In this document: positions 1 to 64,000 of the stretch, one piece after another | How the letters are laid out: the number at the start of each line of letters is the position of its first letter | How positions within the stretch are numbered: position 1 is the stretch's first letter | From: an uncultured Alphaproteobacteria bacterium | Lineage (GTDB): Bacteria; Pseudomonadota; Alphaproteobacteria; JAPOUT01; G958296285 | Reading direction: 5' to 3' | NCBI GenBank assembly: GCA_958296285.1 | Contig: OY282459.1 | Location: 1,282,762-1,346,761, forward strand | DNA: 64,000 nucleotides | Notes under the pieces: model-generated | Database searches by the model: none | Seen by the model: the letters and a program-made list of their open reading frames with translations, nothing else | Told to the model about the DNA's origin: nothing | Translations under genes and position numbers: made by a program

Positions 1-1
1 C

Positions 2-1564
2 CCCTTTGAGCATGGCGAAGTCTTCGTGACCGATGACGGCGCGGAAACCGATCTGGATCTCGGACATTATGAGCGCTTCACAGGAGTCGCCGCGAAACAA
101 AGCGACAATACGACCACAGGACGAATCTATGAAGAAATTCTTGCCCGTGAGCGCGAAGGAAAGTATCGGGGCGCGACTGTCCAAGTCATTCCGCATGTGA
201 CGAACGCCATACGCGATTTCATCACGGCGGAAATAGAGGATGTGGATTTCGTCCTTTGCGAGATCGGCGGCACAGTCGGCGATATTGAGAGCCTCCCCTT
301 CTTAGAGGCGATTCGTCAAATGCGCCATGAAATGGGCTCGGAGAAAACATTGTTCATCCATCTGACGCTGATTCCGCATTTAGAGGCGGTCGGCGAGATG
401 AAAACGAAGCCTACTCAACATTCAGTCGCGAATCTTCGGGCGATCGGCATTCAGCCTGACATCATCATTTGCCGCAGCGCGCGCCCTCTCCCGCCGGAGG
501 AGCGCCGCAAAATCGCACTTTTTTGCAGCGTGGCTAAAGAGTCCGTCATTGAAGGGCAGGATGTCCCTTCTATTTACCAAGTGCCGCTCTTCTATCACAA
601 GAACGGGCTGGACGATGCCGTTCTTGCGGCGCTCGGAATGCATGACGCGCCCAAGCCCGATCTCAAGAAATGGCGCAAGATCGGCAAACGATTGGAGAAG
701 CCCGAAGGCGGCGTCAATATCGCCATTGTCGGCAAATATGTCGGAGTGCGCGACGCCTATAAATCTTTGGAGGAGGCGCTGATCCATGGAGGCATGTCGC
801 AGAGAGTCGCCGTCAATCTCAAATGGCTGGAGGCCGAAAGGCTGGAGGAAAAAAACGGCATCCACCATCTAGAAGGCGTTCACGCTGTCCTCGTGCCGGG
901 AGGTTTTGGGAAGCGCGGGACGGAGGGCATGATTAGCGCTGCCCATTTCGCCCGCACGCGCCGCATTCCGTATCTCGGAATCTGCTTCGGAATGCAGATG
1001 GCAGTCATAGAGATTGGGCGCAATCTCCTCTCAATGAAAAACGCGATCTCGACAGAGTTTGATAAAATGCCTAATAACGAGGAGCCTTTGATTGGTGAGT
1101 CGTCTGAATGGGAGCAGCCTGCCCTTCTTCCAGGGGTGGAAAAGCCACTTTCAAAAAGCCATGGCGCTCTAGTGGGCTTGGCAACGGGATGGGAAAAAGA
1201 GGGTGAGTTTATAACAAGAACTACGAAAAGTCTTCGCGGAGGCACAATGCGCTTGGGAGACCAAGAAACGATCTTGATAAAAAGAAGCTTGATAGCCCAA
1301 ATCTACAACATAAACCGCATTTATGAACGACATCGCCACAGATACGAGGTCAATAAACGTTACATGCCTGCTTTTCACAAAGAAGGCGTTGTGATGTCTG
1401 GGCAGTCTCTTGATCGTCGTTTTCCCGAAGTCATAGAGATTCCCGATCACCCATGGTATATCGGCGTGCAATATCATCCTGAATTGAAATCGCGCCCTTT
1501 TGAACCCCATCCGCTGTTTAAGGCGTTTGTCGGGGCGGCGCTTGAGCAGAGTCGTCTGGTATAG
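2..1564 (+). CDS. pyrG: CTP synthase, 5'-truncated at window edge (N-terminal ~70 aa missing)
   Basis: Translation matches CTP synthase motifs EVFVTDDGAETDLDLGHYERF, GICFGMQ, GGTMRLG, ERHRHRYEVN. ORF runs off the window start in frame. Confidence 0.95.
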   Translation, partial: PFEHGEVFVTDDGAETDLDLGHYERFTGVAAKQSDNTTTGRIYEEILAREREGKYRGATVQVIPHVTNAIRDFITAEIEDVDFVLCEIGGTVGDIESLPFLEAIRQMRHEMGSEKTLFIHLTLIPHLEAVGEMKTKPTQHSVANLRAIGIQPDIIICRSARPLPPEERRKIALFCSVAKESVIEGQDVPSIYQVPLFYHKNGLDDAVLAALGMHDAPKPDLKKWRKIGKRLEKPEGGVNIAIVGKYVGVRDAYKSLEEALIHGGMSQRVAVNLKWLEAERLEEKNGIHHLEGVHAVLVPGGFGKRGTEGMISAAHFARTRRIPYLGICFGMQMAVIEIGRNLLSMKNAISTEFDKMPNNEEPLIGESSEWEQPALLPGVEKPLSKSHGALVGLATGWEKEGEFITRTTKSLRGGTMRLGDQETILIKRSLIAQIYNINRIYERHRHRYEVNKRYMPAFHKEGVVMSGQSLDRRFPEVIEIPDHPWYIGVQYHPELKSRPFEPHPLFKAFVGAALEQSRLV

Positions 1565-1574
1565 TGGGCGCGTT

Positions 1575-2408
1575 ATGAAGCCTCTGTCGGAAATCGCCGT
1601 TGCCGAGACCGTCAAGATCGGAAACGATCTGCCGCTCCGAATCATCGCAGGACCGTGCGCCTTGGAAAGCCGCGACCACGCGATGGAAATGGCGTCCGCC
1701 CTCAAAGAAATCGCCGAAAAAGTCGGCATCGGACTCATCTATAAAACCTCCTTTGACAAAGCGAACCGCACCAGCATGACAGGCAAGCGCGGAATCGGCT
1801 TGAAAGACGCCATCCCAATCTTCGCCGAAATCCGCGAGACATATCTGCCCGTCCTGACCGATGTCCATCTGCCGGAGCAATGCGCGCCTGTCGCCGAGGC
1901 GGTGGACGTCCTCCAAATCCCCGCTTTTCTCTGCCGACAGACCGATCTCCTTCTCGCCGCCGCGAAAACAGGCAAGCCGATCAATGTCAAAAAAGGACAG
2001 TTCCTCGCCCCATGGGATATGGAGCATGTCGCGCGTAAAATCCTCAGCGCCGGAAACGATCGGATCATGCTGACCGAGCGCGGCGTCTCTTTCGGATATA
2101 ACAGGCTCGTCTGCGACATGCGCTCCCTTGTCATTTTGCGCGAGACGGGCTGCCCGGTCGTCTTTGACGCGACTCACTCTGTCCAAGAGCCGGGCGGAAA
2201 GGGAAGCGCTTCGGGCGGAGAGCGCCGCATGGCGCCTGTCTTGGCGCGCGCGGCGGTCGCGGTCGGCGTGGCGGCTGTTTTTATGGAGACGCATCAGGAT
2301 CCGGACAACGCCCCATCGGACGGGCCGAATATGATCCGCCTCGCCGATATGGAAGCGCTCTTGCGACAGATCAAGGAATTTGACGCCATCGCCAAGAGGA
2401 AGTCGTGA
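1575..2408 (+). CDS. kdsA: 3-deoxy-8-phosphooctulonate (KDO8P) synthase
   Basis: Motifs [11 protein letters not shown] and [13 protein letters not shown]. Start chosen at MKPLSE (1575) because the ORF-track start at 1500 overlaps the pyrG end. pyrG-kdsA-eno order is typical. Confidence 0.93.
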
Positions 2409-3694
2409 AGATCGCCGAAATCAGAGTTTTGGAGATTTTGGACAGCCGAGGGCGTCCGGCGCTGGAGGTTGTCGCGCATTTGGAGGGGAATGGGCGGTCG
2501 GTCAGCGCGCGCGCGGCTGTGCCGTCCGGCGCTTCCACAGGACGGCATGAGGCGCTGGAACTCCGGGACGGCGACAAAAAGCGCTATCACGGCGGCGGAC
2601 TCCTCAAAGCATGCGCATCAGTGGAGGGCGAGATCGCCGAGGCGCTCGCCAAAATCAATCCGCTTGATCAGCGCCGCATTGACGAGACGATGATCCAGCT
2701 GGACGGAACGCCAAATAAGAGTCGCTTGGGCGCGAACGCGATTCTCGGCGTCTCTCTCGCTTTGGCGAAGGCGGCGGCGAAAAGCGCCGAAAAGCCCCTT
2801 TTCTGTCATCTCGCCGGCGATGGCGTCTCCCTCCTATTGCCGCGCCCGATGATGAACGTCCTCAATGGCGGCGCTCATGCCGACAATGCTCTGGATATTC
2901 AAGAATTTATGATTGTCCCCGCCGGCGCGTCTTCATTTCGCGAGGCGTGCCGCATCGGGGCGGAAGTTTTTCACGCCCTCAAAGATCGCTTGAGAAAGGC
3001 GGGGCATAGCGTCAATGTCGGCGATGAGGGGGGCTTCGCGCCCGATCTCCGATCTTCGCGCGAGGCGCTGGATTTTTTGATGGAGGCGATAAGCGCGGCA
3101 GGCTATCGCGCGGGAAAACAGGTTTTTCTCGCTCTTGATGTCGCCGCGAGCGAGATTCTTACGCCCGAAACGCGCTATCATCTTAAAGGGGAAGACGCAA
3201 TCTTAACTGCCGAAGAGATGACCGATACTCTCGCCAGCCTTGTCCAAGATTACCCGATCCTCTCCATTGAGGACGGACTCGCCGAAGATGATTGGGCGGG
3301 ATGGCGGCATATGACCGCCGCTTTGGGCGAAAAAACGATGCTGGTCGGCGACGACCTCTTCGCGACAAATATGGCGCGCCTCAAGCGCGGCATAAAAGAA
3401 CAATGCGCGACAGCGATTCTGATAAAACCCAATCAGATCGGAACCTTAACCGAGACTTTGGATGTCGTGTCTCATGCGCGAAATTGCGGCTTCGCTTGCG
3501 TGATCTCGCACCGATCGGGCGATACGGAGGATACGACCATCGCCGATCTGGCTGTCGCTCTCGGCACAGGCTGGATCAAGACCGGAGGACTCTCGCGCTC
3601 GGAGCGGACGGCGAAATATAATCGTCTGATGCGGATAGAGAAGATGCTCGGCAATGACGCCCGCTATGCCGGACTTGAGGGAATCCCAAGATGA
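2405..3694 (+). CDS. eno: enolase (phosphopyruvate hydratase), GTG start
   Basis: N-terminus (M)[21 protein letters not shown], length 429 aa, full-length enolase-like. Confidence 0.95.
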
Positions 3695-4590
3695 GTCTCG
3701 CGGCAGAAAGAGAACCTCTGAGAAAGCCCGCATGGATTCGCGCGCCCATTCCTTCAGGCAAAATCTACCATCAGACGCGCGCGCTGATGCGGGAACTCAA
3801 TCTGGCGACTGTCTGCGAGGAGGCGGCTTGCCCGAATATCGGGACATGCTGGAAAAGCGGACATGCGACAATCATGATTCTCGGAGAAATCTGCACCCGC
3901 GCCTGCGCCTTCTGCAATGTTCAGACCGGGAAGCCTCACGCGCCGGATCCGTTGGAGCCTCAGCGCGTGGCGGCGGCGCTGCGGCGTCTGCGTCTGCGGC
4001 ATCTTGTTATCACGTCTGTGGATCGGGATGATCTCGCCGATGGAGGCGCGGCGCATTGGGCGAAGGTTATCGGCGCGGCGCGGGCGGAATCGCCATCCAC
4101 GGTCATTGAGGCGCTGACCCCCGATTTTCGCAATAAGGGCGATGCGATAGAGCTCGTTCTGAAAACGCGTCCTGATGTTTTCAACCACAATTTGGAGACT
4201 GTGCCGCGTCTTTATGCGCGCATTCGTCCGGGGGCGCGATATTTTCATTCTCTGCGGCTTCTGCAGAGGGCGAAGGAGGCGAATCCGCGGCTTTTCACGA
4301 AGTCGGGGATCATGGTCGGTTTGGGCGAAGCCAAAGAGGAAGTCCTGCAACTGATGGACGATTTGCGCTCGGCGTCCGTGGATTTTCTGACGATCGGGCA
4401 GTATTTGCGTCCGACAAAAAATCACGCGCCTGTGGAGCGTTATGTTTCGCCTGACGAGTTCGCCTCTTACGCGACAATCGCTCGCGCGAAGGGCTTTTTG
4501 ATGGTCTCGTCCAGCCCTCTGACGCGCTCTTCCTATCACGCGGCCGAGGATTTCGCGGCTCTGAAGAAGAGGCGCGATGCCCAAGATTGA
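3691..4590 (+). CDS. lipA: lipoyl synthase
   Basis: Radical-SAM motif [10 protein letters not shown] plus N-terminal Cys cluster [13 protein letters not shown]. Confidence 0.93.
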
Positions 4591-5026
4591 CGTCCGCCGC
4601 CGCGTTCCGCGTCCCGCCAAGAAGATTTTCGCGCTGGTCGCCGATATTGAATCCTACCCCGAATTTCTGCCGGGCTGCGCGCGGGCGAGGCTTTTTGATC
4701 GCAAGGAGAAGAATCCGCGCGCCGAGCTTGTTTTCGCGTCCAAACGGCTGATGCTGATTGGCTTGCCGGGCGAGATCGCTTTCACGAGCGCCGTCTCGCT
4801 GAACCCCGAAGCGCTGACGATAGAAGCGCGGCAGATAGAAGGACTCTTTGAGAGTCTCACCTGCATCTGGCGATTCAAGCGGATTTCCAAAACCTCCTGC
4901 GATGTGAATTGCGCGCTGCGCTTCGCCTTCCGCGAAACATGGCTGCATCTCGCCGTGACGCCTCTGTTGAAAATCGCGATCTGGCAGACCATCGCCGCTT
5001 TTGAGGCGCGCGCGCTGAAGGACTAA
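4577..5026 (+). CDS. SRPBCC-family protein (RatA/CoxG/COQ10-like polyketide-cyclase fold)
   Basis: 149-aa protein immediately after lipA, as in many alphaproteobacteria. N-terminal pattern [18 protein letters not shown] is typical of the RatA/SRPBCC family. Confidence 0.7.
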
Positions 5027-5523
5027 CGGGCTTTATCCAAAATCTTATGCAGAAGCGCGAAACCGGCGATGACGGTTTCGGCGCGAACCTCGGCGCGTCC
5101 TTTGTTTGGAAAGCGGCAGAGTTCATTCAAGGTCAGGCTTTTCGCGGCGGCGGCGATATGCACCAAACCCGGCGGATGGGTCTCGCTTCCCCCGGGGCCT
5201 GCCACGCCTGTCACGGCAAGGGCGACATCCACCCCTGCCGCGCGCAGCGCGCCCTCCGCCATGGCGCGCGCGACTTCCTCGCTCACCGCGCCATGCTCTT
5301 GAAGCAGGTTTTTTGGGACGCTGAGAAATTTCATCTTCGCTCTGTTGGAATAGGTGGAGAAGCCGCAGTCAAAAACGCGGGAGGATCCGGGAATATCGGT
5401 CAGAGCCGCGCTGATAAGACCGCCCGTGCAGGATTCGGCTGTCGCGAGTCTCAGACCCGCCTCCTCCATGCGTTTGAGAATCTCGCGCGCTTGTCCTTCG
5501 GTTTCTCGCGGCAGAGCGATCAT
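5023..5523 (-). CDS. CinA C-terminal-domain protein (nicotinamide-nucleotide amidohydrolase PncC-like)
   Basis: Motif TAESCTGGLISAALTDIPGSS is characteristic of the CinA/PncC domain. Confidence 0.85.
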   Translation of the reverse strand: MIALPRETEGQAREILKRMEEAGLRLATAESCTGGLISAALTDIPGSSRVFDCGFSTYSNRAKMKFLSVPKNLLQEHGAVSEEVARAMAEGALRAAGVDVALAVTGVAGPGGSETHPPGLVHIAAAAKSLTLNELCRFPNKGRAEVRAETVIAGFALLHKILDKAR

Positions 5524-6260
5524 GGCAGAGGCTGGGAAGCCCGCGCGATCGCGATGAAAGACGCCGCGCGCAAACTCGCCCCTCCGACAAGCGCCCCTTC
5601 CACATGCGGCAGCGACAAAATCGCTTCGGCATTGTTCGGCGAAACCGATCCGCCATAGAGAAGGTGCGCCTCTCCATGCCCTTTCTTGCGCAGAGAATCC
5701 TTGATTTCCTCATGCATCGCCGAAATCTCCCGCCCATTGGGGGTGCGTCCTGTGCCGATCGCCCAAACAGGCTCATAGGCGACCGCCGCGCCATGACGAT
5801 AAGCCCTGTCGGCAAGAGACAGCAACTGCCTTTGAACAACGGCGGAAGCCTCGCCCCTTTCGCGCTCTTTTTCTGTTTCGCCAACGCAGAAGATTGGCAT
5901 AAGCCCTGCCCTCTCCGCCGCCAGAGCTTTTCTGCCAATGACGGCGTCATCTTCGCCCGCGGCGCGCCGCTCCGAATGTCCGACAATGACAGCCTTCGCG
6001 CCGAGATCGGCGAGCATCTCGGCGCTCACAGAACCGGTATAAGCCCCCGAAACTTCCGCATGACAATCCTGCCCCCCCAGAGTCAAGGGCGATTCGGCGA
6101 TCTCGGCGAAGGAGGCGAGAAGAGTCGCCGGCGGGCATAGGAGAATGTCGCAAGAGATCTCCTCGCCATGCGCCCGCAAAAAGCGCATGATCTCCTCCAG
6201 CTCGGCGCGACTCTCGCGCAGCCCGTTCATCTTCCAATTTCCGGCGATGAGCTGTCGCAT
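5520..6260 (-). CDS. tpiA: triosephosphate isomerase
   Basis: N-terminus MRQLIAGNWKMNG and AVIVGHSERR motif. Confidence 0.95.
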   Translation of the reverse strand: MRQLIAGNWKMNGLRESRAELEEIMRFLRAHGEEISCDILLCPPATLLASFAEIAESPLTLGGQDCHAEVSGAYTGSVSAEMLADLGAKAVIVGHSERRAAGEDDAVIGRKALAAERAGLMPIFCVGETEKERERGEASAVVQRQLLSLADRAYRHGAAVAYEPVWAIGTGRTPNGREISAMHEEIKDSLRKKGHGEAHLLYGGSVSPNNAEAILSLPHVEGALVGGASLRAASFIAIARASQPLP

Positions 6261-6305
6261 CAGCCAGCCTGCCCCGCTTGTCTGAACCCCTCAGAGAAGC
6301 CTATC

Positions 6306-8231
6306 ATGCGGGCGGGACTATCGCATAGGGGTCTTGTCATGCTGGATCGCCTCAGACGCGCCACCGCCCATTGGATGGCGCGCATTCTGATCGGATTGTT
6401 GGCGCTGAGTTTCGCCTTTTGGGGAGTCGGCGATCTTGTCGCGCCGTCTCGTGATCCGGCAATCGCCGAGGTCGGGGACGCCGTCATTCCGCAGACTGTC
6501 TTCCAGCGCTCGCTAAACATCCTCCGCGAAAATCTGCGACAGCAGGGGCGCGCCCTCGCTTTTGACGAAATCCGCCAACTCGGACTGGATCGGCAGGTTC
6601 TGAACCTGCTGACTCGTCAAGAAGCGCTGTCGCTCGGGGCGGCGGCGCTGGGTCTGGACATTTCAGACAGGCGAATCGCCGAGGAAATCCGCGATGATCC
6701 CGCCTTCCAAGGACCTTTCGGCGGATTTGATCGGCAGACCTTCCGCGTGATTCTCGCCGAAGCGGGCTTGAGCGAGCAGCGATTCGCCGAAGAGCGCCGC
6801 AAAGTGCATCTGCGCCGCCAACTCGCCGCGACTGTCCTCGCCTCGCCCCCCGCCTCCGATATTCTCGCCCGCGCGCTCATCAAGCACAGTTTGGAAAAGA
6901 GGATTTTGGAATATGCCCTCCTCCCGATCTCTCTCGCGCCGAAGCCAAAGAGCCCAAATGACGAAACGCTCAAAAAATTCCTAACCCGCGAGCCTTCTCT
7001 CTTCATTCGCCCTGAGCGGCGCGACATTCTTTTGTTGGAGCTGAAGCCGGAGCATTTTTTCTCGTCTCTCGCCGTCTCCGAAGACGAAATCCGCGCCGAT
7101 TACGACGAGCGGCGCATGAGTTTCCGAACCCCTGAAAAGCGCGAAGTAGAGCAAATCATCTTCGCCTCGCGCGATGAAGCCGATGCCGCCCATGCCCGCC
7201 TCAAGAAGGGCGTCTCTTTCGCCGCGATCGCCGGCGAGAAGGGTTTGTCGGAGGAAGATCGGAATCTGGGGCTTCTCTCTGAGCGGGAGTTTTTGTCGCC
7301 CTCTTTGGCGGAAGCGGCTTTCGCTCTCAAAAAGGGCGAAGTGAGCGCTGTCGTGGAGGGGCCTTTGGGGCCGGTTCTGCTGCGAGTTGCCAAAATCGCG
7401 CGAGGCGAGGAGCGAAGCCTCGCTTCCGTCCGCGATCGCGTCAGGAGAGACATTCTGCGCCGCAAATCCGCCGGCGAGATGGAGACCATGCGAAATATCG
7501 TGGAAGACGCGCTGGCAGGGGGCGCGTCTTTGCGCGAAGCGGCGTCTGATCATTCGCTGCCGATCTCGGAACTGAAGGGCGTCTCCGCCGATGGAACAAG
7601 CGCGAAAGGCGCGAAACTGCCCGAGAGGGAGGGGCTGCTTGCCGCCGCCTTCGCCGCCGCGGAACATGAAGAGAGCGCCGCGCGAGAAATGGAAGAGGGC
7701 GGATATTTTTGGCTGGAAGTGGAAAAAATCCATCCCTCGCGCATTCCGTCTTTTGACGAGATTAGGGACGAAGCGCGGAAAATCTGGCGGAAGGAAACGC
7801 GGCGTCTCGCTCTCATTCGGCTCGCGGCGGATCTTGCCGAGCGCGGAAATGGGGGCGAAGATTTGCGCGATCTTCTCAAGAAATATGACCGCGCGCCGTT
7901 GAAGACGCCCGAAATTGGTCGTTTTTTCCGAAGCGATGTTTTTTCGGCGGAGCTTGTGGAGGCGGCTTTCGCAAGACCCGAAGGTCGTTTTGTCGCCGGC
8001 TCTGCCGAGATCGGCGACAGCGTGGTTCTTGTTCGGACGGCGAAGATCGTCAAGCCCTCCCCTTCCCGCGAAGAGGAGAGCGCTTTTAGAGACGCGCTTG
8101 GCGCGCGCTTGGCGAATGAGTTTTTGGAGCAATATGTCGTTTTTCTTTTGGAGCGTTATGGCGTTGTCGTTCACGGCGATGTTTTGGAGAGCGCGGTTCT
8201 GTCTGGCGGCGGCGGCTTGCTCGCGCCATGA
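6306..8231 (+). CDS. ppiD: periplasmic chaperone/peptidyl-prolyl isomerase PpiD-like (SurA N-domain, N-terminal membrane anchor)
   Basis: N-terminal TM helix WMARILIGLLALSFAFWGVGDLV followed by a long SurA-like body. Start moved to MRAGLS (6306) to avoid overlap with divergent tpiA. ppiD-trpE adjacency is common in alphaproteobacteria. Confidence 0.75.
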   Translation: MRAGLSHRGLVMLDRLRRATAHWMARILIGLLALSFAFWGVGDLVAPSRDPAIAEVGDAVIPQTVFQRSLNILRENLRQQGRALAFDEIRQLGLDRQVLNLLTRQEALSLGAAALGLDISDRRIAEEIRDDPAFQGPFGGFDRQTFRVILAEAGLSEQRFAEERRKVHLRRQLAATVLASPPASDILARALIKHSLEKRILEYALLPISLAPKPKSPNDETLKKFLTREPSLFIRPERRDILLLELKPEHFFSSLAVSEDEIRADYDERRMSFRTPEKREVEQIIFASRDEADAAHARLKKGVSFAAIAGEKGLSEEDRNLGLLSEREFLSPSLAEAAFALKKGEVSAVVEGPLGPVLLRVAKIARGEERSLASVRDRVRRDILRRKSAGEMETMRNIVEDALAGGASLREAASDHSLPISELKGVSADGTSAKGAKLPEREGLLAAAFAAAEHEESAAREMEEGGYFWLEVEKIHPSRIPSFDEIRDEARKIWRKETRRLALIRLAADLAERGNGGEDLRDLLKKYDRAPLKTPEIGRFFRSDVFSAELVEAAFARPEGRFVAGSAEIGDSVVLVRTAKIVKPSPSREEESAFRDALGARLANEFLEQYVVFLLERYGVVVHGDVLESAVLSGGGGLLAP

Positions 8232-9772
8232 GCGCCCCTTTCCCTGACGCCTCCGCTTTCCGCGACATTCACAATGCAGGCAAGACGCAGATCGTTCGGC
8301 TGACGCTGCCTGCCGATTTGGAAACGCCTGTCGCCGCGATGATCAAATTGGCGGCGGGGAAGCGCGGCGCGTTCCTTTTTGAATCGGTGGAGGGCGGAGA
8401 GGCTCGCGGACGCTATTCCGTCATCGGCTTCGCGCCGGACGCCATTTGGCGATCTTACGGCGCGAGATGCGAGATCAATCGGCAGGCGGCGCGAGACCCT
8501 GACGCTTTTGAGATTTTGAAAGAGCCGCCTTTGGACGCGCTTCGCCGTTTCATCGCGGAGTCGCGTTTTGATCTGCCTGACGGTTTGCCGTCTTTGTCGG
8601 CGGGTTTGTTCGGCTATATGGGCTACGACATGGCGCGTCATGCCGAGCGTTTCGGGTCTCCGCCGCCTGACGCGATTGGCATTCCGGACAGCGTTTTCGC
8701 GCGTCCGTCTCGTCTTGTGGTTTTTGATTCGGTCAGCGACACGATGATTTGCATTGTTCGCTCGTCTCCGCGCCGGGGGCGCTCGGCTGACGAGGCTTAT
8801 GACGAAGCCTGTCGCGCTTTGCGCGAGATGCGGACGGCTTTGCAGAGGCCTCTGATGCCGAAGGAGCGCGGCGAGGATAGCCAGAGCGATGAAGGCGATG
8901 AAAGCGGCGGGGGCGGCGCGTCTTCGTCTGTTTCCATGCCGGTGCCGCGGTCCAACATGCAGCGCGCGCTTTATTTGGAGAAGGTTCGGCGCGTTAAGGA
9001 GTATATTTTCGCTGGCGACATTTTTCAGGCTGTTTTGAGTCAGCGTTTTTCGGCGTCTTTTTCGCTTTCGCCCATGACGCTGTATCGGTCTTTGCGGCGG
9101 ATAAATCCGTCTCCTTATCTTTATTATTTGGATTTTGGGGATTTTTCGGTTGTTGGCTCAAGTCCTGAGATTTTGGTTCGGCTGCGCGAGGGCGTGGTGA
9201 CGATTCGTCCGATTGCCGGGACTCGTCCGCGCGGGGGGTCGGCGGCGGATGATCTTCGCATTGGCGAGGAGTTGTTGTCGGATCCGAAGGAGCGCGCCGA
9301 GCATTTGATGTTGTTGGATTTGGGTCGGAATGATGTTGGGAGGGTATCGGAGATTGGTTCTGTTCGCGTGACGGAGCGTTTCGCGCTGCAGCGGACGTCT
9401 CATCTCATTCACATTGTTTCCAATGTTGAGGGTGTTTTGCGGCGCGGTTTGGAGGCTTTGGACGCTTTGATGGCGGGTTTTCCTGCTGGGACGGTTTCGG
9501 GCGCGCCGAAGATTCGGGCGATGGAGATTATTGATGAGTTGGAGGATGAGAAGCGGAGTTTATATGCGGGGGCGGTGGGGTATTTTTCGGCGAATGGGGA
9601 TATGGACAGTTGCATTGCCTTGCGGACGGCGTTGGTTAAGGATGGGGTGATGTATGTTCAGGCGGGGGGTGGGATTGTGGCGGATTCGGAGCCTGCTTAT
9701 GAGTATCGGGAGTCTGTGAAGAAGGCGGAGGTTTTGTTTCGGGCTGCTGAGGCTGTTGGAGGCTCCCGTTGA
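8228..9772 (+). CDS. trpE: anthranilate synthase component I
   Basis: 514 aa, chorismate-binding C-terminal domain. The last codons (GGSR-stop) lie inside repeat module X. Confidence 0.93.
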   Translation: MSAPFPDASAFRDIHNAGKTQIVRLTLPADLETPVAAMIKLAAGKRGAFLFESVEGGEARGRYSVIGFAPDAIWRSYGARCEINRQAARDPDAFEILKEPPLDALRRFIAESRFDLPDGLPSLSAGLFGYMGYDMARHAERFGSPPPDAIGIPDSVFARPSRLVVFDSVSDTMICIVRSSPRRGRSADEAYDEACRALREMRTALQRPLMPKERGEDSQSDEGDESGGGGASSSVSMPVPRSNMQRALYLEKVRRVKEYIFAGDIFQAVLSQRFSASFSLSPMTLYRSLRRINPSPYLYYLDFGDFSVVGSSPEILVRLREGVVTIRPIAGTRPRGGSAADDLRIGEELLSDPKERAEHLMLLDLGRNDVGRVSEIGSVRVTERFALQRTSHLIHIVSNVEGVLRRGLEALDALMAGFPAGTVSGAPKIRAMEIIDELEDEKRSLYAGAVGYFSANGDMDSCIALRTALVKDGVMYVQAGGGIVADSEPAYEYRESVKKAEVLFRAAEAVGGSR

Positions 9773-10070
9773 GGGGGGTTTGGGGGGGCGGCGAGCCGCC
9801 GCGGGCATCTTTTTCATAGAGAGGCATTTTGGCTTTACCCCAGGGGAACTAATGCATAGAAGCTTGAGGTGAAGGGGGGGTTGGGGGGCTTGCCCCCCAA
9901 GAAAAACCAAGCGGGCGCAAGCCCGCTACGGGCGGCGGGCTTCTCGCGCACTTGCGCTACGCGCTGCGTGCGCTTCGTTGCGCCACGCCCGCCGACCTTT
10001 TCGGGGGGGATTCCCCCCGACCCCCCCTTTCTCAAGGGGGGCTAGCCCCCCTTGACCCCCCTCAAGAGGT
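9773..10070. repeat. Repeat cluster A: module X (+) about 9786-9880, degenerate Z-like palindromes about 9905-9995, module Y (+) about 9995-10065
   Basis: Near-identical copies of X and Y recur at 17390-17547. Multiple G6-N-C6 micro-palindromes (ggggggattcccccc, aaggggggctagccccccttg, ggggggcttgcccccc). No coding potential. Confidence 0.85.
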
Positions 10071-10084
10071 GCTATAGTCGCCCC

Positions 10085-10672
10085 ATGATCCTCCTCATAG
10101 ACAACTACGACTCCTTCACATACAACCTCGTCCATTTCCTCGGCGAACTGGGCGCCAAAACCAACGTCCAACGAAACAACGCCACATCAGCATCAAAAGC
10201 CCTCGCCAAAAAACCCCAAGCCATCATCATCTCCCCAGGACCCAAAACCCCAAACGAAGCAGGAATATCCCTAAATCTCATAAAAACCGCCGCCAAACAC
10301 AATATCCCAACCCTCGGCGTCTGCCTCGGACACCAAACCATCGGACAAGCCTTCGGCGCGAAAATCACCCGCGCCATCCCCACCCACGGCAAAATCAGCG
10401 CCATCAACCACAACAGCAAAGGAGTCTTCCAAAAACTCCCCTCACCCCTCCAAGCCACCCGATACCACTCCCTCATCATAGAAGAAAATACGCTGCCCCA
10501 ATGCCTCGCCATCACCGCGAGAACATCAGACGGAACAATCATGGGAATCCAACATAAAACCCTCAACGCCCACGGAGTCCAATTCCACCCCGAAAGCATT
10601 GAAACCGAACACGGACACAAAATCCTCCAAAACTTCCTCAAACTCGCAGGAATAAAAGGAATAAAAAAATGA
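10085..10672 (+). CDS. trpG: anthranilate synthase component II (glutamine amidotransferase)
   Basis: MILLIDNYDSFTYNLVHFLGELG, catalytic GVCLGHQ motif. Start set at MILLID (10085), not the upstream ORF-track start. The coding strand is extremely C+A-rich and G-poor. Confidence 0.93.
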   Translation: MILLIDNYDSFTYNLVHFLGELGAKTNVQRNNATSASKALAKKPQAIIISPGPKTPNEAGISLNLIKTAAKHNIPTLGVCLGHQTIGQAFGAKITRAIPTHGKISAINHNSKGVFQKLPSPLQATRYHSLIIEENTLPQCLAITARTSDGTIMGIQHKTLNAHGVQFHPESIETEHGHKILQNFLKLAGIKGIKK

Positions 10673-11694
10673 GCGAAAACCTCAAAAAAACCCTCGCGCT
10701 TATCGCGTCAGGCGAAAAACTCGCGCCCGCCCAAGCCGAAACCGCCTTCCAACATCTCATGTCCGGCGAAGCCAAAGACGCCGAAATCGGCGCGCTCCTC
10801 ATGGGACTCCATATGCGCGGCGAAACAACAGACGAAATCGCCGCCGCCGCCAAAATCATGCGCGCCGCCGCCACGCCCGTCCAAGCCCCGAAAAACGCCA
10901 TAGACCTCTGCGGAACAGGCGGCGATATGAAAGGAAGCCTCAATATCTCCACCGCCGCGTCTTTTATAGTCGCCGCCTGCGGCGTCCCGGTGGCGAAGCA
11001 CGGAAACCGCGCGCTCTCGTCTCAGTCAGGCGCGGCGGACGTCCTTTTGGCGCTCGGCGCTGAAACCGCCCTCCCGCCCCAGACCATCGCCCAATGCATC
11101 AAGGAAACGGGCATCGGCTTCCTCTTCGCGCCCTCGCACCACCCCGCCGCGAGACATGTCGCGCCGGCGCGCGCGGCGCTCGGCATCAGGACAATCTTCA
11201 ACCTCCTCGGACCTCTCTGCAATCCCGCCTTCGTCAAACGGCAACTGATCGGAGTCTTCGCGCCCGAATGGCTGACGCCCCTCGCCGAAGTGCTGCGCGA
11301 TTTGGGAAGCGAGCGCGTTTGGATCGTTCATGGCTCGGACGGGATGGACGAAATCACCCTTTCCGGCGAAACCCGCGCCGCCGAACTCAAAAACGGCAAA
11401 GTCCGCCCCTTCACGATCACGCCCGAAGAAGCAGGACTTCCTCGCGCTCCATCGGAGAGTCTCAAAGGCGGGACGCCTCAACAGAACGCGGCGGCTCTGC
11501 GGAGACTGTTGGACAGCGAAAGCGAAAACGGGGCTTATAGAGACGCTGCCGTTCTGAACGCGGCGGCGGCGCTCGTCATCGCGGAGAAGGCAGGAGATTT
11601 GCGCGAAGGCGCGGCGCAAGCCTCCGAATCTCTTTCCAGCGGACGCGCCGCCGACACCTTTCACGCCTTTCGCAATTTCACGAAGAAGCCATGA
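10669..11694 (+). CDS. trpD: anthranilate phosphoribosyltransferase
   Basis: Motifs DLCGTGGD and SSQSGAADVL, length 341 aa. Confidence 0.93.
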   Translation: MSENLKKTLALIASGEKLAPAQAETAFQHLMSGEAKDAEIGALLMGLHMRGETTDEIAAAAKIMRAAATPVQAPKNAIDLCGTGGDMKGSLNISTAASFIVAACGVPVAKHGNRALSSQSGAADVLLALGAETALPPQTIAQCIKETGIGFLFAPSHHPAARHVAPARAALGIRTIFNLLGPLCNPAFVKRQLIGVFAPEWLTPLAEVLRDLGSERVWIVHGSDGMDEITLSGETRAAELKNGKVRPFTITPEEAGLPRAPSESLKGGTPQQNAAALRRLLDSESENGAYRDAAVLNAAAALVIAEKAGDLREGAAQASESLSSGRAADTFHAFRNFTKKP

Positions 11695-12503
11695 GGCATA
11701 TCCTCCAAACAATCCAAACCCGCAAGCGCGAGGAACTCGCCCGCGCGCGAAAAGACGCCCCCCCATCCGCGTTGGAAGCGCGGACAGGCGAAGCTCCCGC
11801 AATCCGTCTTTTCCGTGAATCTTTGGAAAAGAGGCGCGAGACAAGCCCCGCGATCATCGCCGAGATTAAAAAGGCGAGTCCTTCCAAGGGCGTCATCCGC
11901 GAGGATTTTGACCCCGCCGCTCTCGCGGAAAATTTGGAGAAAGGGGGCGCGGCGTGTTTGTCGGTGCTGACGGATAAGGATTTTTTTCAAGGCGCGGCGG
12001 AGCATCTTGGAGAGGCGAAAGAGGCGACCGCGCTCCCAATCTTGCGCAAAGATTTTCTGATAGACCCCTATCAGGCGCTAGAGAGCCGCGCTTGGGGCGC
12101 GGACGCCGTGTTGTTGATTATGGCTCTGCTGGAGCGCCAGCAAGCCGCCGAGATCGCCGCCGCCGCGAAGGAATGGGAGATGGACGTCCTCGCCGAAGCG
12201 CATGACGAGAAAGAGTTGGAAGAGGCGCTGCGCTTAGAACCCGACATGATCGGCATCAACAATCGGAATCTCAAAACTTTTGAAACCTCGCTGGATGTGT
12301 CTTTGCGTCTTGCGCGAGAGATTCCGCGAGACGCGCTCGCCATCGCCGAGAGCGGCATTGAGAGCCATGACGACATTTTGCGTCTTCAAGAGGCGGGGAT
12401 CCATTGCTTCCTCATCGGCGAAACTTTGATGCGCGCCGATGATCCGGCGCGGAAGATTCGGGAGTTGTTAGGAGAAGAGGATGAAGAAGACAAGCCATCT
12501 TGA
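11691..12503 (+). CDS. trpC: indole-3-glycerol-phosphate synthase
   Basis: IIAEIKKASPSKGVIREDFDP motif; follows trpD. Confidence 0.92.
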   Translation: MRHILQTIQTRKREELARARKDAPPSALEARTGEAPAIRLFRESLEKRRETSPAIIAEIKKASPSKGVIREDFDPAALAENLEKGGAACLSVLTDKDFFQGAAEHLGEAKEATALPILRKDFLIDPYQALESRAWGADAVLLIMALLERQQAAEIAAAAKEWEMDVLAEAHDEKELEEALRLEPDMIGINNRNLKTFETSLDVSLRLAREIPRDALAIAESGIESHDDILRLQEAGIHCFLIGETLMRADDPARKIRELLGEEDEEDKPS

Positions 12504-12960
12504 CGAGCGCGGGCGGGTCTCTATGGCGGATGTCTCGGCGAAGAAGACGACCGAGCGCCGCGCCGAAGCCGAAGCCGTCATCATTATGCGCCCCGAAACG
12601 CTGCGCGCTCTTTTAGAAGGCGAAGGCAAGAAAGGCGACGCCTTCGCCGCCGCGAGAATCGGCGGCATCATGGCGGCGAAAAAAACCGCCGATCTCATTC
12701 CGCTCTGCCATCCCCTGCCGCTTGATCATATCGCTCTCCGCTTTGAGACAGACGAGAAAAAAGGACGAATCCGCATCGCCGCCGCCGTCAAAACGACAGC
12801 CCGAACAGGCGCGGAGATGGAAGCGCTGACCGCCGCCGCCATCGCCTCCCTGACGCTCTACGACATGGCGAAAAGCGAGGAGAAAGGGATACGGATAGAA
12901 AGTCTGCGTCTTCTTTCCAAAAGCGGCGGCAAATCCAAAGATTTTAACGCCGATGGATAA
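12481..12960 (+). CDS. moaC: cyclic pyranopterin monophosphate synthase MoaC
   Basis: Motifs SMADVSAKKTT and LIPLCHPLPLD. Confidence 0.92.
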   Translation: MKKTSHLDERGRVSMADVSAKKTTERRAEAEAVIIMRPETLRALLEGEGKKGDAFAAARIGGIMAAKKTADLIPLCHPLPLDHIALRFETDEKKGRIRIAAAVKTTARTGAEMEALTAAAIASLTLYDMAKSEEKGIRIESLRLLSKSGGKSKDFNADG

Positions 12961-14161
12961 TCTCATCTCTGTGGAAGAGGCTCTGCGCCTGATGGAGGCG
13001 GCGGCGCGTCCTCTGCCTAAAACATCCGCGCCATTAAGCGAGGCGGTCGGGCGCGTTTTGGCGAAAGAGATCAAGGCGCGTCTGACGCATCCGCCCTTCG
13101 CCGTCTCGGCGATGGACGGCTTCGCGCTCCATGCCGAAGATGCGCGGACTATCCCGGCGCGTCTGAACCTCATCGGAGAGTCGGCGGCGGGGAAGCCTTA
13201 TCAAGGCGAGGTCTCTCGCGGCGAAGCGGTAAAAATCCAAACAGGCGCGAGCATCCCCTCCCCTCTTGACGCCATCGCGCCCAAAGAGATAACGAAAACC
13301 GAAGGCGAGCATGTCAAGATTCTGAAACCTGTTCTGATCAAGCGGTTCATTCGAGAGGCGGGGCAGGATTTTTCTCGCCGGGAGGTTCTTCTTCCGAAAG
13401 GGCATCTGTTGGACGCGGCGGCGATCGGTCTGGCGGCGGCGGGCGGACATGACGCGCTTATCGTTCCGAGAAAGCCGCGCGTTTCGGTTTTGGCGTCAGG
13501 GAGCGAGCTTGTCGCGGCAGGCGTCTCGCCCAAGCGCGGGCAGATCGTCTCGTCCAACTCTTACGTTTTGACGGCGCTCTTGAATCAGATGAACGCGGAA
13601 GTTGAAGATTTAGGGATTGCGTCCGATTCTCTCGCCGATTTGGAAAGCGCGCTCGCCAAAAGCGCCGCGCCCGATCTTCTGATCACTATAGGGGGCGTTT
13701 CGGTCGGCGAGCATGACCTCATTCTGCCCGCTCTTCGCAAGCGGGGTTTTGAGACAATTCTGCATGGCGTGGCAATGCGTCCGGGAAAACCTTTTCTTTT
13801 CGGACGTTTGGGCAAGGCTTTTGTCATGGGTCTTCCCGGGAATCCTGTCTCGGCGCTTGTCTGCGCGCATCTTTTCATAAGACCTTTCCTGCGCGCGCTC
13901 GGCGGACATGACGCGCCCTATCAAGACAAAAGCGAATCCGCGATCCTTGACAAAAGCATCCCCGCCAATGGCGCGAGGCAGTCTTATCTGCGGGGACGTT
14001 TAAGAAAAGACGGAGACGCGCTTCACGTCCTCCCCTTCGCGCGACAAGACAGCGCGCTCCTTCGGGATATGGCTTATGCAGACGCGCTCATTTCGCGCCC
14101 TCCGTCAAGCCCGTCGGCCGAAGCGGGCGATGAAACTCGGATCTTGCGCCTCGCTTTCTAG
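12953..14161 (+). CDS. moeA: molybdopterin molybdotransferase MoeA
   Basis: 402 aa, MoeA-like N-terminal and MoCF-binding regions. trpGDC-moaC-moeA order is conserved in alphaproteobacteria. Confidence 0.9.
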   Translation: MDNLISVEEALRLMEAAARPLPKTSAPLSEAVGRVLAKEIKARLTHPPFAVSAMDGFALHAEDARTIPARLNLIGESAAGKPYQGEVSRGEAVKIQTGASIPSPLDAIAPKEITKTEGEHVKILKPVLIKRFIREAGQDFSRREVLLPKGHLLDAAAIGLAAAGGHDALIVPRKPRVSVLASGSELVAAGVSPKRGQIVSSNSYVLTALLNQMNAEVEDLGIASDSLADLESALAKSAAPDLLITIGGVSVGEHDLILPALRKRGFETILHGVAMRPGKPFLFGRLGKAFVMGLPGNPVSALVCAHLFIRPFLRALGGHDAPYQDKSESAILDKSIPANGARQSYLRGRLRKDGDALHVLPFARQDSALLRDMAYADALISRPPSSPSAEAGDETRILRLAF

Positions 14162-14607
14162 AGCAGCCCCGCCTCCGTCAAAGCCGCGCGCAGCTCTTCG
14201 GGCATATCGTCCGACAAGCCCGCTCTTTCCAAATCGGGGGGCGCGTCTTTCGCTTCCAAATAGCGCCAGCCCTGAAAAGCGCGGCGCGGGAAGGGCTTCG
14301 TCAGAACGAGTTCCAAATCCAAATCCAAAAGACAGCGCTTCACGCCGTCTCGCCCCTTATGCGGACGAATATCCAGAATCCTCTGCCGCGCCGCGATGAC
14401 GCCCCGAAAAACCCAATAAAGAGAGCCGTTCCGCGGCGAGCCGCTCGCCAAAATCTCTTCGCGCCGCTTCGGCGTCATGCGCGTGATGTGGAAGAGTTCG
14501 GGCGACTGCCCTCTCGCTTTTTGAGAGGCGATCTCGTCTCGCTGCCATCGCGCGAGTTCGGCGGGCGACCCCACGCCCACGCACAATTTGACCAAATGCA
14601 GCGTCAT
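14158..14607 (-). CDS. DUF1489-family protein (alphaproteobacterial conserved hypothetical)
   Basis: N-terminus MTLHLVKLCVGV matches the DUF1489 signature. Start set at the internal Met (14607). Confidence 0.65.
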   Translation of the reverse strand: MTLHLVKLCVGVGSPAELARWQRDEIASQKARGQSPELFHITRMTPKRREEILASGSPRNGSLYWVFRGVIAARQRILDIRPHKGRDGVKRCLLDLDLELVLTKPFPRRAFQGWRYLEAKDAPPDLERAGLSDDMPEELRAALTEAGLL

Positions 14608-14614
14608 AAAGACC

Positions 14615-15985
14615 TCACAGCAGAAAATACGCCGCCAAGCCCAAAAAGGCGAAAAAGCCGACAACATCCGTGACTGTCGTCAAAAACACGCCGGACGAAA
14701 TGGCGGGATCGGCGCCGATTTTCTCTAATGCCAGAGGGATCAGAATTCCAGCGAGCGCGGCGGTCAGCATATTGACAATCACGGCGGCGAAAAGAACCAT
14801 CCCAAGCGCGAAATTCTTAAACCACGCGCCTCCAATCACCCCCAAAATCACGGCAAGCGATACGCCATTCAGAACTCCCACGCCGATCTCGCGCATGATG
14901 ATCCTGCGCTGATTCGCCGCGACAAGCTCGCGAGTCGCCAGCGCGCGCACGGCGACGGTGAGAGTCTGAATGCCCGCCACGCCTCCCATGGACGCCACGA
15001 TCGGCATCAGAACCGCCAGCGCCACCATTCCGGCGATCGCGTCCTCAAAAAGCGCGATGACGACAGACGCCAAAATCGCCGTCATCAGATTGACGAAGAG
15101 CCATAAAAAGCGTCTGCGCGCCGATTCCAGCACCGTGCCGGAGAGTCTGTCGCGTCCGACTCCGCCGAGCCTCTTGATGTCTTCGCTCGCTTCTTCGGTG
15201 ATGACTTCCACGATGTCGTCCGCCGTGATCATGCCCATCAGCATGCCGTTCTGATCCACGACGGGCGCGCTGACCAGATTATATCGGCGGAAGGCTTCGG
15301 CGACATCTTCGCGGTCTTTATGGGCTTCTATCTTGAGAGGCTCGCCCTGCATCAGGCTGTTCAGAGACTCTTCGCGCTTGGCGCGGACGAGGCGGCTCGT
15401 CAAGACGCTTCCGATGAGTCTCCATGTCGGGCTGACGATATAGATTTCGTAGAAATCCTTCGGGAGTTCGGCGCTTTGGCGCAGATGGTCTATGACGCGT
15501 CCTACGCTCCAGAAGGCGGGGACGGCGACCAGATCGCGCTGCATGAGGCGTCCTGCGCTGTCTATCGGGTAATCCAGTCCGCGCTCAATATCGGAGCGCG
15601 CGCGGAGGGGAACGCGATCTAGGATATTTCTTCGGCGGGTTTCGTCCAGCCCTTCCACGAGGGCGAGCGCGTCATCGGAGGCGATTGTGGCGAGGGCGGG
15701 CGCGAGTTTTTCGGGGGCGAGGAGCGGGAGGATATCGGCGAGGACGCCTTCTTCCAGTTCCGAGAGGATTTCGGGCTTGAGTTCGTCATTGAGGAGGGTG
15801 ATGAGTTTGTGTCGTTCTTCGGGTTTGAGGAGTTCTAGGATTTCGGCGGCGTCTGCGGCGTGGAGTTCGTGGATTTGGTTTTGGAGTTTCGCGCGATGTT
15901 CCGCGGTGATGGCTTCGCGCGTTTCTTGGAGGATATTTGGGACGGGCGTTTCGGTGGGTTCCGTGGTGTGGGGGGGATTAGACAT
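14615..15985 (-). CDS. mgtE: magnesium transporter MgtE
   Basis: 456 aa, with MgtE N-domain, CBS pair and a C-terminal TM domain containing PIVASMGGVAGIQT-like motifs. Confidence 0.9.
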   Translation of the reverse strand: MSNPPHTTEPTETPVPNILQETREAITAEHRAKLQNQIHELHAADAAEILELLKPEERHKLITLLNDELKPEILSELEEGVLADILPLLAPEKLAPALATIASDDALALVEGLDETRRRNILDRVPLRARSDIERGLDYPIDSAGRLMQRDLVAVPAFWSVGRVIDHLRQSAELPKDFYEIYIVSPTWRLIGSVLTSRLVRAKREESLNSLMQGEPLKIEAHKDREDVAEAFRRYNLVSAPVVDQNGMLMGMITADDIVEVITEEASEDIKRLGGVGRDRLSGTVLESARRRFLWLFVNLMTAILASVVIALFEDAIAGMVALAVLMPIVASMGGVAGIQTLTVAVRALATRELVAANQRRIIMREIGVGVLNGVSLAVILGVIGGAWFKNFALGMVLFAAVIVNMLTAALAGILIPLALEKIGADPAISSGVFLTTVTDVVGFFAFLGLAAYFLL

Positions 15986-16096
15986 ACGCCGCGCCTTTTT
16001 TGCTTTTTTGTCTGTGGCGTATATTTAGCCTATGGGGGCTGATTTATAAAAGCCCCCGACTCTTTTGGATCGGGGGCGAGTTTGTGAGATTTTGTT

Positions 16097-16426
16097 CTAG
16101 GATGCTAATTTGAGAAGGATTGCGCCTGTCAGAGTGAAATTCGCTATCATGAAGGTGATGGTGACTCCGAACATCCATTTTAGCAGGCGCATGTCGGCTT
16201 GGACTTCTCCGAAGCGTTTTTCCATGTCTATTCTGAGTTCTCCGATCTGCGCGTTCATATCGGCGCGGAGTTCTCCGACCCGTTCTTCCACGTTCCGAAG
16301 CCGTTCTTCTATGTTCCGAAGCCGTTGCTCATCGCGGTTGGCTTCCAGCGCTTCTATAGCGGCGGTGGCTTTGTGATCGCTGACTTTCGCTTCTTTGAGG
16401 GCATCATAGACTGCGACGAGGCTCAT
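16097..16426 (-). CDS. DUF1640-like coiled-coil protein with C-terminal membrane anchor
   Basis: Heptad-like repeats (LRNIEERLRNVEERVGELRADMNAQIGELRIDMEKRFGEVQADM), then LLKWMFGVTITFMIANFTLTGAIL hydrophobic tail. Internal nucleotide direct repeat ttccgaagccgttcttc x2. Confidence 0.6.
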   Translation of the reverse strand: MSLVAVYDALKEAKVSDHKATAAIEALEANRDEQRLRNIEERLRNVEERVGELRADMNAQIGELRIDMEKRFGEVQADMRLLKWMFGVTITFMIANFTLTGAILLKLAS

Positions 16427-16489
16427 GGTTTATCTCCTTATGGTTGTGTTTTTGTAGCATTTTTGGTTCTTCTGCCGCAATCTTTAGAA

Positions 16490-16650
16490 GAAAGAAAAGG
16501 GGGGTGTGGGGGGTCGGAGACCCCCCGCGAAAAAGGGGGGATCGGGGGGATTCCCCCCCGAAAAGCGCGTGGGTGGGGTGGGGAAAAGAGCATTTGCGAG
16601 CGAAGCGTAAGCGTAGCGAGCAAATGCGACCCCACCCACGCGCCCCCTGC
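16490..16650. repeat. Repeat cluster B: G6/C6 micro-palindromes plus a module Y fragment (about 16500-16560) and module Z (- orientation, about 16565-16645)
   Basis: The Z copy gcgcgtgggtggggtgggg...gcatttgcgagcg...cgagcaaatgcgaccccacccacgcgcc is the reverse complement of 17302-17393. Z is itself an imperfect ~90-nt palindrome. Confidence 0.85.
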
Positions 16651-16672
16651 TCGCAGGAGCTACTGATTCAGA

Positions 16673-17131
16673 TCAAAGATCGCCAAGCCTGCGCCGAAAC
16701 ACTTCATCAAACTTTTCTAATCTCTCCTTGAACCAAGCATATTGCGCGCATCTGTGGTTCATATTTTCCCAATCAGCTTCCTCTTCCCAGCTTTGGGTAA
16801 TAGATGGGAATCCCCATTGCAGTGGTGGAGGTGTGCCAATTTCCCTCTCAATGGCTTCTTTATCTGCATGCAGTTGGTTAAAACATTCCTTAGCGTAAAG
16901 CATGTCGGTGTCGGGGACAGGAAAACTTTTGCCATAGATAGAAAACCTAACAGCTACCTTGCGCGGCGGCGTCTTATAAAAACACGCCCATATGCGAAAG
17001 CCTGCTCTCCCCATAGAGAATCCTAGAGTGCTGCCAGACGACCGACAACGCCCGCGCCCAATATGTGAGTCAGACGCTCTGAGGCACTTAAGCAAACCTT
17101 GCCAATAGAGGCGGTGTTCTTCTTTAGACAT
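16673..17131 (-). CDS. hypothetical protein, DUF4268-like; low-GC (~47%) islet gene
   Basis: 152-aa ORF with a clean start 18 nt downstream of the tRNA-Leu 3' end. GC is far below surrounding DNA, and the ORF sits between inverted Z elements. Confidence 0.55.
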   Translation of the reverse strand: MSKEEHRLYWQGLLKCLRASDSHIGRGRCRSSGSTLGFSMGRAGFRIWACFYKTPPRKVAVRFSIYGKSFPVPDTDMLYAKECFNQLHADKEAIEREIGTPPPLQWGFPSITQSWEEEADWENMNHRCAQYAWFKERLEKFDEVFRRRLGDL

Positions 17132-17149
17132 TTGTCATTTCCGCAAAAA

Positions 17150-17236
17150 TGGTGCGGTCGAGAAGACTCGAACTTCCACGGGGTTGCCCCCACAGCGCCC
17201 TCAACGCTGCGCGTCTACCTATTCCGCCACGACCGC
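17150..17236 (-). tRNA. tRNA-Leu (anticodon GAG), 87 nt with long variable arm, CCA encoded
   Basis: Reverse complement GCGGTCGTGGCGGAATAGGTAGACGCGCAGCGTTGAGGGCGCTGTGGGGGCAACCCCGTGGAAGTTCGAGTCTTCTCGACCGCACCA folds as a cloverleaf with anticodon loop TTGAGGG. Confidence 0.85.
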
Positions 17237-17246
17237 ATCCAAAACA

Positions 17247-17275
17247 CAATTAGCAGAAATTAACCAACCCCTCAA
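17247..17275 (-). promoter_or_regulatory. putative sigma70-type promoter for tRNA-Leu (-35 TTGAGG, 17-nt spacer, -10 TAATTG)
   Basis: Read on the minus strand immediately upstream of the tRNA 5' end; hexamer spacing is canonical. Sequence-only inference. Confidence 0.3.
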
Positions 17276-17279
17276 CCTC

Positions 17280-17547
17280 GCTAGAAATCTTGCGAACAGG
17301 GGGCGCGTGGGTGGGGTCGCATTTGCTCGCTCGCTACGCCACGAGTGGCTTCTCTTCGCTCGCAAATGCTTTTTTCCCCACCCCACCCACGCGCTTTCGG
17401 GGGGATTCCCCCGAACCCCCTTTCTCAAGGGGGGCTAGCCCCCCTTGACCCCCCTTCACCTCAAGCTTCTATGAATTAGTTCCCCCTGGGGCAAACCCAA
17501 AATGCCTCTCTATGAAAAAAATGCCCGCGGCGGCTCGCCGCCCCCCC
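17280..17547. repeat. Repeat cluster C: module Z (+, about 17302-17393), module Y (+, about 17393-17455), module X (-, about 17451-17547)
   Basis: X(-) is the reverse complement of 9786-9880 with few mismatches. Y is a direct copy of 9995-10060. X abuts and extends into the cysH stop codon. Confidence 0.85.
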
Positions 17548-18312
17548 TTAACGGGAGCCTCCATGAATCCCGCACTCCTCCTTCTCTAAACCACCCCATC
17601 TACCATCACGATACGAACCCCCCGAACCAACAGAAGCCGTGCAAGGAACACACCCTATAGACAAATACCCACGCTTCACCAACGGATGAACAACCAAACT
17701 ATGCCGCTCAACATAAGAACCAAGAGCCTCCTGATCCCAATCCACAAGAGGATTAATGGAAAACCGCGCCACGCTCCCCGCCATCTCCCGAAACTCTATC
17801 GCCTCCAAAATCGCCCGACTCGCCGTCTGAAAACGCTTCCGACCCGTGATCACCGCCTCAAATCCCCCCAACGCCCGCCGCAACGGCAAAACCTTCCGAA
17901 AATGACAGCAAGCGTCAGGATCCTCGCTCCAAAGAGAACCATCCGAATCCAACCGCGCCCGATCCACAGGATCAGGACCAATGGAACGCAAATCCGTCAA
18001 ACCCAGCCGATCCTGCAATAAATCACGATAGCGAAGAGTCTCCGGAAACAACTTCCCCGTATTCAGAAAAATCACGGGAACAGACGGATCAATCTCCGAA
18101 ACCATATGCAGCAAAACCACCGACTCCGAACCAAAAGACGAAACCACCGCAATCCTGCCCGGAAAAACCTCCTTGATCATCGCCTCAAGAAGAGGCTTGC
18201 CGGACAGCGCATATTCACGCCGCAACATCTCAAGACGCGCCGCCGCCTCGGCAGGAACCTCCCCCGAAGCGCGAGGCATCGGAATCTCGGCGCGATTCTC
18301 TAAACCAGCCAT
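17548..18312 (-). CDS. cysH: phosphoadenylyl-sulfate/adenylyl-sulfate reductase (thioredoxin-dependent, Fe-S type)
   Basis: PAPS-reductase fold (SFGSESVVLLHM), CC...CxxC cysteine pairs (ACCHFRKV, CVPCT) and C-terminal ECGIH motif. The coding strand is extremely G+T-rich. Confidence 0.88.
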   Translation of the reverse strand: MAGLENRAEIPMPRASGEVPAEAAARLEMLRREYALSGKPLLEAMIKEVFPGRIAVVSSFGSESVVLLHMVSEIDPSVPVIFLNTGKLFPETLRYRDLLQDRLGLTDLRSIGPDPVDRARLDSDGSLWSEDPDACCHFRKVLPLRRALGGFEAVITGRKRFQTASRAILEAIEFREMAGSVARFSINPLVDWDQEALGSYVERHSLVVHPLVKRGYLSIGCVPCTASVGSGGSYRDGRWGGLEKEECGIHGGSR

Positions 18313-18845
18313 TTTTGATCCTCCATCATCGCGCGGCTTTTCTCACGGACAGCGCTCGGCGCTAATCCCTGATCGCGCCACCGATCCCGCGCCGCCGACA
18401 GCGCCAACAAACGATCGCGCCATTCCGCCCCATAATGGCGAGAGAGATCATCACGAAGCATCCGCGCCGCCGAAGGCGATCTGCCTCCGGTGGAAACGGC
18501 GAAAAGCAAATCCCCTCGCCGCAAAATGGACGGAACATGAAAATCGCACAAAGCCGGAATGTCTTCTGTGTTGACAAGAGCGCCGACAGCGCGCGCGCGA
18601 GCCGCGAGCGGACGGGCTTCCTCTTCCGAAAATCCCGCGATGAACAGAATCGCGCCGCGCATCTCCTCATCTTTCGGAAGACGCCGCCGAATCGGAAAAC
18701 TCATCAGAGCCTCACCGCGCGGCGCGTAGATTTCCGCCTCCATCTTTGCCGCTCCGATGAGCCGACAGCGTTTTAACAGCGGCTCGCCCTCGCCAATGAG
18801 GAGAATCTTTTTCCGATTCGGGTTAAGGACGATCGGCAGCATCAT
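18300..18845 (-). CDS. standalone siroheme-synthase N-terminal domain (precorrin-2 dehydrogenase/sirohydrochlorin ferrochelatase, SirC/Met8-like)
   Basis: Rossmann-like LLIGEGEPLLKRCRLIGAAKM, then motif PSILRRGDLLFAVSTGGRSPSAARMLRDDLS as in the CysG N-domain. Adjacent to cysH. Confidence 0.65.
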   Translation of the reverse strand: MMLPIVLNPNRKKILLIGEGEPLLKRCRLIGAAKMEAEIYAPRGEALMSFPIRRRLPKDEEMRGAILFIAGFSEEEARPLAARARAVGALVNTEDIPALCDFHVPSILRRGDLLFAVSTGGRSPSAARMLRDDLSRHYGAEWRDRLLALSAARDRWRDQGLAPSAVREKSRAMMEDQKWLV

Positions 18846-18916
18846 GCCTATAATATCGGACTTGCGCGGACGAAAAGCAAGCGCCCCCCTGCCTCCCCTG
18901 CCCTATAGACAATGCG

Positions 18917-19531
18917 ATGATCCGTTGGCAAATCTCATCCGATCCCGTCTCTTATGGAGAATCTGTCGGCGCGATGGAAAGCCATGTCGGCGAAATGATC
19001 GCCGGGCGCGAGGGCGAGAAAATCTGGCTTCTTCAGCATCCGCCCCTCTACACGATCGGCGCGAGAACTCAATCTTCCGACATCCTCCATAAAAAATTCC
19101 CGATCCACAAAACGAGTCGCGGCGGTCTCGCCACCTATCACGGGCCTGGGCAGAGGGTCGTCTATCTGATGCTCAATCTCAAAGAAAGAGGCTTGAAAGC
19201 GCGCCCCTTCGTCCAAAAATTGGAGGACTGGCTGATCCTCGCCCTCGCCCGCCTCGGCGCGAAGGGAGAGCGCCGACATGACCGCATCGGAATATGGATC
19301 GCCGACAAAAGCCGCGAAGACAAAATCGCCGCCATCGGCATCCGCGTCAGACGCGGAATCAGTTTTCACGGCGTCAGCGTCAATGTGAATCCCGATCTCT
19401 CCCATTATGACGGCATCGTGCCTTGCGGAATAGCGCGGCATGGCGTCACGAGCCTCCACGCGCTCGGAATCCCCGCCTCCATGCGGGAGGTGGATCAAGC
19501 GCTCCAAGATTCCTTCGCGGACATCTTTTAG
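18917..19531 (+). CDS. lipB: lipoyl(octanoyl) transferase
   Basis: Motifs IWLLQHPPLYTIGAR, TSRGGLATYHGPGQ and the conserved catalytic-region PCG. Confidence 0.92.
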   Translation: MIRWQISSDPVSYGESVGAMESHVGEMIAGREGEKIWLLQHPPLYTIGARTQSSDILHKKFPIHKTSRGGLATYHGPGQRVVYLMLNLKERGLKARPFVQKLEDWLILALARLGAKGERRHDRIGIWIADKSREDKIAAIGIRVRRGISFHGVSVNVNPDLSHYDGIVPCGIARHGVTSLHALGIPASMREVDQALQDSFADIF

Positions 19532-21522
19532 CCGAAGCGCAGAATCGGATCGTCCAGCGCGAGACTCTGTCCCTCCTCGCAGAAAATCTCTTTGACGACA
19601 GCGTCTTGCTCAGCGAAGAGGATGTTCTCCATCTTCATCGCCTCCACGACCGCGAGAGGCTGTCCCGCCTCCACGCGATCCCCCGCTTTGACATGAAGTT
19701 TCACGAGCTGCCCCGGCATCGGACAGAGAAGCCTGTCGGTCTTTTCCGAAGCCTCTCTCTTCGGCAGACGCGCTTCAAGCGCCGCCTGAAGCGGCGACAT
19801 CACCCGAAAGACGAACCGCGCCCCGCCATAGGACAGAATCCAAGATTGATCGCTGCGGCGAATCTGCATCAGAATCGTTCTGCCGTCCAGCTGACCGTGG
19901 AAAAGCCGCGCCCCAAACCGCCAATCGCTCTGAATCTTTCGCGTCAACCGTCCCGCGCCGTAGACGCTCGCGCCGTACGCCAAGCCCCCTTCCCTCTCCG
20001 AGACGGCGAATTCCTCGCGCGTCTCGCCTTCCATGACGGCAAGATGTTTCGGCATTCTCGCCCGCAATGGCAGCGCCGCCTCCTGACGCGCGCGCTTGAT
20101 GTTCTGCCATTCGGCGAAAAGCGCGACAGCGCGAGAATCTCTTCGCAAAACTTCCTCCTCCGTCTCGGCTTTAAAACCCTGCGGATATTCTTCTTCTATG
20201 AAAGATGTGGAGAGATCGCCCGCCGCGAAGCGCTTATGCGCGAAAATCGCCGACAGAAACAGACGATTATTCGGAAAGCCTTCCAACTCCAACCTCTCCA
20301 GCGCGGAGAGGATGGTTTTTCGCGCCGATTCCCTGTCCTCGCCCCAAGAGCAGAGTTTCATGATCATCGGATCGTAATAGACGCTGATCGCGTCTCCCTC
20401 TTCCACGCCGCTGTCTATGCGGACGGTCTGGCTCTCGTCAGGCGGACGGCAGCGCGAGAGCGTTCCGGTCTGAGGCAGAAAGCCGCGCTCAGGGTCTTCG
20501 GCGCAGAGCCGCGCCTCAAAAGCCCAGCCGGTGAAGCGGACGTCATTCTGCGTCAGACGCAGAGGCTCATCGGCGGCGATCCGAATCATCTCCTCCGCCA
20601 AATCCAATCCGGTGATGAGTTCGGATACGGGATGCTCCACTTGAAGCCGCGTATTCATCTCAAGGAAGTAAAAGACCTTATCCCGCCCGACCACGAACTC
20701 CACCGTCCCGGCGCTGTCATAGCCGACCGCCTTCGCCAACAGCAGCGCCTCTCTGCCCATCGCCTCGCGCATCGTCTTATTGAGCAGAGGGCTCGGCGCT
20801 TCCTCTATGATCTTTTGGTTGCGCCGCTGAATGGAACATTCGCGCTCGCCAAGATGAACGGCAGCGCCGCGCTTGTCGCAGAGAATCTGAATCTCAATAT
20901 GGCGGGGGTTCTCAATATATTTCTCCACGAAGACGCGCCCGTCTCCAAAAGACGCCTCCGCCTCGCGCCTCGCGGAAGCGGCAGCCTCAACGAGATTGTC
21001 GCCTTGACGCGCGATTCTCATGCCCTTGCCGCCGCCGCCCGCCGCCGCCTTGATCATCACCGGATAGCCTATCGTTTCGGCGATGGCGCCGATCTCGTCC
21101 GCGCTTGTCAGAGCGTCTTGATGGCCCGGGATCGTGGAGACGCCCGCCTTTTTCGCAAGAATCTTGGATTCAATTTTGTCGCCCATTCGCGCGATGGCTT
21201 CGGCGTTCGGTCCGATGAAAGCGATGCCTTCCCTCTCGCAATCTCTTGCGAAATCGGCGTTTTCGGAAAGGAAGCCATAGCCCGGATGAAGCGCTTCCGC
21301 GCCTGTCTGACGCGCCGCCTCCAAGATTTTCTCCCCGCGCAAATAGGATTCCGCCGCCGCCGCGCCCCCGATGAAAACCGCTTCATCCGCCATCGCGACA
21401 TGAAGCGCGCGGGAATCGGCGTCAGAATAAACGGCGACAGTCTTGACGCCCATCCGCCGCGCCGTCTTGATGACGCGGCAGGCGATCTCTCCTCGGTTGG
21501 CGATCAAAATCTTCTTAAACAC
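19528..21522 (-). CDS. pccA: propionyl-/acetyl-CoA carboxylase alpha subunit (biotin carboxylase + biotinyl domain)
   Basis: MFKKILIANRGEIACRVIKTARRMG, ATP-grasp region, C-terminal biotinyl motif EAMKMEN. Directly upstream of the carboxyltransferase gene. Confidence 0.9.
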   Translation of the reverse strand: MFKKILIANRGEIACRVIKTARRMGVKTVAVYSDADSRALHVAMADEAVFIGGAAAAESYLRGEKILEAARQTGAEALHPGYGFLSENADFARDCEREGIAFIGPNAEAIARMGDKIESKILAKKAGVSTIPGHQDALTSADEIGAIAETIGYPVMIKAAAGGGGKGMRIARQGDNLVEAAASARREAEASFGDGRVFVEKYIENPRHIEIQILCDKRGAAVHLGERECSIQRRNQKIIEEAPSPLLNKTMREAMGREALLLAKAVGYDSAGTVEFVVGRDKVFYFLEMNTRLQVEHPVSELITGLDLAEEMIRIAADEPLRLTQNDVRFTGWAFEARLCAEDPERGFLPQTGTLSRCRPPDESQTVRIDSGVEEGDAISVYYDPMIMKLCSWGEDRESARKTILSALERLELEGFPNNRLFLSAIFAHKRFAAGDLSTSFIEEEYPQGFKAETEEEVLRRDSRAVALFAEWQNIKRARQEAALPLRARMPKHLAVMEGETREEFAVSEREGGLAYGASVYGAGRLTRKIQSDWRFGARLFHGQLDGRTILMQIRRSDQSWILSYGGARFVFRVMSPLQAALEARLPKREASEKTDRLLCPMPGQLVKLHVKAGDRVEAGQPLAVVEAMKMENILFAEQDAVVKEIFCEEGQSLALDDPILRFG

Positions 21523-21533
21523 CGCGCCCTCTC

Positions 21534-23072
21534 CTAGAGAGGGATATTGTCGTGCTTTTTCTTCGGGTTTGTCATCTGTTTCGCTTTCAGCATCGCCAAG
21601 CCGCGAATGACGCGGCGGCGCGTCTCTTTCGGGGCGATGATGTCGTCAATATAGCCCCGCTCCGCCGCGACAAAAGGGTTTAAGAATCGCGCCTCATAAG
21701 CCTCGGCGCGTTTGGCGATTTTGTCGGGATTGCCGATCTCGTCTCTGTGGAGAATCTCCGCCGCGCCCTTCGCCCCCATGACGGCGATCTCGGCGCTCGG
21801 CCAGGCATAGTTCAGATCGCCCCTGATATGTTTGGACGCCATGACGTCATAGGCTCCGCCATAGGCTTTGCGCGTGATGAAGGTGATTTTCGGCGCTGTC
21901 GCCTCGGCATAGGCGAAGAGGAGCTTCGCGCCGTGCTTGATGATGCCGCCTTCCTCCTGAGCCTGCCCGGGCAGAAAGCCCGGCACATCCACGAGGGTGA
22001 GAATCGGAATGTCAAAACAATCGCAGAAGCGGACGAACCGCGCGGCTTTGCGACTGGCGTCCGAATCCAAAACGCCGGCGAGAATGAGAGGCTGATTCGC
22101 CACAATGCCGACAGTCGCGCCGTCCATCCGCGCGAAGCCAATGACGATGTTTTTAGCGAAATCCCGCTGAATCTCAAAAAAATCCTCCTCATCCACAAGA
22201 GCGAGAATCGCGCGCTTGATGTCATAGGGCGTGTTCGGATTGGCGGGGACGAGTTTCTCCAGAGCCGGCGCGTCTCTATTCGGATCGTCATGGCTTTCGC
22301 GGCGGGGCGGCTTCTCGCGGTTGGAGGCGGGGAGGAAATCAAGAAGGCGGCGGATCTCTTGAAGCGCTTCGGCGTCATTGTCGTAAGCGCCGTCAGCGAC
22401 GCCGGATTTCTTCATATGGACGCTCGCGCCTCCGAGCTGTTCGGCGGATATGTCCTCATTCATCACGGTCTTGACGACATTGGGGCCGGTCACGAACATC
22501 GTGGACGTCCCGCGCGCCATGAAAATAAAATCCGTCATGGCGGGGGAATAGACATCGCCGCCGGCGCAGGGGCCCATAATGACCGAAATCTGCGGAATCA
22601 CTCCGGACGCCAAAACGTTCCGCAAGAAGACCTCGCCATAACCGCCAAGCGCCTCCACGCCCTCCTGAATGCGCGCGCCGCCGGCGTCAAAAAGCCCGAC
22701 AATCGGCGCGCCGACCCGAAGCGCCATGTCCTGAACTTTCGTGATCTTCGCCGCGTGAGTCCGCGAGAGCGATCCGCCAAAGACCGTGAAATCCTTGGCG
22801 AAAAGATAGACGGGTCTGCCATTGACCGTTCCCCATCCGGTGATGACGCCGTCCCCTGGGATCGCCGTCCCTTCCATGTCAAACTCATGGCTTTGATGCT
22901 CCACGAACATGTCAAACTCCTCAAAACTTCCGTCATCCAAGAGGAGCGCGACTCTTTCGCGCGCCGAGAGTTTGCCCTTCGCGCGCTGCGCCTTGAGACG
23001 CTTCTCGCCGCCGCCTGCCAGCGCCGCCGCGCGGCGCTTTTTCAATTCATCCCGAATCGCCTTATCTTTCAT
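21534..23072 (-). CDS. pccB: propionyl-CoA carboxylase beta subunit (carboxyltransferase)
   Basis: N-terminus MKDKAIRDELKKRRAAALAGGGEKRLKAQRAKGKLSARERV...FEEFDMFVEH is typical of PccB/MmdA. Start at internal Met (23072). Confidence 0.9.
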   Translation of the reverse strand: MKDKAIRDELKKRRAAALAGGGEKRLKAQRAKGKLSARERVALLLDDGSFEEFDMFVEHQSHEFDMEGTAIPGDGVITGWGTVNGRPVYLFAKDFTVFGGSLSRTHAAKITKVQDMALRVGAPIVGLFDAGGARIQEGVEALGGYGEVFLRNVLASGVIPQISVIMGPCAGGDVYSPAMTDFIFMARGTSTMFVTGPNVVKTVMNEDISAEQLGGASVHMKKSGVADGAYDNDAEALQEIRRLLDFLPASNREKPPRRESHDDPNRDAPALEKLVPANPNTPYDIKRAILALVDEEDFFEIQRDFAKNIVIGFARMDGATVGIVANQPLILAGVLDSDASRKAARFVRFCDCFDIPILTLVDVPGFLPGQAQEEGGIIKHGAKLLFAYAEATAPKITFITRKAYGGAYDVMASKHIRGDLNYAWPSAEIAVMGAKGAAEILHRDEIGNPDKIAKRAEAYEARFLNPFVAAERGYIDDIIAPKETRRRVIRGLAMLKAKQMTNPKKKHDNIPL

Positions 23073-24042
23073 CGCTTCGCCCTCGCTTGAATAAAGCGGC
23101 GCTGTTTTCCCACAAAGCGCCTTTGAGGTCAAAATCCAAAATCCGCCAGCTCTCTTCCATATGGGGCGGCAGAGGCGCGCGGGCGGTCAGAATCTTGCCC
23201 GAAGGCAGACGCAAAGACATCTCCCGCGCATGAAGATGAAGTCCGCGACCCAATCCTTTCGCGGCGCTCTCTTTTCCATATTTTTTGTCGCCGACAATCG
23301 GCGTTCCGATCTCTGAGAGATGGATGCGAAGCTGATGCTTTCGTCCCGTATGGGTCATCAGGGCGAGCCATGCGAAGCGCTGTCCGGCTTTCCGCGCTAA
23401 AACGTAGTCCGTCCGCGCGCGCTTTTCGTCTCCGCCTTCTTTTTCGGACGCGATCGGCGAGACAAGACGCCCGCGCGTCTCTTTGGGCGCGGAGATCGTC
23501 AAAGCCCAGTAAATTTTCCGAACCTCCCGCTTTCTAAAACGTTCGGCGAGATGCGCCGCCGCCGCCGCCCTCCGCGCGAGAATGAGAACGCCGCTCGCCT
23601 CCTTATCCAACCTATGGACGAGTTTCGGACGCTCCGCCGCGTCAAAGCGGAGGGCGTCCAGCAATCCGTCCAGATGGCGCGAGACGCGACTCCCTCCCTG
23701 CGCCGCCAATCCGGCAGGCTTGTTGATGACGATGACGTCGTGATCGCGGTGAAGAATCCGCGCCCTCAGATCGGCGCTCTCTCGGCGCGAGGGCGGCGGC
23801 AGCAGAGCGGATCGCCGCGCCGCGCCCTCCTTGAGACGTTTGGGCAGACGAAGACGCTCGCCCTTTCTCAAGCGCTGTCCGGCGCGCGCCTTCGCGTCTT
23901 CCACCCGTATCGCGCCCCGCCGCAGAAGATTCTCCAAACGCGAATGCGGCACGCTCGGCAGATGCCTCTTGAACCAGCGATCCAGCCTGATGCCGTCATC
24001 CTCGGCGGCGATTGTTTTTTCCAAGAGAGGGCTGTCGGTCAT
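23062..24042 (-). CDS. RluA-family 23S rRNA pseudouridine synthase (RluC/RluD-like) with S4 domain
   Basis: S4-like LDRWFKRHLPSVPHSRLENLLRRGAIRVE and catalytic motif HRLDKEASGVLILAR. Start set at MTDSPL. Confidence 0.85.
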   Translation of the reverse strand: MTDSPLLEKTIAAEDDGIRLDRWFKRHLPSVPHSRLENLLRRGAIRVEDAKARAGQRLRKGERLRLPKRLKEGAARRSALLPPPSRRESADLRARILHRDHDVIVINKPAGLAAQGGSRVSRHLDGLLDALRFDAAERPKLVHRLDKEASGVLILARRAAAAAHLAERFRKREVRKIYWALTISAPKETRGRLVSPIASEKEGGDEKRARTDYVLARKAGQRFAWLALMTHTGRKHQLRIHLSEIGTPIVGDKKYGKESAAKGLGRGLHLHAREMSLRLPSGKILTARAPLPPHMEESWRILDFDLKGALWENSAALFKRGRSDER

Positions 24043-25337
24043 TCTGTCTTTCTTTTCTGCCGCAATTTGTCCCACCATGCGAGTCTCTTCTTGATTTCGC
24101 GCTCAAAGCCCAGATCGGTCGGCGCGTAGATTTTCTGCCGCGCGATTGTGTCGGGAAAATAATTCTGCCCGGCGAATCTGTCAGGCTGATCGTGATCGTA
24201 GCGGTAGTTTTCGCCATAGCCCAGAGTTTTCATCAGACGGGTCGGGGCGTTGAGCGCGTGTTTCGGCGGCGGGAGCGATCCGGATTCCTTCGCCAGCGCC
24301 TTCGCCTCTTTGGACGCCCGATAGACCGCGTTGGATTTCGGCGCGGACGCCAAATAAAGAACCGCCTGCGCCAGAGCGAGCTCGCCCTCCGGCGAGCCAA
24401 GCGCTTCATAGGCGCGGCGCGCGGCTTCGGCTTGATGGAGAGATTCGGGATCGGCGAGACCGATATCCTCCACCGCCATGCGTATCAGCCGCCGCGCGAT
24501 GTAAAGAGGATCTTCGCCGCCGGCGAGCATTCTCTCCAGCCAATAGAGCGCGGCATCGGCATCGCTCCCGCGCACCGATTTATGCAGAACGCTGATCAAA
24601 TTATAATGCTCCTCGCCCGCTCTGTCGTAAAGAGGGGCGCGTTTCTGCAAGACATCGCCCAAAGTTTCGGGGGTCAGAGGCGGCGCGTCTTTGTTTTTTT
24701 CGCTTCGCGCGAAAATCTCTTCCGCCATATTGAGAAGGAAGCGTCCGTCTCCGTCCGCCATGCCGATGAGCGCGCGGCGCGTCTCTTCGTCAAGCGGCAG
24801 GGTTTCGCCTGTGATCTCTTCGGCGCGTTTGAGAATCTCTTCCAGCGCTTCCGAATCCAGCCTGTTCAAGACAAAAACGCGGCAGCGCGAGAGCAGCGCC
24901 GCCCCAAGCGTGAAAGAGGGATTCTCTGTCGTCGCCCCCGCCAAGACAATCTCGCCGGTCTCCGCCCAAGGAAGGAAACTGTCCTGCTGCGTCCGCGTCA
25001 GGCGATGGATTTCGTCAATGAAGAGAAGGGTTTCTATGCCGTTTTGTCTTCTGGCGAGGGCTTCGTCATGGATTTTTCGGAACTCGGCGAGTCCGGCGGA
25101 TGTCGCCGAAGCCTGCGCGAAAACATAGCCCGACAGCGAAGAGAGAATGCGGACGATTGTCGTCTTGCCCGATCCCGGAGGCCCCCACAAAATGAAGGAG
25201 ACGAGTTTCTCTCGCGCCGCCATTCGCGCGATCGGCGCGTCCTCATTCAGGAGATGCGGCTGTCCGAAAATCTCGGAGAGGTTCCGCGGACGCAGCCGCT
25301 CGGCGAGCGGCGAAGCGCGCCTTGCATCCCGCTTCAT
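24039..25337 (-). CDS. rarA: replication-associated recombination protein A (AAA+ ATPase RarA/MgsA)
   Basis: Walker A LWGPPGSGKTT and overall MgsA architecture, 432 aa. Confidence 0.9.
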   Translation of the reverse strand: MKRDARRASPLAERLRPRNLSEIFGQPHLLNEDAPIARMAAREKLVSFILWGPPGSGKTTIVRILSSLSGYVFAQASATSAGLAEFRKIHDEALARRQNGIETLLFIDEIHRLTRTQQDSFLPWAETGEIVLAGATTENPSFTLGAALLSRCRVFVLNRLDSEALEEILKRAEEITGETLPLDEETRRALIGMADGDGRFLLNMAEEIFARSEKNKDAPPLTPETLGDVLQKRAPLYDRAGEEHYNLISVLHKSVRGSDADAALYWLERMLAGGEDPLYIARRLIRMAVEDIGLADPESLHQAEAARRAYEALGSPEGELALAQAVLYLASAPKSNAVYRASKEAKALAKESGSLPPPKHALNAPTRLMKTLGYGENYRYDHDQPDRFAGQNYFPDTIARQKIYAPTDLGFEREIKKRLAWWDKLRQKRKTE

Positions 25338-26785
25338 CTGACCGCGACAACAACGCGCCGTCCGCCGCGCTCTAATACCAGACGGCGCGGCGGATTGGCG
25401 CTCTGAAATATCGCCGCCAGCGCCGCGACATCGGCGACAGCCGTCCCTCCCGCCTCGCGAATAATATCCCGCGCCGTGATGAGCCGCGCGGCGGGCGATC
25501 CCGTCTTGACGGAAAGAACGACCACGCCCGCCGCCCCATAATCCATATTCAACGCGCCGGCCAAGGCCGGAGACAAATTCGCCACTGTCACGCCGTTCAA
25601 AATATGCGCGCCGGACAATGCCCGCTCATCTTTAGGCACAGTCTCAGGCAGCGCCGCGACCCGAACCTCGGCGCGGCGCGCGCGCGCCTCCCGCGCATAT
25701 TCTATTTCTACGACAGAATCCTCCCGCGAGGTCTCTATCCTATATTTGAGAGCGAAGAGATCGGGCGCGTCATGGAGGCCGAATTTCCGCACGACATCCC
25801 CGACTTGCAGTCCGGCGAGACTGGCGGGGCTGTCCGGATAGATTTTCGTGATCAGAACGCCGGACGGGCTTTCTAGCGCCATCGCCTCGGCAATATCCGC
25901 CGTGACGCTTTGGAAATCCGCGCCGATCCAAAGACGGCGAAGCGGCTCGCCCTTCTCGGCAGCCTCCACGACTCGGCGCACGAGATTCGCCGGGATCGCG
26001 AAGCCAATGCCGACCGATCCGCCCGTTTGCGAGTAAATCGCCGTGTTGATGCCCGCCAGCCTGCCGTCCAACGTCACCAGCGCGCCGCCCGAATTCCCAA
26101 CATTGATCGCCGCGTCCGTCTGCAGAAAAAATCCGATATTGGATATGCCAGGACGCGCCCGCGCGGGCGCGGAAATAATCCCATTCGTCACCGTCTGTCC
26201 AAGACCAAAAGGATTCCCAATGGCGAGAACAATATCCCCGGTCTCCAGCGCGTCAGAATCGCCAAAAGGCAGAACCGACAAGCTCCTGCCCGCCGCCTTC
26301 GCGCCGTTCCCTTTCCCGCTCTGAAAATCAATTTTTAGAACCGCCAAATCGCTCCCCTCATCGGAAAGAATGAGATCCGCCCGAAACTCGCGGCGATCAT
26401 TTAAAGCGACAGTCAGCGCCTCGCTGTCGCGGACGACATGGTAATTCGTCACGACAATGCCGTCCTCGCCCAAAACAACGCCCGATCCCAGCGCGCGCTC
26501 AATGCGATCGCGGGGAATGCCGAAACCGCGCGGAAGCCCGCGAAAAAAATGCTCAAAAAAAGGATTGCGCCAAAGCGGCGTCCTCCGCCTGACGACACGG
26601 CGCGCATAGACGGTCACGACAGACGGCGCCGATTTCTTGACCGTCTCCGCGAAAGAAAACGCCAAAGACTCAGAAGAAGGACGAGACGTCCGCGCGAGAT
26701 GATTCTCCACAGCCCAAAACGCCGCGACTGCCGTCAAAAACGCGACGCCCAAAAGCCCCCCAAAGAAGAAAGGTTTCACCTTCAA
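25334..26785 (-). CDS. degP: Do-family serine endoprotease (DegP/HtrA) with PDZ domains
   Basis: Signal/TM N-terminus, trypsin-like motif GNSGGALV, two PDZ-like regions. Confidence 0.9.
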
Positions 26786-27201
26786 TCCGCGGACTCGTCT
26801 CTTTTAGGCGGCGGCGGTCCGGAATCTTGTCCGCGCGCCTTTTCGTCCCGCTCCACGAATTCCATAATGGCGCGCGGCGCGTCATCGCCTCGGCGGAAGC
26901 CCGCTTTAACAATCCGCGTATAGCCGCCGTCCCGCTCGGCATAGCGCGGCGCAAGCACCGCGAAAAGTTTCCGAACCCCCTTCTCCTCGCGCAGACGCGC
27001 CGCCGCGAGCCTCCGCCGCGACAATCCCCCGCGCTTCGCCAAACTCACCAACTTCTCCACAAAAGGACGCAAAGCCTTCGCTTTCGGCAGAGTCGTGACG
27101 ATCTGCTCATGCTTGATCAGCGCCGCCGCCATATTGGCGAACATCGCGCGTCTATGGCTGGAGCGCCGCCCCAATTTCGCCACCGATTTCCTATGACGCA
27201 T
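26782..27201 (-). CDS. rplQ: 50S ribosomal protein L17
   Basis: [28 protein letters not shown]. Confidence 0.95.
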
Positions 27202-27223
27202 CGCGCGACCTCAACAAAATCCG

Positions 27224-28240
27224 TCAATATTGAGACTGGTAGCGTTTCGCCAGCATCTCAATATTCTCAGGCGGCCAATCCGGAACCTCCATCCCCAGAC
27301 TCAAACCCATATTGGCGAGAACCTCTTTGATCTCGTTCAAGGATTTGCGTCCGAAATTAGGGGTGTTCAGCATCTCCATCTCGGTCTTTTGGACAAGTTC
27401 GCCGATATAGTAAATGTTGTCGTTCTTCAGACAATTCGCCGAGCGGACGGAAAGTTCCAGATCCTCCACTTTGCGAACGAGATTCGGATTGATGCCCGGC
27501 ACAGGCTGCGGCTTCTCCTCCACGGCGACCTCTTCCTCCTCAAAGGAGACGAAAGCCTGCGCTTGATCCTGCAAAATCCGCGCCGCCAGAGAAACCGCCT
27601 CTTCAGGCTGAATCGCGCCATTGGTCTCAACGTCCATCGTCAATTTGTCGTAGTCCAAGACCTGTCCGGATCGGGTGTTCTCCACCTTATAGGAGACAGT
27701 GCGGACAGGGCTGAAAAGCGCATCCACCGGAATAAGACCAATCGGCGCGACCTCCATGCTGTCGGGACGCGCCGGGACATAGCCCTTGCCGGTCTCCACC
27801 GTGAACTCTATGCGAATGGAAGAGCCTTTCTCCACAGTGCAGAGAATCTGATCAGGGTTCAGAATCGTGACATGCGCGCCCGTCTCAATATCGTCTCCGG
27901 TGACGGCGCACGGCCCCTCTTTTTCCAGCGTCATGCGGACGGGACCTTCGCTCTCAATTTTGAGGGTTAAACTTTTCACGTTCAAGATAATCTCGGTGAT
28001 GTCTTCGCGGACGCCGTCTATGGACGAGAATTCATGCAGCACGCCGTCTATCTTGACCGACGTGATCGCCGCGCCTCTGAGCGAGGAGAGCAAGATTCGC
28101 CGCATCGCGTTGCCGAGCGTATAGCCGAAGCCTCTCTCCAGAGGCTCAGCGACAACGCGCGCCGCGCGCGCCGGATCCGCGCCCGGCATGATTTCCAGCC
28201 TTGTCGGCTTTTTCAAAGCCTGCCAGTTCTTATTGAGCAC
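27224..28240 (-). CDS. rpoA: DNA-directed RNA polymerase alpha subunit
   Basis: 338 aa, N-terminal assembly domain and C-terminal alpha-CTD motifs ([10 protein letters not shown]). Confidence 0.96.
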
Positions 28241-28261
28241 TGCCCCACTCCTCTCCTGCGT

Positions 28262-28663
28262 TTAGCCGCGGCGCTTCTTGCGCGGACGGCATCCATTATG
28301 CGGGATCGGCGTTACGTCGCGAATGGCGGTGATCGTGAAGCCGACCGCCTGCAGCGCGCGGAGCGCCGATTCGCGTCCCGATCCCGGACCTTGGACATGA
28401 ACTTCCAGCGTTTTCATGCCATGCTCCATCGCTTTTCTGCCTGCGTTCTGCGCGGCGAGCTGCGCGGCATAAGGCGTGGATTTGCGAGACCCCTTAAAGC
28501 CGTTCTGCCCCGCCGAAGACCACGCGATCGCGTTGCCCTGCAAATCAGCGATTGTGATCAGCGTGTTGTTGAAGGTGGCATTGACATGGGCGATGCCCGT
28601 CAGAATGTTCTTGCGATCTTTGCGCTTGATCCGAGTCGCGTCTTTGGCTTCTGTTTCGCTCAT
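28262..28663 (-). CDS. rpsK: 30S ribosomal protein S11
   Basis: MSETEAK...[23 protein letters not shown]. The ORF-track upstream extension is rejected. Confidence 0.95.
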
Positions 28664-28668
28664 AGGGG

Positions 28669-29040
28669 CTAGGCCTTCTTCTTGCCGGCGATGGGTCTCG
28701 CCTTTCCTTTGCGGGTTCTGGCATTGGTGTGGGTGCGCTGTCCTCGGACCGGCAGCCCGCGCCGATGCCGCAAGCCGCGATAGGTTCCCAAATCCATCAT
28801 CCGCTTGACATTCATGCCGACATCGCGCCGCAAATCGCCCTCCACGACATAATCGGCGTCTATGATCTCCCGAATGCGGATGACCTCGGCGTCTCCCAAT
28901 TTGGCGACTTTCTCCTGTTGGGAGATTCCGGCTTTGTCGCAAATTTCTCGCGCCTTCACCGGCCCAATGCCGTAAATATAGGTCAGCGACGCCCAAATCT
29001 GCTTGTCCGAAGGGATATTAACGCCCGCTATGCGCGCCAT
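28669..29040 (-). CDS. rpsM: 30S ribosomal protein S13
   Basis: [26 protein letters not shown]. Confidence 0.96.
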
Positions 29041-29103
29041 AGGCCTGCAAGTCTCCGTTGGTGATGACTGTTCGGTGGGGGTTTCGCGGAGGAAGCGCGG
29101 GCA

Positions 29104-29706
29104 TTATACGGACTGCGCCTCGTCCGTCAAGAGCGCGCGGCTTCGCAAAATGCTCTCTATCGCGGCGGAGACCTCGGCGATGCTCGCCATGCCGTCCAGT
29201 TTCTCCAAGAGTCCTTTCTTCTGATAATAGGAGACGAGCGGCCGCGTTTGCCTTTTATAGACTTCCAGGCGATGGCGGAAGACCTCCTCGGCGTCATCGG
29301 CGCGGACAGAGCCGCCGGCTTGACTCGCCCGCTCTGTGATCCTTTGGAAAAGCGCGTCCAAATCGCACTCAACCATGATGACGGCGTCAATCCGCCTTGT
29401 CGGATTCTTGCCTTTGAGGCGAGCCTCCAGCATCTCCGCCTGGCCGATCGTGCGGGGGAAGCCGTCCAAAATGACGCCCCCGGCGCAGTCGGGATCGTCC
29501 AAACGCTCGGCGATGAGATCGGTCACGACTTCATCGGGCAGAATGGCTCCGCGATTCATCAGCGCGCGCAGTTTCTCATCCAGCCTGTCGCCGGCGCTGC
29601 GGAGCATGTCGCCTGTCGCCAAATGCGCCAGACCATAACGCCGCGCGAAATGGGCGGCTTGCGTCCCTTTGCCGGCGCCGGGCGCGCCCAGAAAAACCAA
29701 ATTCAT
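29104..29706 (-). CDS. adk: adenylate kinase
   Basis: P-loop MNLVFLGAPGAGKGTQA. Confidence 0.95.
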   Translation of the reverse strand: MNLVFLGAPGAGKGTQAAHFARRYGLAHLATGDMLRSAGDRLDEKLRALMNRGAILPDEVVTDLIAERLDDPDCAGGVILDGFPRTIGQAEMLEARLKGKNPTRRIDAVIMVECDLDALFQRITERASQAGGSVRADDAEEVFRHRLEVYKRQTRPLVSYYQKKGLLEKLDGMASIAEVSAAIESILRSRALLTDEAQSV

Positions 29707-31031
29707 CGCCGACCTCCGCGCAATCGGGATTTCTTGATCAGACCCTCATATTGATGCGCCAAGAGATGACTCTGCACTTGGGCGATCGTATCCATTGTGA
29801 CGCTGACGACAATCAGAAGCGAGGTGCCTCCGAAATAAAACGGCACGCGATATTGCGAGATCAGAAACTCCGGCAGCAGGCAGACGATCGTGATATAGGC
29901 GGCGCCGACCGCCGTCAGGCGCGTCAGGACGTAATCTATATATTCGGCGGTGTTGCGCCCGGGGCGCACGCCGGGGATAAAACCCCCATATTTTCTGAGA
30001 TTGTCCGCCGTCTCGGTCGGATTCAGCACGATGGAGGTGTAGAAGAAGCAGAAAAAGATGATGCCGACCGCATAAAGAGTCATATAGAGAGGCTGGCCGG
30101 GACCGACATAGGCGGTCAGCGTGTTGAGCCAGCCGGGACCCGCCCCCGCCGTAAAACCCGCCGCCGTGAACGGAAACAGCAGAATCGCCGAGGCGAAAAT
30201 CGGCGGAATCACGCCCGCCGTGTTCAATTTCAGAGGAAGATGCGCCGCCTCTCCGCCGAAGATTCGGCGTCCGACCTGCCTCTTCGGATATTGAATCATC
30301 AGACGGCGCTGCGCCCGCTCCATATAGACGATGAAACCGATGACCGCCACGACCATCCCCAGCAGGAAAATCAGCAGAAGCGTGGAGAGCGCGCCCTGCC
30401 GTCCGAGCTCCAGCGTCCCGACCAGCGCCGACGGGAGCTCGGCGACAATCCCGGCGAAGATGATAAGAGAAATCCCGTTTCCGACCCCGCGCTGCGTGAC
30501 TTGCTCGCCGATCCACATCAGGAAGATCGTGCCTCCGATCAGCGTGATCACAGTGGAGATGCGGAAAAAGAACCCCGGCGCGATGACCACGCCCAAATTC
30601 TCCAGCAAGATGGAGATGCCATAAGCCTGCATTCCGGCGATCAGCACCGTGCCGTAGCGCGTATATTGATTGATCTGCTTTCGTCCCTGCTCGCCCTCTT
30701 TCTTCAGCTGCTCCAAATGGGGCGAGGCTGCCGTCAAAAGCTGAACGATGATGGACGCCGTGATATAGGGAATCACATTGAGCGCGAAAATCGCCATGCG
30801 TCCGATCGCGCCGCCGGCGAACATGTTGAACATGCCGACAATCCCCGATTGATTCTGCTCAAAGACGCGGGCGAGCTCGCCGGGATCAATCCCAGGCACA
30901 GGAATATACGTCCCCAGACGATAAACGATCAGCGCGCCCAGCGTGAACCATATGCGCTTTTTTAACTCTGTCGCTTTGGCGAAGGAGGCGAAATTCAGAT
31001 TCGCGGCGAGTTGCTCGGCGGCGGAAGCCAT
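29703..31031 (-). CDS. secY: preprotein translocase subunit SecY
   Basis: Start at MASAAEQL (31031). The Arg-rich upstream extension in the ORF track overlaps rplO and is rejected. Ten-TM SecY body. Confidence 0.94.
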   Translation of the reverse strand: MASAAEQLAANLNFASFAKATELKKRIWFTLGALIVYRLGTYIPVPGIDPGELARVFEQNQSGIVGMFNMFAGGAIGRMAIFALNVIPYITASIIVQLLTAASPHLEQLKKEGEQGRKQINQYTRYGTVLIAGMQAYGISILLENLGVVIAPGFFFRISTVITLIGGTIFLMWIGEQVTQRGVGNGISLIIFAGIVAELPSALVGTLELGRQGALSTLLLIFLLGMVVAVIGFIVYMERAQRRLMIQYPKRQVGRRIFGGEAAHLPLKLNTAGVIPPIFASAILLFPFTAAGFTAGAGPGWLNTLTAYVGPGQPLYMTLYAVGIIFFCFFYTSIVLNPTETADNLRKYGGFIPGVRPGRNTAEYIDYVLTRLTAVGAAYITIVCLLPEFLISQYRVPFYFGGTSLLIVVSVTMDTIAQVQSHLLAHQYEGLIKKSRLRGGRR

Positions 31032-31032
31032 A

Positions 31033-31623
31033 TCAGTCTTTCCCCTTCTCTTTTTTCTGCTGTTTCGGCGGCGGCGCTTTCGGCGCTTTCGCGGGCTGGA
31101 CGGCTTTGGCGGCTTTCGGCGATGGCGTCTTGGACGCGAGCGTCTTCGGCGCGCGCGTCTTTGGCGCGATAAGATGAACTTTTCCGCCCGCCGCTTCCAC
31201 CTTCTCCAGCGCTTTTTTGGAAGCGCCCGCCGCCTCAATCTTGACGGCGGCGGAGATTTCTCCCTTCGCCAAGAGCCTTATGCGCTCGCGCGGATGACGC
31301 GCCAGTCCCGCCTCTTTCAGATGCTCCGCCGTCAGTTTTTTAGAAATGTCCAGCCTTTTGGCGTCTATCGCGTCCTGAAGGCGTCCCAGATTGACAACCC
31401 GCCACAATTTGCGAAAGCGCTTATTGCCAAAACCTCTTTTCGGCAGGCGCATATGGAGAGGCGTCTGCCCGCCCTCAAACGCGCCGACCGCCGACCCCGC
31501 CCGCGACTTAAATCCCTTATGCCCGCGCCCCGATGTCTTGCCGCGACCGGATCCGATCCCGCGCCCTATGCGCCGCCGCGATTGTTTCGCGCCTTTGGGA
31601 TCGCGCAATTGGTTGAGTTTCAC
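31033..31623 (-). CDS. rplO: 50S ribosomal protein L15 with ~40-aa K/A/P-rich C-terminal extension
   Basis: [37 protein letters not shown]; tail APKTLASKTPSPKAAKAVQPAKAPKAPPPKQQKKEKGKD. Confidence 0.93.
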   Translation of the reverse strand: MKLNQLRDPKGAKQSRRRIGRGIGSGRGKTSGRGHKGFKSRAGSAVGAFEGGQTPLHMRLPKRGFGNKRFRKLWRVVNLGRLQDAIDAKRLDISKKLTAEHLKEAGLARHPRERIRLLAKGEISAAVKIEAAGASKKALEKVEAAGGKVHLIAPKTRAPKTLASKTPSPKAAKAVQPAKAPKAPPPKQQKKEKGKD

Positions 31624-31922
31624 TTGGCGTCCCCTTCCACGATTCTGACCATATGAGCGACTTTGCGAATCTGTCCGCGCATTTCGGGGCAGTCGGCGAC
31701 CGCGCGGCGCTTTCCGATTCTGCCCAAGCCCAGCGCGCGGAGCGTTCTGCGCTGCGTTTGAGGACGCCGTATCGCGCTGGCATATTGCTCCACGACAAGA
31801 TGCGTCTTTTTTTCAGGCGGCTTTGTCTTGCTCGCGGGTTTTTTCACGGGCTTTTTCGCGGCGGGCTTTTTCACGACCGCTTTTTTCTTCGCGGCGGGCG
31901 TTTTTTTCTTCTCGGCGCTCAT
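31620..31922 (-). CDS. rpmD: 50S ribosomal protein L30 with ~38-aa K/A/P-rich N-terminal extension
   Basis: L30 core [34 protein letters not shown], preceded by [39 protein letters not shown]. Confidence 0.88.
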
Positions 31923-32674
31923 TTCTTCGCCTCTTTTGTCTTTTTCGCGGCTTTAGCCTTCGCATCCTTTTTGGCGGAGGCTGTCGCTTTTTTCACGGAT
32001 TTTTCCCTGCCCTTCTTCTCCGCCCCTTTTTTGGCGTCCTTCTTCTTGGCGTCTTTCTTTTTGGCGGAGGCGGGCGCGGCTTTCTTCCCCTGCGTCTTAG
32101 AGGCTTGCGTCTTAGAGGCGGGCGTCTCAGACTCAGGCGTCTGCTTTCCGCGCTTCATCCGAGGGCGTCCGACCAAAACATCGCTGACCTTCATGCCTCG
32201 CCGCGCCGCGACCATGCGCGGACTCGCCTGCTTCTTCAGAGCGTCAAAGACGGCGCGCACCATATTGTTCGGATTGGAACTCCCCAAAGATTTGGCGACA
32301 ATGTCCTGCGCGCCAAGAGCGTCAAAGACGGCGCGCATCGGTCCGCCGGCGATGATGCCGGTGCCGGGAGGCGCGGCGCGCAGAAGCGCCCGACCCGCCC
32401 CCGACGACCCCAAAACGTCATGATGAAGCGTCCGACCTTCGCGCAGAGGCACGCGGATCATGGAGCGCTTGGCGACTTCGGTCGCTTTGCGAATCGCTTC
32501 CGGCACTTCCCGCGCCTTGCCTCGTCCGAAGCCGACCTTCCCCCTCTGATCGCCGGCGACCACGAGCGCCGCGAAGCCGAAGCGCCGTCCGCCTTTGACA
32601 ACCTTCGCCACGCGATTGATATGAACGAGGCGATCTACGATCTCGCCTTCCGCCGCTTCCGTTCTCTTGCTCAT
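31919..32674 (-). CDS. rpsE: 30S ribosomal protein S5 with ~75-aa K/A-rich C-terminal extension
   Basis: Core [30 protein letters not shown]. Tail contains [17 protein letters not shown] repeats. Start at MSKRTEA. Confidence 0.92.
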
Positions 32675-32690
32675 GCCGATGCCCAGCCCC

Positions 32691-33050
32691 CTAGAATTGC
32701 AGTCCGCCTTCGCGCGCCGCTTCCGCGAGCGCCCTGACGCGACCATGATACAAACAGCCGCCGCGGTCAAAGACAACCTTCTCCACGCCGATTTTCTTCG
32801 CGCGCTGGGCGAGTCTGACGCCCGTTTGTCGGGCGGCTTCGGTCGGCGCGGCTTTCGCGCCGCCCCGCGCCTCCTTGTCCAGCGAGGAGGCCGCGGCGAG
32901 CGTATGCCCTTTCTCGTCGTCTATGATCTGCGCGTGAATATGCCGTATTGACCGAAAGACCGAAAGTCTGGGTCTGCCTCTCGCGGCTTTGCGCAATTTG
33001 ATCCGCGTCCGCCGCGCGCGGCGCTCTGACGGAGACAGGACAGTCCTCAT
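32691..33050 (-). CDS. rplR: 50S ribosomal protein L18
   Basis: [24 protein letters not shown]. Confidence 0.95.
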
Positions 33051-33580
33051 TTCTTCTTCCCCTCCTTGCGGATGATATATTCGCCGGCATAAGCGACTCC
33101 CTTGCCCTTATAGGGTTCGGGCTTGCGCCATGCTCGGATTTCGGCTGCCGTCTGCCCGACCTTCTGCTTGTCAATGCCGCTGACGAGAACCGCGCCGGCG
33201 CGAGGCACCGCCAACTCCACCCCGTCAGGCGCTTTATAAACGACATCATGGCTGAAGCCCAAAGCGAGTTTGAGATCCTTCCCCTGCATCTGCGCCCGAA
33301 AACCCACCCCCGAAATGACAAGCTCGCGCGAAAATCCCTCGCTGACCCCCTTGACCATATTCGCGATGCGCGATCGGTTCGTCCCCCAAAGGGCGCGGGT
33401 TTGACGATGATCGTCTTTCGGGATGACGTGGAGGGCGCGATCCTTCTCTTCCAGACGGAGAGACGCGCCGATCGTCATGGAGAGCGCGCCTTTCGGGCCT
33501 TGGATGGCGATCTGTCCGTCTCCGATCTCGGCTTTGACGCCTTCGGGAAGCGCGATCGGCTGTTTTCCTGTCCTAGACAT
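33047..33580 (-). CDS. rplF: 50S ribosomal protein L6
   Basis: [15 protein letters not shown], 177 aa. Confidence 0.95.
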
Positions 33581-33600
33581 GACGCTGGCTCCTGTCTCCG

Positions 33601-33999
33601 CTAGAAGACGCGGCAGAGAATCTCGCCGCCGACATTATTCTTCCGCGCCGCGCCGTCCGACATCACTCCCTTCGGCGTGGAAAGAATGGAGATGCCGAGA
33701 TTGGCGTGAAAAACCGGAATGTCTCGGACGGAAGAATAGACTCGGCGTCCGGGCTTGGAGATTCGCTCTATCCGCCTGATGACCGGCGCGCCTTCATGAT
33801 ATTTGAGCTCTATGTGAATCTCGGCTTTTCCGCCGTCAAAATCGGCGCGGCTGTAGCCCTCAATATAGCCCTCCTTGACGAGGACGTCCAGCACGCGGGC
33901 GCGGAGCGCGGACGCCGGCGTCTTGACGAAAGACAGTCCGCGCATTTGCGCGTTGCGGATGCGGGTGAGCATGTCGCCCAAAGGATCGGTCATTGTCAT
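33601..33999 (-). CDS. rpsH: 30S ribosomal protein S8
   Basis: [17 protein letters not shown]. Confidence 0.95.
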
Positions 34000-34011
34000 C
34001 GCGGCGTCCCC

Positions 34012-34317
34012 CTACCAGCTCGCTTTGATCATGCCCGGAATGAAGCCCTGAGACGCCAAAGCGCGGAGCTCTATTCGCGACATATCCACTTTGCGATAAT
34101 ATCCGCGCGGGCGTCCTGTCAGAGCGCATCGGTTGCGGATGCGGGTCGGCGAGGAATTGCGCGGCATTTTCGCCAAAACCAAAGACGCCTGAAAGCGCGC
34201 CGTCCCCGGCGTGGATCGGTCGTGAATGATTCTCTTCAGACGCGCGCGCTTCTCGGCATAGCGATCCGTCATGCGCTTGCGCTTCTTGTTTCGCTCAATC
34301 GCGCTTTTTTTCGCCAT
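34012..34317 (-). CDS. rpsN: 30S ribosomal protein S14
   Basis: [28 protein letters not shown]. Start at the internal Met of the longer ORF-track frame. Confidence 0.93.
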
Positions 34318-34346
34318 AGCGGTGTCCTCCTCTTCTTTCTTCTTTC

Positions 34347-34994
34347 TCAATGCGCCGCGAAGGGAAAGCGGAAGGCTTCCAACAGAGCCTGCGCTTCCTC
34401 GTCTTTCTTGGCGCTCGTGCAGACCGAGATGTCCATGCCCCAAATCTGATCGGCTTTGTCATAGTCAATCTCCGGAAAGACGATATGCTCGCCAATGCCG
34501 AAGGAATAATTGCCGTGTCCGTCAAAACTTTTGGGGCTGAGCCCCCGAAAGTCGCGGGCGCGAGGGAGCGCGATCGTGATCAGACGATCTATGAACTCAT
34601 ACATGCGATCGCGGCGCATCGTGACTTTCGCGCCGATCGGCTGTCCGGCGCGGAGTTTGAAACCCGCCTCCGACCGCCGCGCCCGCGTAATGACGGCGCG
34701 CTGTCCGGCGATCAGCGTCAGATCGTTCTGCGCGGCTTCCACTTTCTTGCGATCCTGCGTCCCCTGTCCAACGCCGATATTGACGACGACCTTCTCCAAT
34801 TTCGGCGCGGCGAGAGGATTGCCTCCGCCAAAGCGCTTCGCCAAATCCGGACGGATCGTCTGATAATAGGCGATTTTTAGACGCGGCGGCGTTCTCTTTT
34901 CCGCCCCGTCCGCCGCGCCCGCTTTGTCCGCCTTTTTGGGCTTGGCGGTCTTGACGGTCTTGACCGCCTTTTTGACTGTCTTCTTGTCAGCCAT
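34347..34994 (-). CDS. rplE: 50S ribosomal protein L5 with ~35-aa K/A-rich N-terminal extension
   Basis: Extension [34 protein letters not shown] precedes L5 core [19 protein letters not shown]. Confidence 0.92.
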
Positions 34995-35319
34995 TGGGGA
35001 TCGCCTCGCCGGATTTTCTCGCGATTCGCGCCTTCGCGCCGTCTTCCATGATCTTAAACCCGACCTTTGTCGCTTTCTTCGTGGAAGGATCCATCAGCGC
35101 GATGTTGGAGATATGAATCCTAGACTCGCGCTCTTGAATGCCGCCCGGTCCCGTCTGCGATGGTCTTTGATGGCGCTTGACGATATGAACGCCCTGCACG
35201 AGCGCGCGATTCTCCCGCGCGAAGACGCCAATGACCTCGCCAATCTTGCCCTTGTCGCGCCCGGAAATGACGATCACGCGATCGCCTTTGCGGATTTTCA
35301 TCTTCGGTCGCGTCATCAC
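34987..35319 (-). CDS. rplX: 50S ribosomal protein L24
   Basis: [22 protein letters not shown] (KOW motif). Confidence 0.95.
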
Positions 35320-35684
35320 AGCACCTCCGGGGCGAGCGAGATGATTTTCATCAGACGGCGCGCGCGGAGCTCTCGCGTGACGGGCCCGAAAATGCGCGTG
35401 CCGATCGGCTCGCCCTGATTATTGACGAGAACGGCGGCGTTGCGATCAAAGCGTATCGCGGTGCCGTCAGGGCGGCGGATGCTCGCCGCCGTCCGCACGA
35501 CAACGGCGCGCAGCAATTCGCCCTTCTTGACGCGCCCGCGCGGGATCGCGTCTTTGACCGTGATGACGACCGTGTCGCCGACAGAGGCGTAGCGCCTCTT
35601 AGAGCCGCCCAAAACCTTGATGCATTCCACGAGGCGCGCCCCGGAATTGTCGGCGACTGTCATTTCGGTCTGCATTTGGATCAC
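35316..35684 (-). CDS. rplN: 50S ribosomal protein L14 (GTG start overlapping rpsQ stop)
   Basis: (M)[16 protein letters not shown]. The longer ORF-track start is rejected. Confidence 0.93.
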
Positions 35685-35932
35685 TTGGCGGCGTCCTCCT
35701 GCTCGGGCGGCAGAGTTTTCCACCGCTTCAATTTGGACAAGGGGCGCGATTCCCGTATCCGAACCCTGTCGCCGATTCGGAAGCGGTTCTCTTCGTCATG
35801 GGCGTGATATTTCTTGCCGCGCCGCAGGATTTTCTTCAGAAGCGGATCTTTGAAGATTCGCACCACGCGGACGACCACAGTCTTGTCGCTCTTGTCGCCG
35901 ACAACCACGCCGCTCAAGATTCGTTTGGGCAT
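35681..35932 (-). CDS. rpsQ: 30S ribosomal protein S17
   Basis: [23 protein letters not shown]. Confidence 0.95.
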
Positions 35933-35935
35933 GGC

Positions 35936-36133
35936 TCAGCCTCCCTTCCCGACACGCTGACGGCGCTCGGTTTTCAAGCGGGCGATGTCGCGGCGGAGCG
36001 CGCGCAGCTGCGCCGTGTTCTTCAACTGCCCGGTCGCCTGCTCAAAGCGCAGATTCATCGCGTCCCGCGAGAAATTGCGGATGCGATCGCCAATCTGATC
36101 CAGCGAAAGATCTCGGACTTCCTGCGGCTTCAT
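35936..36133 (-). CDS. rpmC: 50S ribosomal protein L29
   Basis: MKPQEVRDLSLDQIGDRIRN. The longer upstream ORF-track start is rejected. Confidence 0.9.
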   Translation of the reverse strand: MKPQEVRDLSLDQIGDRIRNFSRDAMNLRFEQATGQLKNTAQLRALRRDIARLKTERRQRVGKGG

Positions 36134-36144
36134 CATCGCTCTCC

Positions 36145-36564
36145 TTAGAGATTCTCGCTCTCGCGGCTGACATGGCGGCATGGGATCGGCAGTTTCGCCG
36201 CGCCCCGCCTCAGCGCCTCATAGGCGAGAGTTTCCGAGACGCCATCCACCTCAAACATGACGCGGCCGGGCTTCACCCGCGCCGCCCAATACTCCACCTG
36301 TCCCTTGCCCTTGCCCATGCGAACCTCTGTCGGCTTCGCCGAGACCGGGAGATCAGGGAAAATGCGAATCCAGACGCGCCCCGCCCGCTTCATATGCCGC
36401 GTGATCGCCCGCCGCGCCGCCTCAATCTGCCGAGACGTCACCCGCGCCGGGCGGGTCGCCTTGATCCCGTGCGATCCGAAATTCAGCCTCGTTCCGGTCT
36501 GCGCGCGCCCATGGATGCGCCCCTTATGCGCCTTGCGATATTTGGTCTTTTTCGGCTGCAGCAT
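36145..36564 (-). CDS. rplP: 50S ribosomal protein L16
   Basis: [19 protein letters not shown]. Confidence 0.96.
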
Positions 36565-36566
36565 GA

Positions 36567-37280
36567 TTACCCCTCCGTCGAAGCGATCCGCGAGGTGGAT
36601 CGCATATGCTCATGGGGGGCGGTGTTGCGTCTGTCCTGCGCCATCGGATCATGCTCCATGATCTCGCCGTGGAAGACCCAAACCTTAATGCCGCAGACGC
36701 CATAGGTCGTGAAGGCTTCGGCGCGGGCGTAATCCACATCGGCGCGCAGAGTATGAAGAGGGACGCGCCCTTCCAAATACCATTCCGTCCGAGCGATCTC
36801 CGCGCCGCCGAGCCTCCCTGTGCAGCTGACGCGAATGCCTTGCGCGCCCATCCGCATCGCCAGCTGAACGGCGCGCTTCATCGTGCGGCGGAAGGCGGCG
36901 CGGCGCTCCAGCTGCTGCGCGATGCCCTCGGCGATCAGACAGGCATTGGTTTCAGGCTTGCGAACCTCAACGATGTTAATCTCCACGCGCAAGCCGATCA
37001 TCTTCGTCAGCTCTTCCGCCATCTTGCCGATATCCGCGCCTTTCTTCCCAATGACCACGCCGGGACGCGCCGTGTGAATCAGAACCTTGCAGCGCCGATG
37101 CGGACGCTCTATCAGAATCCGCGAGATCGCCGCCTGCTGAAAACGCTTCTGAAGATGATCCCGAATCTTCAAATCCTGATGCAGCAGTTCCGAATAATTG
37201 CCGTCCGCGGCGAACCAGCGCGAATCCCAAGTGCGGTTGATTCCGAGACGCATGGAGATCGGATTGACTTTCTGTCCCAT
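36567..37280 (-). CDS. rpsC: 30S ribosomal protein S3
   Basis: [24 protein letters not shown]. Confidence 0.96.
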
Positions 37281-37282
37281 GG

Positions 37283-37693
37283 TCAGCCCCCCTCCGCTTT
37301 CGCTTCGGCTTCCGCTTCTCGCGCTCTTTCGCGCAAGATAATCGTGATCTGGCTGAACGGCTTCAAAATGCGCCCGACCCGTCCGCGCGCTCTAGGACGC
37401 CATCTCTTCATGACGAGGTTTTTCCCGACATGCGCCTCAGCGACAAAAAGCGCGTCTATGTCCAAATTGTGATTGTTCTCGGCATTGGCGATCGCCGAAG
37501 CCAAAACCTTGCGGACGTCTTTCGCGACCCCCTTGCGCGAGAAAGCGAGAAGGTTCATCGCCGCGCCGGCTTCCTTCCCGCGAATGCCCCGCGCGACCGC
37601 ATTGAGTTTGATCGGACTCACCCTGATGGATCGCCCGACCGCTTGGGCTTCGGTATCGGGGAGGCGTCTTGGCTTGGCGGGCTTTCCCATCAC
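37283..37693 (-). CDS. rplV: 50S ribosomal protein L22
   Basis: [26 protein letters not shown]. Confidence 0.94.
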
Positions 37694-37965
37694 TTGCGCC
37701 CTTTCTTGTCGGCGAGATGGCCGTGATAGGTTCGGGTCGGCGCGAATTCGCCGAATTTATGCCCGACCATGTCCTCCGTGATCAGCACCGGAATATGCTT
37801 CCGCCCATTGTGAATCCCGAAAGTGAGACCGACAAATTGCGGCAGGATCGTGGAGCGGCGGCTCCACATCTTGATGACGCTCTTGCGTCCGTCCTTATGG
37901 GCGGCTTCGGCTTTCTTCAGGAGATAGCCATCCACGAAGGGTCCTTTCCAAACGGATCGCGCCAT
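37690..37965 (-). CDS. rpsS: 30S ribosomal protein S19
   Basis: [18 protein letters not shown]. Confidence 0.96.
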
Positions 37966-37977
37966 GAGCTGAGCCTC

Positions 37978-38820
37978 CTATCGCGCCCGCCGTCTATGAC
38001 GGCTTCGGATGATCAAACGGTTGGAGCGTTTTTTGGATCGCGTGCGGTGTCCTTTGGTCGGTCTGCCCCACGGCGTGACGGGATGGCGTCCGCCTGACGA
38101 TCGCCCTTCGCCGCCGCCATGCGGGTGATCCACAGGGTTTTTGGCGACCCCCCGCACGATCGGACGGCGTCCGAGCCAGCGATTCCGTCCGGCTTTGGCA
38201 AGACGTCTGTTCACGTGATCCGGGTTGGAGACGGTTCCCACAGTCGCCATGCAGGCGGACGGCACAAGACGCTGCTCGCCGGAAGATAAGCGCAAAATCG
38301 CGTAATCATTCTCATAGCCCTGAAGCTGCGCCGAAGAGCCGGCGGCGCGGGCGATCTGTCCGCCTTTGCCGGGCTTCATCTCCACATTATGCACCTGCGC
38401 GCCGACAGGCATGTCGGCGAGTTTCATCGCGTTTCCGATCTTCATGCCGACATCCGATCCCGACAGCACGACATCCCCTGTCTTCAAGCCCTGCGGCGCG
38501 AGAATATAGGCGAGTTCGTCATCCTCATAGCGTATCAGCGCGATGAAGGCGCTGCGGTTGGGATCATATTCCAAGCGCTCCACAGTGGCGGAAATGCCTG
38601 TCTTGGCGCGGCGGAAATCCACGCGGCGATAGCGTCTTTTATGCCCGCCGCCCTTGCGCCGCGCCGTCAGACGCCCATGATTGTTGCGCCCCCCGCTCTT
38701 GGAAGCCCCCGCCGTCAGACGCTTCTCAGGACCCGATTTCCAAAGCCCCGAGCGCGCGACCAAGACCAATCCGCGCCGAGCCGGGCTTGTCGGCTTATGC
38801 CGTTTGAGCGCCATCGTCAA
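37978..38820 (-). CDS. rplB: 50S ribosomal protein L2
   Basis: 280 aa, motif [22 protein letters not shown]. Confidence 0.96.
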
Positions 38821-39149
38821 GCCCTCGCCCCGCCGGAGAGATCAATGCTGCTCCCCTCTTTGAGACGCACCATCGCCTTTTTGACCATCTTGCGCTGTCC
38901 TTCGCGTCCCTGAAAGCGCTTCACCTTGCCCTTCCGCCTTAACGTATTGACCGACACGACCTCCACTTTAAAGATTTCCTGCACGGCTTTTTTGATCTGC
39001 GGCTTGGTAGCGCGAACATCCGTCTCAAAGACGATCTGATTCGCCTCGCTCAGACGGGTCGCCTTCTCGCTGATGACAGGCTTCCTGATCAGATCGTGAA
39101 GATCGCGGCGGCGGGGCGTCTTGACGCGGGGCGTCTTGACGCGGGTCAT
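38817..39149 (-). CDS. rplW: 50S ribosomal protein L23 (N-terminal RVKTP tandem duplication)
   Basis: Core [15 protein letters not shown]-terminus [15 protein letters not shown] is encoded by a 15-nt tandem duplication. Confidence 0.92.
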
Positions 39150-39793
39150 GGCGCAGCCTTCCGAGAACTGTCGGCGAAGCGCGAGGGCAGCGCCTTCAGA
39201 GCCTCTTGCGTCAGGGCGAGCGTCTCATGGGCGAGAATGTCATAGACATTGAGCGCCGCCAAAGGCACGAAAGAGAAGCCCGGAATGTTCCTTGAGGCGA
39301 GGGAGAAATTCTTGTCCATCTCCGCCGACCCCTCCACGAGAAGCGCCTTGGCGATGCCGATCGTCTCCATTTGGGGTCGGAGCGCGGCGGTTTTGTGGGT
39401 CTTCGCGGACGCCTTCTCCACAATGACGATCGCGCCGGATTTCGCCTTCGCCGAGAGCGCGTGCTTGAGCGCGAGACGTCTGAATTTCTTCGGCAGATCA
39501 TGACCGTGATCGCGGACGAGAGGCCCATGCGCCTTGCCGCCGCCGCGAAAGATATTGACGCGCCGCGAGCCATGACGCGCGCCGCCCGTCCCCTTCTGCC
39601 GATAAATCTTGCGCGTGGAGCCTCGGATTTCGCCGCGCCTCTTCGTCTTGCGCGATCCCGTCCGCCGCCGCGCCAGATGGTAGCGCGTCATTCTGTGGAG
39701 AATATCGGCGCGAGGCGTCAGACCGAACAGAGCCTCGTCCAGCTCCGCCTCGCCGACCTTTTTGTTCTCCAGCGTCAGAACGGGGAGTTTCAT
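39146..39793 (-). CDS. rplD: 50S ribosomal protein L4
   Basis: [18 protein letters not shown], 215 aa. Confidence 0.95.
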
Positions 39794-40569
39794 TTTTTCT
39801 CTCCCTGCTCTTTCGGCTCTTCGGACTCTTGCGTCTCTTGAGGCTCTTGAGCTTGTTGAGGCTCTTGAGTCTCTTGAGCCGCCTCTTTCTCCTGCTTCAT
39901 GCCCACGAGACCGGCCGGCATCGGCGCCTCCTTCGGCAGAGGTTTTTTAACCGCATCGCGGAGAAAAACCCATCCGCCCTTGGAACCCGGCACCGCGCCC
40001 TTGACGACAACCCAGCCCTTCTCTTCATTGATGTCGCAGATTTCCAGATTTTGGACAGTCACGCGCGCCGCGCCCATATGTCCCGCCATCTTCTTGCCCT
40101 TAAAAACGCGCCCCGGATCTTGGCACTGCCCTGTAGAGCCTTGACTTCGGTGATTGACCGAAACGCCGTGGCTCGCGCGCAAGCCTGCGAAATTATGGCG
40201 CTTCATCACGCCGGCGAAGCCCTTGCCGATGCTCTGTCCGACGGCATCCACATGCTGCCCGACGACAAAATGCGCCGCCGAAAACTCCGCGCCTTCTTCC
40301 AGCATCGCCTCTTGATCCACGCGGAACTCGGCGACAATGCGAGGCGGCGTCATGCTCTTCGCCTCATAGACGCTGCGCTGCGGCTTGGCGACATTCTTGG
40401 GTTTGCGCCGCCCCGCGCCTAGAACGACAGCGCTGTAGCCGTCTTTTTCCGGCGCGCGCGCGCCGACAACGCGGCAGGAATCCATCTTTAAGACCGTCAC
40501 CGGAATCTGCGCCCCGTCCCGATAAATTTGACTCATGCCGAGTTTCTTGACTATCACGCCCGATCGCAT
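39790..40569 (-). CDS. rplC: 50S ribosomal protein L3 with acidic Q/E/P-repeat C-terminal tail
   Basis: [16 protein letters not shown] core. Tail [31 protein letters not shown] is encoded by tandem repeats. Confidence 0.94.
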
Positions 40570-40578
40570 CTTGAACTC

Positions 40579-40893
40579 CTACAGTTTGATTTCCACATCC
40601 ACGCCGGCGGCGAGGTCTATTTTCATCAGAGCGTCCACGGTTTGCGGGGTCGGATCCACAATGTCTATCAGGCGCTTATGGGTGCGTATTTCAAATTGCT
40701 CGCGGCTTTTCTTGTCAATATGAGGGGAGCGCAGCACCGTGAAGCGCTCAAAGCGAGTCGGCAGCGGAATCGGACCCAGCACGCGCGAGCCTGTCCGCTC
40801 GGCGGTATGGACAATCTCCTTCACCGAAATGTCCAGCACCCGATGATCAAAGGCTTTCAAGCGAATGCGTATGTTCTGCTGCCGCGCCTGCAT
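40579..40893 (-). CDS. rpsJ: 30S ribosomal protein S10
   Basis: [21 protein letters not shown]. Start at the internal Met. Confidence 0.95.
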
Positions 40894-40904
40894 AACTCCG
40901 CCCC

Positions 40905-43004
<2,100 letters not shown>

Positions 43005-43023
43005 GATGGTCTCCGTATCGTCC

Positions 43024-43494
43024 TTACCAGCGATAATGGGAGAAGGCGCGATTGGCTTCCGCCATGCGGTGGGCGTCCTCGCGCTTCCTGACCGCGCCGC
43101 CTCGGTTGTTGGAGGCGTCTAGGAACTCGCTGCGGAGCCGCGCCGACATGGACTGTTCAGATCGCGCGCGCGCGGCGTGAATAAGCCATGAGATGGCGAG
43201 GGCGCGTCCGCGCTCCGGGCGGACTTCCACCGGGATTTGGTATGTCGCGCCGCCGACTCGGCGCGAGCGCACTTCCGCCGACGGCGTCACATTTTTAAGA
43301 GCCGTGTCAAAAAGTTCCAGAGGCTCCGCGCCGGCCTTTTCGGCGGCTTCGGCGAGGGCGTCATAGAAAATCTTGGCGGAAACGGATTTCCTGCCCTCGC
43401 GCATCATGCAATTCATAAATTTGCTGACGACAACGCTCCCATATTTCGGGTCGGGGATCATTTCGCGCTTATGGGTTCTGCGGCGGCGGGACAT
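43024..43494 (-). CDS. rpsG: 30S ribosomal protein S7
   Basis: [26 protein letters not shown]. Confidence 0.96.
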
Positions 43495-43512
43495 GGCGAG
43501 GTTCTCTTTTCT

Positions 43513-43884
43513 TTATTTCGGACGCTTCGCGCCATATTTGGATCGGCGCTGCTTGCGATCTTTGATTCCGTGCGTGTCCAATGATCCTCGCACGATATGG
43601 TATCGGACGCCGGGGAGGTCTCGGACGCGCCCGCCTCGCACCAAAACGACAGCATGTTCTTGGAGATTATGTCCTTCGCCCGGAATATAGGCGGTCACCT
43701 CGCGCCCATTGGTCAGACGGACGCGCGCGACTTTTCGGAGCGCCGAGTTCGGTTTTTTCGGCGTGGTCGTATAGACGCGCGTGCAGACGCCGCGCTTCTG
43801 CGGACAAGACATCAGCGCCGGCGCCTTATTGTGTCTCACGACTCTGCGGCGCGGATGGCGTATCAGCTGGTTGATCGTCGGCAC
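43513..43884 (-). CDS. rpsL: 30S ribosomal protein S12 (GTG start)
   Basis: (M)[13 protein letters not shown]...[11 protein letters not shown]. The upstream ORF-track extension is rejected. Confidence 0.95.
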
Positions 43885-44095
43885 GCGAGACCCCTTTCCA
43901 TGCAAAGCAAGACTGTCCGACACGCGCGACACGCCTGCCTTTGGGACAGGCATTGTCAAGCGGAAGGAACAGCGCCTCAATTGTTCTTTTCGCCAACGCG
44001 CCGCCGGCGTTTGGACTTCTCCACCGCCCCGGCAACGCGAAGGTGGTCAAAAAATAGCCGCGAAGCCCTCTTCGGTCAAGCCCCAAAGGGAGTTT

Positions 44096-44845
44096 TCATA
44101 CCCAGCCGCGAGACATGCAGGCCGGGCAGTGGCATGAATCTGTTGGAATCTTGTAATGGACCAAGCCGTGCATCACACCCTTATTTTTATCAAAGCGTCC
44201 GGCAATGTGATCAAAATAGCGAGCGTCCTTTTGCTCATAGCGCCTCCAAACCGCCCAAGCCAAGAGATCCGCAATTTGAATCAGGCGCGAAGCGGCGGAA
44301 TCGACAAATAAAGGGACTTCGGCAAGATTATGAAGTTTGCCCCATTGTGTGCCTTGCTGACGAAACCGCTGCGCGAGTCCTTGCAGAGTATTCTCATAAT
44401 GGGATTTATCCATGACGATCAGCCCACGATGAATATCCTGATTTTTTGACGCTGACCGAAAGAGGAACATGTTGAAGCGGTTGCAGATTTCTTCAAAGGC
44501 GTATTCAACAGAGTCGCCAGTCGTTCGCGCTCCCTTATCCACGATGACAGCAAAAGCCTTCACGCTCCAATGCGCGCTGTTAAGCAAATTCAACCCTTGC
44601 TCAATAGTATCAAGACGCTTCTGCCGCGCCATGCCTTTCCATGGCGCTCTCTTTCCTGTCGCCATCAAACTGGCATGAAGCTCAACATCGCCAGGGGCGC
44701 CAATCCCTAGAGACTCAACGAAATTGTCTGCTTCAGAAATGAGGTGATAGATTTGCCGCTCAAAAACCGCAACTCCGGCAAGAACAAAATGGCGCTCATT
44801 CGGGTTCCTAACGGAACCAGAACCGTCCAAATAAAGCAAATACAT
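44096..44845 (-). CDS. DUF3800-family protein, low-GC gene inserted between rpoC and the rpsL leader
   Basis: N-terminal MYLLYLDGSGS (YxDxSG-type motif), C-terminal RLIQIADLLAWAV (QxADL motif), ~250 aa. GC is ~48-50% versus >60% flanks. No ortholog expected at this conserved junction. Confidence 0.6.
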   Translation of the reverse strand: MYLLYLDGSGSVRNPNERHFVLAGVAVFERQIYHLISEADNFVESLGIGAPGDVELHASLMATGKRAPWKGMARQKRLDTIEQGLNLLNSAHWSVKAFAVIVDKGARTTGDSVEYAFEEICNRFNMFLFRSASKNQDIHRGLIVMDKSHYENTLQGLAQRFRQQGTQWGKLHNLAEVPLFVDSAASRLIQIADLLAWAVWRRYEQKDARYFDHIAGRFDKNKGVMHGLVHYKIPTDSCHCPACMSRGWV

Positions 44846-44996
44846 GAAAGACAGCCTCCAAAAAGGCAAATGCAGCCAGGTGGAGCATTAACTCGCTCCA
44901 GCAGACCGTGACAGCCACAGCCTTCCCGACCACAAAAGGAAATTTGGCGCGGCTAACGCCGAAAGTCAAGAACAAAAGCCGAAAGCAACGACAACA

Positions 44997-47900
44997 TTAA
45001 ACGGGATTGCCCTCTTTGACGACAAGATTCTCGTCAGCCTCAGGCGGCGGCAGAACAGGCTGCTCGGAAGAAGGATCCGGGCGAATCGTCTGCCGCGCCT
45101 CCAACTCCTTTCGCGCCTCTTCATCACGGCGCTCCGCCTCGCGGCGCAGCTGCTGAAGCATCCTGCCCGTCCCCGCCGGAATAAGCCGTCCGACAATGAC
45201 ATTCTCCTTCAGCCCCGTCAGCGAATCCACGCGCCCCTTGGCGGCGGCGTCCGTCAGAATCCGAGTCGTCTCCTGAAAAGACGCCGCCGATATGAAAGAC
45301 CGCGTCTGCAAAGACGCCTTCGTAATCCCAAGCAGAACAGGCTTGCCCTTGGCGGGCTTCTTCCCCTCCTCCTCCAGCGCGCGATTCGCGTCTTCAAAAT
45401 CCAGCCTGTCCTCTTGGTCGCCGACAAGAAAATGCGAATCGCCAACCTCCGTGATCTCAACCTTCTGCAGCATCTGCCGAATGATCACCTCTATATGCTT
45501 GTCGCTGATCCGAACCCCTTGAAGCCGATAGACTTCCTGAATGCCGTCTATCAGATAATGGGCGAGAGTCTCCACGCCGAAAATATCCAGAATGTCATGC
45601 GGCGCGGAATGTCCGTCCAGCAGGAGTTCGCCCTTCTCCACTTCGTCTCCGTCCCGCACCAAGAGATGCTGCCCTTTCGGAATGAGATACTTTACCGGCT
45701 CGCCGTCAGAGCCTTCCGGCGGATCAATGCGGATGCTTCGCTTGCTCTTATAGTCGCTGGCGAAGACGACTCTGCCGCTAATATCGGCGATGATCGCGCA
45801 ATCGCGGGGTCGTCTCGCCTCAAACAATTCGGCGACTCGGGGAAGTCCGCCGGTGATGTCGCGGGTTCTGGCGCTCTCCACCGAGATTCGCGCCATGACG
45901 TCGCCGGCGCGAATCGTCATGCCGGGCTCGCAGGAGAGAATCGCGTCCACCGACAGAAGATAACGCGCCTCGCCGCCATTCTTGAGGCGCGAGATTTCGC
46001 CGTCCTTGCCCTTGATGACGAGCGCCGGACGCAGTTCGGCGCTGCCCTGATGAAGATGCCAGTCCAAAACAACCCTCTGCACGATGCCTGTCGTCTCATC
46101 GGCGACCTCCTTCATGGAGATGCCGTCTCGCAAATCCTCATAGCCCACCACGCCGTCCAGATCGGCGATGATGGGCTTGGTGTAGGGATCCCATTCGGCA
46201 AGACGCTCGCCGGCTTTGACCTTCGCCTTGTCGGAGACTTTCAGAATCGCGCCCTGGGTCAATTTGTGAGACATCCGCTCCACGCCTTTGCCGTCCAGCA
46301 GACGGAGCAGAGTCTGCCGCCCCATCGCGACCATGTCGCCGGCGGAATTCTTGACGATTTCGCCCTTCTCAATCAGAATCTTGCCGGCGCAGATCGATTC
46401 CACAAAAGACGCGTCCACAAGCTGCGCCGCCCCGCCAATATGGAACGTCCGCATCGTCAGCTGCGTCCCCGGCTCGCCAATGGACTGCGCCGCGATGATC
46501 CCGATCGCTTCGCCGACATTGATCAGAGTCCCGCGCGCCAAATCGCGCCCATAGCACAGGCCGCAAACGCCCTCGCGCGTCTGGCACGTCAGAGCCGATC
46601 GGACCCGCGCCTGCGACAAATCCGCCTTGCCAATCGCTTCGGCTGTCGCCTCTTCAATCAGCTGGTTCGCCGGGGCGAGAATCTCGCCGCTTTCAGGATC
46701 TTTGATGTCCTCAATCGGGACGCGCCCCAAAAGGCGCAGCGACAGCGGCGTCAAGATTTGCCCGCCCTCCTCCACAGAGCGCAGAACAATGCCCTCCTTC
46801 GCGCCGCAATCCTCCTCCACGATCACGCAGTCCTGCGCGACATCCACCAGACGCCGCGTCAAATAGCCCGAATTGGCGGTCTTGATCGCCGTGTCCGCCA
46901 AGCCCTTTCGCGCGCCGTGGGTGGAGTTGAAATATTCCAAGACCGTCAGACCTTCCTTAAAATTGGAAATGATCGGCGTCTCAATGATCTCGCCGGACGG
47001 ACGCGCCATCAGACCGCGCATCCCGGCAAGCTGCTTCATCTGCGCCGGCGATCCCCGCGCGCCCGAATGCGCCATCATATGGAGCGAATTGTTCGGAGTC
47101 TGCCGCCCCGTCTTTTTGTCAAAGGCGGGGCTGGAAATGCCGCTGCTCATCACATCGGCGACCCGATCCGTGCATTTAGACCAAGCGTCCACGACCTTAT
47201 TATATTTCTCGCCCCGCGTGATCAAGCCTTCGGCATATTGCTTCTCATATTCGGCGGTGAGGCGGCGCGTTTCTTCCACGAGAGCGTTCTTCTCCGGCGG
47301 CACCAGCATGTCGTCCTTGCCCAGCGAAATGCCCGCCTTGCAAGCCTCGCCGAAGCCCATCTCCATAATGCGATCGCAGAAAATCACCGTCTCCTTCTGC
47401 CCGCAATGGCGATAGACGGCATCCACCATCTCGGAGATCTCGCCCTTCGTCAGAAGGCGATTGATCAGATCGTATGACAAATTGGGATGCTCCGGCAGAA
47501 GCTCGCCCAATCTCATGCGTCCCGGGGTCGTCTCCACGATCTCTTCGCCGCGGCGGGCGCGTATTTTGGCGTGGAGAGTCACGACCCCCGCTTCCAAAGC
47601 ATGCTCTATTTCGGGGACGCTTCCGAAGATCATGCCTTCGCCCGGCTCTTTCTCGCGCATCATGGAGAGATAATAGAGTCCCAGAACAATGTCCTTGCTG
47701 GGAACGATGATCGGCGTGCCGTCGGCGGGGTGGAGAATGTTGTTCGTGGACATCATAAGCACGCGCGCCTCTATCTGCGCTTCCAAAGAGAGCGGAACAT
47801 GGACGGCCATCTGATCGCCGTCAAAATCGGCGTTGAAGGCGGCGCAGACCAACGGGTGCAGCTGAATGGCTTTCCCCTCCACAAGGACAGGCTCAAAGGC

Positions 47901-49211
47901 TTGAATGCCCAGCCTGTGAAGAGTCGGCGCGCGATTCAGAAGAACAGGATGCTCGCGGATGACGGCGTCCAGCATATCCCAAACTTGCGGATCGCCGATC
48001 TCTATCAGTTTTCGCGCATGTTTCAGAGTCGTGCAGATGCCATAGGCGATCAAGCGCGAATAGACGAAAGGCTTGAAAAGTTCCAAAGCCATGCGCTTCG
48101 GCAGTCCGCATTGATGGAGTTTTAACTCCGGCCCCACCACGATCACCGAGCGCCCCGAATAATCCACGCGCTTGCCCAGCAGATTCTGCCGAAAACGTCC
48201 CTGCTTGCCCTTCAGCATGTCGGACAGGGATTTTAATGCCCTCTTGCCGATTCCGGTGATGGCGCGGGCGCGGCGTCCATTGTCAAAGAGGGCGTCCACC
48301 GCCTCCTGAAGCATCCGCTTCTCATTGCGGATGATGATGTCCGGCGCGCGGAGCTCGGAAAGACGTTTTAAGCGATTGTTCCGATTGATGACGCGCCGAT
48401 AGAGATCGTTCAAATCGGAGGTGGCGAAACGTCCGCCGTCCAGCGGCACGAGAGGGCGCAGATCGGGCGGCAGCACCGGCAGAACCGTCAGAATCATCCA
48501 TTCCGGACGATTGCCCGAATCGATGAACGCCTCCGTCAATTTGCGGCGCTTGATGAGTTTTTTCAATTTCGCCTCAGAGCGGGTTTTCTCCATCTCGGCG
48601 CATATTTTCTCGCGGAGCTCCTTCAGATCCAACTCGGCGAGAATGGCGCGCACGGCTTCCGCGCCCATGCCGGCGGTGAAAGCGTCTTCGCCGAAATCTT
48701 CCTTTCTCGCCTGATATTCCTCCTCTCTGAGAGTCTCGCCGATTTTGAGCTCCGTCATGCCCGGCTCCACGACGATATATTTCTCAAAATAGAGAACCTG
48801 CTCCAGCTCTTTGAGAGACATTTCCAGCATCAGCGCGATGCGGCTCGGCAGCGATTTCAAGAACCAGATATGCGCCACAGGCGCGGCGAGATCAATATGC
48901 CCCATCCGCTCGCGGCGCGTCTTGGAAAGAGTCACCTCCACGCCGCATTTCTCGCAGACCACCCCCTTATGCTTCATGCGCTTATATTTCCCGCACAGAC
49001 ACTCATAATCTTTGGTCGGGCCAAAAATGCGCGCGCAGAACAATCCCTCGCGCTCCGGCTTAAAAGTGCGATAATTGATCGTCTCAGGCTTTCTGATCTC
49101 GCCATGAGACCAAGCATGAATGCGCTCAGGACTCGCGATCCCGATCTTGATCGCGTCAAAGCCCTGCCCGGCGCCCGCCGGATTCAACAGATTGACAATG
49201 TTCTGATTCAT
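44997..49211 (-). CDS. rpoC: DNA-directed RNA polymerase beta' subunit
   Basis: 1404 aa, NADFDGDQM active-site motif. Confidence 0.98.
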
Positions 49212-52200
49212 TCCTGAACCTCCGGAAGTGCGGGCGCGACAGGCTGCGCGCGAGGAGATTCCACATTTAAGCCGAGAGCGCGCATTTCCATCATCAGGAC
49301 GTTAAAACTCTCAGGGATTCCTGCCGAGAAGGTGTCGCCGCCCTGCACGATTTGCTCATAGGCTTTGGTGCGTCCGGCGACATCGTCCGATTTGATCGTC
49401 AGCATTTCTTGGAGCGTATAGCAGGCGCCATAGGCTTCCAGCGCCCAGACTTCCATCTCGCCGAAGCGCTGTCCTCCGAACTGCGCCTTCCCGCCCAAAG
49501 GCTGCTGCGTCACCAAACTGTAGGGGCCAACGGAGCGCGCGTGAATCTTCTCATCCACCAGATGATGCAGTTTGAGCATATAGATATAGCCGACTGTCAC
49601 ATCGCGCGCGAAAGGATCGCCGGTGCGCCCGTCATAAAGCGTGACTTGTCCCGAAGGATCCAGTTCGGCATTTTTCAGAAGTTCCGCGATCTCCTTCTCC
49701 TGAACCCCCTCAAAGACAGGACCCGCCACAGGAACGCCTTCGGAAAGAATATCGCCGATCGCGGCGGCGTTATCGTCCGAAAGGGAGGAGATTTTCTGAT
49801 CCTGATAGAGATCGGCGATTTTCTCTTTCAGATCTTTGCTGTCGTTGGAATCCCGATAGGCTTGCAAGGCGCGTCCGATCTGCTGTCCCATGCCGGCGCA
49901 GGCCCAGCCCAGATGCGTTTCCAAAATCTGTCCGACATTCATCCGAGACGGCACGCCCAGCGGATTGAGAACAATATCCACAGGCGTTCCGTCTTCCAGA
50001 TGCGGCATGTCCTCTATCGGGAGAATCTTGCTGACCACGCCCTTATTGCCGTGCCGCCCCGCCATTTTGTCGCCCTGCTGAATCTTGCGCTTGACGGCGA
50101 CAAACACCTTGACGACCTTCATCACGCCGGGCGGCAGATCGTCTCCCTGCTGAAGTTTTCCGGACTTGGCGTTAAAAATATCTTCCAGACGCTTGCGCCC
50201 TTCGTCAAAACTGGCGCGGAGCGTTTCCACCTCGCGCATCGCCGGATCGCTCTTGAGGGATATGTCCCACCATTGATGGCGGGGCGTCTCGTCCAGCATG
50301 GCATCGGTGATCCGCGCCGGGCGCTTGTTGATGACGGCTTGCTTGTTCAGAAGGAGCTCGTGAAGACGCTGATAGACATTGCGGCTCAAAACGGCGAGTT
50401 CGTCATCGCGGTCGCGGGCGAGGCGATCCACGCCGTGGCGCTCCACCGAAAGGGCGCGCTCGTCCTTCTCCACGCCGTGGCGGTTGAAAATGCGAACCTC
50501 CACGACCGTCCCTGACGCGCCCGGCGGCAGACGCAAAGAGGTATCCCGCACCTCGGACGCCTTCTCGCCAAAAATGGATCGCAGCAGCCTTTCTTCCGGG
50601 GTCATCGGCATTTCGCTTTTCGGGGTCGTCTTGCCGATCAGAATGTCGCCGGCCTGCACCTGCGCGCCGATATAGGCGATTCCGACTTCGTCCAAATGGC
50701 GCAGCGCTTCTTCGCCGGCATTGGGGACATCGCGGGTGATCTCTTCAGGCCCGAGTTTCGTGTCGCGGCACGCCGCCTCAAACTCCTCTATATGAATGGA
50801 GGTGAAGGTGTCGTCTATGACGAGGCGCTCGGAAATCAGGATGGAATCCTCAAAATTGTAGCCGTGCCACGGCATGAACGCCGCCAAGACATTCCGACCC
50901 AGAGCAAGCTCGCCATGATCAATCGCCTGTCCATCGGCGATGATCTCGCCTTTCTCCACGCGCTGCCCTCTATGGACGAGGGTTATTTGGTTGATGCAGG
51001 TGCTTTGGTTGGATCGCTGGAATTTGCGAAGATTGTAAATATCCACGCCCGGATCGGACGGATCCAGACTCTCGGTCGCCCGAATGAAAATGCGCTTCGC
51101 ATCCACCTGATCCACAACGCCCGACCGCCGCGCCACGACCGCCGCGCCAGAATCGCGCGCGACAACCGATTCCATGCCCGTCCCGACAAGCGGCGCCTGC
51201 GATTTCAACAGCGGAACCGCCTGCCTCTGCATATTGGAGCCCATCAGCGCGCGGTTGGCGTCATCATTTTCCAAAAACGGAATCAGCGCCGCCGCGATGG
51301 AAACGATCTGTCTCGGCGAAACATCTATCAGATCCACTTTCTCCGGCGACACGGTCTCAAAGCCGCCATTGAAGCGGCAATTGATCGATTCCTCGGTGAT
51401 GCGCTTTTTGTCGTCCAGCGCGATGCTCGCCTGGGCGATATGGTAGCGATTCTCCTCAATCGCCGAGAGATAGACGATCTCCTCCGTGACCCGCGCGTTC
51501 TTGACCCGACAATAGGCGCTCTCAATCAGACCATATTGGTTGATCCGCGCATAGGTCGCGAGCGAATTGATCAGACCGATATTCGGCCCCTCCGGCGTCT
51601 CCACAGGGCAGATGCGTCCGTAATGAGTCGGATGGACGTCCCGCACCTGAAAGCCGGCGCGCTCCCGCGTCAGACCGCCGGGGCCGAGCGCCGAGATGCG
51701 TCTTTTATGCGTGACTTCCGAGAGCGGATTGGTCTGATCCATAAATTGCGACAATTGCGAAGAGCCGAAAAACTCCTTGACCATCGCCGTGACAGTCTTG
51801 GCGTTGATCAGATCCTGCGGCATGATGTTGTCAATCTCCACCTGATTCATGCGCTCGCGGACAGCGCGCTGCATCCGCGCCAAGCCCATCCGATATTGGT
51901 TTTCCATCAGCTCGCCGACTGAGCGGACGCGTCTGTTGCCCAGATTGTCAATATCGTCCACCTCGCCTTTGCCGTCTCGCAGATCTATCAGGGTTCGCAT
52001 GACGGCGAGAATGTCGTCTTTCCTGAGGGTTCCCATATCGTCCGGCGCGTCCAGATTGAGGCGGATGTTCATCTTGACGCGCCCCGCCGCCGAAAGATCG
52101 TAGCGCTCTTTGTTGAAGAAGAGATCTTGGAACATTTTTTTCGCGGCTTCGGCGGTCGGCGTGTCGCCCGGACGCATGACGCGATAGACTTCCTGCAGCG

Positions 52201-53308
52201 CTTCTTCCTGATTCTCGCATTTGTCGGCTTCCAAAGTCGCGCGGATATAGGCTTTCCCCAAAGATTCCACATCCAGCACGTCAAAATTCTTGACGCCGCT
52301 CTCTTGGAATTTTTGAGACAATTCGGCGTCTATCTCCGCGCCGGCGGCGGCGAGAATCTCGCCCGTGTCGGAATGGACGACAGCGGACGCCAAATAGCGA
52401 TCCCGCATGGACTCCCACAGCGCGAAGAGACCCTTCTTGCCTTTCTCAGACAAAAGACGGCTGATCCGCCCGGTGATCTTCTCGCCGGCCTCCACAAGGC
52501 GCGTCCCTTCGGAATCATGGAGATCATGCGGCACGCGAAGCCCTCGCAGAGAATCCGGAGACGCCATCATGCGCCAGCCATTCGCCGCGCGCTTATAAGA
52601 CAGAGTCCCATGAAAAGCGCGCAAAATCTCCTCCTTCTCCATGCCCAGAGCGTAGAGCAGAACGGTCGCCGGAATCTTGCGCCGCCGATCCATCCGCGCA
52701 TGCAGAACGTCCTTCGCGTCAAATTCAAAATCCATCCAAGAGCCGCGATACGGAATGATCCGCGCCGCGAAAAGAAATTTTCCCGAAGAATGAGTCTTGC
52801 CCTTGTCGTGATCAAAAAAGACGCCCGGACTCCGATGCATCTGCGAAACGACAACCCGCTCCGCCCCATTAACGACAAAAGTGCCATTGTCGGTCATCAG
52901 CGGCAGATCGCCCATATAGACCGACTGCTCTTTGGAATTCTTCATCGTCTTCGCGCCCGTTTTCTCGTCAATGTCAAAGACGATGAGCCTGAGCGTCAAT
53001 TTGATCGCGGCTTCATAGGTCATGCCGCGATGGCGGCACTCTTCCACGTCATATTTCGGATCGTCAAACTGGTAGTCCAAGAAATGCAGCTCGGCGTTCC
53101 CCTGATAATTCTCTATCGGGAAAGCGCCGCCGAGCGCCGCTTGCAAGCCGATCTCCTCGCGCTTGCCCTTCTTGGGCTTCGCCAGCTGCAGAAAACCGGC
53201 GTAAGACGATTTTTGCACCTCAATGAGATTCGGCATATGCCCGGCGCGCCGACTGTCGCCGAAGAATTTGCGAAGCCTCATGCGCTGAGGCGCGGAAAGA
53301 TGAGTCAT
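49208..53308 (-). CDS. rpoB: DNA-directed RNA polymerase beta subunit
   Basis: 1366 aa. RLRKFFGDS...[13 protein letters not shown]-terminus. Exact start (M1 vs M10) uncertain. Confidence 0.97.
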
Positions 53309-53333
53309 GTCAGAAGAATCCCAAAAAGCGTGA

Positions 53334-53708
53334 TCATTTCAGCTCCACGCCGGCGCCGGCGGCTTCCAGCTTTTTCTTGATCTCTTCGGCTTCGCCTTTA
53401 GGCACGTCGCTCTTGACGTCTTTCGGCGCGCCCTCCACCAAATCCTTCGCCTCCTTCAAGCCTAGACCGGTGATGGCGCGAACCTCCTTGATGACGTTGA
53501 TCTTCTTGTCGCCGACAGAGACGAGGTGAACGGTGAAACTGTCCTTCTCCTCCGCCGCCGAGCCTTCCGCGCCCGCCGCCGCCGCGACAGGCGCGGCGAC
53601 CGCCGCCGCCGAAACGCCCCATTGCTCTTCCAGCATCTTGGCGAGTTCCGCCGCCTGCAGCACTGTCAGTTTGGACAGATCTTTGGCGATTTTTTCCAGA
53701 TCAGGCAT
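53334..53708 (-). CDS. rplL: 50S ribosomal protein L7/L12
   Basis: [31 protein letters not shown]. Confidence 0.96.
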
Positions 53709-53726
53709 GGTGATTCTCCTTTAGGG

Positions 53727-54257
53727 TTATTCCGATTTTCCTGCCGAAGCGGCGTAAGCCCCGAAAAGACGGGCGAGATGCGATGCAGGCGCGTTCATCT
53801 GCGCCGCCAACTTCGCGGCAGGCGCCTGCAGAATGCCGACAATCTTGGCGCGGAGCGCGTCCAAAGACGGCAGTTTGGCGAGCGCCTCAATCGCTTCCGG
53901 CGCGAGCGCCGCGCCATCCATGACGCCGCCCAAAATCCTCATGCTCTCATGCTCTTCCGCGAAAGAGATCAGCGCCTTCGGAAGAGCGGTCGCATCGCTT
54001 CCCCACGCGATGGCGGTCGGGCCTTTGAAAAGCGGCGAGAGACTGTCCTCGCAAGGCAGACCTTTTAGCGCCCGAAGCGCGAAACTGTTCTTCGTCACGC
54101 GAAAGAAACTCCCGCTCTCCGACAAATCCGCGCGCAGCTCGGTCAGCGCCGCCACATCCAGCCCGGAATAATGGGCGACGATCACCGTCTCCGCCTCCGC
54201 GAAGACTCCATGAAGAGAGCGCACGCGCTCTTCCTTATCTTGTCGCTGGAGACTCAA
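53727..54257 (-). CDS. rplJ: 50S ribosomal protein L10 (TTG start overlapping rplA stop)
   Basis: [34 protein letters not shown] aligns to L10 N-terminus. Confidence 0.9.
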
Positions 54258-54967
54258 ACTCGCGCCTCCCGCGTCAGAACGGTCGCGGCGCGCGGATCCA
54301 CTTTGATGCCGGGACCCATTGTCGCCGAGAGCGCGATCCGCTTGACATAATTGCCTTTCGCGCCGGAAGGCTTCGCCTTCATCAGCGCCTGCAGAAAGGC
54401 TTTCGCATTGGCGAGGAGCTCTTTCTCTCCGAAACTCGCCTTGCCGATCCCAGCATGGACAAGCCCCGCCTTCTCCACGCGAAACTCCACCGCGCCCTGC
54501 TTGATGCGGCGGACAGTCTGTCCGACATCCGCCGTGACCGTGCCTGTTTTCGGATTCGGCATCAAGCCGCGCGGGCCGAGAATCTTCCCCAAACGCCCGA
54601 CCAAAGGCATCATGTCCGGCGAGGCGACACAGCGATCAAAATCCACCGCGCCTTTGGAAATTTTCTCCGCCAGCTCTTCCGCGCCGATTATGTCGGCGCC
54701 GGCCTTTTTCGCCTCCTCCGCCTTGTCGCCGCGCGCGAAAACCGCGACCCGAACTTTGCGCCCCGAGCCATGCGGCAGATCGCAAACGCCGCGCACCATC
54801 TGATCGGCATGTTTGGGATCCACGCCCAAATTGACCGCCATCTCCACAGTCTCGTCAAATTTCGCCTTCGGATGCGCTTTGAGACGCGCGATCGCCTCTT
54901 CCATAGAGAGCAGCGCGTCATCCATGGCTTCGCGGGCTTTTTTCATGCGTTTGCCTTCCTTCGCCAT
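54254..54967 (-). CDS. rplA: 50S ribosomal protein L1
   Basis: 237 aa, [19 protein letters not shown]. Confidence 0.96.
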
Positions 54968-55419
54968 TATTGCCGCACCTCCAGCCCCATGGATCGCGCC
55001 GTGCCGGCGATGATCTTCACGGCGGCGTCTTCATCGGAAGCGCTGAGGTCTTTCATTTTCTCGCGGGCGATCTCGCGGCATTGCGCGACCGTGACTTCGC
55101 CCGCCGTCTCGCGCCCCGGAGTCTTGCCGCCCTTCTCCAACTGCGCCGCGCGCTTCAGATACCAAGAAGCGGGGGGCGTCTTGACGGCGAATTTGTAAGA
55201 TTTGTCGGCATAGATCGTGATGAGAGTCGGCAGAGGAGCGTTTTTCTCCATCGCCTTCGTGGCATCGTTGAACTTGGCGCAGAACTCGGCGATGTTGAGA
55301 CCTCTCTGACCGAGCGCAGGGCCGACAGGCGGCGCGGGATTCGCCTGCCCCGCCGGAAGCTGCAATTTCAGATAGCCCTCAATCTTTTTAGAGGTCTTTT
55401 TCGCCCGCCGTTCCGCCAT
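54967..55419 (-). CDS. rplK: 50S ribosomal protein L11
   Basis: [33 protein letters not shown]. Confidence 0.95.
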
Positions 55420-55421
55420 GA

Positions 55422-56180
55422 TCAGCCCTTCTCCACTTGATTGTATCCGAGCTCCACCGGCGTGGATCTGCCGAAAATGGAGACCGAAACTTTTAACCGC
55501 GAGCGCTCCACATCCACATCCTCCACAACGCCGTTGAAGGAGGCGAACGGCCCGTCCGAAACGCGAACCTGCTCGCCGATGGAGAAAATGACCGAAGGGC
55601 GGGGTCTGTCCACGCCCTGCCGCATCTGCCCCAAGATTCTATCCACCTCGCCCTGCGACAGAGGCTGCGGGGAATCGGCGTCCCCCAAAAAGCCCGTCAC
55701 GCGAGGCAGATTGCGTATGAAATGCTGCGTCTCTCCGTTCATCTCCATTTTTAGAAGCAGATAGCCAGGGAACAATTTGCGCTTGACCTCTTTATTTTGC
55801 CCGCGCCGCATCTCCAGCACTTCCTCCACAGGCACGAGCATTTCGTCAAAATACTCCGCCAAGCCTTGAGGAACCATGCGCTCCTTTATGGTGTCGCAGA
55901 CGCGCTGCTCAAAATTGGATTGCGTATGCACGATATACCACGCCTTCTTCTCGTCTTGATCTTCGCCGTCAGGCTTGTTGCCCGCAGGTTCGCCCGAGGG
56001 CTCGCCGCCGGCAGGCTTGCCGCCGGCAGGTTCGCCCGAGAGCTCGCCAGAGGGTTCGCCGCCGGCAGGTTCGCCGCCAGCAGGCTCGCCCGAGGGCTCG
56101 CCGCCGGCAGGCTCGCCCGAGAGCTCGCCGCCTGCGGCTTCGCTCGGCAGTTCTTTCTCAACCTTATCGCTGTCGGTCAT
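55422..56180 (-). CDS. nusG: transcription termination/antitermination factor NusG with ~80-aa acidic ([10 protein letters not shown])n N-terminal repeat extension
   Basis: NGN core [17 protein letters not shown] and KOW motif. Start at MTDSDK; the ORF-track upstream Gly/Phe-rich extension is rejected. Confidence 0.9.
55975..56160. repeat. in-frame 15-nt tandem repeat array inside the nusG 5' region, encoding ([10 protein letters not shown])n
   Basis: Direct repeats ggttcgcccgagggctcgccgccggcaggc... visible in the sequence. Confidence 0.8.
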
Positions 56181-56194
56181 GCTCTCTCTTCCCT

Positions 56195-56482
56195 TCAAGC
56201 GAAAACCCGCAGGATATAGCCCACCGCCGAAGACAGAATCTGATCCGCCAAGAAAAAAAACACCGCCGCCAAAAAAACCATGATGAAAACCATCACCGTC
56301 GTGACAACCGTCTCGCTCCGCGTGGGCCAAGTGACGCGCGCGGCTTCGGAGCGCACCTCGCGCAGAAAAATGAGCGGATTGCTCTTTTTCTTCGGCTCTT
56401 GAGGCGGCGGCGCGAGAGCCTCGCGCTCATCATGCCTCATAGAGGCGAGCCTCTTTTTCGCGGTTGATGCCATAGATTCCAT
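56195..56482 (-). CDS. secE: preprotein translocase subunit SecE
   Basis: C-terminal motif EVRSEAARVTWPTRSETVVTTVMVFIMV. Exact start uncertain. Confidence 0.88.
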   Translation of the reverse strand: MESMASTAKKRLASMRHDEREALAPPPQEPKKKSNPLIFLREVRSEAARVTWPTRSETVVTTVMVFIMVFLAAVFFFLADQILSSAVGYILRVFA

Positions 56483-56517
56483 TTCAATCGGACAATCCCA
56501 AGCGCGTTGGGCAGGGG

Positions 56518-56591
56518 CAGGAGTGGAGGGACTCGAACCCCCAACCCCCGGTTTTGGAGACCGGCGCTCTAACCAGTTGAGCTACACTCCT
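56518..56591 (-). tRNA. tRNA-Trp (anticodon CCA); 3' CCA not encoded
   Basis: Reverse complement AGGAGTGTAGCTCAACTGGTTAGAGCGCCGGTCTCCAAAACCGG...CACTCCTG. Typical tuf-tRNA-Trp-secE-nusG context. Confidence 0.85.
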
Positions 56592-57782
56592 TCAGGCAAG
56601 CACCTTGGATACCACGCCCGCGCCGATCGTCTTGCCGCCTTCGCGGATGGCGAAGCGGAGCTTCTCGTTCATCGCGATGGGCGCGATGAGTTCCACTTCC
56701 ATTTGGGCGTTGTCGCCGGGCATGATCATCTCCGTGCCTTTCGGGAGGGTGATCGTGCCTGTGACGTCGGTCGTGCGGAAGTAGAACTGCGGACGATAAT
56801 TGCTGAAGAACGGCTTATGCCGTCCGCCCTCCTCCTTATTGAGGATATAGGCTTCGGCTTTGAACTTGGTGTGCGGCGTGACTGTCCCCGGCGCCGAGAG
56901 AACTTGTCCGCGCTCCACGGCTTCGCGCTCCACGCCCCGCAGCAGCACGCCGACATTGTCTCCCGCCTCGCCCTGATCCAGAAGTTTGCGGAACATTTCC
57001 ACGCCTGTGCAGGTCGTCTTGCTCGTATCTTTAAGCCCGACAATCTCAATTTCCTCGCCGACCTTGACCACGCCCTGCTCAATGCGCCCCGTCACGACCG
57101 TCCCGCGCCCCGATATGGAGAAGACGTCTTCTATCGGCATCAGGAAGGGCTGATTTTTCGGGCGATCAGGCTGAGGAATCGTGGAATCCACGGCTTCCAT
57201 CAATTTGAAGATGGAGTCTTTGGCGTTTTCGCCATCCTTGCCTTCCAGCGCTTGGAGCGCCGAGCCTTTGATGATCGGGATGTCGTCCCCCGGGAACTCG
57301 TAATTGGAGAGAAGCTCGCGCACTTCCACTTCCACCAGTTCCAGCAATTCGGGATCGTCCACCTGATCCACTTTGTTCAGATAGACGACAAGGGCAGGCA
57401 CGCCGACCTGTCGCGCGAGGAGGATATGCTCGCGCGTCTGCGGCATCGGCCCGTCGGCGGCGGAGACCACGAGAATCCCGCCATCCATTTGCGCCGCGCC
57501 TGTGATCATGTTTTTGACATAGTCGGCATGTCCCGGGCAATCCACATGGGCATAGTGGCGTTTTTCGGTTTCGTACTCCACATGGGCGGTGGAGATGGTG
57601 ATTCCGCGCTCTTTTTCTTCCGGCGCGTTGTCTATCTCCTCATAGGCGGAGAATTCCGCGCCGCCTTTCTCAGACAGCACTTTGGTGATCGCGGCGGTGA
57701 GGGTTGTTTTGCCGTGATCCACATGGCCTATCGTTCCGATGTTGCAGTGCGGTTTATTGCGCTGGAATTTTTCTTTCGCCAT
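56592..57782 (-). CDS. tuf: elongation factor Tu
   Basis: [32 protein letters not shown], 396 aa. Confidence 0.98.
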
Positions 57783-57834
57783 GATGTCTCCTCGTGGTTG
57801 GCGTTTGACGTGGTTCCTTCACGGAGCGGGTGAA

Positions 57835-57905
57835 GGGAATCGAACCCTCGTCTTCAGCTTGGAAGGCTGCGGCTCTACCATTGAGCTACACCCGCCGTGT
57901 GAAAG
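57835..57905 (-). tRNA. tRNA-Gly (anticodon UCC)
   Basis: Reverse complement GCGGGTGTAGCTCAATGGTAGAGCCGCAGCCTTCCAAGCTG...TTCGATTCCCTTCACCCGCT. Confidence 0.8.
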
Positions 57906-57970
57906 CGCGCTTCCTCCTTGTTTTCCGCGTTTCTTCGCGCCATGGCTTGGGCGTCCTGTGTGGTGGAGGG

Positions 57971-58055
57971 GGTTGGATTCGAACCAACGTAGGCATAGCC
58001 AACGGGTTTACAGCCCGTCCCCTTTAACCGCTCGGGCACCCCTCCTTTCACGCGA
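57971..58055 (-). tRNA. tRNA-Tyr (anticodon GUA), long variable arm, CCA encoded
   Basis: Reverse complement GGAGGGGTGCCCGAGCGGTTAAAGGGGACGGGCTGTAAACCCG...GGTTCGAATCCAACCCCCTCCACCA. Confidence 0.85.
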
Positions 58056-58253
58056 CCGCGACAGACAAGCCTTCCGCGCGAAACGAGAGCGCCACGGATG
58101 TAAGGCAAAGTTTCTCCCGCATTTGGACTGAGTGATGCCAATGATGTGCAAAGAACCGCTCTCCGCCGCGGGTCATTCCGGGCAGATGGCGAAAAATAGA
58201 ACGATTCGGCTATGTCTTGCAAGAGTTTTTTTAACGCTCGCGGGGATTAAATT

Positions 58254-61200
58254 TCAAAATGCTCCTGCAACGCCAAAACGAATGAAACGATCCGAAGAGC
58301 CTCTGATATGCCCCGCTTCCCTATGCCAGCCCGCCGAAATCTTCATAGAAACCCCATCCGACAACGGCTTGACATAAAGCGCCTCCAAGTGAATCGCCCG
58401 CCCGGAAGGTTTTAAAGACCCCTCTGCCCTCTGATCAATGAGAGACCCGTCTCGGCGGCGGGAAACGGCGTAATCCAAGGCGAAGCCGCCCTTCTCCACC
58501 CGCAAAGGCTGACGCGCGCGCAGGGCGATCCAATCTTCCTGCGAGAAAACGCCGCGCTTGCCCAAGCCCGCCGTGAAAGCGCTCATCACGATCGGGCCTT
58601 TTAACGACAAAAGCGAAACGCCGTCAATCTTCGGCGACATGAAGCCCGCCTCGGCGCTGATAAAGAGATGCCAGCCGCGCGCGAGCGCCTTCTCATGCGA
58701 GACGCCAAAAAACCAATTTTCTCGCGCGCCGTCCGCATGGAACGCGCCATCGCTCCAGCCCCCCAAAAGCCGATCTTCCTCGCGCAAAAGTCCGGCATGA
58801 AGATTCCAGCCCTCCCAAGCGAAATGCGCCAGCAAAGCGTATGAGGCTTTTTCTTCGCGGCTCGCGTCCCGCGCGTGATCCTGCCAGAGAGGCTTGCCTG
58901 AAAAAAGACCAAGATTCATAGAATAATCGCCGCCCTCCCAAGACAGCCCCGCGCCCACGCCATCGGCGATCAAAGAAAAATGCGCCGGAGACCTCTCGCG
59001 CCAAAGAGGCGACCGCGTCTCCGCCGCCATCAGAGCGGCGGGATGCTGAATGCCGAAAACCCGCGCCCCCAAAAGACGATAAGGCTCAACGCGGCGCTTC
59101 GCGCCGAGCGGTCTCAGAAAATCCCCCATCGCGTCAGGCGCGGCAAGGCTGAAATAACGACCAAGAGACGAATAAAAGGGCGCGCTCAACGCGTCAAACC
59201 GCGCGATGATCCTGCCCCGCAAAGCGCGGGCGAGACTGTCGCCGAGAGCCGGCGGCGCGACAAAGAAACTCTCCGCCGACAAAAAGGACGCTCTTGAGCC
59301 GCCCGCCCCCGCCGCCCCGCTCATGGAAGTCGCGCCGACAGGACGAGTCGCGGCGTCTATGTCTAAAAGCCCATGCCCGTAAATGTCGCTGTCGGCATAG
59401 ATGCCGGAACTGTCCGCCGTCTGCAGCAGACGCCATGCCAATTCCGGCGCGCCCATCGTGTCGCCGAAGGCTTCCATCAGGATCGCCAAAGCGCCCGCCA
59501 CATGCGGCGCGGCGAAAGAGGTGCCTTGCACAAGAACATCCGCGCGATCCGTGCCTTTCGCCGACACGCCTTCTCCGAAAGCGGCGAGACACCACTCCTT
59601 CGCATGACCGCATTTGTGATAGTTCGGAATAAGAGCCCCTGCCGTGTAGCGGGTTCTCGCTTCATTCAGAACCCTCCGCAGGGCGACAACGGCGAGGATC
59701 AGAGGCCTGTTCCTGTCCGCGCCGAGAAGATCGGGGAAATAGAAGGGCGTGTCGGAGAAGAGTCGGGGATGATCTTCATCCCAGCCGGGCCCTATAATCA
59801 TCCCTTCAGGGTTTCGAATATCCTCTGCGATATTCCCTGCGGAATAGACATAGACCGTCCTGTCCTCTTCGGGCGTATCATTTTGGCGGAAGACCTCATA
59901 ATAGTTGATGCTCGGGTTATTGATTCTTGCCTTTATCCTCGCTATCTCGCTTTCGGTGGCGGTCTCATAGTCGGCGATCACAATTTGCGTGATACCGTCA
60001 AAGAAGAGGATAGACTGGCTGACATTGACGATCTTCACATGATTTTGGAAATAGGCGAGACCGCTGGTGCTGGCCGTTGTTCCTGAATGGAGGAGAATCT
60101 TGGCGTTGAAAGCGATTCCATGAAAATCGGTGAGGCTGCCGCCGGCATCCCCCCTCTTCGCCGCGACAACGCCGCTCACGTGATTCCCATGCAGCAAAGT
60201 GATGCCGCTGTTCATGCCCACCAAGATTTCGCAATCTGTCGCGCTCGCGACCGTGCCGGCGGCAGGGCAATTCCTCACGCGGATCAGATCGGTATAAAGA
60301 CCATCGCTCGCCTGCGCATCGGTCAGAAGCGTCCGCCCTGCAGGAAGGCGGAATTGTTGGGCTGTGATCGTCGTTTCCATGGTGACGGGATCGGTGTTCG
60401 TTTCGCCTATCGCGCAATTGGTCGTTGTCGGCGTGGTGACGTCGGCGGGATTGAGCGCCGCGCCGGTGCAATTGTCCGCCGGCAGATAATATCTGTCCAC
60501 GCCCAACACTCCCCTGTCATGGGCGACGGTGAGCCTGCCGGCATAAGCGTTCACGAGAGAGGCGTCCCAGAGATGTCCCTCCAGCACGCCGACCGTCTGC
60601 CCCGCGCCGGTGAAGCCTCGCGCATAGGCTTCGGCGGCGCCGGACGCCTCAAAGCCGGGCTGCGTGCGATATTCCTGCGTCCTCCAAAAAACCGCCGAGC
60701 GAGAGAGCGTAGGCACGGTGATGCTCCAAACCTTCTGCGTGGCGTGTTTTGTCAGCGTGAAGCCGCCTAGAGTCGTGAGATCGCCCACGGTGAAGGTTCC
60801 CGTCCCGGTGAAAAGATTGATGACCGTCCCTGAGGCGGTGCTGGAGGGAAGGCTTACGCGGAGATTCCCCTTCAACGTCACATTCGCCGCGCCGAAATCA
60901 AGAAGCGCGGTCGCGCCTGACGGAAGGACGCGAATCTGAAAGGTCAGTTCGCCGCCGTCATTTTGCAAAAAAGTCTCCAAACCCTGAATCGCGAGCCTGC
61001 TGCCCATGATCCGAAGGTTCAGATCGCCGCTGTTGGTGAAACTGTCGCCCGTGCCGCCGCCGAAATTGGCATTGGCGGTCAGAGTCATGCGGGCGTCCGC
61101 CATATTGGTGACCGTGTCGCTGCCCGCGCCGAGGTCAAAGCCGCCGATGAAAGCGCCGTGATTGTTAAAAACATCCGCCGCGCCGCTCGCCGTGATGCTG

Positions 61201-63992
61201 GAGGAGCCGGCGTCCAAAATGCCGCGATTCGTGATTGTCCCCTTCCGATTGCCTGTGATCAAGACAGGATAGTCTCGCCTCTCGCCCGCTGGAATCTCTA
61301 TCGTGTAATCGCCGAGCGTGAAGAAGTAAGCGCTGCCGCGCGGGTTCTTCATCAGCGTCCCGCCCCGCACAGTGAGATTCGCCTGATCAATGCCGAATGA
61401 GGTTGAAGCGAAAAACAGCCGCAGCACAGGCGCTGTCCCGGTGAAGTCGCCCGTGAGAACATCCAGCTCGCCGCCTGCGAAATTGAAAAACGCGCCTTGG
61501 AAATCCACGAACTCATATCTTGTCGGCAGAGTGTCAATATCAATATCCCGCAGATCAAAAATCAACTTGCCGCCGGCATTCTGCATGAAAAGTCCCAAAT
61601 TTGACACAACAATGCTCCTCATGCGGAGAGCCACGCTGCTCGGCTTGAAAATGAGCCTTCCTGTATTGTTGATACTGTCAAAATCGTCTGCGCCGAACGC
61701 AAGACCGCCCGAGACCGTCATGACTCCGCCAGCCTCGTTCAGCAGATTGTCGTTTCCTGGGCCGAACTCCACGACCGATGAGATTGACATAATGCCGCCG
61801 GACTTGTTCTCAAGCCTGTCGTCCCCGGTGTCAAAATCCACGCCGGAGGAGATCGTCATCATTCCGCCGTCTTCGTTCCGCGCGAGATCGTTCCCGCCAG
61901 CCAACTCAAAAATGCCGCTAAAAGTTCCGTGATTGATCAAATGATCCTCCGAATTTCCAGAGCTCGTCAGATCGCCGGTGAGCGTCCCGCGCACCGTGAT
62001 CCGCGCGCGCCGAGGAGAAGGGACGGTGATGTCAAGAGCGCTGGTCTCGCCTAACGGAATCGTCTTAGTGAAATCCGGCGTGAAGAGAAGCAGATTGCTG
62101 CCTGTCGACAATACGCCGTTTTCTGCCGTCAGACTGTCCGCGCTGATCGTCCCTGTGCTTCGTAAAAGAGTGATTGTCGTCAGCGTGTCGGGAATCGTCC
62201 CCGTTTTGACCTCCAGCGTTCCGGCGAGCGTCAGCGCCGCGCTTCCGAAATCCACATAGGCGTCGTCGGCGGGCGGCGTGGAAAGGTCTCTTTCCGTCAG
62301 ATCAAGAATCAGCGCGCCGCCCGCCCTTTGCGTGAAGGTTTCCAAACCCGAAACGGCAAGAGCCGGATCGCCGCTAAAAATCTTAAAAGTCACAGTTCCG
62401 TCATTCCTAAAACTGTCGCTCCCTGATCCGAAAGTGATGCCCCCATCAAAACTCATCATGCCGCCCGCCCTGTTCCGCAGATTGTCGCTGCCGCCTCCCA
62501 AATTGAACTCTTGATCCCATGTTCCGTAATTATCCACCGTGTCATCGGCGCTCCCGGCGGTGATCCCGCCATTGAGCGTGCCGCGAATCGTGATTGTCGT
62601 CTTGCGATTGCCGGAGACACTGATACTCGCGCTGCGGGTCGTGCCGACAGGAATCTCTATCTCCAAGTCCGGCGCGAAGGTTCTTATCGTGGAGTCCGTG
62701 CCGTGCTCCTCCAGCCGACCGCCTTGAACCGTCAGACTGTCTGTCGTGATCGTCCCGGAACTTTGGAAAAGATTAATCGCCCCCAGCGTTTCGGGAACCG
62801 TCCCCAGATTGACTTGGAGCGTCCCGGCGAGCGTGATCGTGGAATCTCCGAAATCCACGACGATGCCGTTTGGATTCGCCGCGAGATCCACCGAGCTCAA
62901 ATCAAAAATCAGAGTGCCGCCGCCATTTTGCGCCAAAATCTCCATATTGCTGAGCGCGAAATTGCTGTCCAGAAAAAAGGTCAGAGTTCCGTTGTTGGTG
63001 AGATTGTCGGTGCCGCCTCCCAAATCGGAAGCGCCGGCGAGACTCACCGCGCCATTGTTCGTCAATCTGTCGCTGCCGTCGCCTAGATTGATATTGCCGC
63101 TCATGCTGCCGCCCGCTTGAATCGTGATCATGTCGGCTTCCTCCGATCCGATGACGCCGCCATTAAGCCGTCCCGCCACCTGAATTCGTCCGGCGCGTCC
63201 GTGAGGCACCCGCACCGCTTCGGTTCTGGTTGTCGCGGCGGCGACGGTGAGATCGTAATTCGGATCCAGCGTCAAACTGAAAACTCCGCCGGAGACCGAA
63301 AAATCATAGTCCCCGATAATGGAAAGGCCTGTCGTCCTGATCGCGCCCGAACTGCGGAAGAGATTGACGATCCTCCTCATGCGCGTCCAAGACGCCCAAT
63401 CCACCTGCAGCGTCCCTTCAAGGGTGAGCGCCGCGCTTCCGAAATCCACGACCGCGCCCGAGGGGAGGCTCGTCAGATCAATGTCAAAGACGAGCCTGCC
63501 CGTTGAGGTCTGCCGAAAAACCTCCAAGCCGCTTATCCCGAAATTTTCCTCCGAGATTCGCAGGGTCAGAGTTCCGCTGTTCGTCAGAGCGTCTGACGAT
63601 CCGCCGCCAAAGTCGGAACTCCCGACCAAAGTCGTTCTGCCGTTATTCGTGAATCTGTCATTCCCGTCTCCGAAAGAGAGAGTGCCGACCATTTCTCCGT
63701 TTCTGACCACTGTCGCGCGATCCGCCTCGCCCGCCCCCATAATGTTGGCGGCGAGCGTTCCGAGAACCTCTATTGTGCCCTCCTGTCCTTGAGGCACGGT
63801 GATGGGGAGCGTCCGAGAATCCCCCGCCGCCACCGTGAACGAAAAGGAAGGGGCAGGCGGGGGCGTCACCGGCGGAGAGGGGGGCGAAGGCTGAGACGGC
63901 GAAGGCGTCCCGCCGCCTCCATCACCGCCGCCGCTCGTATCGCCTCCGCCGCCGCCCCCGCTGCACGCCCCTAAGACGCAGACCAGAGCCAA
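58254..63992 (-). CDS. large surface lipoprotein-type autotransporter: lipobox signal, ~1100-aa beta-helical repeat passenger, S8 subtilase-like domain, C-terminal beta-barrel translocator
   Basis: N-terminus MALVCVLGAC (lipobox) plus Gly/Pro-rich linker. Repeated ~150-aa modules (LTNNG..SLAGASDLGGG.DNLTNNGTLTF). S8 His motif LLHGNHVSGVVAA and Ser motif GTSFAAPHVAGALAIL. C-terminal autotransporter barrel ending ...RFGVAGAF. Confidence 0.8.
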   Translation of the reverse strand: MALVCVLGACSGGGGGGDTSGGGDGGGGTPSPSQPSPPSPPVTPPPAPSFSFTVAAGDSRTLPITVPQGQEGTIEVLGTLAANIMGAGEADRATVVRNGEMVGTLSFGDGNDRFTNNGRTTLVGSSDFGGGSSDALTNSGTLTLRISEENFGISGLEVFRQTSTGRLVFDIDLTSLPSGAVVDFGSAALTLEGTLQVDWASWTRMRRIVNLFRSSGAIRTTGLSIIGDYDFSVSGGVFSLTLDPNYDLTVAAATTRTEAVRVPHGRAGRIQVAGRLNGGVIGSEEADMITIQAGGSMSGNINLGDGSDRLTNNGAVSLAGASDLGGGTDNLTNNGTLTFFLDSNFALSNMEILAQNGGGTLIFDLSSVDLAANPNGIVVDFGDSTITLAGTLQVNLGTVPETLGAINLFQSSGTITTDSLTVQGGRLEEHGTDSTIRTFAPDLEIEIPVGTTRSASISVSGNRKTTITIRGTLNGGITAGSADDTVDNYGTWDQEFNLGGGSDNLRNRAGGMMSFDGGITFGSGSDSFRNDGTVTFKIFSGDPALAVSGLETFTQRAGGALILDLTERDLSTPPADDAYVDFGSAALTLAGTLEVKTGTIPDTLTTITLLRSTGTISADSLTAENGVLSTGSNLLLFTPDFTKTIPLGETSALDITVPSPRRARITVRGTLTGDLTSSGNSEDHLINHGTFSGIFELAGGNDLARNEDGGMMTISSGVDFDTGDDRLENKSGGIMSISSVVEFGPGNDNLLNEAGGVMTVSGGLAFGADDFDSINNTGRLIFKPSSVALRMRSIVVSNLGLFMQNAGGKLIFDLRDIDIDTLPTRYEFVDFQGAFFNFAGGELDVLTGDFTGTAPVLRLFFASTSFGIDQANLTVRGGTLMKNPRGSAYFFTLGDYTIEIPAGERRDYPVLITGNRKGTITNRGILDAGSSSITASGAADVFNNHGAFIGGFDLGAGSDTVTNMADARMTLTANANFGGGTGDSFTNSGDLNLRIMGSRLAIQGLETFLQNDGGELTFQIRVLPSGATALLDFGAANVTLKGNLRVSLPSSTASGTVINLFTGTGTFTVGDLTTLGGFTLTKHATQKVWSITVPTLSRSAVFWRTQEYRTQPGFEASGAAEAYARGFTGAGQTVGVLEGHLWDASLVNAYAGRLTVAHDRGVLGVDRYYLPADNCTGAALNPADVTTPTTTNCAIGETNTDPVTMETTITAQQFRLPAGRTLLTDAQASDGLYTDLIRVRNCPAAGTVASATDCEILVGMNSGITLLHGNHVSGVVAAKRGDAGGSLTDFHGIAFNAKILLHSGTTASTSGLAYFQNHVKIVNVSQSILFFDGITQIVIADYETATESEIARIKARINNPSINYYEVFRQNDTPEEDRTVYVYSAGNIAEDIRNPEGMIIGPGWDEDHPRLFSDTPFYFPDLLGADRNRPLILAVVALRRVLNEARTRYTAGALIPNYHKCGHAKEWCLAAFGEGVSAKGTDRADVLVQGTSFAAPHVAGALAILMEAFGDTMGAPELAWRLLQTADSSGIYADSDIYGHGLLDIDAATRPVGATSMSGAAGAGGSRASFLSAESFFVAPPALGDSLARALRGRIIARFDALSAPFYSSLGRYFSLAAPDAMGDFLRPLGAKRRVEPYRLLGARVFGIQHPAALMAAETRSPLWRERSPAHFSLIADGVGAGLSWEGGDYSMNLGLFSGKPLWQDHARDASREEKASYALLAHFAWEGWNLHAGLLREEDRLLGGWSDGAFHADGARENWFFGVSHEKALARGWHLFISAEAGFMSPKIDGVSLLSLKGPIVMSAFTAGLGKRGVFSQEDWIALRARQPLRVEKGGFALDYAVSRRRDGSLIDQRAEGSLKPSGRAIHLEALYVKPLSDGVSMKISAGWHREAGHIRGSSDRFIRFGVAGAF

Positions 63993-64000
63993 AATGCCCC

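What the first reader, a model, noticed from the sequence alone, without database searches (positions are those of the whole stretch)
16430..17236. Low-GC islet immediately downstream of tRNA-Leu(GAG), bracketed by inverted Z palindromes
A 152-aa DUF4268-like ORF at ~47% GC starts 18 nt after the tRNA-Leu 3' end, the classic integration position for genomic islands. It lies between Z(-) at 16565-16645 and Z(+) at 17302-17393. No integrase remains. This may be the remnant of a tRNA-targeted integration, or cargo mobilised by the Z elements.
Basis: partly seen in the sequence, partly recalled or inferred. Interest (0 to 1): 0.5.

Follow-up and report, generated by a model that had tools for sequence, protein, structure and literature searches.

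The report
Strain-specific gene slot beside tRNA-Leu
A small, low-GC, horizontally acquired gene sits in a one-gene slot between an ancestral tRNA-Leu gene and a lineage-specific hairpin repeat, and a sister strain carries an unrelated foreign gene in the same slot, so this is a fairly ordinary variable accessory locus with no integrase signature.

Summary
ORF152 (16673-17131, minus strand) starts 18 nt after tRNA-Leu(GAG). Its GC is 48% against 59% for the window. It is a full-length stand-alone DUF4268 protein. It lies between inverted palindromes.

The palindromes are modules of a larger mosaic hairpin repeat. This repeat occurs at three spacers in the window. It appears in none of the 84 loci fetched from other organisms.

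Four more distant relatives have cysH-tRNA-Leu-mgtE with only 44-177 bp after the tRNA. The whole 1.16 kb between tRNA-Leu and mgtE is therefore a lineage-specific insertion.

A sister strain about 98.5% identical in flanking genes carries a GST gene in place of ORF152. Homology breaks at the base after the tRNA's CCA. It resumes at a shared small "tail" hairpin just past each stop codon. The GST fragment is 88% nucleotide-identical to a 48.5%-GC organism sampled under a neighbouring ENA accession.

I found no integrase, no repeat of the tRNA 3' end and no attC motifs.

Best reading: this is a recombination-prone slot bounded by the tRNA and a hairpin repeat, into which foreign fragments were captured and exchanged. 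The acquisition is well supported. The mechanism is inferred. Interest is modest.

The parts
17150..17236 (-). tRNA-Leu(GAG). It is ancestral at this position and forms the left boundary of the variable slot.
   Evidence: ARAGORN and Rfam at 50.1 bits. It is identical in the sister strain. The cysH-tRNA-Leu adjacency is conserved in L004-L012, L015, L085 and L086.
16673..17131 (-). ORF152. A stand-alone DUF4268 protein and the strain-specific low-GC cargo.
   Evidence: Full-length alignment to remote homologues. AlphaFold2 pLDDT 89.4. Matches the C-terminal half of PADLOC PDC-S11 at E 2e-10. Only its own 113-aa annotation was found among 5.8e9 proteins.
16540..17149 (.). [not shown]
   Evidence: blastn breakpoints are window 17150 = L001 11140 and window 16539 = L001 12121. 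Alignments. No remnant of either cargo lies in the other strain's slot.
16644..16661 (-). 'Tail' small hairpin (AGCTCCTGCGAGCAGGGGG on the minus strand). It is the right boundary of the cargo and is shared with the sister strain's slot.
   Evidence: The same motif follows the GST stop in L001 at 11879-11893.
16565..16643 (.). [not shown]
   Evidence: Fold energy -29.4 kcal/mol, z -4.36.
16498..16564 (.). B-like module of G-run/C-run palindromes, copy O.
   Evidence: blastn to the trpE-trpG copy gives 82% over 68 nt. Alignment.
17286..17302 (+). Tail hairpin of copy C. It faces the tRNA, 51 nt upstream of the tRNA 5' end.
   Evidence: (I2).
17303..17394 (.). [not shown]
   Evidence: (z -4.49).
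17395..17547 (-). Modules B' and A of the composite repeat, downstream of cysH. Module A contains the cysH terminator-like hairpin.
   Evidence: Module A is 91.6% identical over 119 nt to the trpE-trpG copy, and B is 93.8% over 64 nt. Terminator-like site at 17541-17527.
17548..17562 (-). Last codons and stop of cysH (GGSR*). They are encoded by the left end of the repeat (GGAGGCTCCCGTTAA), and the same 15-mer ends trpE.
   Evidence: Sequence. Alignment.
16097..16426 (-). ORF109, a coiled-coil protein with a C-terminal membrane helix. It is the older part of the inserted region, shared with the sister strain and absent from distant relatives.
   Evidence: No family hit passed a curated cut-off.
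9758..10075 (+). [not shown]
   Evidence: It is structurally different in the sister strain.
17548..18312 (-). cysH, the conserved flank.
   Evidence: Pfam PAPS_reduct at E 4.5e-40. It is 98% identical in the sister strain.
14615..15985 (-). mgtE, the conserved flank. It lies directly after tRNA-Leu in distant relatives.

Best explanation
**Shown**
- ORF152 is a horizontally acquired, strain-specific, stand-alone DUF4268 gene.
- It occupies a one-gene slot between the 3' end of the ancestral tRNA-Leu(GAG) gene and a lineage-specific hairpin repeat unit ('U', made of a small tail hairpin plus the large Z hairpin).
- The ancestral arrangement is cysH-tRNA-Leu-mgtE.
- In the recent ancestry of two sister strains, the spacers on either side of the tRNA gained a mosaic of nested palindromes (modules A, B, REP-like G6CTAGC6, U) and a coiled-coil gene (ORF109).
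- Foreign DNA has entered the same tRNA/U junction at least twice. This strain has DUF4268. The sister strain has a 3'-truncated GST fragment that is 88% nucleotide-identical to a ~48% GC organism from a neighbouring ENA accession.

**Inferred**
- The junction is defined by the hairpin repeat and the indispensable tRNA, not by a tRNA-specific integrase.
- The palindrome-rich spacer is break-prone and recombination-prone. Foreign fragments were joined in by illegitimate end-joining.
- Variants are then exchanged between strains by homologous recombination in the conserved flanks, like a 'minimal mobile element'.
- With only 18 nt and no promoter between the tRNA and ORF152, the gene is most likely transcribed by read-through from the tRNA promoter and ended or stabilised by the Z hairpin.
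- The protein is a binding module of the kind fused to type IV restriction nucleases. Without a nuclease domain its role (sensor, partner or leftover) is uncertain.
For: **Acquired**
- GC 48.4% and GC3 46% against 59% for the window.
- ORF152 is absent from the sister strain's slot. No second protein matched it in a library that holds that strain's CysH, MgtE and GST.
- Relatives L004, L012, L085 and L086 have tRNA-Leu followed by mgtE after 62, 177, 110 and 44 nt. They have no repeats there.

**Slot**
- Homology between the two strains breaks at the first base after CCA. It resumes at the tail hairpin 10-13 nt after each stop codon.
- Both cargos are co-oriented with the tRNA and both have low GC (48.4% and 46.4%).

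**Foreign fragment**
- The GST cargo matches L087 at 88% nucleotide identity over 677 bp. The match runs from 37 nt upstream of the ATG to 35 nt before the stop. Its GC matches that contig (48.5%).
- L087 has no tRNA within 5 kb of its GST gene.

**No integrase signature**.

**Repeats are dynamic and structured**
- There are three repeat loci in 64 kb.
- Seven hairpin units fall into three stem types. Six have perfect outer stems of 10-15 bp; the outer stem of the seventh (window T) is imperfect.
- Every repeat locus differs between strains whose flanking genes diverge by only 0.4-2.8%.
- The sister strain's bracket arms are 94-100% complementary across three aligned blocks of 22-77 nt.

**Real gene**
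- Homology spans the whole length.
- pLDDT 89.4.
- PDC-S11 C-terminal half at E 2e-10.
- DUF4268 accompanies GmrSD nucleases (PMC4619093, PMC5714182) and the MdgA/MdgB defence proteins (bioRxiv 10.1101/2025.02.28.640651), and is fused to an HNH nuclease in homologue P0010.
Against: - Only two genomes of this lineage exist in the collections searched. The direction and number of events cannot be resolved.
- Two independent captures at the same nucleotide-level junction are unexpected for random illegitimate recombination. They hint at a site-specific step that I could not identify.
- The flanking genes show no raised divergence, which a large imported block would produce. Whole-bracket replacement is therefore parsimonious but not demonstrated.
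- End-joining, competence and hairpin-processing genes could not be checked because only 64 kb of the genome is available.
- No expression data exist. The promoter scan found no sigma-70-like site anywhere in 15900-17700.
Confidence: 0.55

Rival explanations
1. Hairpin-element-mediated capture or mobilisation. The U unit (tail plus Z) would be the recognition site of an enzyme encoded elsewhere, such as a RAYT/IS200-type HUH transposase or another structure-specific recombinase. Cargo would be inserted at the tail end, or the inverted pair would act as a MITE-bounded composite transposon.
For: - Both cargos end at the same tail hairpin.
- The two flanking copies are of the same type within each strain and differ between strains.
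- An 'empty' head-to-head tail-tail pair exists in the sister strain's trpE-trpG spacer.
- Stems differ in sequence, and six of seven units keep perfect complementarity.
- The repeat loci turn over quickly.
Against: - tRNA-Leu inside the bracket is at its ancestral site, so the bracket was not transposed in as a unit.
- No target-site duplication was seen.
- No transposase was found in the window.
- The GST cargo is a truncated gene fragment with no recombination site of its own.
- There are no attC R''/R' motifs at the boundaries (read from the sequences).
- Only three loci are available, so mobility of U with cargo is untested.
Confidence: 0.2
2. Decayed classical genomic islet. A tyrosine-integrase element would have integrated into the 3' end of tRNA-Leu. 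It would later have lost its integrase and its distal att repeat through deletions, leaving one gene.
For: - The position is immediately 3' of a tRNA gene.
- The GC is atypical and the gene is absent from relatives.
- Divergence starts at the tRNA end, as expected if attP regenerated the tRNA.
Against: - There is no direct repeat of the tRNA 3' end above the shuffle expectation.
- No integrase or fragment of one lies in the window or in the sister locus.
- The sister strain's occupant is a 0.7-kb sub-genic fragment, too small for an integrative element.
- Two different single-gene remnants trimmed to the same two boundaries would need two coincident decay histories.
Confidence: 0.12
3. The gene is ancestral and was lost differentially, or ORF152 is a spurious or decaying ORF with no function.
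For: - The public annotation calls only 113 aa.
- Pfam matches only the C-terminal half.
- No promoter was found.
Against: - Four independent relatives with conserved synteny lack any gene there.
- GC3 is 46% against about 65-70% for host genes.
- Full-length homology with 11 invariant residues and a confident fold argue that the ORF is intact.
Confidence: 0.05

Closest known systems
Minimal mobile elements (MMEs) of Neisseria (Saunders & Snyder 2002; Snyder et al. 2007, as defined in PMC3082526)
   Same: Two conserved flanks hold different single-gene cassettes in different strains. No mobility gene is present. Exchange is presumed to occur by homologous recombination of the flanks.
   Different: One flank here is a tRNA gene and the other is a hairpin repeat. 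The cassette is enclosed by inverted copies of a mosaic repeat. One cassette is a truncated gene fragment. Natural transformation is unknown in this organism. Only two strains were compared.
tRNA-associated genomic islands and islets (tyrosine-integrase type)
   Same: It lies immediately 3' of a tRNA gene, has atypical GC, is strain-specific, and carries a defence-associated domain as cargo.
   Different: It has no integrase and no att direct repeat. It is about 0.5-0.7 kb of cargo only, and the break lies after rather than within the tRNA.
REP / BIME / REPIN extragenic palindromes (e.g. PMC3116915) and neisserial intergenic mosaic elements
   Same: The repeats are extragenic. They consist of nested imperfect palindromes arranged in alternating orientation as mosaics. 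They include a G6CTAGC6 core very like the Pseudomonas fluorescens GI REP core GGGGGCTTGCCCCC. Inverted doublets occur, and the loci are polymorphic between strains.
   Different: The Z hairpins are 67-92 nt, longer than typical REPs. Genome-wide copy number is unknown (three loci in 64 kb). No RAYT gene was seen. The repeat overlaps the last codons of cysH and trpE.
Integron gene cassettes (ORF plus attC)
   Same: A promoterless single ORF with very short leaders is followed by an imperfect palindromic element. Alternative ORFs occupy the same position.
   Different: There are no R''/R' (RYYYAAC/GTTRRRY) core sites, no intI or attI, no array, and the palindrome is shared rather than cassette-specific in its tail.
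DUF4268 (PF14088) accessory domain of GmrSD-type type IV restriction enzymes; PADLOC candidate PDC-S11; MdgA/MdgB
   Same: The Pfam score is above the gathering threshold. The protein aligns to the C-terminal half of PDC-S11. One homologue is fused to an HNH nuclease.
   Different: ORF152 is the domain alone (152 aa) with no nuclease or NTPase partner in the neighbourhood. The nearest homologue is only 40% identical.

Membership tests
tRNA-targeted integrase genomic island | Insertion adjacent to or within the 3' end of a tRNA gene | tested here: met
   The cargo starts at CCA+1, and the ORF starts 18 nt later.
tRNA-targeted integrase genomic island | Integrase (tyrosine or serine recombinase) gene or remnant in the island | tested here: not met
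   None in the 1.16-kb insert, in the sister locus gene table, or among the other window ORFs scanned.
tRNA-targeted integrase genomic island | Direct repeat of the tRNA 3' end (att) at the distal boundary | tested here: not met
   Best matches are 12/20 and 16/30, equal to the shuffle means of 12.4 and 16.5. The longest exact match is 8 nt.
tRNA-targeted integrase genomic island | Atypical composition and absence from relatives | tested here: met
Minimal mobile element | Conserved flanking genes with different whole-gene cassettes in different strains | tested here: met
   DUF4268 here and GST in the sister strain, both between tRNA-Leu/cysH and ORF109/mgtE. The GST lacks its native 3' end. 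Only two strains were compared.
Minimal mobile element | Incorporation by homologous recombination of the flanks, with no mobility genes | not testable with these tools
   The absence of mobility genes is met. The recombination route is inferred only. Flank divergence is not raised.
REP/BIME/REPIN | Short imperfect palindromes confined to extragenic space, in mosaic or inverted arrangements | tested here: met
   The left end overlaps 4 codons plus the stop of two genes.
REP/BIME/REPIN | High copy number across the genome | tested here: inconclusive
   Three loci in 64 kb, and the same three in 24 kb of the sister strain. The whole genome is not available.
REP/BIME/REPIN | Cognate RAYT (Y1 HUH transposase) gene flanked by the repeats | not testable with these tools
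   Not in the window. The rest of the genome could not be reached.
Integron cassette | attC with R''/L''-L'/R' sites (RYYYAAC ... GTTRRRY) at the cassette 3' end | tested here: not met
   Read directly from the sequences. No GTTRRRY lies at either cargo boundary. No attC covariance model was available.
Integron cassette | Adjacent intI integrase and attI | tested here: not met
MITE-bounded composite transposon | Two copies of one element flanking the cargo | tested here: met
   Inverted copies.
MITE-bounded composite transposon | Target-site duplication, and occurrence of the same unit at other sites | tested here: inconclusive
   No duplication was recognised. The enclosed tRNA is at its ancestral site, which argues against arrival as a unit. 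Other sites cannot be tested.
DUF4268 (PF14088) | Score above Pfam's gathering threshold, with domain-wide homology | tested here: met
   32.1 bits against a cut-off of 27. Full-length alignment to P0008, P0010 and P0013.
PADLOC PDC-S11 candidate defence protein | Full-length match, including the N-terminal roughly 170 residues | tested here: not met
   Only profile positions 175-312 of 318 are matched.

The most novel reading that the evidence does not exclude
The tail-plus-Z hairpin unit would be the recombination site of an integrase-independent gene-capture system. A structure-specific enzyme encoded elsewhere would cut at the tail end and insert foreign fragments there. Inverted pairs of the unit would form brackets that co-evolve and could invert or move the enclosed DNA, here an essential tRNA plus a cargo gene.
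Probability: 0.12. Interest if true: 0.7.

Novelty: new variant of a known kind. Interest (0 to 1): 0.35.

Why it matters
Genome annotators tend to equate "low-GC gene next to a tRNA" with integrase-mediated islands. Here the comparative evidence points to a slot defined by a hairpin repeat, filled with sub-genic foreign fragments in a small (about 1.7 Mb) uncultured alphaproteobacterial genome. One fragment most closely matches an organism sampled under a neighbouring ENA accession.

If the hairpin unit proves to be an active capture site, it would be a new route of gene acquisition in reduced genomes. If it does not, the locus is a tidy example of a minimal-mobile-element-like variable slot outside Neisseria. 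It would also add a new lineage-specific family of mosaic palindromic repeats. The practical gains are small: a corrected start for ORF152 (152 aa rather than 113 aa) and a marker locus for telling strains apart.

Tried and rejected
- **Source genome look-ups.** Exact-protein look-ups for ORF152, CysH and the 113-aa annotation found no contig on record. The sister genome was reached instead through cluster members.
- **Genome collection.** The scan with CysH found no close relative; the best hit is 64% identical. The source species is not among the representative genomes.
- **Metagenome and viral scans.** Two metagenome scans and one viral scan, for the A-module 25-mer and the Z-core 25-mer, gave 0 hits.
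- **Repeat motifs in other loci.** They are absent from the 84 loci fetched from other organisms.
- **Plasmids.** Only the tRNA matches. ORF152 has one weak plasmid homologue at 29.5% identity and no phage homologue.
- **Rfam.** No family matches the hairpins. The sub-threshold Clostridiales-2 hits are G/C-run artefacts.
- **att repeat search.** Negative.
- **attC-type and target-site-duplication signatures.** None were seen on inspecting the junctions.
- **tRNA-anchored one-sided homologous import of the GST.** Not supported, because the nearest donor-like contig has no tRNA within 5 kb of its GST gene.
- **Import signal in the flanks.** Raised flank divergence was looked for and not found.
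- **Fold searches.**
  - Foldseek against PDB and BFVD gave nothing significant.
  - The only PDB sequence hit belongs to the HNH part of a fused homologue.
  - The afdb50 library was unavailable.
- **Possible terminal inverted repeat.** The repeat's left end and its tail are about 70% alike, but G-runs make this unconvincing, so I dropped it.

Full report
**1. The observation**

tRNA-Leu(GAG) lies at 17150-17236 on the minus strand (Rfam 50.1 bits). A 152-aa ORF at 16673-17131 (minus) begins 18 nt after the tRNA's 3' end. Its GC is 48.4% and its GC3 is 46%, against 59.0% for the window. It ties for the lowest GC3 among 57 ORFs picked across the window; the other lowest ORF is probably an artefact of my ORF picking.

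Pfam places it in DUF4268 at 32.1 bits against a cut-off of 27, with E 1.3e-7. Only the C-terminal half of the profile is matched.

The two "Z" palindromes are real. Their 15-nt stem occurs four times against 0.2 expected. Each folds into a long hairpin of about -29.5 kcal/mol with z about -4.4. The two copies are inverted relative to each other (51 nt at 94% and 44 nt at 95% complementary). The inverted similarity extends over about 180 nt, 16478-16658 against 17288-17478.

**2. What the palindromes are**

The same sequences occur a third time in the window, in the trpE-trpG spacer at 9758-10075. Aligning six copies from the window and from a sister strain shows a composite element with a consistent polarity. 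Its parts, in order, are:

- A left end that supplies the last codons and stop (GGSR*, GGAGGCTCCCGTTRA) of both cysH and trpE.
- Module A, about 119 nt, which includes a terminator-like hairpin.
- A G6CTAGC6 REP-like palindrome.
- A small hairpin or a G/C-run module B.
- The large Z hairpin.
- A small "tail" hairpin (TCYTGCGARCAGGGGG).

Rfam has no family for these sequences. They are absent from the plasmid collection, from two metagenome scans and one viral scan, and from the 84 loci fetched from other organisms.

They behave like a lineage-specific REP/BIME-type mosaic family (compare PMC3116915). The G6CTAGC6 core closely resembles the Pseudomonas fluorescens GI REP core.

**3. Comparative evidence**

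The source genome is not on record as DNA. Cluster look-ups led to a sister genome, ENA ERZ19489113, a 1.72-Mb contig fetched as L001 and L002. It is about 98.5% identical over 24 kb of collinear housekeeping genes.

Read in the direction of transcription, the sister locus is:

The window reads:

Homology between the two strains runs through the tRNA and stops at the first base after CCA (window 17150 = L001 11140). The tail hairpin is shared again 10-13 nt after each stop codon. Continuous homology resumes at window 16539 = L001 12121. Neither cargo has left a remnant in the other strain's slot.

More distant relatives keep the surrounding synteny. Their CysH is 59-66% identical to the window's. 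In them tRNA-Leu(GAG) is followed by mgtE after 62, 177, 110 and 44 nt (L004, L012, L085 and L086). None has repeats or extra genes there.

Parvibaculaceae genomes have about 8 kb of ordinary metabolic genes there instead, with no integrase.

The whole 1.16 kb between tRNA-Leu and mgtE is therefore a lineage-specific insertion. ORF152 is its youngest, strain-specific layer.

**4. Origin of the cargos**

ORF152 has only its own public annotation (113 aa) among 5.8 billion proteins. An exhaustive profile-free search found eight weak relatives, the best at 40% identity. Its donor is unsampled.

The sister strain's GST belongs to a widespread family that is 72-85% identical across cyanobacteria and Alphaproteobacteria. 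Its DNA is 88% identical over 677 bp to contig L087 from a neighbouring ENA accession. That contig's GC of 48.5% matches the cargo's 46.4%.

The similarity starts 37 nt upstream of the ATG and ends 35 nt before the stop, so the native 3' end of the gene is missing. L087 has no tRNA within 5 kb of its GST gene.

The sister strain's cargo is therefore a captured sub-genic fragment of foreign DNA, not a cassette with its own recombination site. It was not imported through homology to the tRNA.

**5. Tests of the classical explanations**

- No direct repeat of the tRNA 3' end exists between the tRNA and mgtE. The best matches equal the shuffle means.
- No integrase or transposase is present. The annotated sister locus covers window positions of about 4.6-28.3 kb. 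Other window ORFs are CTP synthase, enolase, lipoyl synthase, NusG and a large subtilase-domain protein. From ORF sizes I infer that 28-57 kb is the ribosomal-protein and rpoBC cluster.
- The boundaries carry no integron core sites and no target-site duplication (read).
- The tRNA inside the bracket is at its ancestral site, so the bracket did not arrive as a composite transposon.

**6. What remains odd**

Every repeat locus differs between two strains whose flanking genes differ by 0.4-2.8%. The repeats therefore turn over much faster than the genes. The cargo junction coincides with a repeat terminus.

**7. Best explanation**

The slot between the tRNA and the tail hairpin is a recombination-prone junction in a palindrome-rich spacer. 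Foreign fragments were joined in by illegitimate recombination. Alleles are exchanged among strains by homologous recombination of the flanks, as in the minimal mobile elements of Neisseria (definition in PMC3082526).

A single replacement of the whole bracket would account for the concerted hairpin types. This part is inference, and I give the full statement a confidence of 0.55. The acquired, strain-specific status of ORF152 taken alone I would put at about 0.9.

The main rival, at 0.2, is an active role for the hairpin unit through an enzyme encoded elsewhere. A decayed integrase islet gets 0.12.

**8. The protein**

Homology to stand-alone and fused DUF4268 proteins covers residues 5-151 and includes 11 invariant positions. 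AlphaFold2 gives pLDDT 89.4 and pTM 0.85 over the whole chain. The 152-aa start is therefore better than the public 113-aa call.

The protein matches only the C-terminal half of the PADLOC candidate PDC-S11. The literature describes DUF4268 as an accessory, probably DNA-binding domain of GmrSD type IV restriction enzymes (PMC4619093, PMC5714182), and it is also present in the defence proteins MdgA and MdgB (bioRxiv 10.1101/2025.02.28.640651). One homologue is fused to an HNH nuclease.

No nuclease partner lies nearby, so the function of the stand-alone protein is uncertain. With only 18 nt between the tRNA and the ATG, it is probably transcribed by read-through from the tRNA promoter. This is an inference.

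**9. Verdict**

The finding is real and its "acquired" reading is right. The integrase-remnant reading is not supported. The "mobilised by Z" reading is unproven.

I classify it as a new variant of a known kind: a variable accessory-gene slot beside a tRNA, here bounded by a new mosaic hairpin repeat. Interest is 0.35.

Noticed in passing
[not shown]
   Followed up: partly
window 17548-17562 (-) and 9758-9772 (+): The repeat's left end, GGAGGCTCCCGTTRA, encodes the last four residues and the stop (GGSR*) of two unrelated genes, cysH and trpE. The element therefore appears to have replaced the native 3' ends of both coding regions.
   Followed up: partly
window 16097-16426 (-); L001 12234-12751: ORF109 is a coiled-coil protein with a C-terminal membrane helix and internal 33-nt and 21-nt direct repeats. 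It is a single gene here but two tandem related ORFs (110 and 61 aa) in the sister strain. The window lacks about 194 bp, which looks like a repeat-mediated deletion or fusion. The gene is absent from distant relatives and has no family assignment.
   Followed up: partly
window 16673-17131 (-): The public annotation of this gene (P0001) starts at Met40 and gives 113 aa. Homology and the structure prediction both support the 152-aa start.
   Followed up: yes
L087 5001-5792 (ENA ERZ19488966 contig_1): A 48.5%-GC organism from a neighbouring ENA accession carries a GST that is 88% nucleotide-identical to the sister strain's cargo. This suggests gene flow between members of one community. The organism was not identified.
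   Followed up: partly
window 11500-11999: A patch of 8.8% divergence from the sister strain stands out against a background of about 1.5%. It lies in the trpD/trpC region and probably marks a homologous recombination import.
   Followed up: no
window 58254-63992 (-): A very large ORF of 1912 aa whose only Pfam hit is a subtilase (Peptidase_S8) domain, at residues 1268-1541.
   Followed up: no
window 56516-58045: tRNA-Trp, tRNA-Gly and tRNA-Tyr lie here with none of the hairpin repeats nearby. The repeat association is therefore specific to tRNA-Leu and is not a general feature of tRNA genes in this window.
   Followed up: yes

Follow-up and report, generated by a model that had tools for sequence, protein, structure and literature searches.

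Four neighbouring ribosomal proteins of an uncultured alphaproteobacterium that branches deeply and whose genome has about 1.72 Mb (contig of 1,723,605 bp), namely uL15, uL30, uS5 and uL5, carry extensions that are rich in lysine, alanine and proline (K/A/P-rich). This raises the question whether these extensions are genuine parts of the proteins, how they have been formed, and whether their positive charge serves a function. An initial annotation of the 64,000-nt stretch of DNA that was analysed (the window) had described them as histone-H1-like, lineage-specific products of repeat expansion.

Four genuine low-complexity tails in the spc operon

The four genes are all encoded on the minus strand, and the spc operon has kept the order L24-L5-S14-S8-L6-L18-S5-L30-L15-SecY in the ORF map, as it has in L081, L082-L084 and L166-L168. 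The rplO gene (31033..31623, 196 aa) starts with a GTG that overlaps the rpmD stop codon, and rpmD (31620..31922, 100 aa) starts with an ATG that overlaps the rpsE stop (ATGA) and is preceded by the Shine-Dalgarno(SD)-like sequence AAGAGG, 7 nt upstream and inside the S5 tail. The ATG of rpsE (31919..32674, 251 aa) is at 32674, and that of rplE (34347..34994, 215 aa) overlaps rplX by 8 nt, an overlap with L24 that is the arrangement in most alphaproteobacterial loci examined. The conserved cores are recognized by PF00828 in L15 (residues 76-149), by PF00327 in L30 (43-92), by PF00333 and PF03719 in S5 (14-76 and 89-159), and by PF00281 and PF00673 in L5 (59-115 and 119-212), each with a score well over the Pfam gathering cut-off. 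Among chains of known structure in the PDB, those of uL15 align with residues 1 to about 152, those of uL30, which in solved bacterial ribosomes have only 55-63 aa, from residue 39-47 or so, those of uL5 from about residue 33-46, and none of uS5 aligns past residue 182 or so. For uL15 and uL30, the best PDB matches came from the alphaproteobacterial entry 28ye. Outside the Pfam domains lie residues ~151-196 of L15, 1-41 of L30, ~171-251 of S5 and 1-35 of L5, and the tails are thus compositionally biased terminal segments beyond the Pfam- and PDB-aligned cores.

Two of these segments are C-terminal, the K/A/P-rich tail of uL15 (31036..31173, minus strand, residues 151-196, net charge +11, no Pfam family) and the K/A-rich tail of uS5 (31922..32164, minus strand, residues 171-251, net charge +23), and two are N-terminal, the K/A/P-rich extension of uL30 (31800..31922, minus strand, residues 1-41, net charge +14) and the K/A-rich extension of uL5 (34890..34994, minus strand, residues 1-35, net charge +8). 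When pooled, they comprise 203 residues with 33% K, 20% A, 10% P, 13% S+T and 2% R and a net charge of +56, and the 67 lysines face only 5 arginines (K:R about 13:1) in a genome of 60% GC whose cores favour arginine. K+A+P make up 57-71% of the tails versus 24% operon-wide; in the S5 tail 28 of 81 residues are lysines (P~1e-11 given 8% K in the operon), and in the L30 extension 16 of 41 (P~4e-8). When the window was scanned in all six frames for 25-aa stretches having at least 7 K and at least 15 K+A+P, exactly four segments were returned, which are these four tails. The strings that had been quoted as examples, [16 protein letters not shown] and [20 protein letters not shown], are present in S5 and L30, respectively.

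The GC content at third codon positions (GC3) hardly differs between tails (0.72) and cores (0.73), and the codon preferences for alanine and threonine agree, so the tails are coding in the annotated frame. In the 99.4%-identical strain L081, an independent gene caller arrived at the same lengths for L5, S5, L30 and L15 (215, 251, 100 and 196 aa); S5 of L081, likewise of 251 aa, differs by one residue (R223K), and that of L165 is identical to the one in the window. The lengths originally given are therefore correct, as the ORFs and the Pfam cores also indicate, and with gene-like GC3, coupled starts, and three independent assemblies that agree save for one whole-unit indel, the earlier judgement that frame errors are unlikely is borne out. 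The four extensions are genuine, translated, low-complexity tails. They are probably disordered; an AlphaFold2 model of S5, based on 17 aligned sequences, was of poor quality (mean pLDDT 47), and the pLDDT of 31-41 in its tail is weak evidence for disorder. No RNA family was detected in or near the tails in an Rfam scan.

Formation and ongoing remodelling of the tails by in-frame repeats

Each of the four tails contains in-frame tandem repeats as detected by TRF, with periods of 9, 12 or 15 nt, 2-3.4 copies, and units that differ from tail to tail. The L15 tail has APKT[R/L] units (31125..31169, minus strand, period 15 x 3.0), the S5 tail two 15-nt repeats (KKKDA at 32031-32066 and ASKTQ at 32091-32131), the L30 extension a 12-nt repeat (31835-31875) together with four A6-7 runs, and the L5 extension two 9-nt repeats (34941-34964 and 34900-34922). 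Homopolymer runs of A/T are also more frequent in the tails, by a factor of about 12. In the relatives L082 and L084, all arrays of the operon that score at least 40 fall in the tails, and again the repeat units differ by lineage.

The copy number of the L15 repeat varies among strains. A third strain, L165/L166, has one extra 15-nt unit (APKTL), inserted at about 31131-31134, and therefore an L15 of 201 aa; over 20.7 kb, L166 is 99.14% identical to the window with only two indels, one of which is exactly this unit. As the additional unit occurs in another strain, slippage at the repeats is still active, and the length polymorphism between strains that had been proposed as a check has thus been found. 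Where the strains differ by an amino acid in a tail, the exchange is conservative (V>A, R>K, Q>K), and two or three substitutions in the L30 extension are confined to the tail. Replication slippage, by which units of 9-15 nt are duplicated in tandem or deleted in frame, hence has made the tails and continues to reshape them, which establishes the origin by repeat expansion that had been suggested. A capture of the L30 extension from a longer ancestral S5 tail by a shift of stop and start codons was also considered and is unsupported, since the S5 tail and the L30 extension are read in different frames and their alternative frames are Arg/Glu-rich and contain stops; the combined length of the two is similar in the window (122 aa) and in L082 (129 aa).

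Lability of tail composition and possible roles of the charge

Close relatives of the host were not found in an S5 scan of genome contigs or in an L15 metagenome scan, where the best L15 identity was about 60%. Clade members were located via the protein database and contig look-ups, and two relatives were added by SecY similarity. In a neighbour-joining tree of 13 core proteins, the host belongs to a six-genome clade with 98% bootstrap support; the clade comprises only these six genomes, three of which had been picked for their long S5, and one, L168, by SecY similarity regardless of tails. S5 C-terminal tails (32-111 aa), L15 C-terminal tails (26-60 aa) and acidic L3 C-terminal tails occur in all six, whereas the 41-aa L30 extension is found only in this species, and L30 and L5 extensions are missing or tiny in several members. 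The tails are lineage-specific, as had been claimed, at the level of the clade for S5 and L15 and at that of the species for the L30 extension.

In four members the S5 tail is K-rich; that of L167 is K/R-rich, and that of L168 is Q/E-rich and acidic. The sequence of the S5 tail is not conserved, and its net charge is +23, +22, +11, +19 and +8 in five of the six members and -6 in L168. For L15, the tail has a positive net charge in all but two members, L083 (net -2) and L168 (net -3), in which it is weakly acidic. With acidic tails at the same termini in L168, positive charge is not a conserved requirement there. A clade-wide conservation of the sign of the charge, which would have implied selection, had looked true in the first four genomes and was rejected for S5 and L15 by the tails of L168; the L3 tail is acidic in all six. 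The tails sit at protein termini that are tolerant of appendages, and their composition is labile among lineages. The same termini carry tails independently also in other bacteria: K/A/P-rich N-terminal extensions of L30 occur alongside basic L15 tails in L044, L047, L048, L050, L053 and L110-L114, and 59 of the 149 best L30 cluster representatives have an N-terminal extension of at least 25 aa.

The acidic L3 tail, a duplication at the N-terminus of L23 and an acidic repeat extension of NusG, all overlooked at first, belong to the same phenomenon. In case of uL23, this is no more than an N-terminus of 15 aa that is rich in Arg and in which RVKTP is duplicated.

It is thus likely, if by no means certain, that the tails are disordered products of slippage at tolerant termini which putatively bind rRNA non-specifically and are under weak or bulk selection, with no histone-type domain and no discrete new function. 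In-frame slippage of 9-15 nt adds and removes units at termini that tolerate appendages, and the K/A/P-rich tails would in this species change the charge of each ribosome by about +56. Their most likely position is at or above the solvent-exposed side of the ribosome, where they may make non-specific electrostatic contacts to rRNA phosphates, which could shield charge and perhaps help assembly. Such tails would be kept by tolerance or by weak selection on bulk properties, not on sequence. The strong bias for lysine over arginine hints at a selection for lysine itself and counts against a model of pure tolerance, and also the persistence of long, net-positive S5 tails in most of the clade hints at selection; pure tolerance predicts neither the bias nor the persistence.

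The tails could also be a selected polycationic coat, maintained for a positive charge that is required, for instance, to stabilise the folding or assembly of rRNA or to replace polyamines or Mg2+ in a lineage with a genome of only 1.7 Mb or so. The small genome, the almost exclusive use of lysine for a charge of this size, the net-positive S5 tails that persist without sequence conservation, and the conservative substitutions among strains are all in line with such a need, but it does not fit the acidic S5 and L15 tails of L168, the net-negative L15 tail of L083, the L30 and L5 extensions that are absent or tiny in several members, or the L3 tail that is acidic throughout the clade. A selected coat is therefore rather unlikely.

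An extraribosomal role, with the tails as anchors that hold ribosomal proteins or entire ribosomes at the nucleoid or at polyphosphate, is suggested by the composition, which resembles that of the H1 C-terminal domain and of the KPAA domains of AlgP and PhaF, proteins with roles in DNA binding and polyphosphate granules whose repeat number is a mutational hot spot (PMC9239181). In addition, lysine-rich low-complexity regions are generally tied to nucleic-acid binding, which has been proposed also for the lysine-rich subclass of those in ribosomal proteins (PMC6821194). The term "histone-H1-like" holds for composition, as the pooled tails match the Lys/Ala/Pro-rich, Arg-poor H1 tail, but this is resemblance and not membership: the isolated tails had no match in Pfam at E<=10, nor had the S5 tail among PDB sequences at E<=10, and neither a winged-helix Linker_histone domain nor any other sequence relationship to H1 was detected in these searches. 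The tails are thus not homologous to any family of H1, AlgP or Hc, their repeats are short and heterogeneous and do not form long KPAA arrays, and acidic tails are found at the same termini in relatives. As ribosomal proteins are nearly all bound to ribosomes, moreover, the nearest polyanion is the rRNA, and altogether this makes an extraribosomal role improbable. A comparably small chance can be given to a more speculative idea, in which the clade-wide S5, L15 and L3 tails together with the L30 and L5 extensions of this species would form a polyelectrolyte "brush" on the ribosome, which might serve as a tether to nucleoid or polyphosphate, in ribosome clustering or hibernation, or as a polyamine substitute in a reduced 1.7-Mb genome, with slippage as the tuning knob.

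It could also be that the mRNA is selected, and that A-rich, weakly structured junctions (S5/L30, L24/L5, L15/secY) promote translational coupling with the lysine tails as a by-product. All four tails adjoin gene junctions at which stop and start codons overlap, their coding strand has 37% A and 67% purines versus 21% and 54% in the cores, and the SD-like sequence for L30 lies within the S5 tail; however, with 105-243 nt the tails are far longer than initiation requires, the junctions are coupled in the same manner in alphaproteobacterial relatives that lack tails, and acidic tails are found at these junctions in relatives, which renders this reading very improbable. An annotation or assembly artefact (wrong starts, frameshifts or mis-assembled repeats), to which low-complexity repeats are prone and for which in-frame TTG and GTG codons near the L30 core start could be adduced, is already largely refuted and has next to no probability, given the concordant assemblies, the gene-like GC3 and codon usage, the coupled starts with SD sites in place, the stops in the other frames of the S5 tail and the L30 extension, and the ATG-initiated extensions of the same kind in relatives.

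If the tails are slippage products that are only tolerated, they offer a clear case in nature of the acquisition of extensions by ribosomal proteins, in which the same termini gain tails repeatedly, composition turns over fast, and the gain or loss of a repeat unit is visible among strains; they would then be a bacterial starting material for an expansion of ribosomal proteins like that in mitochondrial and eukaryotic ribosomes. If their positive charge is functional, this would suggest that small-genome bacteria have a cheap way to tune the electrostatics of the ribosome surface. Either way it is of value for annotation that the long L15, L30, S5 and L5 in this lineage are not gene-calling errors.

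Relation to known extensions of ribosomal proteins and to K/A/P-rich domains

Homologues in organelles and eukaryotes are extended at the same termini, uL15 at the C-terminus and uL30 at the N-terminus. The PDB matches included uL15 chains of 220-322 aa from mitochondria and chloroplasts, and eukaryotic uL30 (RPL7) has a basic N-terminal extension. Unlike the tails described here, these extensions are ordered, conserved and structurally integrated, and no homology is claimed; an alignment with plant mitochondrial uL15m that reached query residue 191 was weak and judged to be compositional.

Among bacterial proteins with H1-like domains are mycobacterial HupB and chlamydial Hc1 and Hc2. Another such case are the KPAA domains of AlgP and PhaF, with 25 perfect KPAA units and additional variants over 154 aa and with a repeat number that varies by strain (PMC9239181). 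The tails share with them the K/A/P composition, the predicted disorder, the tandem-repeat origin and the strain variation in repeat number, but the KPAA domains are long, regular arrays of 4 aa on DNA-binding or granule proteins, whereas the tails have heterogeneous units of 3-5 aa in 2-3 copies and belong to ribosomal proteins. Arrays of the AlgP/PhaF type were not found in the tails by TRF, and a match to that sequence family was not found in Pfam.

H1-like, lysine-rich extensions are known from ribosomal proteins of insects, namely mosquito RpS6 and RpL23a (PMC11764897) and Drosophila RpL22 and RpL22-like (PMC3074143). Also these are Lys/Ala/Pro-rich low-complexity termini that originated independently in different proteins, but they are eukaryotic and found on eS6, uL23 and eL22, to which the carriers described here (uL15, uL30, uS5 and uL5) are not orthologous. 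There is no evolutionary connection, and the likeness is only an analogy.

A literature search for K/A/P-rich tails of bacterial ribosomal proteins found nothing specific, and the useful sources were PMC6821194, PMC11764897 and PMC9239181. In the first of these, 822 low-complexity regions have been reported in bacterial ribosomal proteins, mostly terminal and at the ribosome surface, 9% of them with at least 30% Lys (Ntountoumi et al., NAR 2019, PMC6821194). The frequent carriers named in that survey are S2, S16, L25, S3, S6, L3, L10, L17, L19, L21 and L31, whereas L15, L30, S5 and L5 are not named, and most of its regions are C-terminal, whereas two of the four tails described here are N-terminal. 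In both cases the regions are biased terminal appendages on conserved ribosomal proteins for which a surface position is inferred, and the L3 regions of the survey are mostly A/E-rich, like the acidic L3 tail of this clade. As low-complexity tails of bacterial ribosomal proteins have been described already and recur in many lineages, the four extensions clearly add a further case to a known phenomenon and do not constitute a new system.

Coding status and composition of the tails

The S10, spc and alpha ribosomal protein operons lie in the usual order at 26.8-40.6 kb on the minus strand (ORF map), and four of their genes, all on that strand, encode proteins with low-complexity ends: rplO/uL15 (31033-31623, 196 aa), rpmD/uL30 (31620-31922, 100 aa), rpsE/uS5 (31919-32674, 251 aa, ATG at 32674) and rplE/uL5 (34347-34994, 215 aa). 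The Pfam domains cover the cores alone and leave out the C-terminal tails of L15 (residues ~151-196) and S5 (~171-251) and the N-terminal extensions of L30 (1-41) and L5 (1-35). PDB sequence searches with the four proteins gave matching boundaries: solved bacterial uL30 chains are 55-63 aa long, their alignments starting at query residue ~39-47, uL15 chains align up to residue ~152, uL5 chains from residue ~33-46, and no uS5 chain aligned past residue ~182.

The tails are real coding sequence in frame with the cores, as had been stated in the initial annotation, and four lines of evidence agree on this. The starts are coupled: the ATG of L30 shares bases with the S5 stop codon (ATGA) and is preceded by AAGAGG, the GTG of L15 likewise overlaps the stop of L30, and the L5 ATG overlaps L24 by 8 nt, an arrangement common to most alphaproteobacterial loci examined. 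The tail codons (203) have a GC3 of 0.72 and the remaining 4,411 operon codons one of 0.73, with equal Ala and Thr codon preferences. An independent gene caller gave identical lengths for the four genes in a second strain (L081, 99.37% identical), and the tails differ between strains by synonymous and conservative non-synonymous changes, with no frameshifts in the tails between the strains compared.

Pooled, the four tails (203 residues) contain 33% K, 20% A, 10% P, 13% S+T and 2% R at a net charge of +56, compared to 8% K and 10% R in the operon overall, and their lysine counts have binomial tail probabilities between 2e-4 (L15) and 1e-11 (S5). When the whole 64-kb window was scanned in six frames, lysine-dominated K/A/P segments turned up in these tails only. 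The term histone-H1-like fits the composition, but as the tails matched no protein family when searched, it describes nothing beyond composition.

Tandem repeats and slippage

Tandem Repeats Finder (TRF) detected in-frame arrays with periods of 9, 12 and 15 nt within every one of the four tails, and placed more arrays in further low-complexity ends of this operon set (L3, L23, the L22 tail, NusG). In two related genomes, L082 and L084, all operon arrays scoring at least 40 fall in tails, and the repeat units are unlike those of the window. A third strain (L166; ENA ERZ19489113, contig s55.ptg000057c, 1,723,605 bp) shares 99.14% identity with the window across 20.7 kb and differs by two indels only. 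One adds exactly one 15-nt unit (APKTL) to the tail of L15, which then has 201 instead of 196 aa, and repeat slippage in this tail is thus shown directly, beyond inference; together with the arrays in each tail, this bears out the repeat-expansion origin given in the initial annotation. The other is an in-frame 6-nt insertion (CCCCCC) at ~23799-23800, in codons 93-94 of an RluC-like pseudouridine synthase gene (23062-24078, minus strand).

The tails also hold 7 of the window's 61 A/T homopolymers of at least 6 nt, a ~12-fold enrichment for 1% of the window; these are coding-strand A6-A7 runs (31800-32164, 31036-31173), four of the seven in the L30 extension. Since consecutive AAA lysine codons promote slippage, such runs could have a cost in translational or transcriptional fidelity.

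Repeats of other composition are found nearby. NusG (55422-56183, minus strand, 253 aa) has an N-extension of ~79 aa (55947-56183) made up of acidic GEPAG repeats of the type [10 protein letters not shown] (TRF periods of 15, 27, 42 and 54 nt at 55964-56140), and its Pfam domain begins only at residue 80. The C-tail (39793-39897) of uL3 (39790-40569, minus strand, 259 aa) is acidic and Q/E/P-rich (net -6), with 9/18-nt repeats at 39807-39878. The N-terminus of uL23 (38817-39149, minus strand, 110 aa) contains a perfect 15-nt tandem duplication, RVKTP ([15 protein letters not shown]), at 39111-39145, which is absent in L082-L084, where L23 has 97-99 aa.

Several further loci were noted. The gene rpsJ directly follows fusA without tuf in between (40579-43004), likewise in L082, L084, L167 and L168, and the sole EF-Tu gene of the window (56592-57782, canonical N-terminus confirmed) sits in a tRNA-Tyr/tRNA-Gly-tuf-tRNA-Trp-secE-nusG cluster (56516-58045). 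The rpoBC-rpsL-rpsG-fusA arrangement is unusually interrupted between rpsL and rpoC by a DUF3800-family gene (PF12686, 249 aa) preceded by a DUF3800-VI RNA motif (RF02915, 44873-44932; pair at 44096-44932, minus strand). A very large ORF (58254-63992, minus strand) of at least 1,912 aa runs past the window end and has Gly/Ser/Pro-rich N-terminal repeats and, at residues ~1268-1541, a subtilase S8 domain; its C-terminal region is a putative autotransporter barrel.

Distribution and charge of the tails

No named organism is a close relative of the host: its RpoB has at most 69% identity to Hyphomicrobiales and Parvibaculum sequences, and in scans of genomes and metagenomes no sequence exceeded 60% identity to its L15. 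Five related genomes, obtained through protein database and contig look-ups, form one clade with the window (98% bootstrap) in a neighbor-joining tree of 13 concatenated core proteins (~1,900 columns), with L082 as the sister of the window (100%). In the order window, L082, L083, L084, L167 and L168, the S5 C-tail has 81, 111, 76, 87, 32 and 38 aa, and the L15 C-tail 46, 54, 60, 42, 34 and 26 aa. The L5 N-extension (35, 95 and 68 aa in window, L082 and L084) is missing in L083, L167 and L168, and the L30 N-extension has 41, 18, ~5, ~8, ~12 and ~15 aa, the last two estimated from the sequences. The L3 tail is acidic in all six (21-117 aa in the five relatives). Accordingly, the S5, L15 and L3 tails are old features of the clade and the large L30 extension is a recent one, in agreement with the proposed lineage specificity.

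S5 tail net charges in the first four genomes are +23, +22, +11 and +19, three of these genomes having been picked for long S5, and L167 and L168 were picked solely for their SecY identity (83% and 81%). L167 (67% GC) has shorter basic tails, with more Arg than Lys in that of L15, and L168 has Q/E/T-rich acidic tails (S5 net -6, L15 net -3). The four strongly positive S5 tails suggest selection for tail charge, as an obligatory charge coat would have it, but the acidic tails of L168 counter this, and such a coat is rather doubtful. It is thus the low-complexity appendage at these termini that is conserved and not the sign of its charge, which is constant in all six genomes for L3 only.

Outside the clade, S5 tails past the core never exceed 26 aa in 80 GTDB loci and are usually acidic and of 8-16 aa. 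Among the same loci, Pseudorhodoplanes- and Hyphomicrobium-like MAGs have K-rich tails of 30-45 aa on L15, six Hyphomicrobiales loci have K/A/P-rich N-extensions of 35-50 aa on L5, and a separate low-GC alphaproteobacterial clade combines K/A/P-rich L30 N-extensions of 28-40 aa with basic L15 tails. The metagenome loci add a further group with the basic L30-N and L15-C pair, and also many remote L15 homologues (JGI metagenome contigs, loci L115-L162, 36-45% identity) with A/E/D/T/P-rich, strongly acidic C-tails of 50-157 aa (net -4 to -25), which show that the C-terminus of uL15 generally takes up low-complexity tails, whether basic or acidic. An exhaustive L30 search of 1.84 billion cluster representatives found N-extensions of at least 25 aa in 59 of the 149 best matches, a ranking biased to extended proteins by the query's own tail, and most of the 16 inspected are K/A/P/T-rich. 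Three "long" S5 database entries (P0001, P0003, P0108) are chimeric or internally duplicated S5 and not tail-bearing; one holds a stretch resembling a sequencing artefact, and all three are probably assembly errors in public data.

Likely origin and known parallels

The tails are translated, stem from tandem duplications in frame whose copy number is still changing, and recur at the same termini with labile composition. They may well be disordered and solvent-exposed, and in this species would probably behave as non-specific polycations at or close to rRNA. They would be retained because they are tolerated or because bulk properties are under weak selection; two observations speak for some selection, namely how extremely Lys outweighs Arg in a genome of 60% GC and that long S5 tails have been kept. 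A tethering of ribosomal proteins or ribosomes to the nucleoid or polyP, close to the nucleoid DNA binding considered in the initial annotation, would suit the H1-like composition and is nevertheless unlikely. The overlapping starts may bring to mind a coupling signal at the mRNA level, which is very improbable, and an artefact can practically be dismissed in view of the coding evidence. Tolerated or weakly selected polycations are the preferred reading. The initial annotation is confirmed in its observation, and what it says of lineage specificity and of an origin from repeats holds, though "histone-like" is loose.

Among bacterial ribosomal proteins, 822 low-complexity regions have been described (Ntountoumi et al., NAR 2019; PMC6821194), most of them C-terminal and inferred to lie at the ribosome surface, 9% with at least 30% Lys. 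The proteins named there as frequent carriers do not include L15, L30, S5 or L5. The acidic L3 tail is like the mostly A/E-rich L3 regions of that survey. H1-like Lys-rich extensions are also known from the insect ribosomal proteins RpS6, RpL23a and RpL22 (PMC11764897; PMC3074143), and the bacterial H1-like KPAA domains of AlgP and PhaF bind DNA and polyP and have a strain-variable repeat number (PMC9239181).

Follow-up and report, generated by a model that had tools for sequence, protein, structure and literature searches.

Proteins of the DUF3800 family and the many RNAs that are associated with them make up a recognised, unexplained partnership that has been linked to CRISPR systems and to retrons. 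Published descriptions give the DUF3800 domain an RNase H fold whose active site is rearranged (PMC10910872, PMC7736814), and its described motifs include an N-terminal acidic "DE" pair and a C-terminal QxxD (PMC7736814). In the type VII retrons, a reverse transcriptase is fused to DUF3800 or is encoded beside it (Mestre et al. 2020, PMC7736814), TPR-DUF3800 proteins occur in association with CRISPR (PMC10910872, PMC13594972), and Csx32 is also a DUF3800 protein (bioRxiv 10.64898/2026.08.25.746378). On the RNA side, DUF3800-VI is one of eleven structurally unrelated RNA motifs that are found beside DUF3800 genes, and for none of them could a function be proposed (Weinberg et al. 2017, PMC5737381); the RNAs associated with DUF3800 lie on either side of the gene and in either orientation (Weinberg et al., PMC5737381). 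A search of the literature on DUF3800, drum or skipping-rope RNAs found no functional follow-up study.

Two other kinds of small genetic modules invite comparison with such pairs. The type III toxin-antitoxin and abortive-infection systems (ToxIN, AbiQ, CptIN) follow the order promoter, structured RNA, terminator or U-tract and nuclease ORF, and exist as small, solitary, low-GC modules on plasmids, phages and chromosomes, in which the RNA can outlast the protein gene. Toxins of the ToxN type are Kid/MazF-like endoribonucleases, and their antitoxin is a tandem repeat array that is processed by the toxin. Free-standing homing endonuclease genes, or "minimal mobile elements", lodge between conserved genes.

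In the window, i.e., the whole stretch of 64,000 nucleotides of alphaproteobacterial DNA that was analysed here, a DUF3800 gene and a DUF3800-VI RNA lie together between rpoC and rpsL. Both parts score above the curated thresholds of their families (PF12686 and RF02915, respectively), and the RNA is located immediately 5' of the gene, which is the usual arrangement for this family. The cassette is a further instance of a known, uncharacterised RNA-protein pair and not a new kind of system. What is new here is its location at the rpoC stop codon, the exact cassette boundaries that are provided by an empty-site allele, a three-state polymorphism (empty, full and RNA only) and a predicted promoter-RNA-U-tract-ORF layout that is documented over about 40 loci. 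Taken as a whole, the locus is best explained as an acquired foreign cassette that would carry an RNA-controlled pair with a putative nuclease, a reading to which we would assign a probability of about one half.

The locus and its host

All of the genes at this locus are encoded on the minus strand. In the direction of transcription, rpoB (53308..49208) and rpoC (49211..44997, with the stop codon TAA at 44999-44997) are followed by the DUF3800 gene (44096..44845; ATG at 44845, stop at 44096), which encodes a protein of 249 aa beginning MYLLYLDGSGS, and then by rpsL (43513..43884, GTG start at 43884), rpsG, fusA and rpsJ. The GC content is about 0.50 over 44200-45000 as compared to 0.58-0.62 in the flanks; the DUF3800 ORF has a GC of 0.497 in a host of 59% GC, and its GC3 of 0.516 lies below the 0.67-0.73 of rpoB, rpoC, rpsL, rpsG and fusA. 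An earlier note on this DNA had described a low-GC, compositionally foreign DUF3800 gene, co-oriented with its neighbors and inserted between rpoC and rpsL, and the analysis bears out each of these points, the insertion through an empty-site allele in a 99.5% identical genome and the family assignment through a PF12686 match that covers the whole profile (positions 1-149 of 149; E=1.6e-18, 68.2 bits vs a cut-off of 21). The extent of the foreign DNA needed correction: out of the segment of about 1.1 kb that had been proposed, 908 nt (44090..44997, GC 0.50) are foreign, and the other 205 nt (43885..44089) are the native upstream region of rpsL, which is present in the empty-site strain as well. 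The note had also reported neither an integrase nor a partner gene, and only the first half of this statement stands, as the DUF3800-VI RNA (RF02915) is a partner that lies directly upstream of the ORF.

The host branches deeply within the Alphaproteobacteria; the sequence nearest to its rpoC shares 75% identity with it, and those of Tepidicaulis, Parvibaculum and Rhodoligotrophos share about 70%. An exact look-up of the window's own DUF3800 and rpoC proteins returned no matching record. The description of the rpoC-rpsL junction as highly conserved and normally devoid of cargo proved to be overstated. In Tepidicaulis the junction contains a DUF4344 gene and a 91-aa ORF, in Parvibaculum it consists of a 740-nt spacer, and in the closest rpoC relative it is rpsM-rpsK-rpoA that comes after rpoC. 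There is no DUF3800 gene at the rpoC junction of any of these three, and a search for relatives with an orthologue at this position, which would have spoken against an insertion, found none that has the gene there. The junction tolerates cargo in this host clade, and new operon biology is not implied; the position of the cassette is probably incidental, two transcription units of a small, gene-dense genome being separated here by a gap in which an insertion is tolerated. Since the cassette has its own predicted promoter box, which is conserved across the family, read-through from rpoBC would be unnecessary for its expression.

Empty, full and RNA-only alleles

The limits of the insertion can be read from strain L088, which is represented by a 1.72-Mb contig of another assembly; its rpoC protein is 100% identical to that of the window (BLASTP), and the DNA identity between the two is 99.4-99.5% on both flanks. 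Window positions 52211..44998 align with L088 positions 1..7214 and window positions 44089..41097 with 7224..10215, and L088 has the 9 nt GATTCGCGT where the window carries 908 nt (44997..44090). The existence of an empty-site genome that is 99.5% identical fixes the insert at these coordinates. The left junction is within the rpoC stop codon, which is TAG in the empty allele and TAA in the occupied one, the third base of the latter (44997) being the first base of the insert. On the right, the insert ends 6 nt past the DUF3800 stop and 10 nt ahead of a promoter-like TTGACC-17-TATTTT element upstream of rpsL (44079..44051), which belongs to the native rpsL upstream region and overlaps a weak hairpin with a T-run (44074..44061).

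No terminal inverted repeats or target-site duplications were detected at the mapped ends of the cassette, where only short repeats at the level of chance occur; the cassette is accompanied by no integrase or transposase, and the nine displaced nucleotides do not occur anywhere within the insert. The cassette does not resemble an insertion sequence, in that it lacks end repeats, is present as a single copy in the window and has 9 target nt lost instead of duplicated. We conclude that a 908-bp cassette was acquired horizontally, and that it came to lie between the stop codon of rpoC and the promoter region of rpsL through a non-homologous event with the loss of 9 target nt. The possibility that homologous recombination brought in the locus together with diverged flanks was considered and rejected: the SNPs that distinguish the window from L088 are evenly spaced at about 0.5%, a stretch of about 390 nt next to each junction being free of them, and so give no sign of such an import.

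In a third assembly, L095, both insertion junctions are identical to those of the window, and their recurrence in an independent assembly rules out an assembly artefact. About 635 nt of the ORF (window 44790..44156) are gone from L095, which keeps the promoter, the RNA (64 bits with our own covariance model) and 18 codons that are fused out of frame. The site occurs in three states in the host population, i.e., empty, full, and ORF-deleted with the RNA kept.

The DUF3800-VI RNA and its promoter

The Rfam scan located RF02915 at 44932..44873 on the ORF strand (40.6 bits vs a gathering score of 35, E about 1e-6), with the match ending 27 nt before the DUF3800 start codon, and our own covariance model gives the window RNA a score of 64 bits. 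The RNA as delimited here (44872..44933) folds with -37.7 kcal/mol (z = -3.0) into an outer helix, P1, around the two hairpins P2 and P3. It is followed by a U-rich spacer (44846..44871) in which a small hairpin, GCCUU/GAGGC, covers the GGAGG RBS at 44859-44855. In an alignment of 38 distinct sequences, compensatory changes are seen in half of the pairs (11/22) and 99.0% of the cells are paired, as compared to 37-51% with slid partners; none of 500 shuffles reached the observed values.

The promoter-like element of the window (44941..44969) consists of a -35 box, TTGACT (44969-44964), a 17-nt spacer and a weak -10-like CAAATT (44946-44941), with the RNA starting about 7 nt further on. Across the aligned loci, a TTGAC(A/T)-type box is found 34-39 nt before the first paired RNA base and is followed by a -10-like element, a spacing from which one would predict that transcription starts at the beginning of the RNA or close to it; promoters and terminators were called from matches to consensus only, joined in the case of the promoter by conservation. 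Downstream of P1, 28 of the 38 loci have at least 5 T within 9 nt and 10 are without such a run, the U-tract being weak in the window copy. The spacer between the RNA and the ORF ranges from 21 to 50 nt, and neither its sequence nor its length is conserved. The DNA similarity between the window and its homologs begins at the RNA, or at the -35 box in the case of two loci, and stops at about the end of the ORF; outside the interval from the -35 box to the stop codon, the aligned homologous loci show no conservation.

Our covariance model detects the RNA upstream of the gene, and in the orientation of the gene, at about 74 of 80 genome loci, as well as in phage Marin and in a Paraburkholderia plasmid, where protein identity is about 40%. 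Departures from the common arrangement are few. At locus L036 the RNA is separate and downstream of the ORF, with a predicted near-consensus promoter, TTGACA-17-TAATAT, and a strong terminator of its own; at L011 there is a remnant of promoter, RNA and five codons; and tandem double copies of the RNA occur only in the viral contigs L096 and L097, the window and most other loci having a single copy. The homolog on a small E. coli plasmid has no RF02915 match and displays a similar P1-P2-P3 fold, a strong intrinsic terminator, an RBS and the ORF. A scan of metagenome contigs with a 17-nt RNA pattern was discarded as a count of orphan RNAs, as the covariance model confirmed only 3 of its 120 loci, each with the DUF3800 ORF downstream, and the remainder were chance matches; the scan of viral contigs yielded only 2 loci. 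As judged from these alignments, the standard unit of this DUF3800 subfamily comprises a predicted sigma-70-type promoter, a 60-nt three-helix RNA, a U-rich spacer, an RBS and a 249-aa protein that combines an RNase HII-like fold with a His/Cys cluster at its C-terminus.

The DUF3800 protein

Conservation of the protein is strong within the subfamily, which has a mean column identity of 65% and many invariant residues. These include D7, E29, D146, Q190 and D193, with the QxxD motif represented by the invariant Q190-x-x-D193, and a C-terminal cluster (H226, H230, C238, C240 and C243) that resembles a metal-binding knuckle. The predicted structure is an RNase H fold with an RNase HII-like core, in agreement with a guess made in the earlier note; its best structural matches are RNase HII and HIII and not transposases, and the protein has no second catalytic domain. 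D7, E29, D146 and D193 are candidate catalytic residues. In the "DE" pair, D7 is invariant and position 8 is Gly here and in most members, with E or D in a few, and the replacement of the second carboxylate by Gly makes catalysis only putative. Searches with the protein gave no significant defence match in PADLOC-DB 2.0 (the best was PDC-M38B, E=0.041, 11.6 bits), nothing significant in NCBIfam or among PDB sequences, and only families of unknown function in PHROGs.

Distribution and mobility of the family

A word-indexed search returned 1719 proteins at E<=0.001, the best 120 of which are 59-74% identical to the window protein and about 250 aa long, and a full HMM scan of 1.84 billion representatives gave 1922 clusters (50% identity), nearly all of them stand-alone proteins. 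Among species-representative genomes, the groups with close homologs include Bryobacterales, Nitrospirales, Binatia, Alpha- and Gammaproteobacteria and Spirochaetia. In these many phyla the gene stands alone, in neighborhoods that are unrelated to one another; at all of the 87 loci examined, the 5 kb to either side are free of rpoC, rpsL and rpsG, and nearly all loci have one cassette copy per genome. The GC of the gene is below that of its flanks in 81 of 85 loci, by a mean of 9.4 points. About 9 of 80 copies are decayed, two by 5' truncation and seven by frameshifts, some of which may be long-read assembly errors. Integration next to tRNA genes was considered and set aside, as only one locus out of 60 has a tRNA beside the cassette.

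More distant homologs (39-42% identity) are present on 52 plasmids, including ColE1-type plasmids of 5-7 kb from E. coli and Klebsiella on which the DUF3800 gene is one of four annotated genes (examples of the small plasmids are NZ_CP075065.1 and NC_011407.1, the latter from E. coli SE11), and in two Pseudomonas phages. In one of the latter, the temperate phage Marin, the gene is near that of a CI-like repressor and on the same strand, with only a BRCT-domain gene between them. The comparisons across these loci indicate that the cassette belongs to a family whose members are passed among phyla and among kinds of replicon as what is predicted to be a promoter-RNA-protein unit.

Comparison with described systems

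The cassette resembles the type III toxin-antitoxin and abortive-infection systems in the order of its parts, in its small size, solitary occurrence and low GC, in the range of replicons that carry its relatives and in the persistence of RNA after loss of the protein gene. As to a terminator between the RNA and the ORF, a U-run follows P1 in 28 of 38 loci and is weak in the window copy, and the E. coli plasmid homolog has a strong terminator. The differences lie in the protein, which has an RNase H fold and not that of ToxN, and in the RNA, which is a single three-helix unit (a tandem pair being confined to the two viral contigs) and not a repeat array. As the repeat RNA and the ToxN-type fold are both missing, we describe the cassette as one that may work like a type III system, and not as a member of that class.

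With the retron and CRISPR systems that contain DUF3800, the cassette shares the domain, its RNase H2-like fold and QxxD motif, and a non-coding nucleic-acid partner, the setting of those systems being defence. It differs from them in that there is no reverse transcriptase, CRISPR array, TPR domain or kinase near the window gene, whose product is a stand-alone, single-domain protein with an RNA of its own. The type 2 RNases H (RNase HII, HIII and H2A) are 10-18% identical to the window protein in sequence, which departs from them through Gly8 in place of the Glu of "DE" and through its extra C-terminal His/Cys cluster, and which is not the product of a housekeeping gene. Homing endonuclease genes are similar to the cassette in being single genes with their own promoter that sit between highly conserved genes, are polymorphic among strains and lack repeats. 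Unlike these, the window protein does not have a homing-endonuclease fold, its homologs elsewhere are not between conserved genes, and SNP density does not increase near the junction, which gives no sign of an import of diverged flanks.

Alternative explanations and a proposed mechanism

The history of the site could in principle be the reverse of an insertion, i.e., the gene could be ancestral here and have been deleted in the empty strain, a reading to which we give little credence. It is compatible with the star-like tree of the three strains (28, 28 and 10 private sites in 7214 nt), in which the root cannot be placed and from which the direction of events is not readable. It is also compatible with the divergence of the retained insert between L095 and the window (2 SNPs in 273 nt), which is similar to that of the flanks and makes the insertion older than the split of these two strains, and with the demonstrable occurrence of a deletion within the cassette in L095. 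Against it stand the GC3 of the gene (0.52 vs about 0.7), which reveals no amelioration to the host, the nine nucleotides of the empty site, which are not derived from the cassette, the need for a deletion that would restore an in-frame TAG stop without damage to the rpsL promoter region, and the finding that no other genome compared has the gene here. Insertion is favoured over loss by composition, by the nine bases unrelated to the cassette and by the lack of the gene at this site in other genomes, and the gene would still be foreign if it were ancestral in these strains, having been acquired somewhat earlier. It is equally hard to see the cassette as an autonomous mobile element that would insert itself or home by means of its RNase H-fold protein, for which the RNA might serve as a guide. 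There are models for such behavior in IS110 with its bridge RNA, in TnpB and IscB with their omega RNA, and in free-standing homing endonuclease genes between conserved genes. The cassette departs from what these models would lead one to expect, being present once per genome in nearly all cases, having no defined ends (nothing is conserved past the -35 box or the stop codon) and having cost its target nine bases at insertion. Its 60-nt RNA is highly conserved, and the sole variable part, a loop of 5-8 nt, offers no plausible guide segment; the structural matches of the protein are to RNase HII and HIII and not to transposases, there is no second catalytic domain, and there is no recurrent target, tRNA adjacency being the exception among 60 loci. 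RNA-guided self-mobility is for these reasons unlikely.

The explanation that we rank second concerns the RNA, which may be only a cis-acting 5' leader, i.e., an attenuator or an autoregulatory site for the DUF3800 protein or for a metabolite, with the protein acting as an accessory nucleic-acid-processing enzyme that benefits the host and is neither a toxin nor a defence effector. The class of RF02915 in Rfam is cis-regulatory, and the close placement of the RNA, which about 74 of 80 loci have directly ahead of the start codon and in the orientation of the gene, the U-run that often follows P1 in the manner of an attenuator, the small hairpin over the RBS in the window and the purifying selection that is evident from the conservation of the protein would all suit a leader. 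They are countered by the RNA of L036, which is separate from and downstream of the ORF and has its own predicted promoter and terminator, by a spacer so variable in sequence and length that no conserved expression platform is visible, by the persistence of RNA-only remnants (L011 and L095) and by the placement of DUF3800-associated RNAs on either side of their genes and in either orientation (Weinberg et al., PMC5737381). The patchy spread across phyla, the consistently low GC and the frequent decay of the gene also misfit a housekeeping role. We consider the leader explanation, in both its parts, a possible but somewhat doubtful one.

The model that we rank first, and that is the most economical, is that of an RNA-restrained nuclease of the toxin-antitoxin or abortive-infection kind, which we put forward tentatively. 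According to this model, the RNA and the protein would make up a self-contained pair, the role of the RNA being to restrain or otherwise control a potentially harmful putative nuclease. The RNA would be made in excess, as most transcripts would end at the U-tract or terminator before reaching the ORF, and the model would account for the travel of the pair as a unit, to plasmids, to the immunity region of a phage and to scattered chromosomal sites. A deletion that removes the ORF could leave the RNA part in place. An RNA that acts on the protein fits the layout of the loci, the stand-alone RNA of L036, the terminator of the plasmid homolog, the RNA-only remnants and the plasmid and phage settings. 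The retention of RNA after loss of the ORF is seen in two cases only, L095 and L011, and such remnants could arise by chance from deletions that start just inside the ORF.

Significance

For a family in which a protein and its RNAs are known to be associated, this locus gives base-exact limits of the unit that moves, which consists of a predicted promoter, an RNA and an ORF and includes no mobility gene, and it provides a natural allelic series (empty, full and RNA only) within one population. The consistent order of transcription start, RNA, U-tract or terminator and ORF points to an RNA-controlled putative nuclease, and the culturable homologs on the 5-7 kb plasmids of E. coli and Klebsiella and in the temperate Pseudomonas phage are leads for a direct test. 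It is a more speculative suggestion, which we hold to be rather unlikely as a whole, that these cassettes represent a new two-part module, in which a stand-alone putative nuclease with an RNase H2 fold would be checked or directed by an RNA of roughly 60 nt made from the same promoter, and which would serve as an addiction, abortive-infection or defence unit. If this were true, the module would spread in the form of a naked cassette about 0.9 kb long, the eleven unrelated RNA motifs associated with DUF3800 would be alternative partners of one nuclease family, and there would be an explanation for a class of orphan bacterial non-coding RNAs that has been open since 2017.

Variation in the arrangement of the DUF3800-VI RNA and its gene

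The DUF3800-VI RNA (Rfam RF02915), which usually lies directly upstream of a DUF3800 ORF, is found in other arrangements in several of the loci that carry homologs of the gene. At locus L036 it lies downstream of the DUF3800 ORF as a separate unit (5860..6000), with a strong intrinsic terminator and a promoter of its own (TTGACA-17-TAATAT); the gene that follows this unit is on the opposite strand. Locus L011 contains, at 6738..6890, a second, orphan copy that consists of the promoter, the RNA and only five codons of DUF3800; this copy is joined to a stretch similar to the 3' flank of its intact counterpart, and it adjoins a fragment of an IS-type DDE transposase. The RNA is present twice in the IMG/VR viral contigs L096 and L097, with both copies in tandem ahead of the DUF3800 gene (5838..5947). 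In an Arenicellales genome (L079) it is the protein-coding gene that occurs twice, as DUF3800 paralogs with the same orientation and some 3 kb between them (5001..5684 and 8790..9446); an RF02915-type RNA was looked for at this locus and none was detected.

Homologs on a plasmid and in a phage genome

More distant homologs of DUF3800 are encoded by the E. coli plasmid NZ_CP075065.1 and by Pseudomonas phage Marin. The plasmid, a ColE1-type replicon of 5128 bp that also encodes Rop and RNAI, carries a homolog with 39% identity, ahead of which (2810..2925 of locus L092) are an outer helix with two hairpins, a strong terminator AAAAAGGCCGCGCATTTGCGCGGCCTTTTT and a ribosome-binding site, in that order. 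Since the plasmid has no match to RF02915, this upstream fold may represent a form of the partner RNA that has yet to be described. In phage Marin (locus L093, 3079..5744) the homolog is accompanied by its DUF3800-VI RNA, and a gene for a CI-like repressor and a BRCT-domain gene lie just upstream, with the homolog on the same strand as the repressor. Exclusion genes that are expressed in lysogens are typically situated just downstream of the repressor and on its strand.

Other features of the window

A second low-GC kilobase (GC 0.507) occurs at 16097..17236 of the window. It includes tRNA-Leu(gag) at 17150-17236, adjoined by two small ORFs on the minus strand. The ORF of 152 aa matches DUF4268 (E=1.3e-7), the other, of 109 aa, has the look of a coiled-coil or membrane-spanning protein, and the segment may be another small acquired islet. 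Elsewhere in the window, the last bases of fusA are also the first of rpsJ (40905..40908), so this genome has no tuf gene between the two.

The rpoC-rpsL junction in a third strain and in related bacteria

In a third strain of the same host population (L095, 7216..7623) the insertion junctions are those of the window, and the DUF3800 ORF has suffered an internal deletion of ~635 nt that leaves the promoter, the RNA and a frameshifted ORF of 44 aa in place. In Tepidicaulis (L090, 7370..8537) the rpoC-rpsL spacer is filled by a DUF4344 gene and a 91-aa ORF, which indicates that this junction has taken other cargo in related bacteria.
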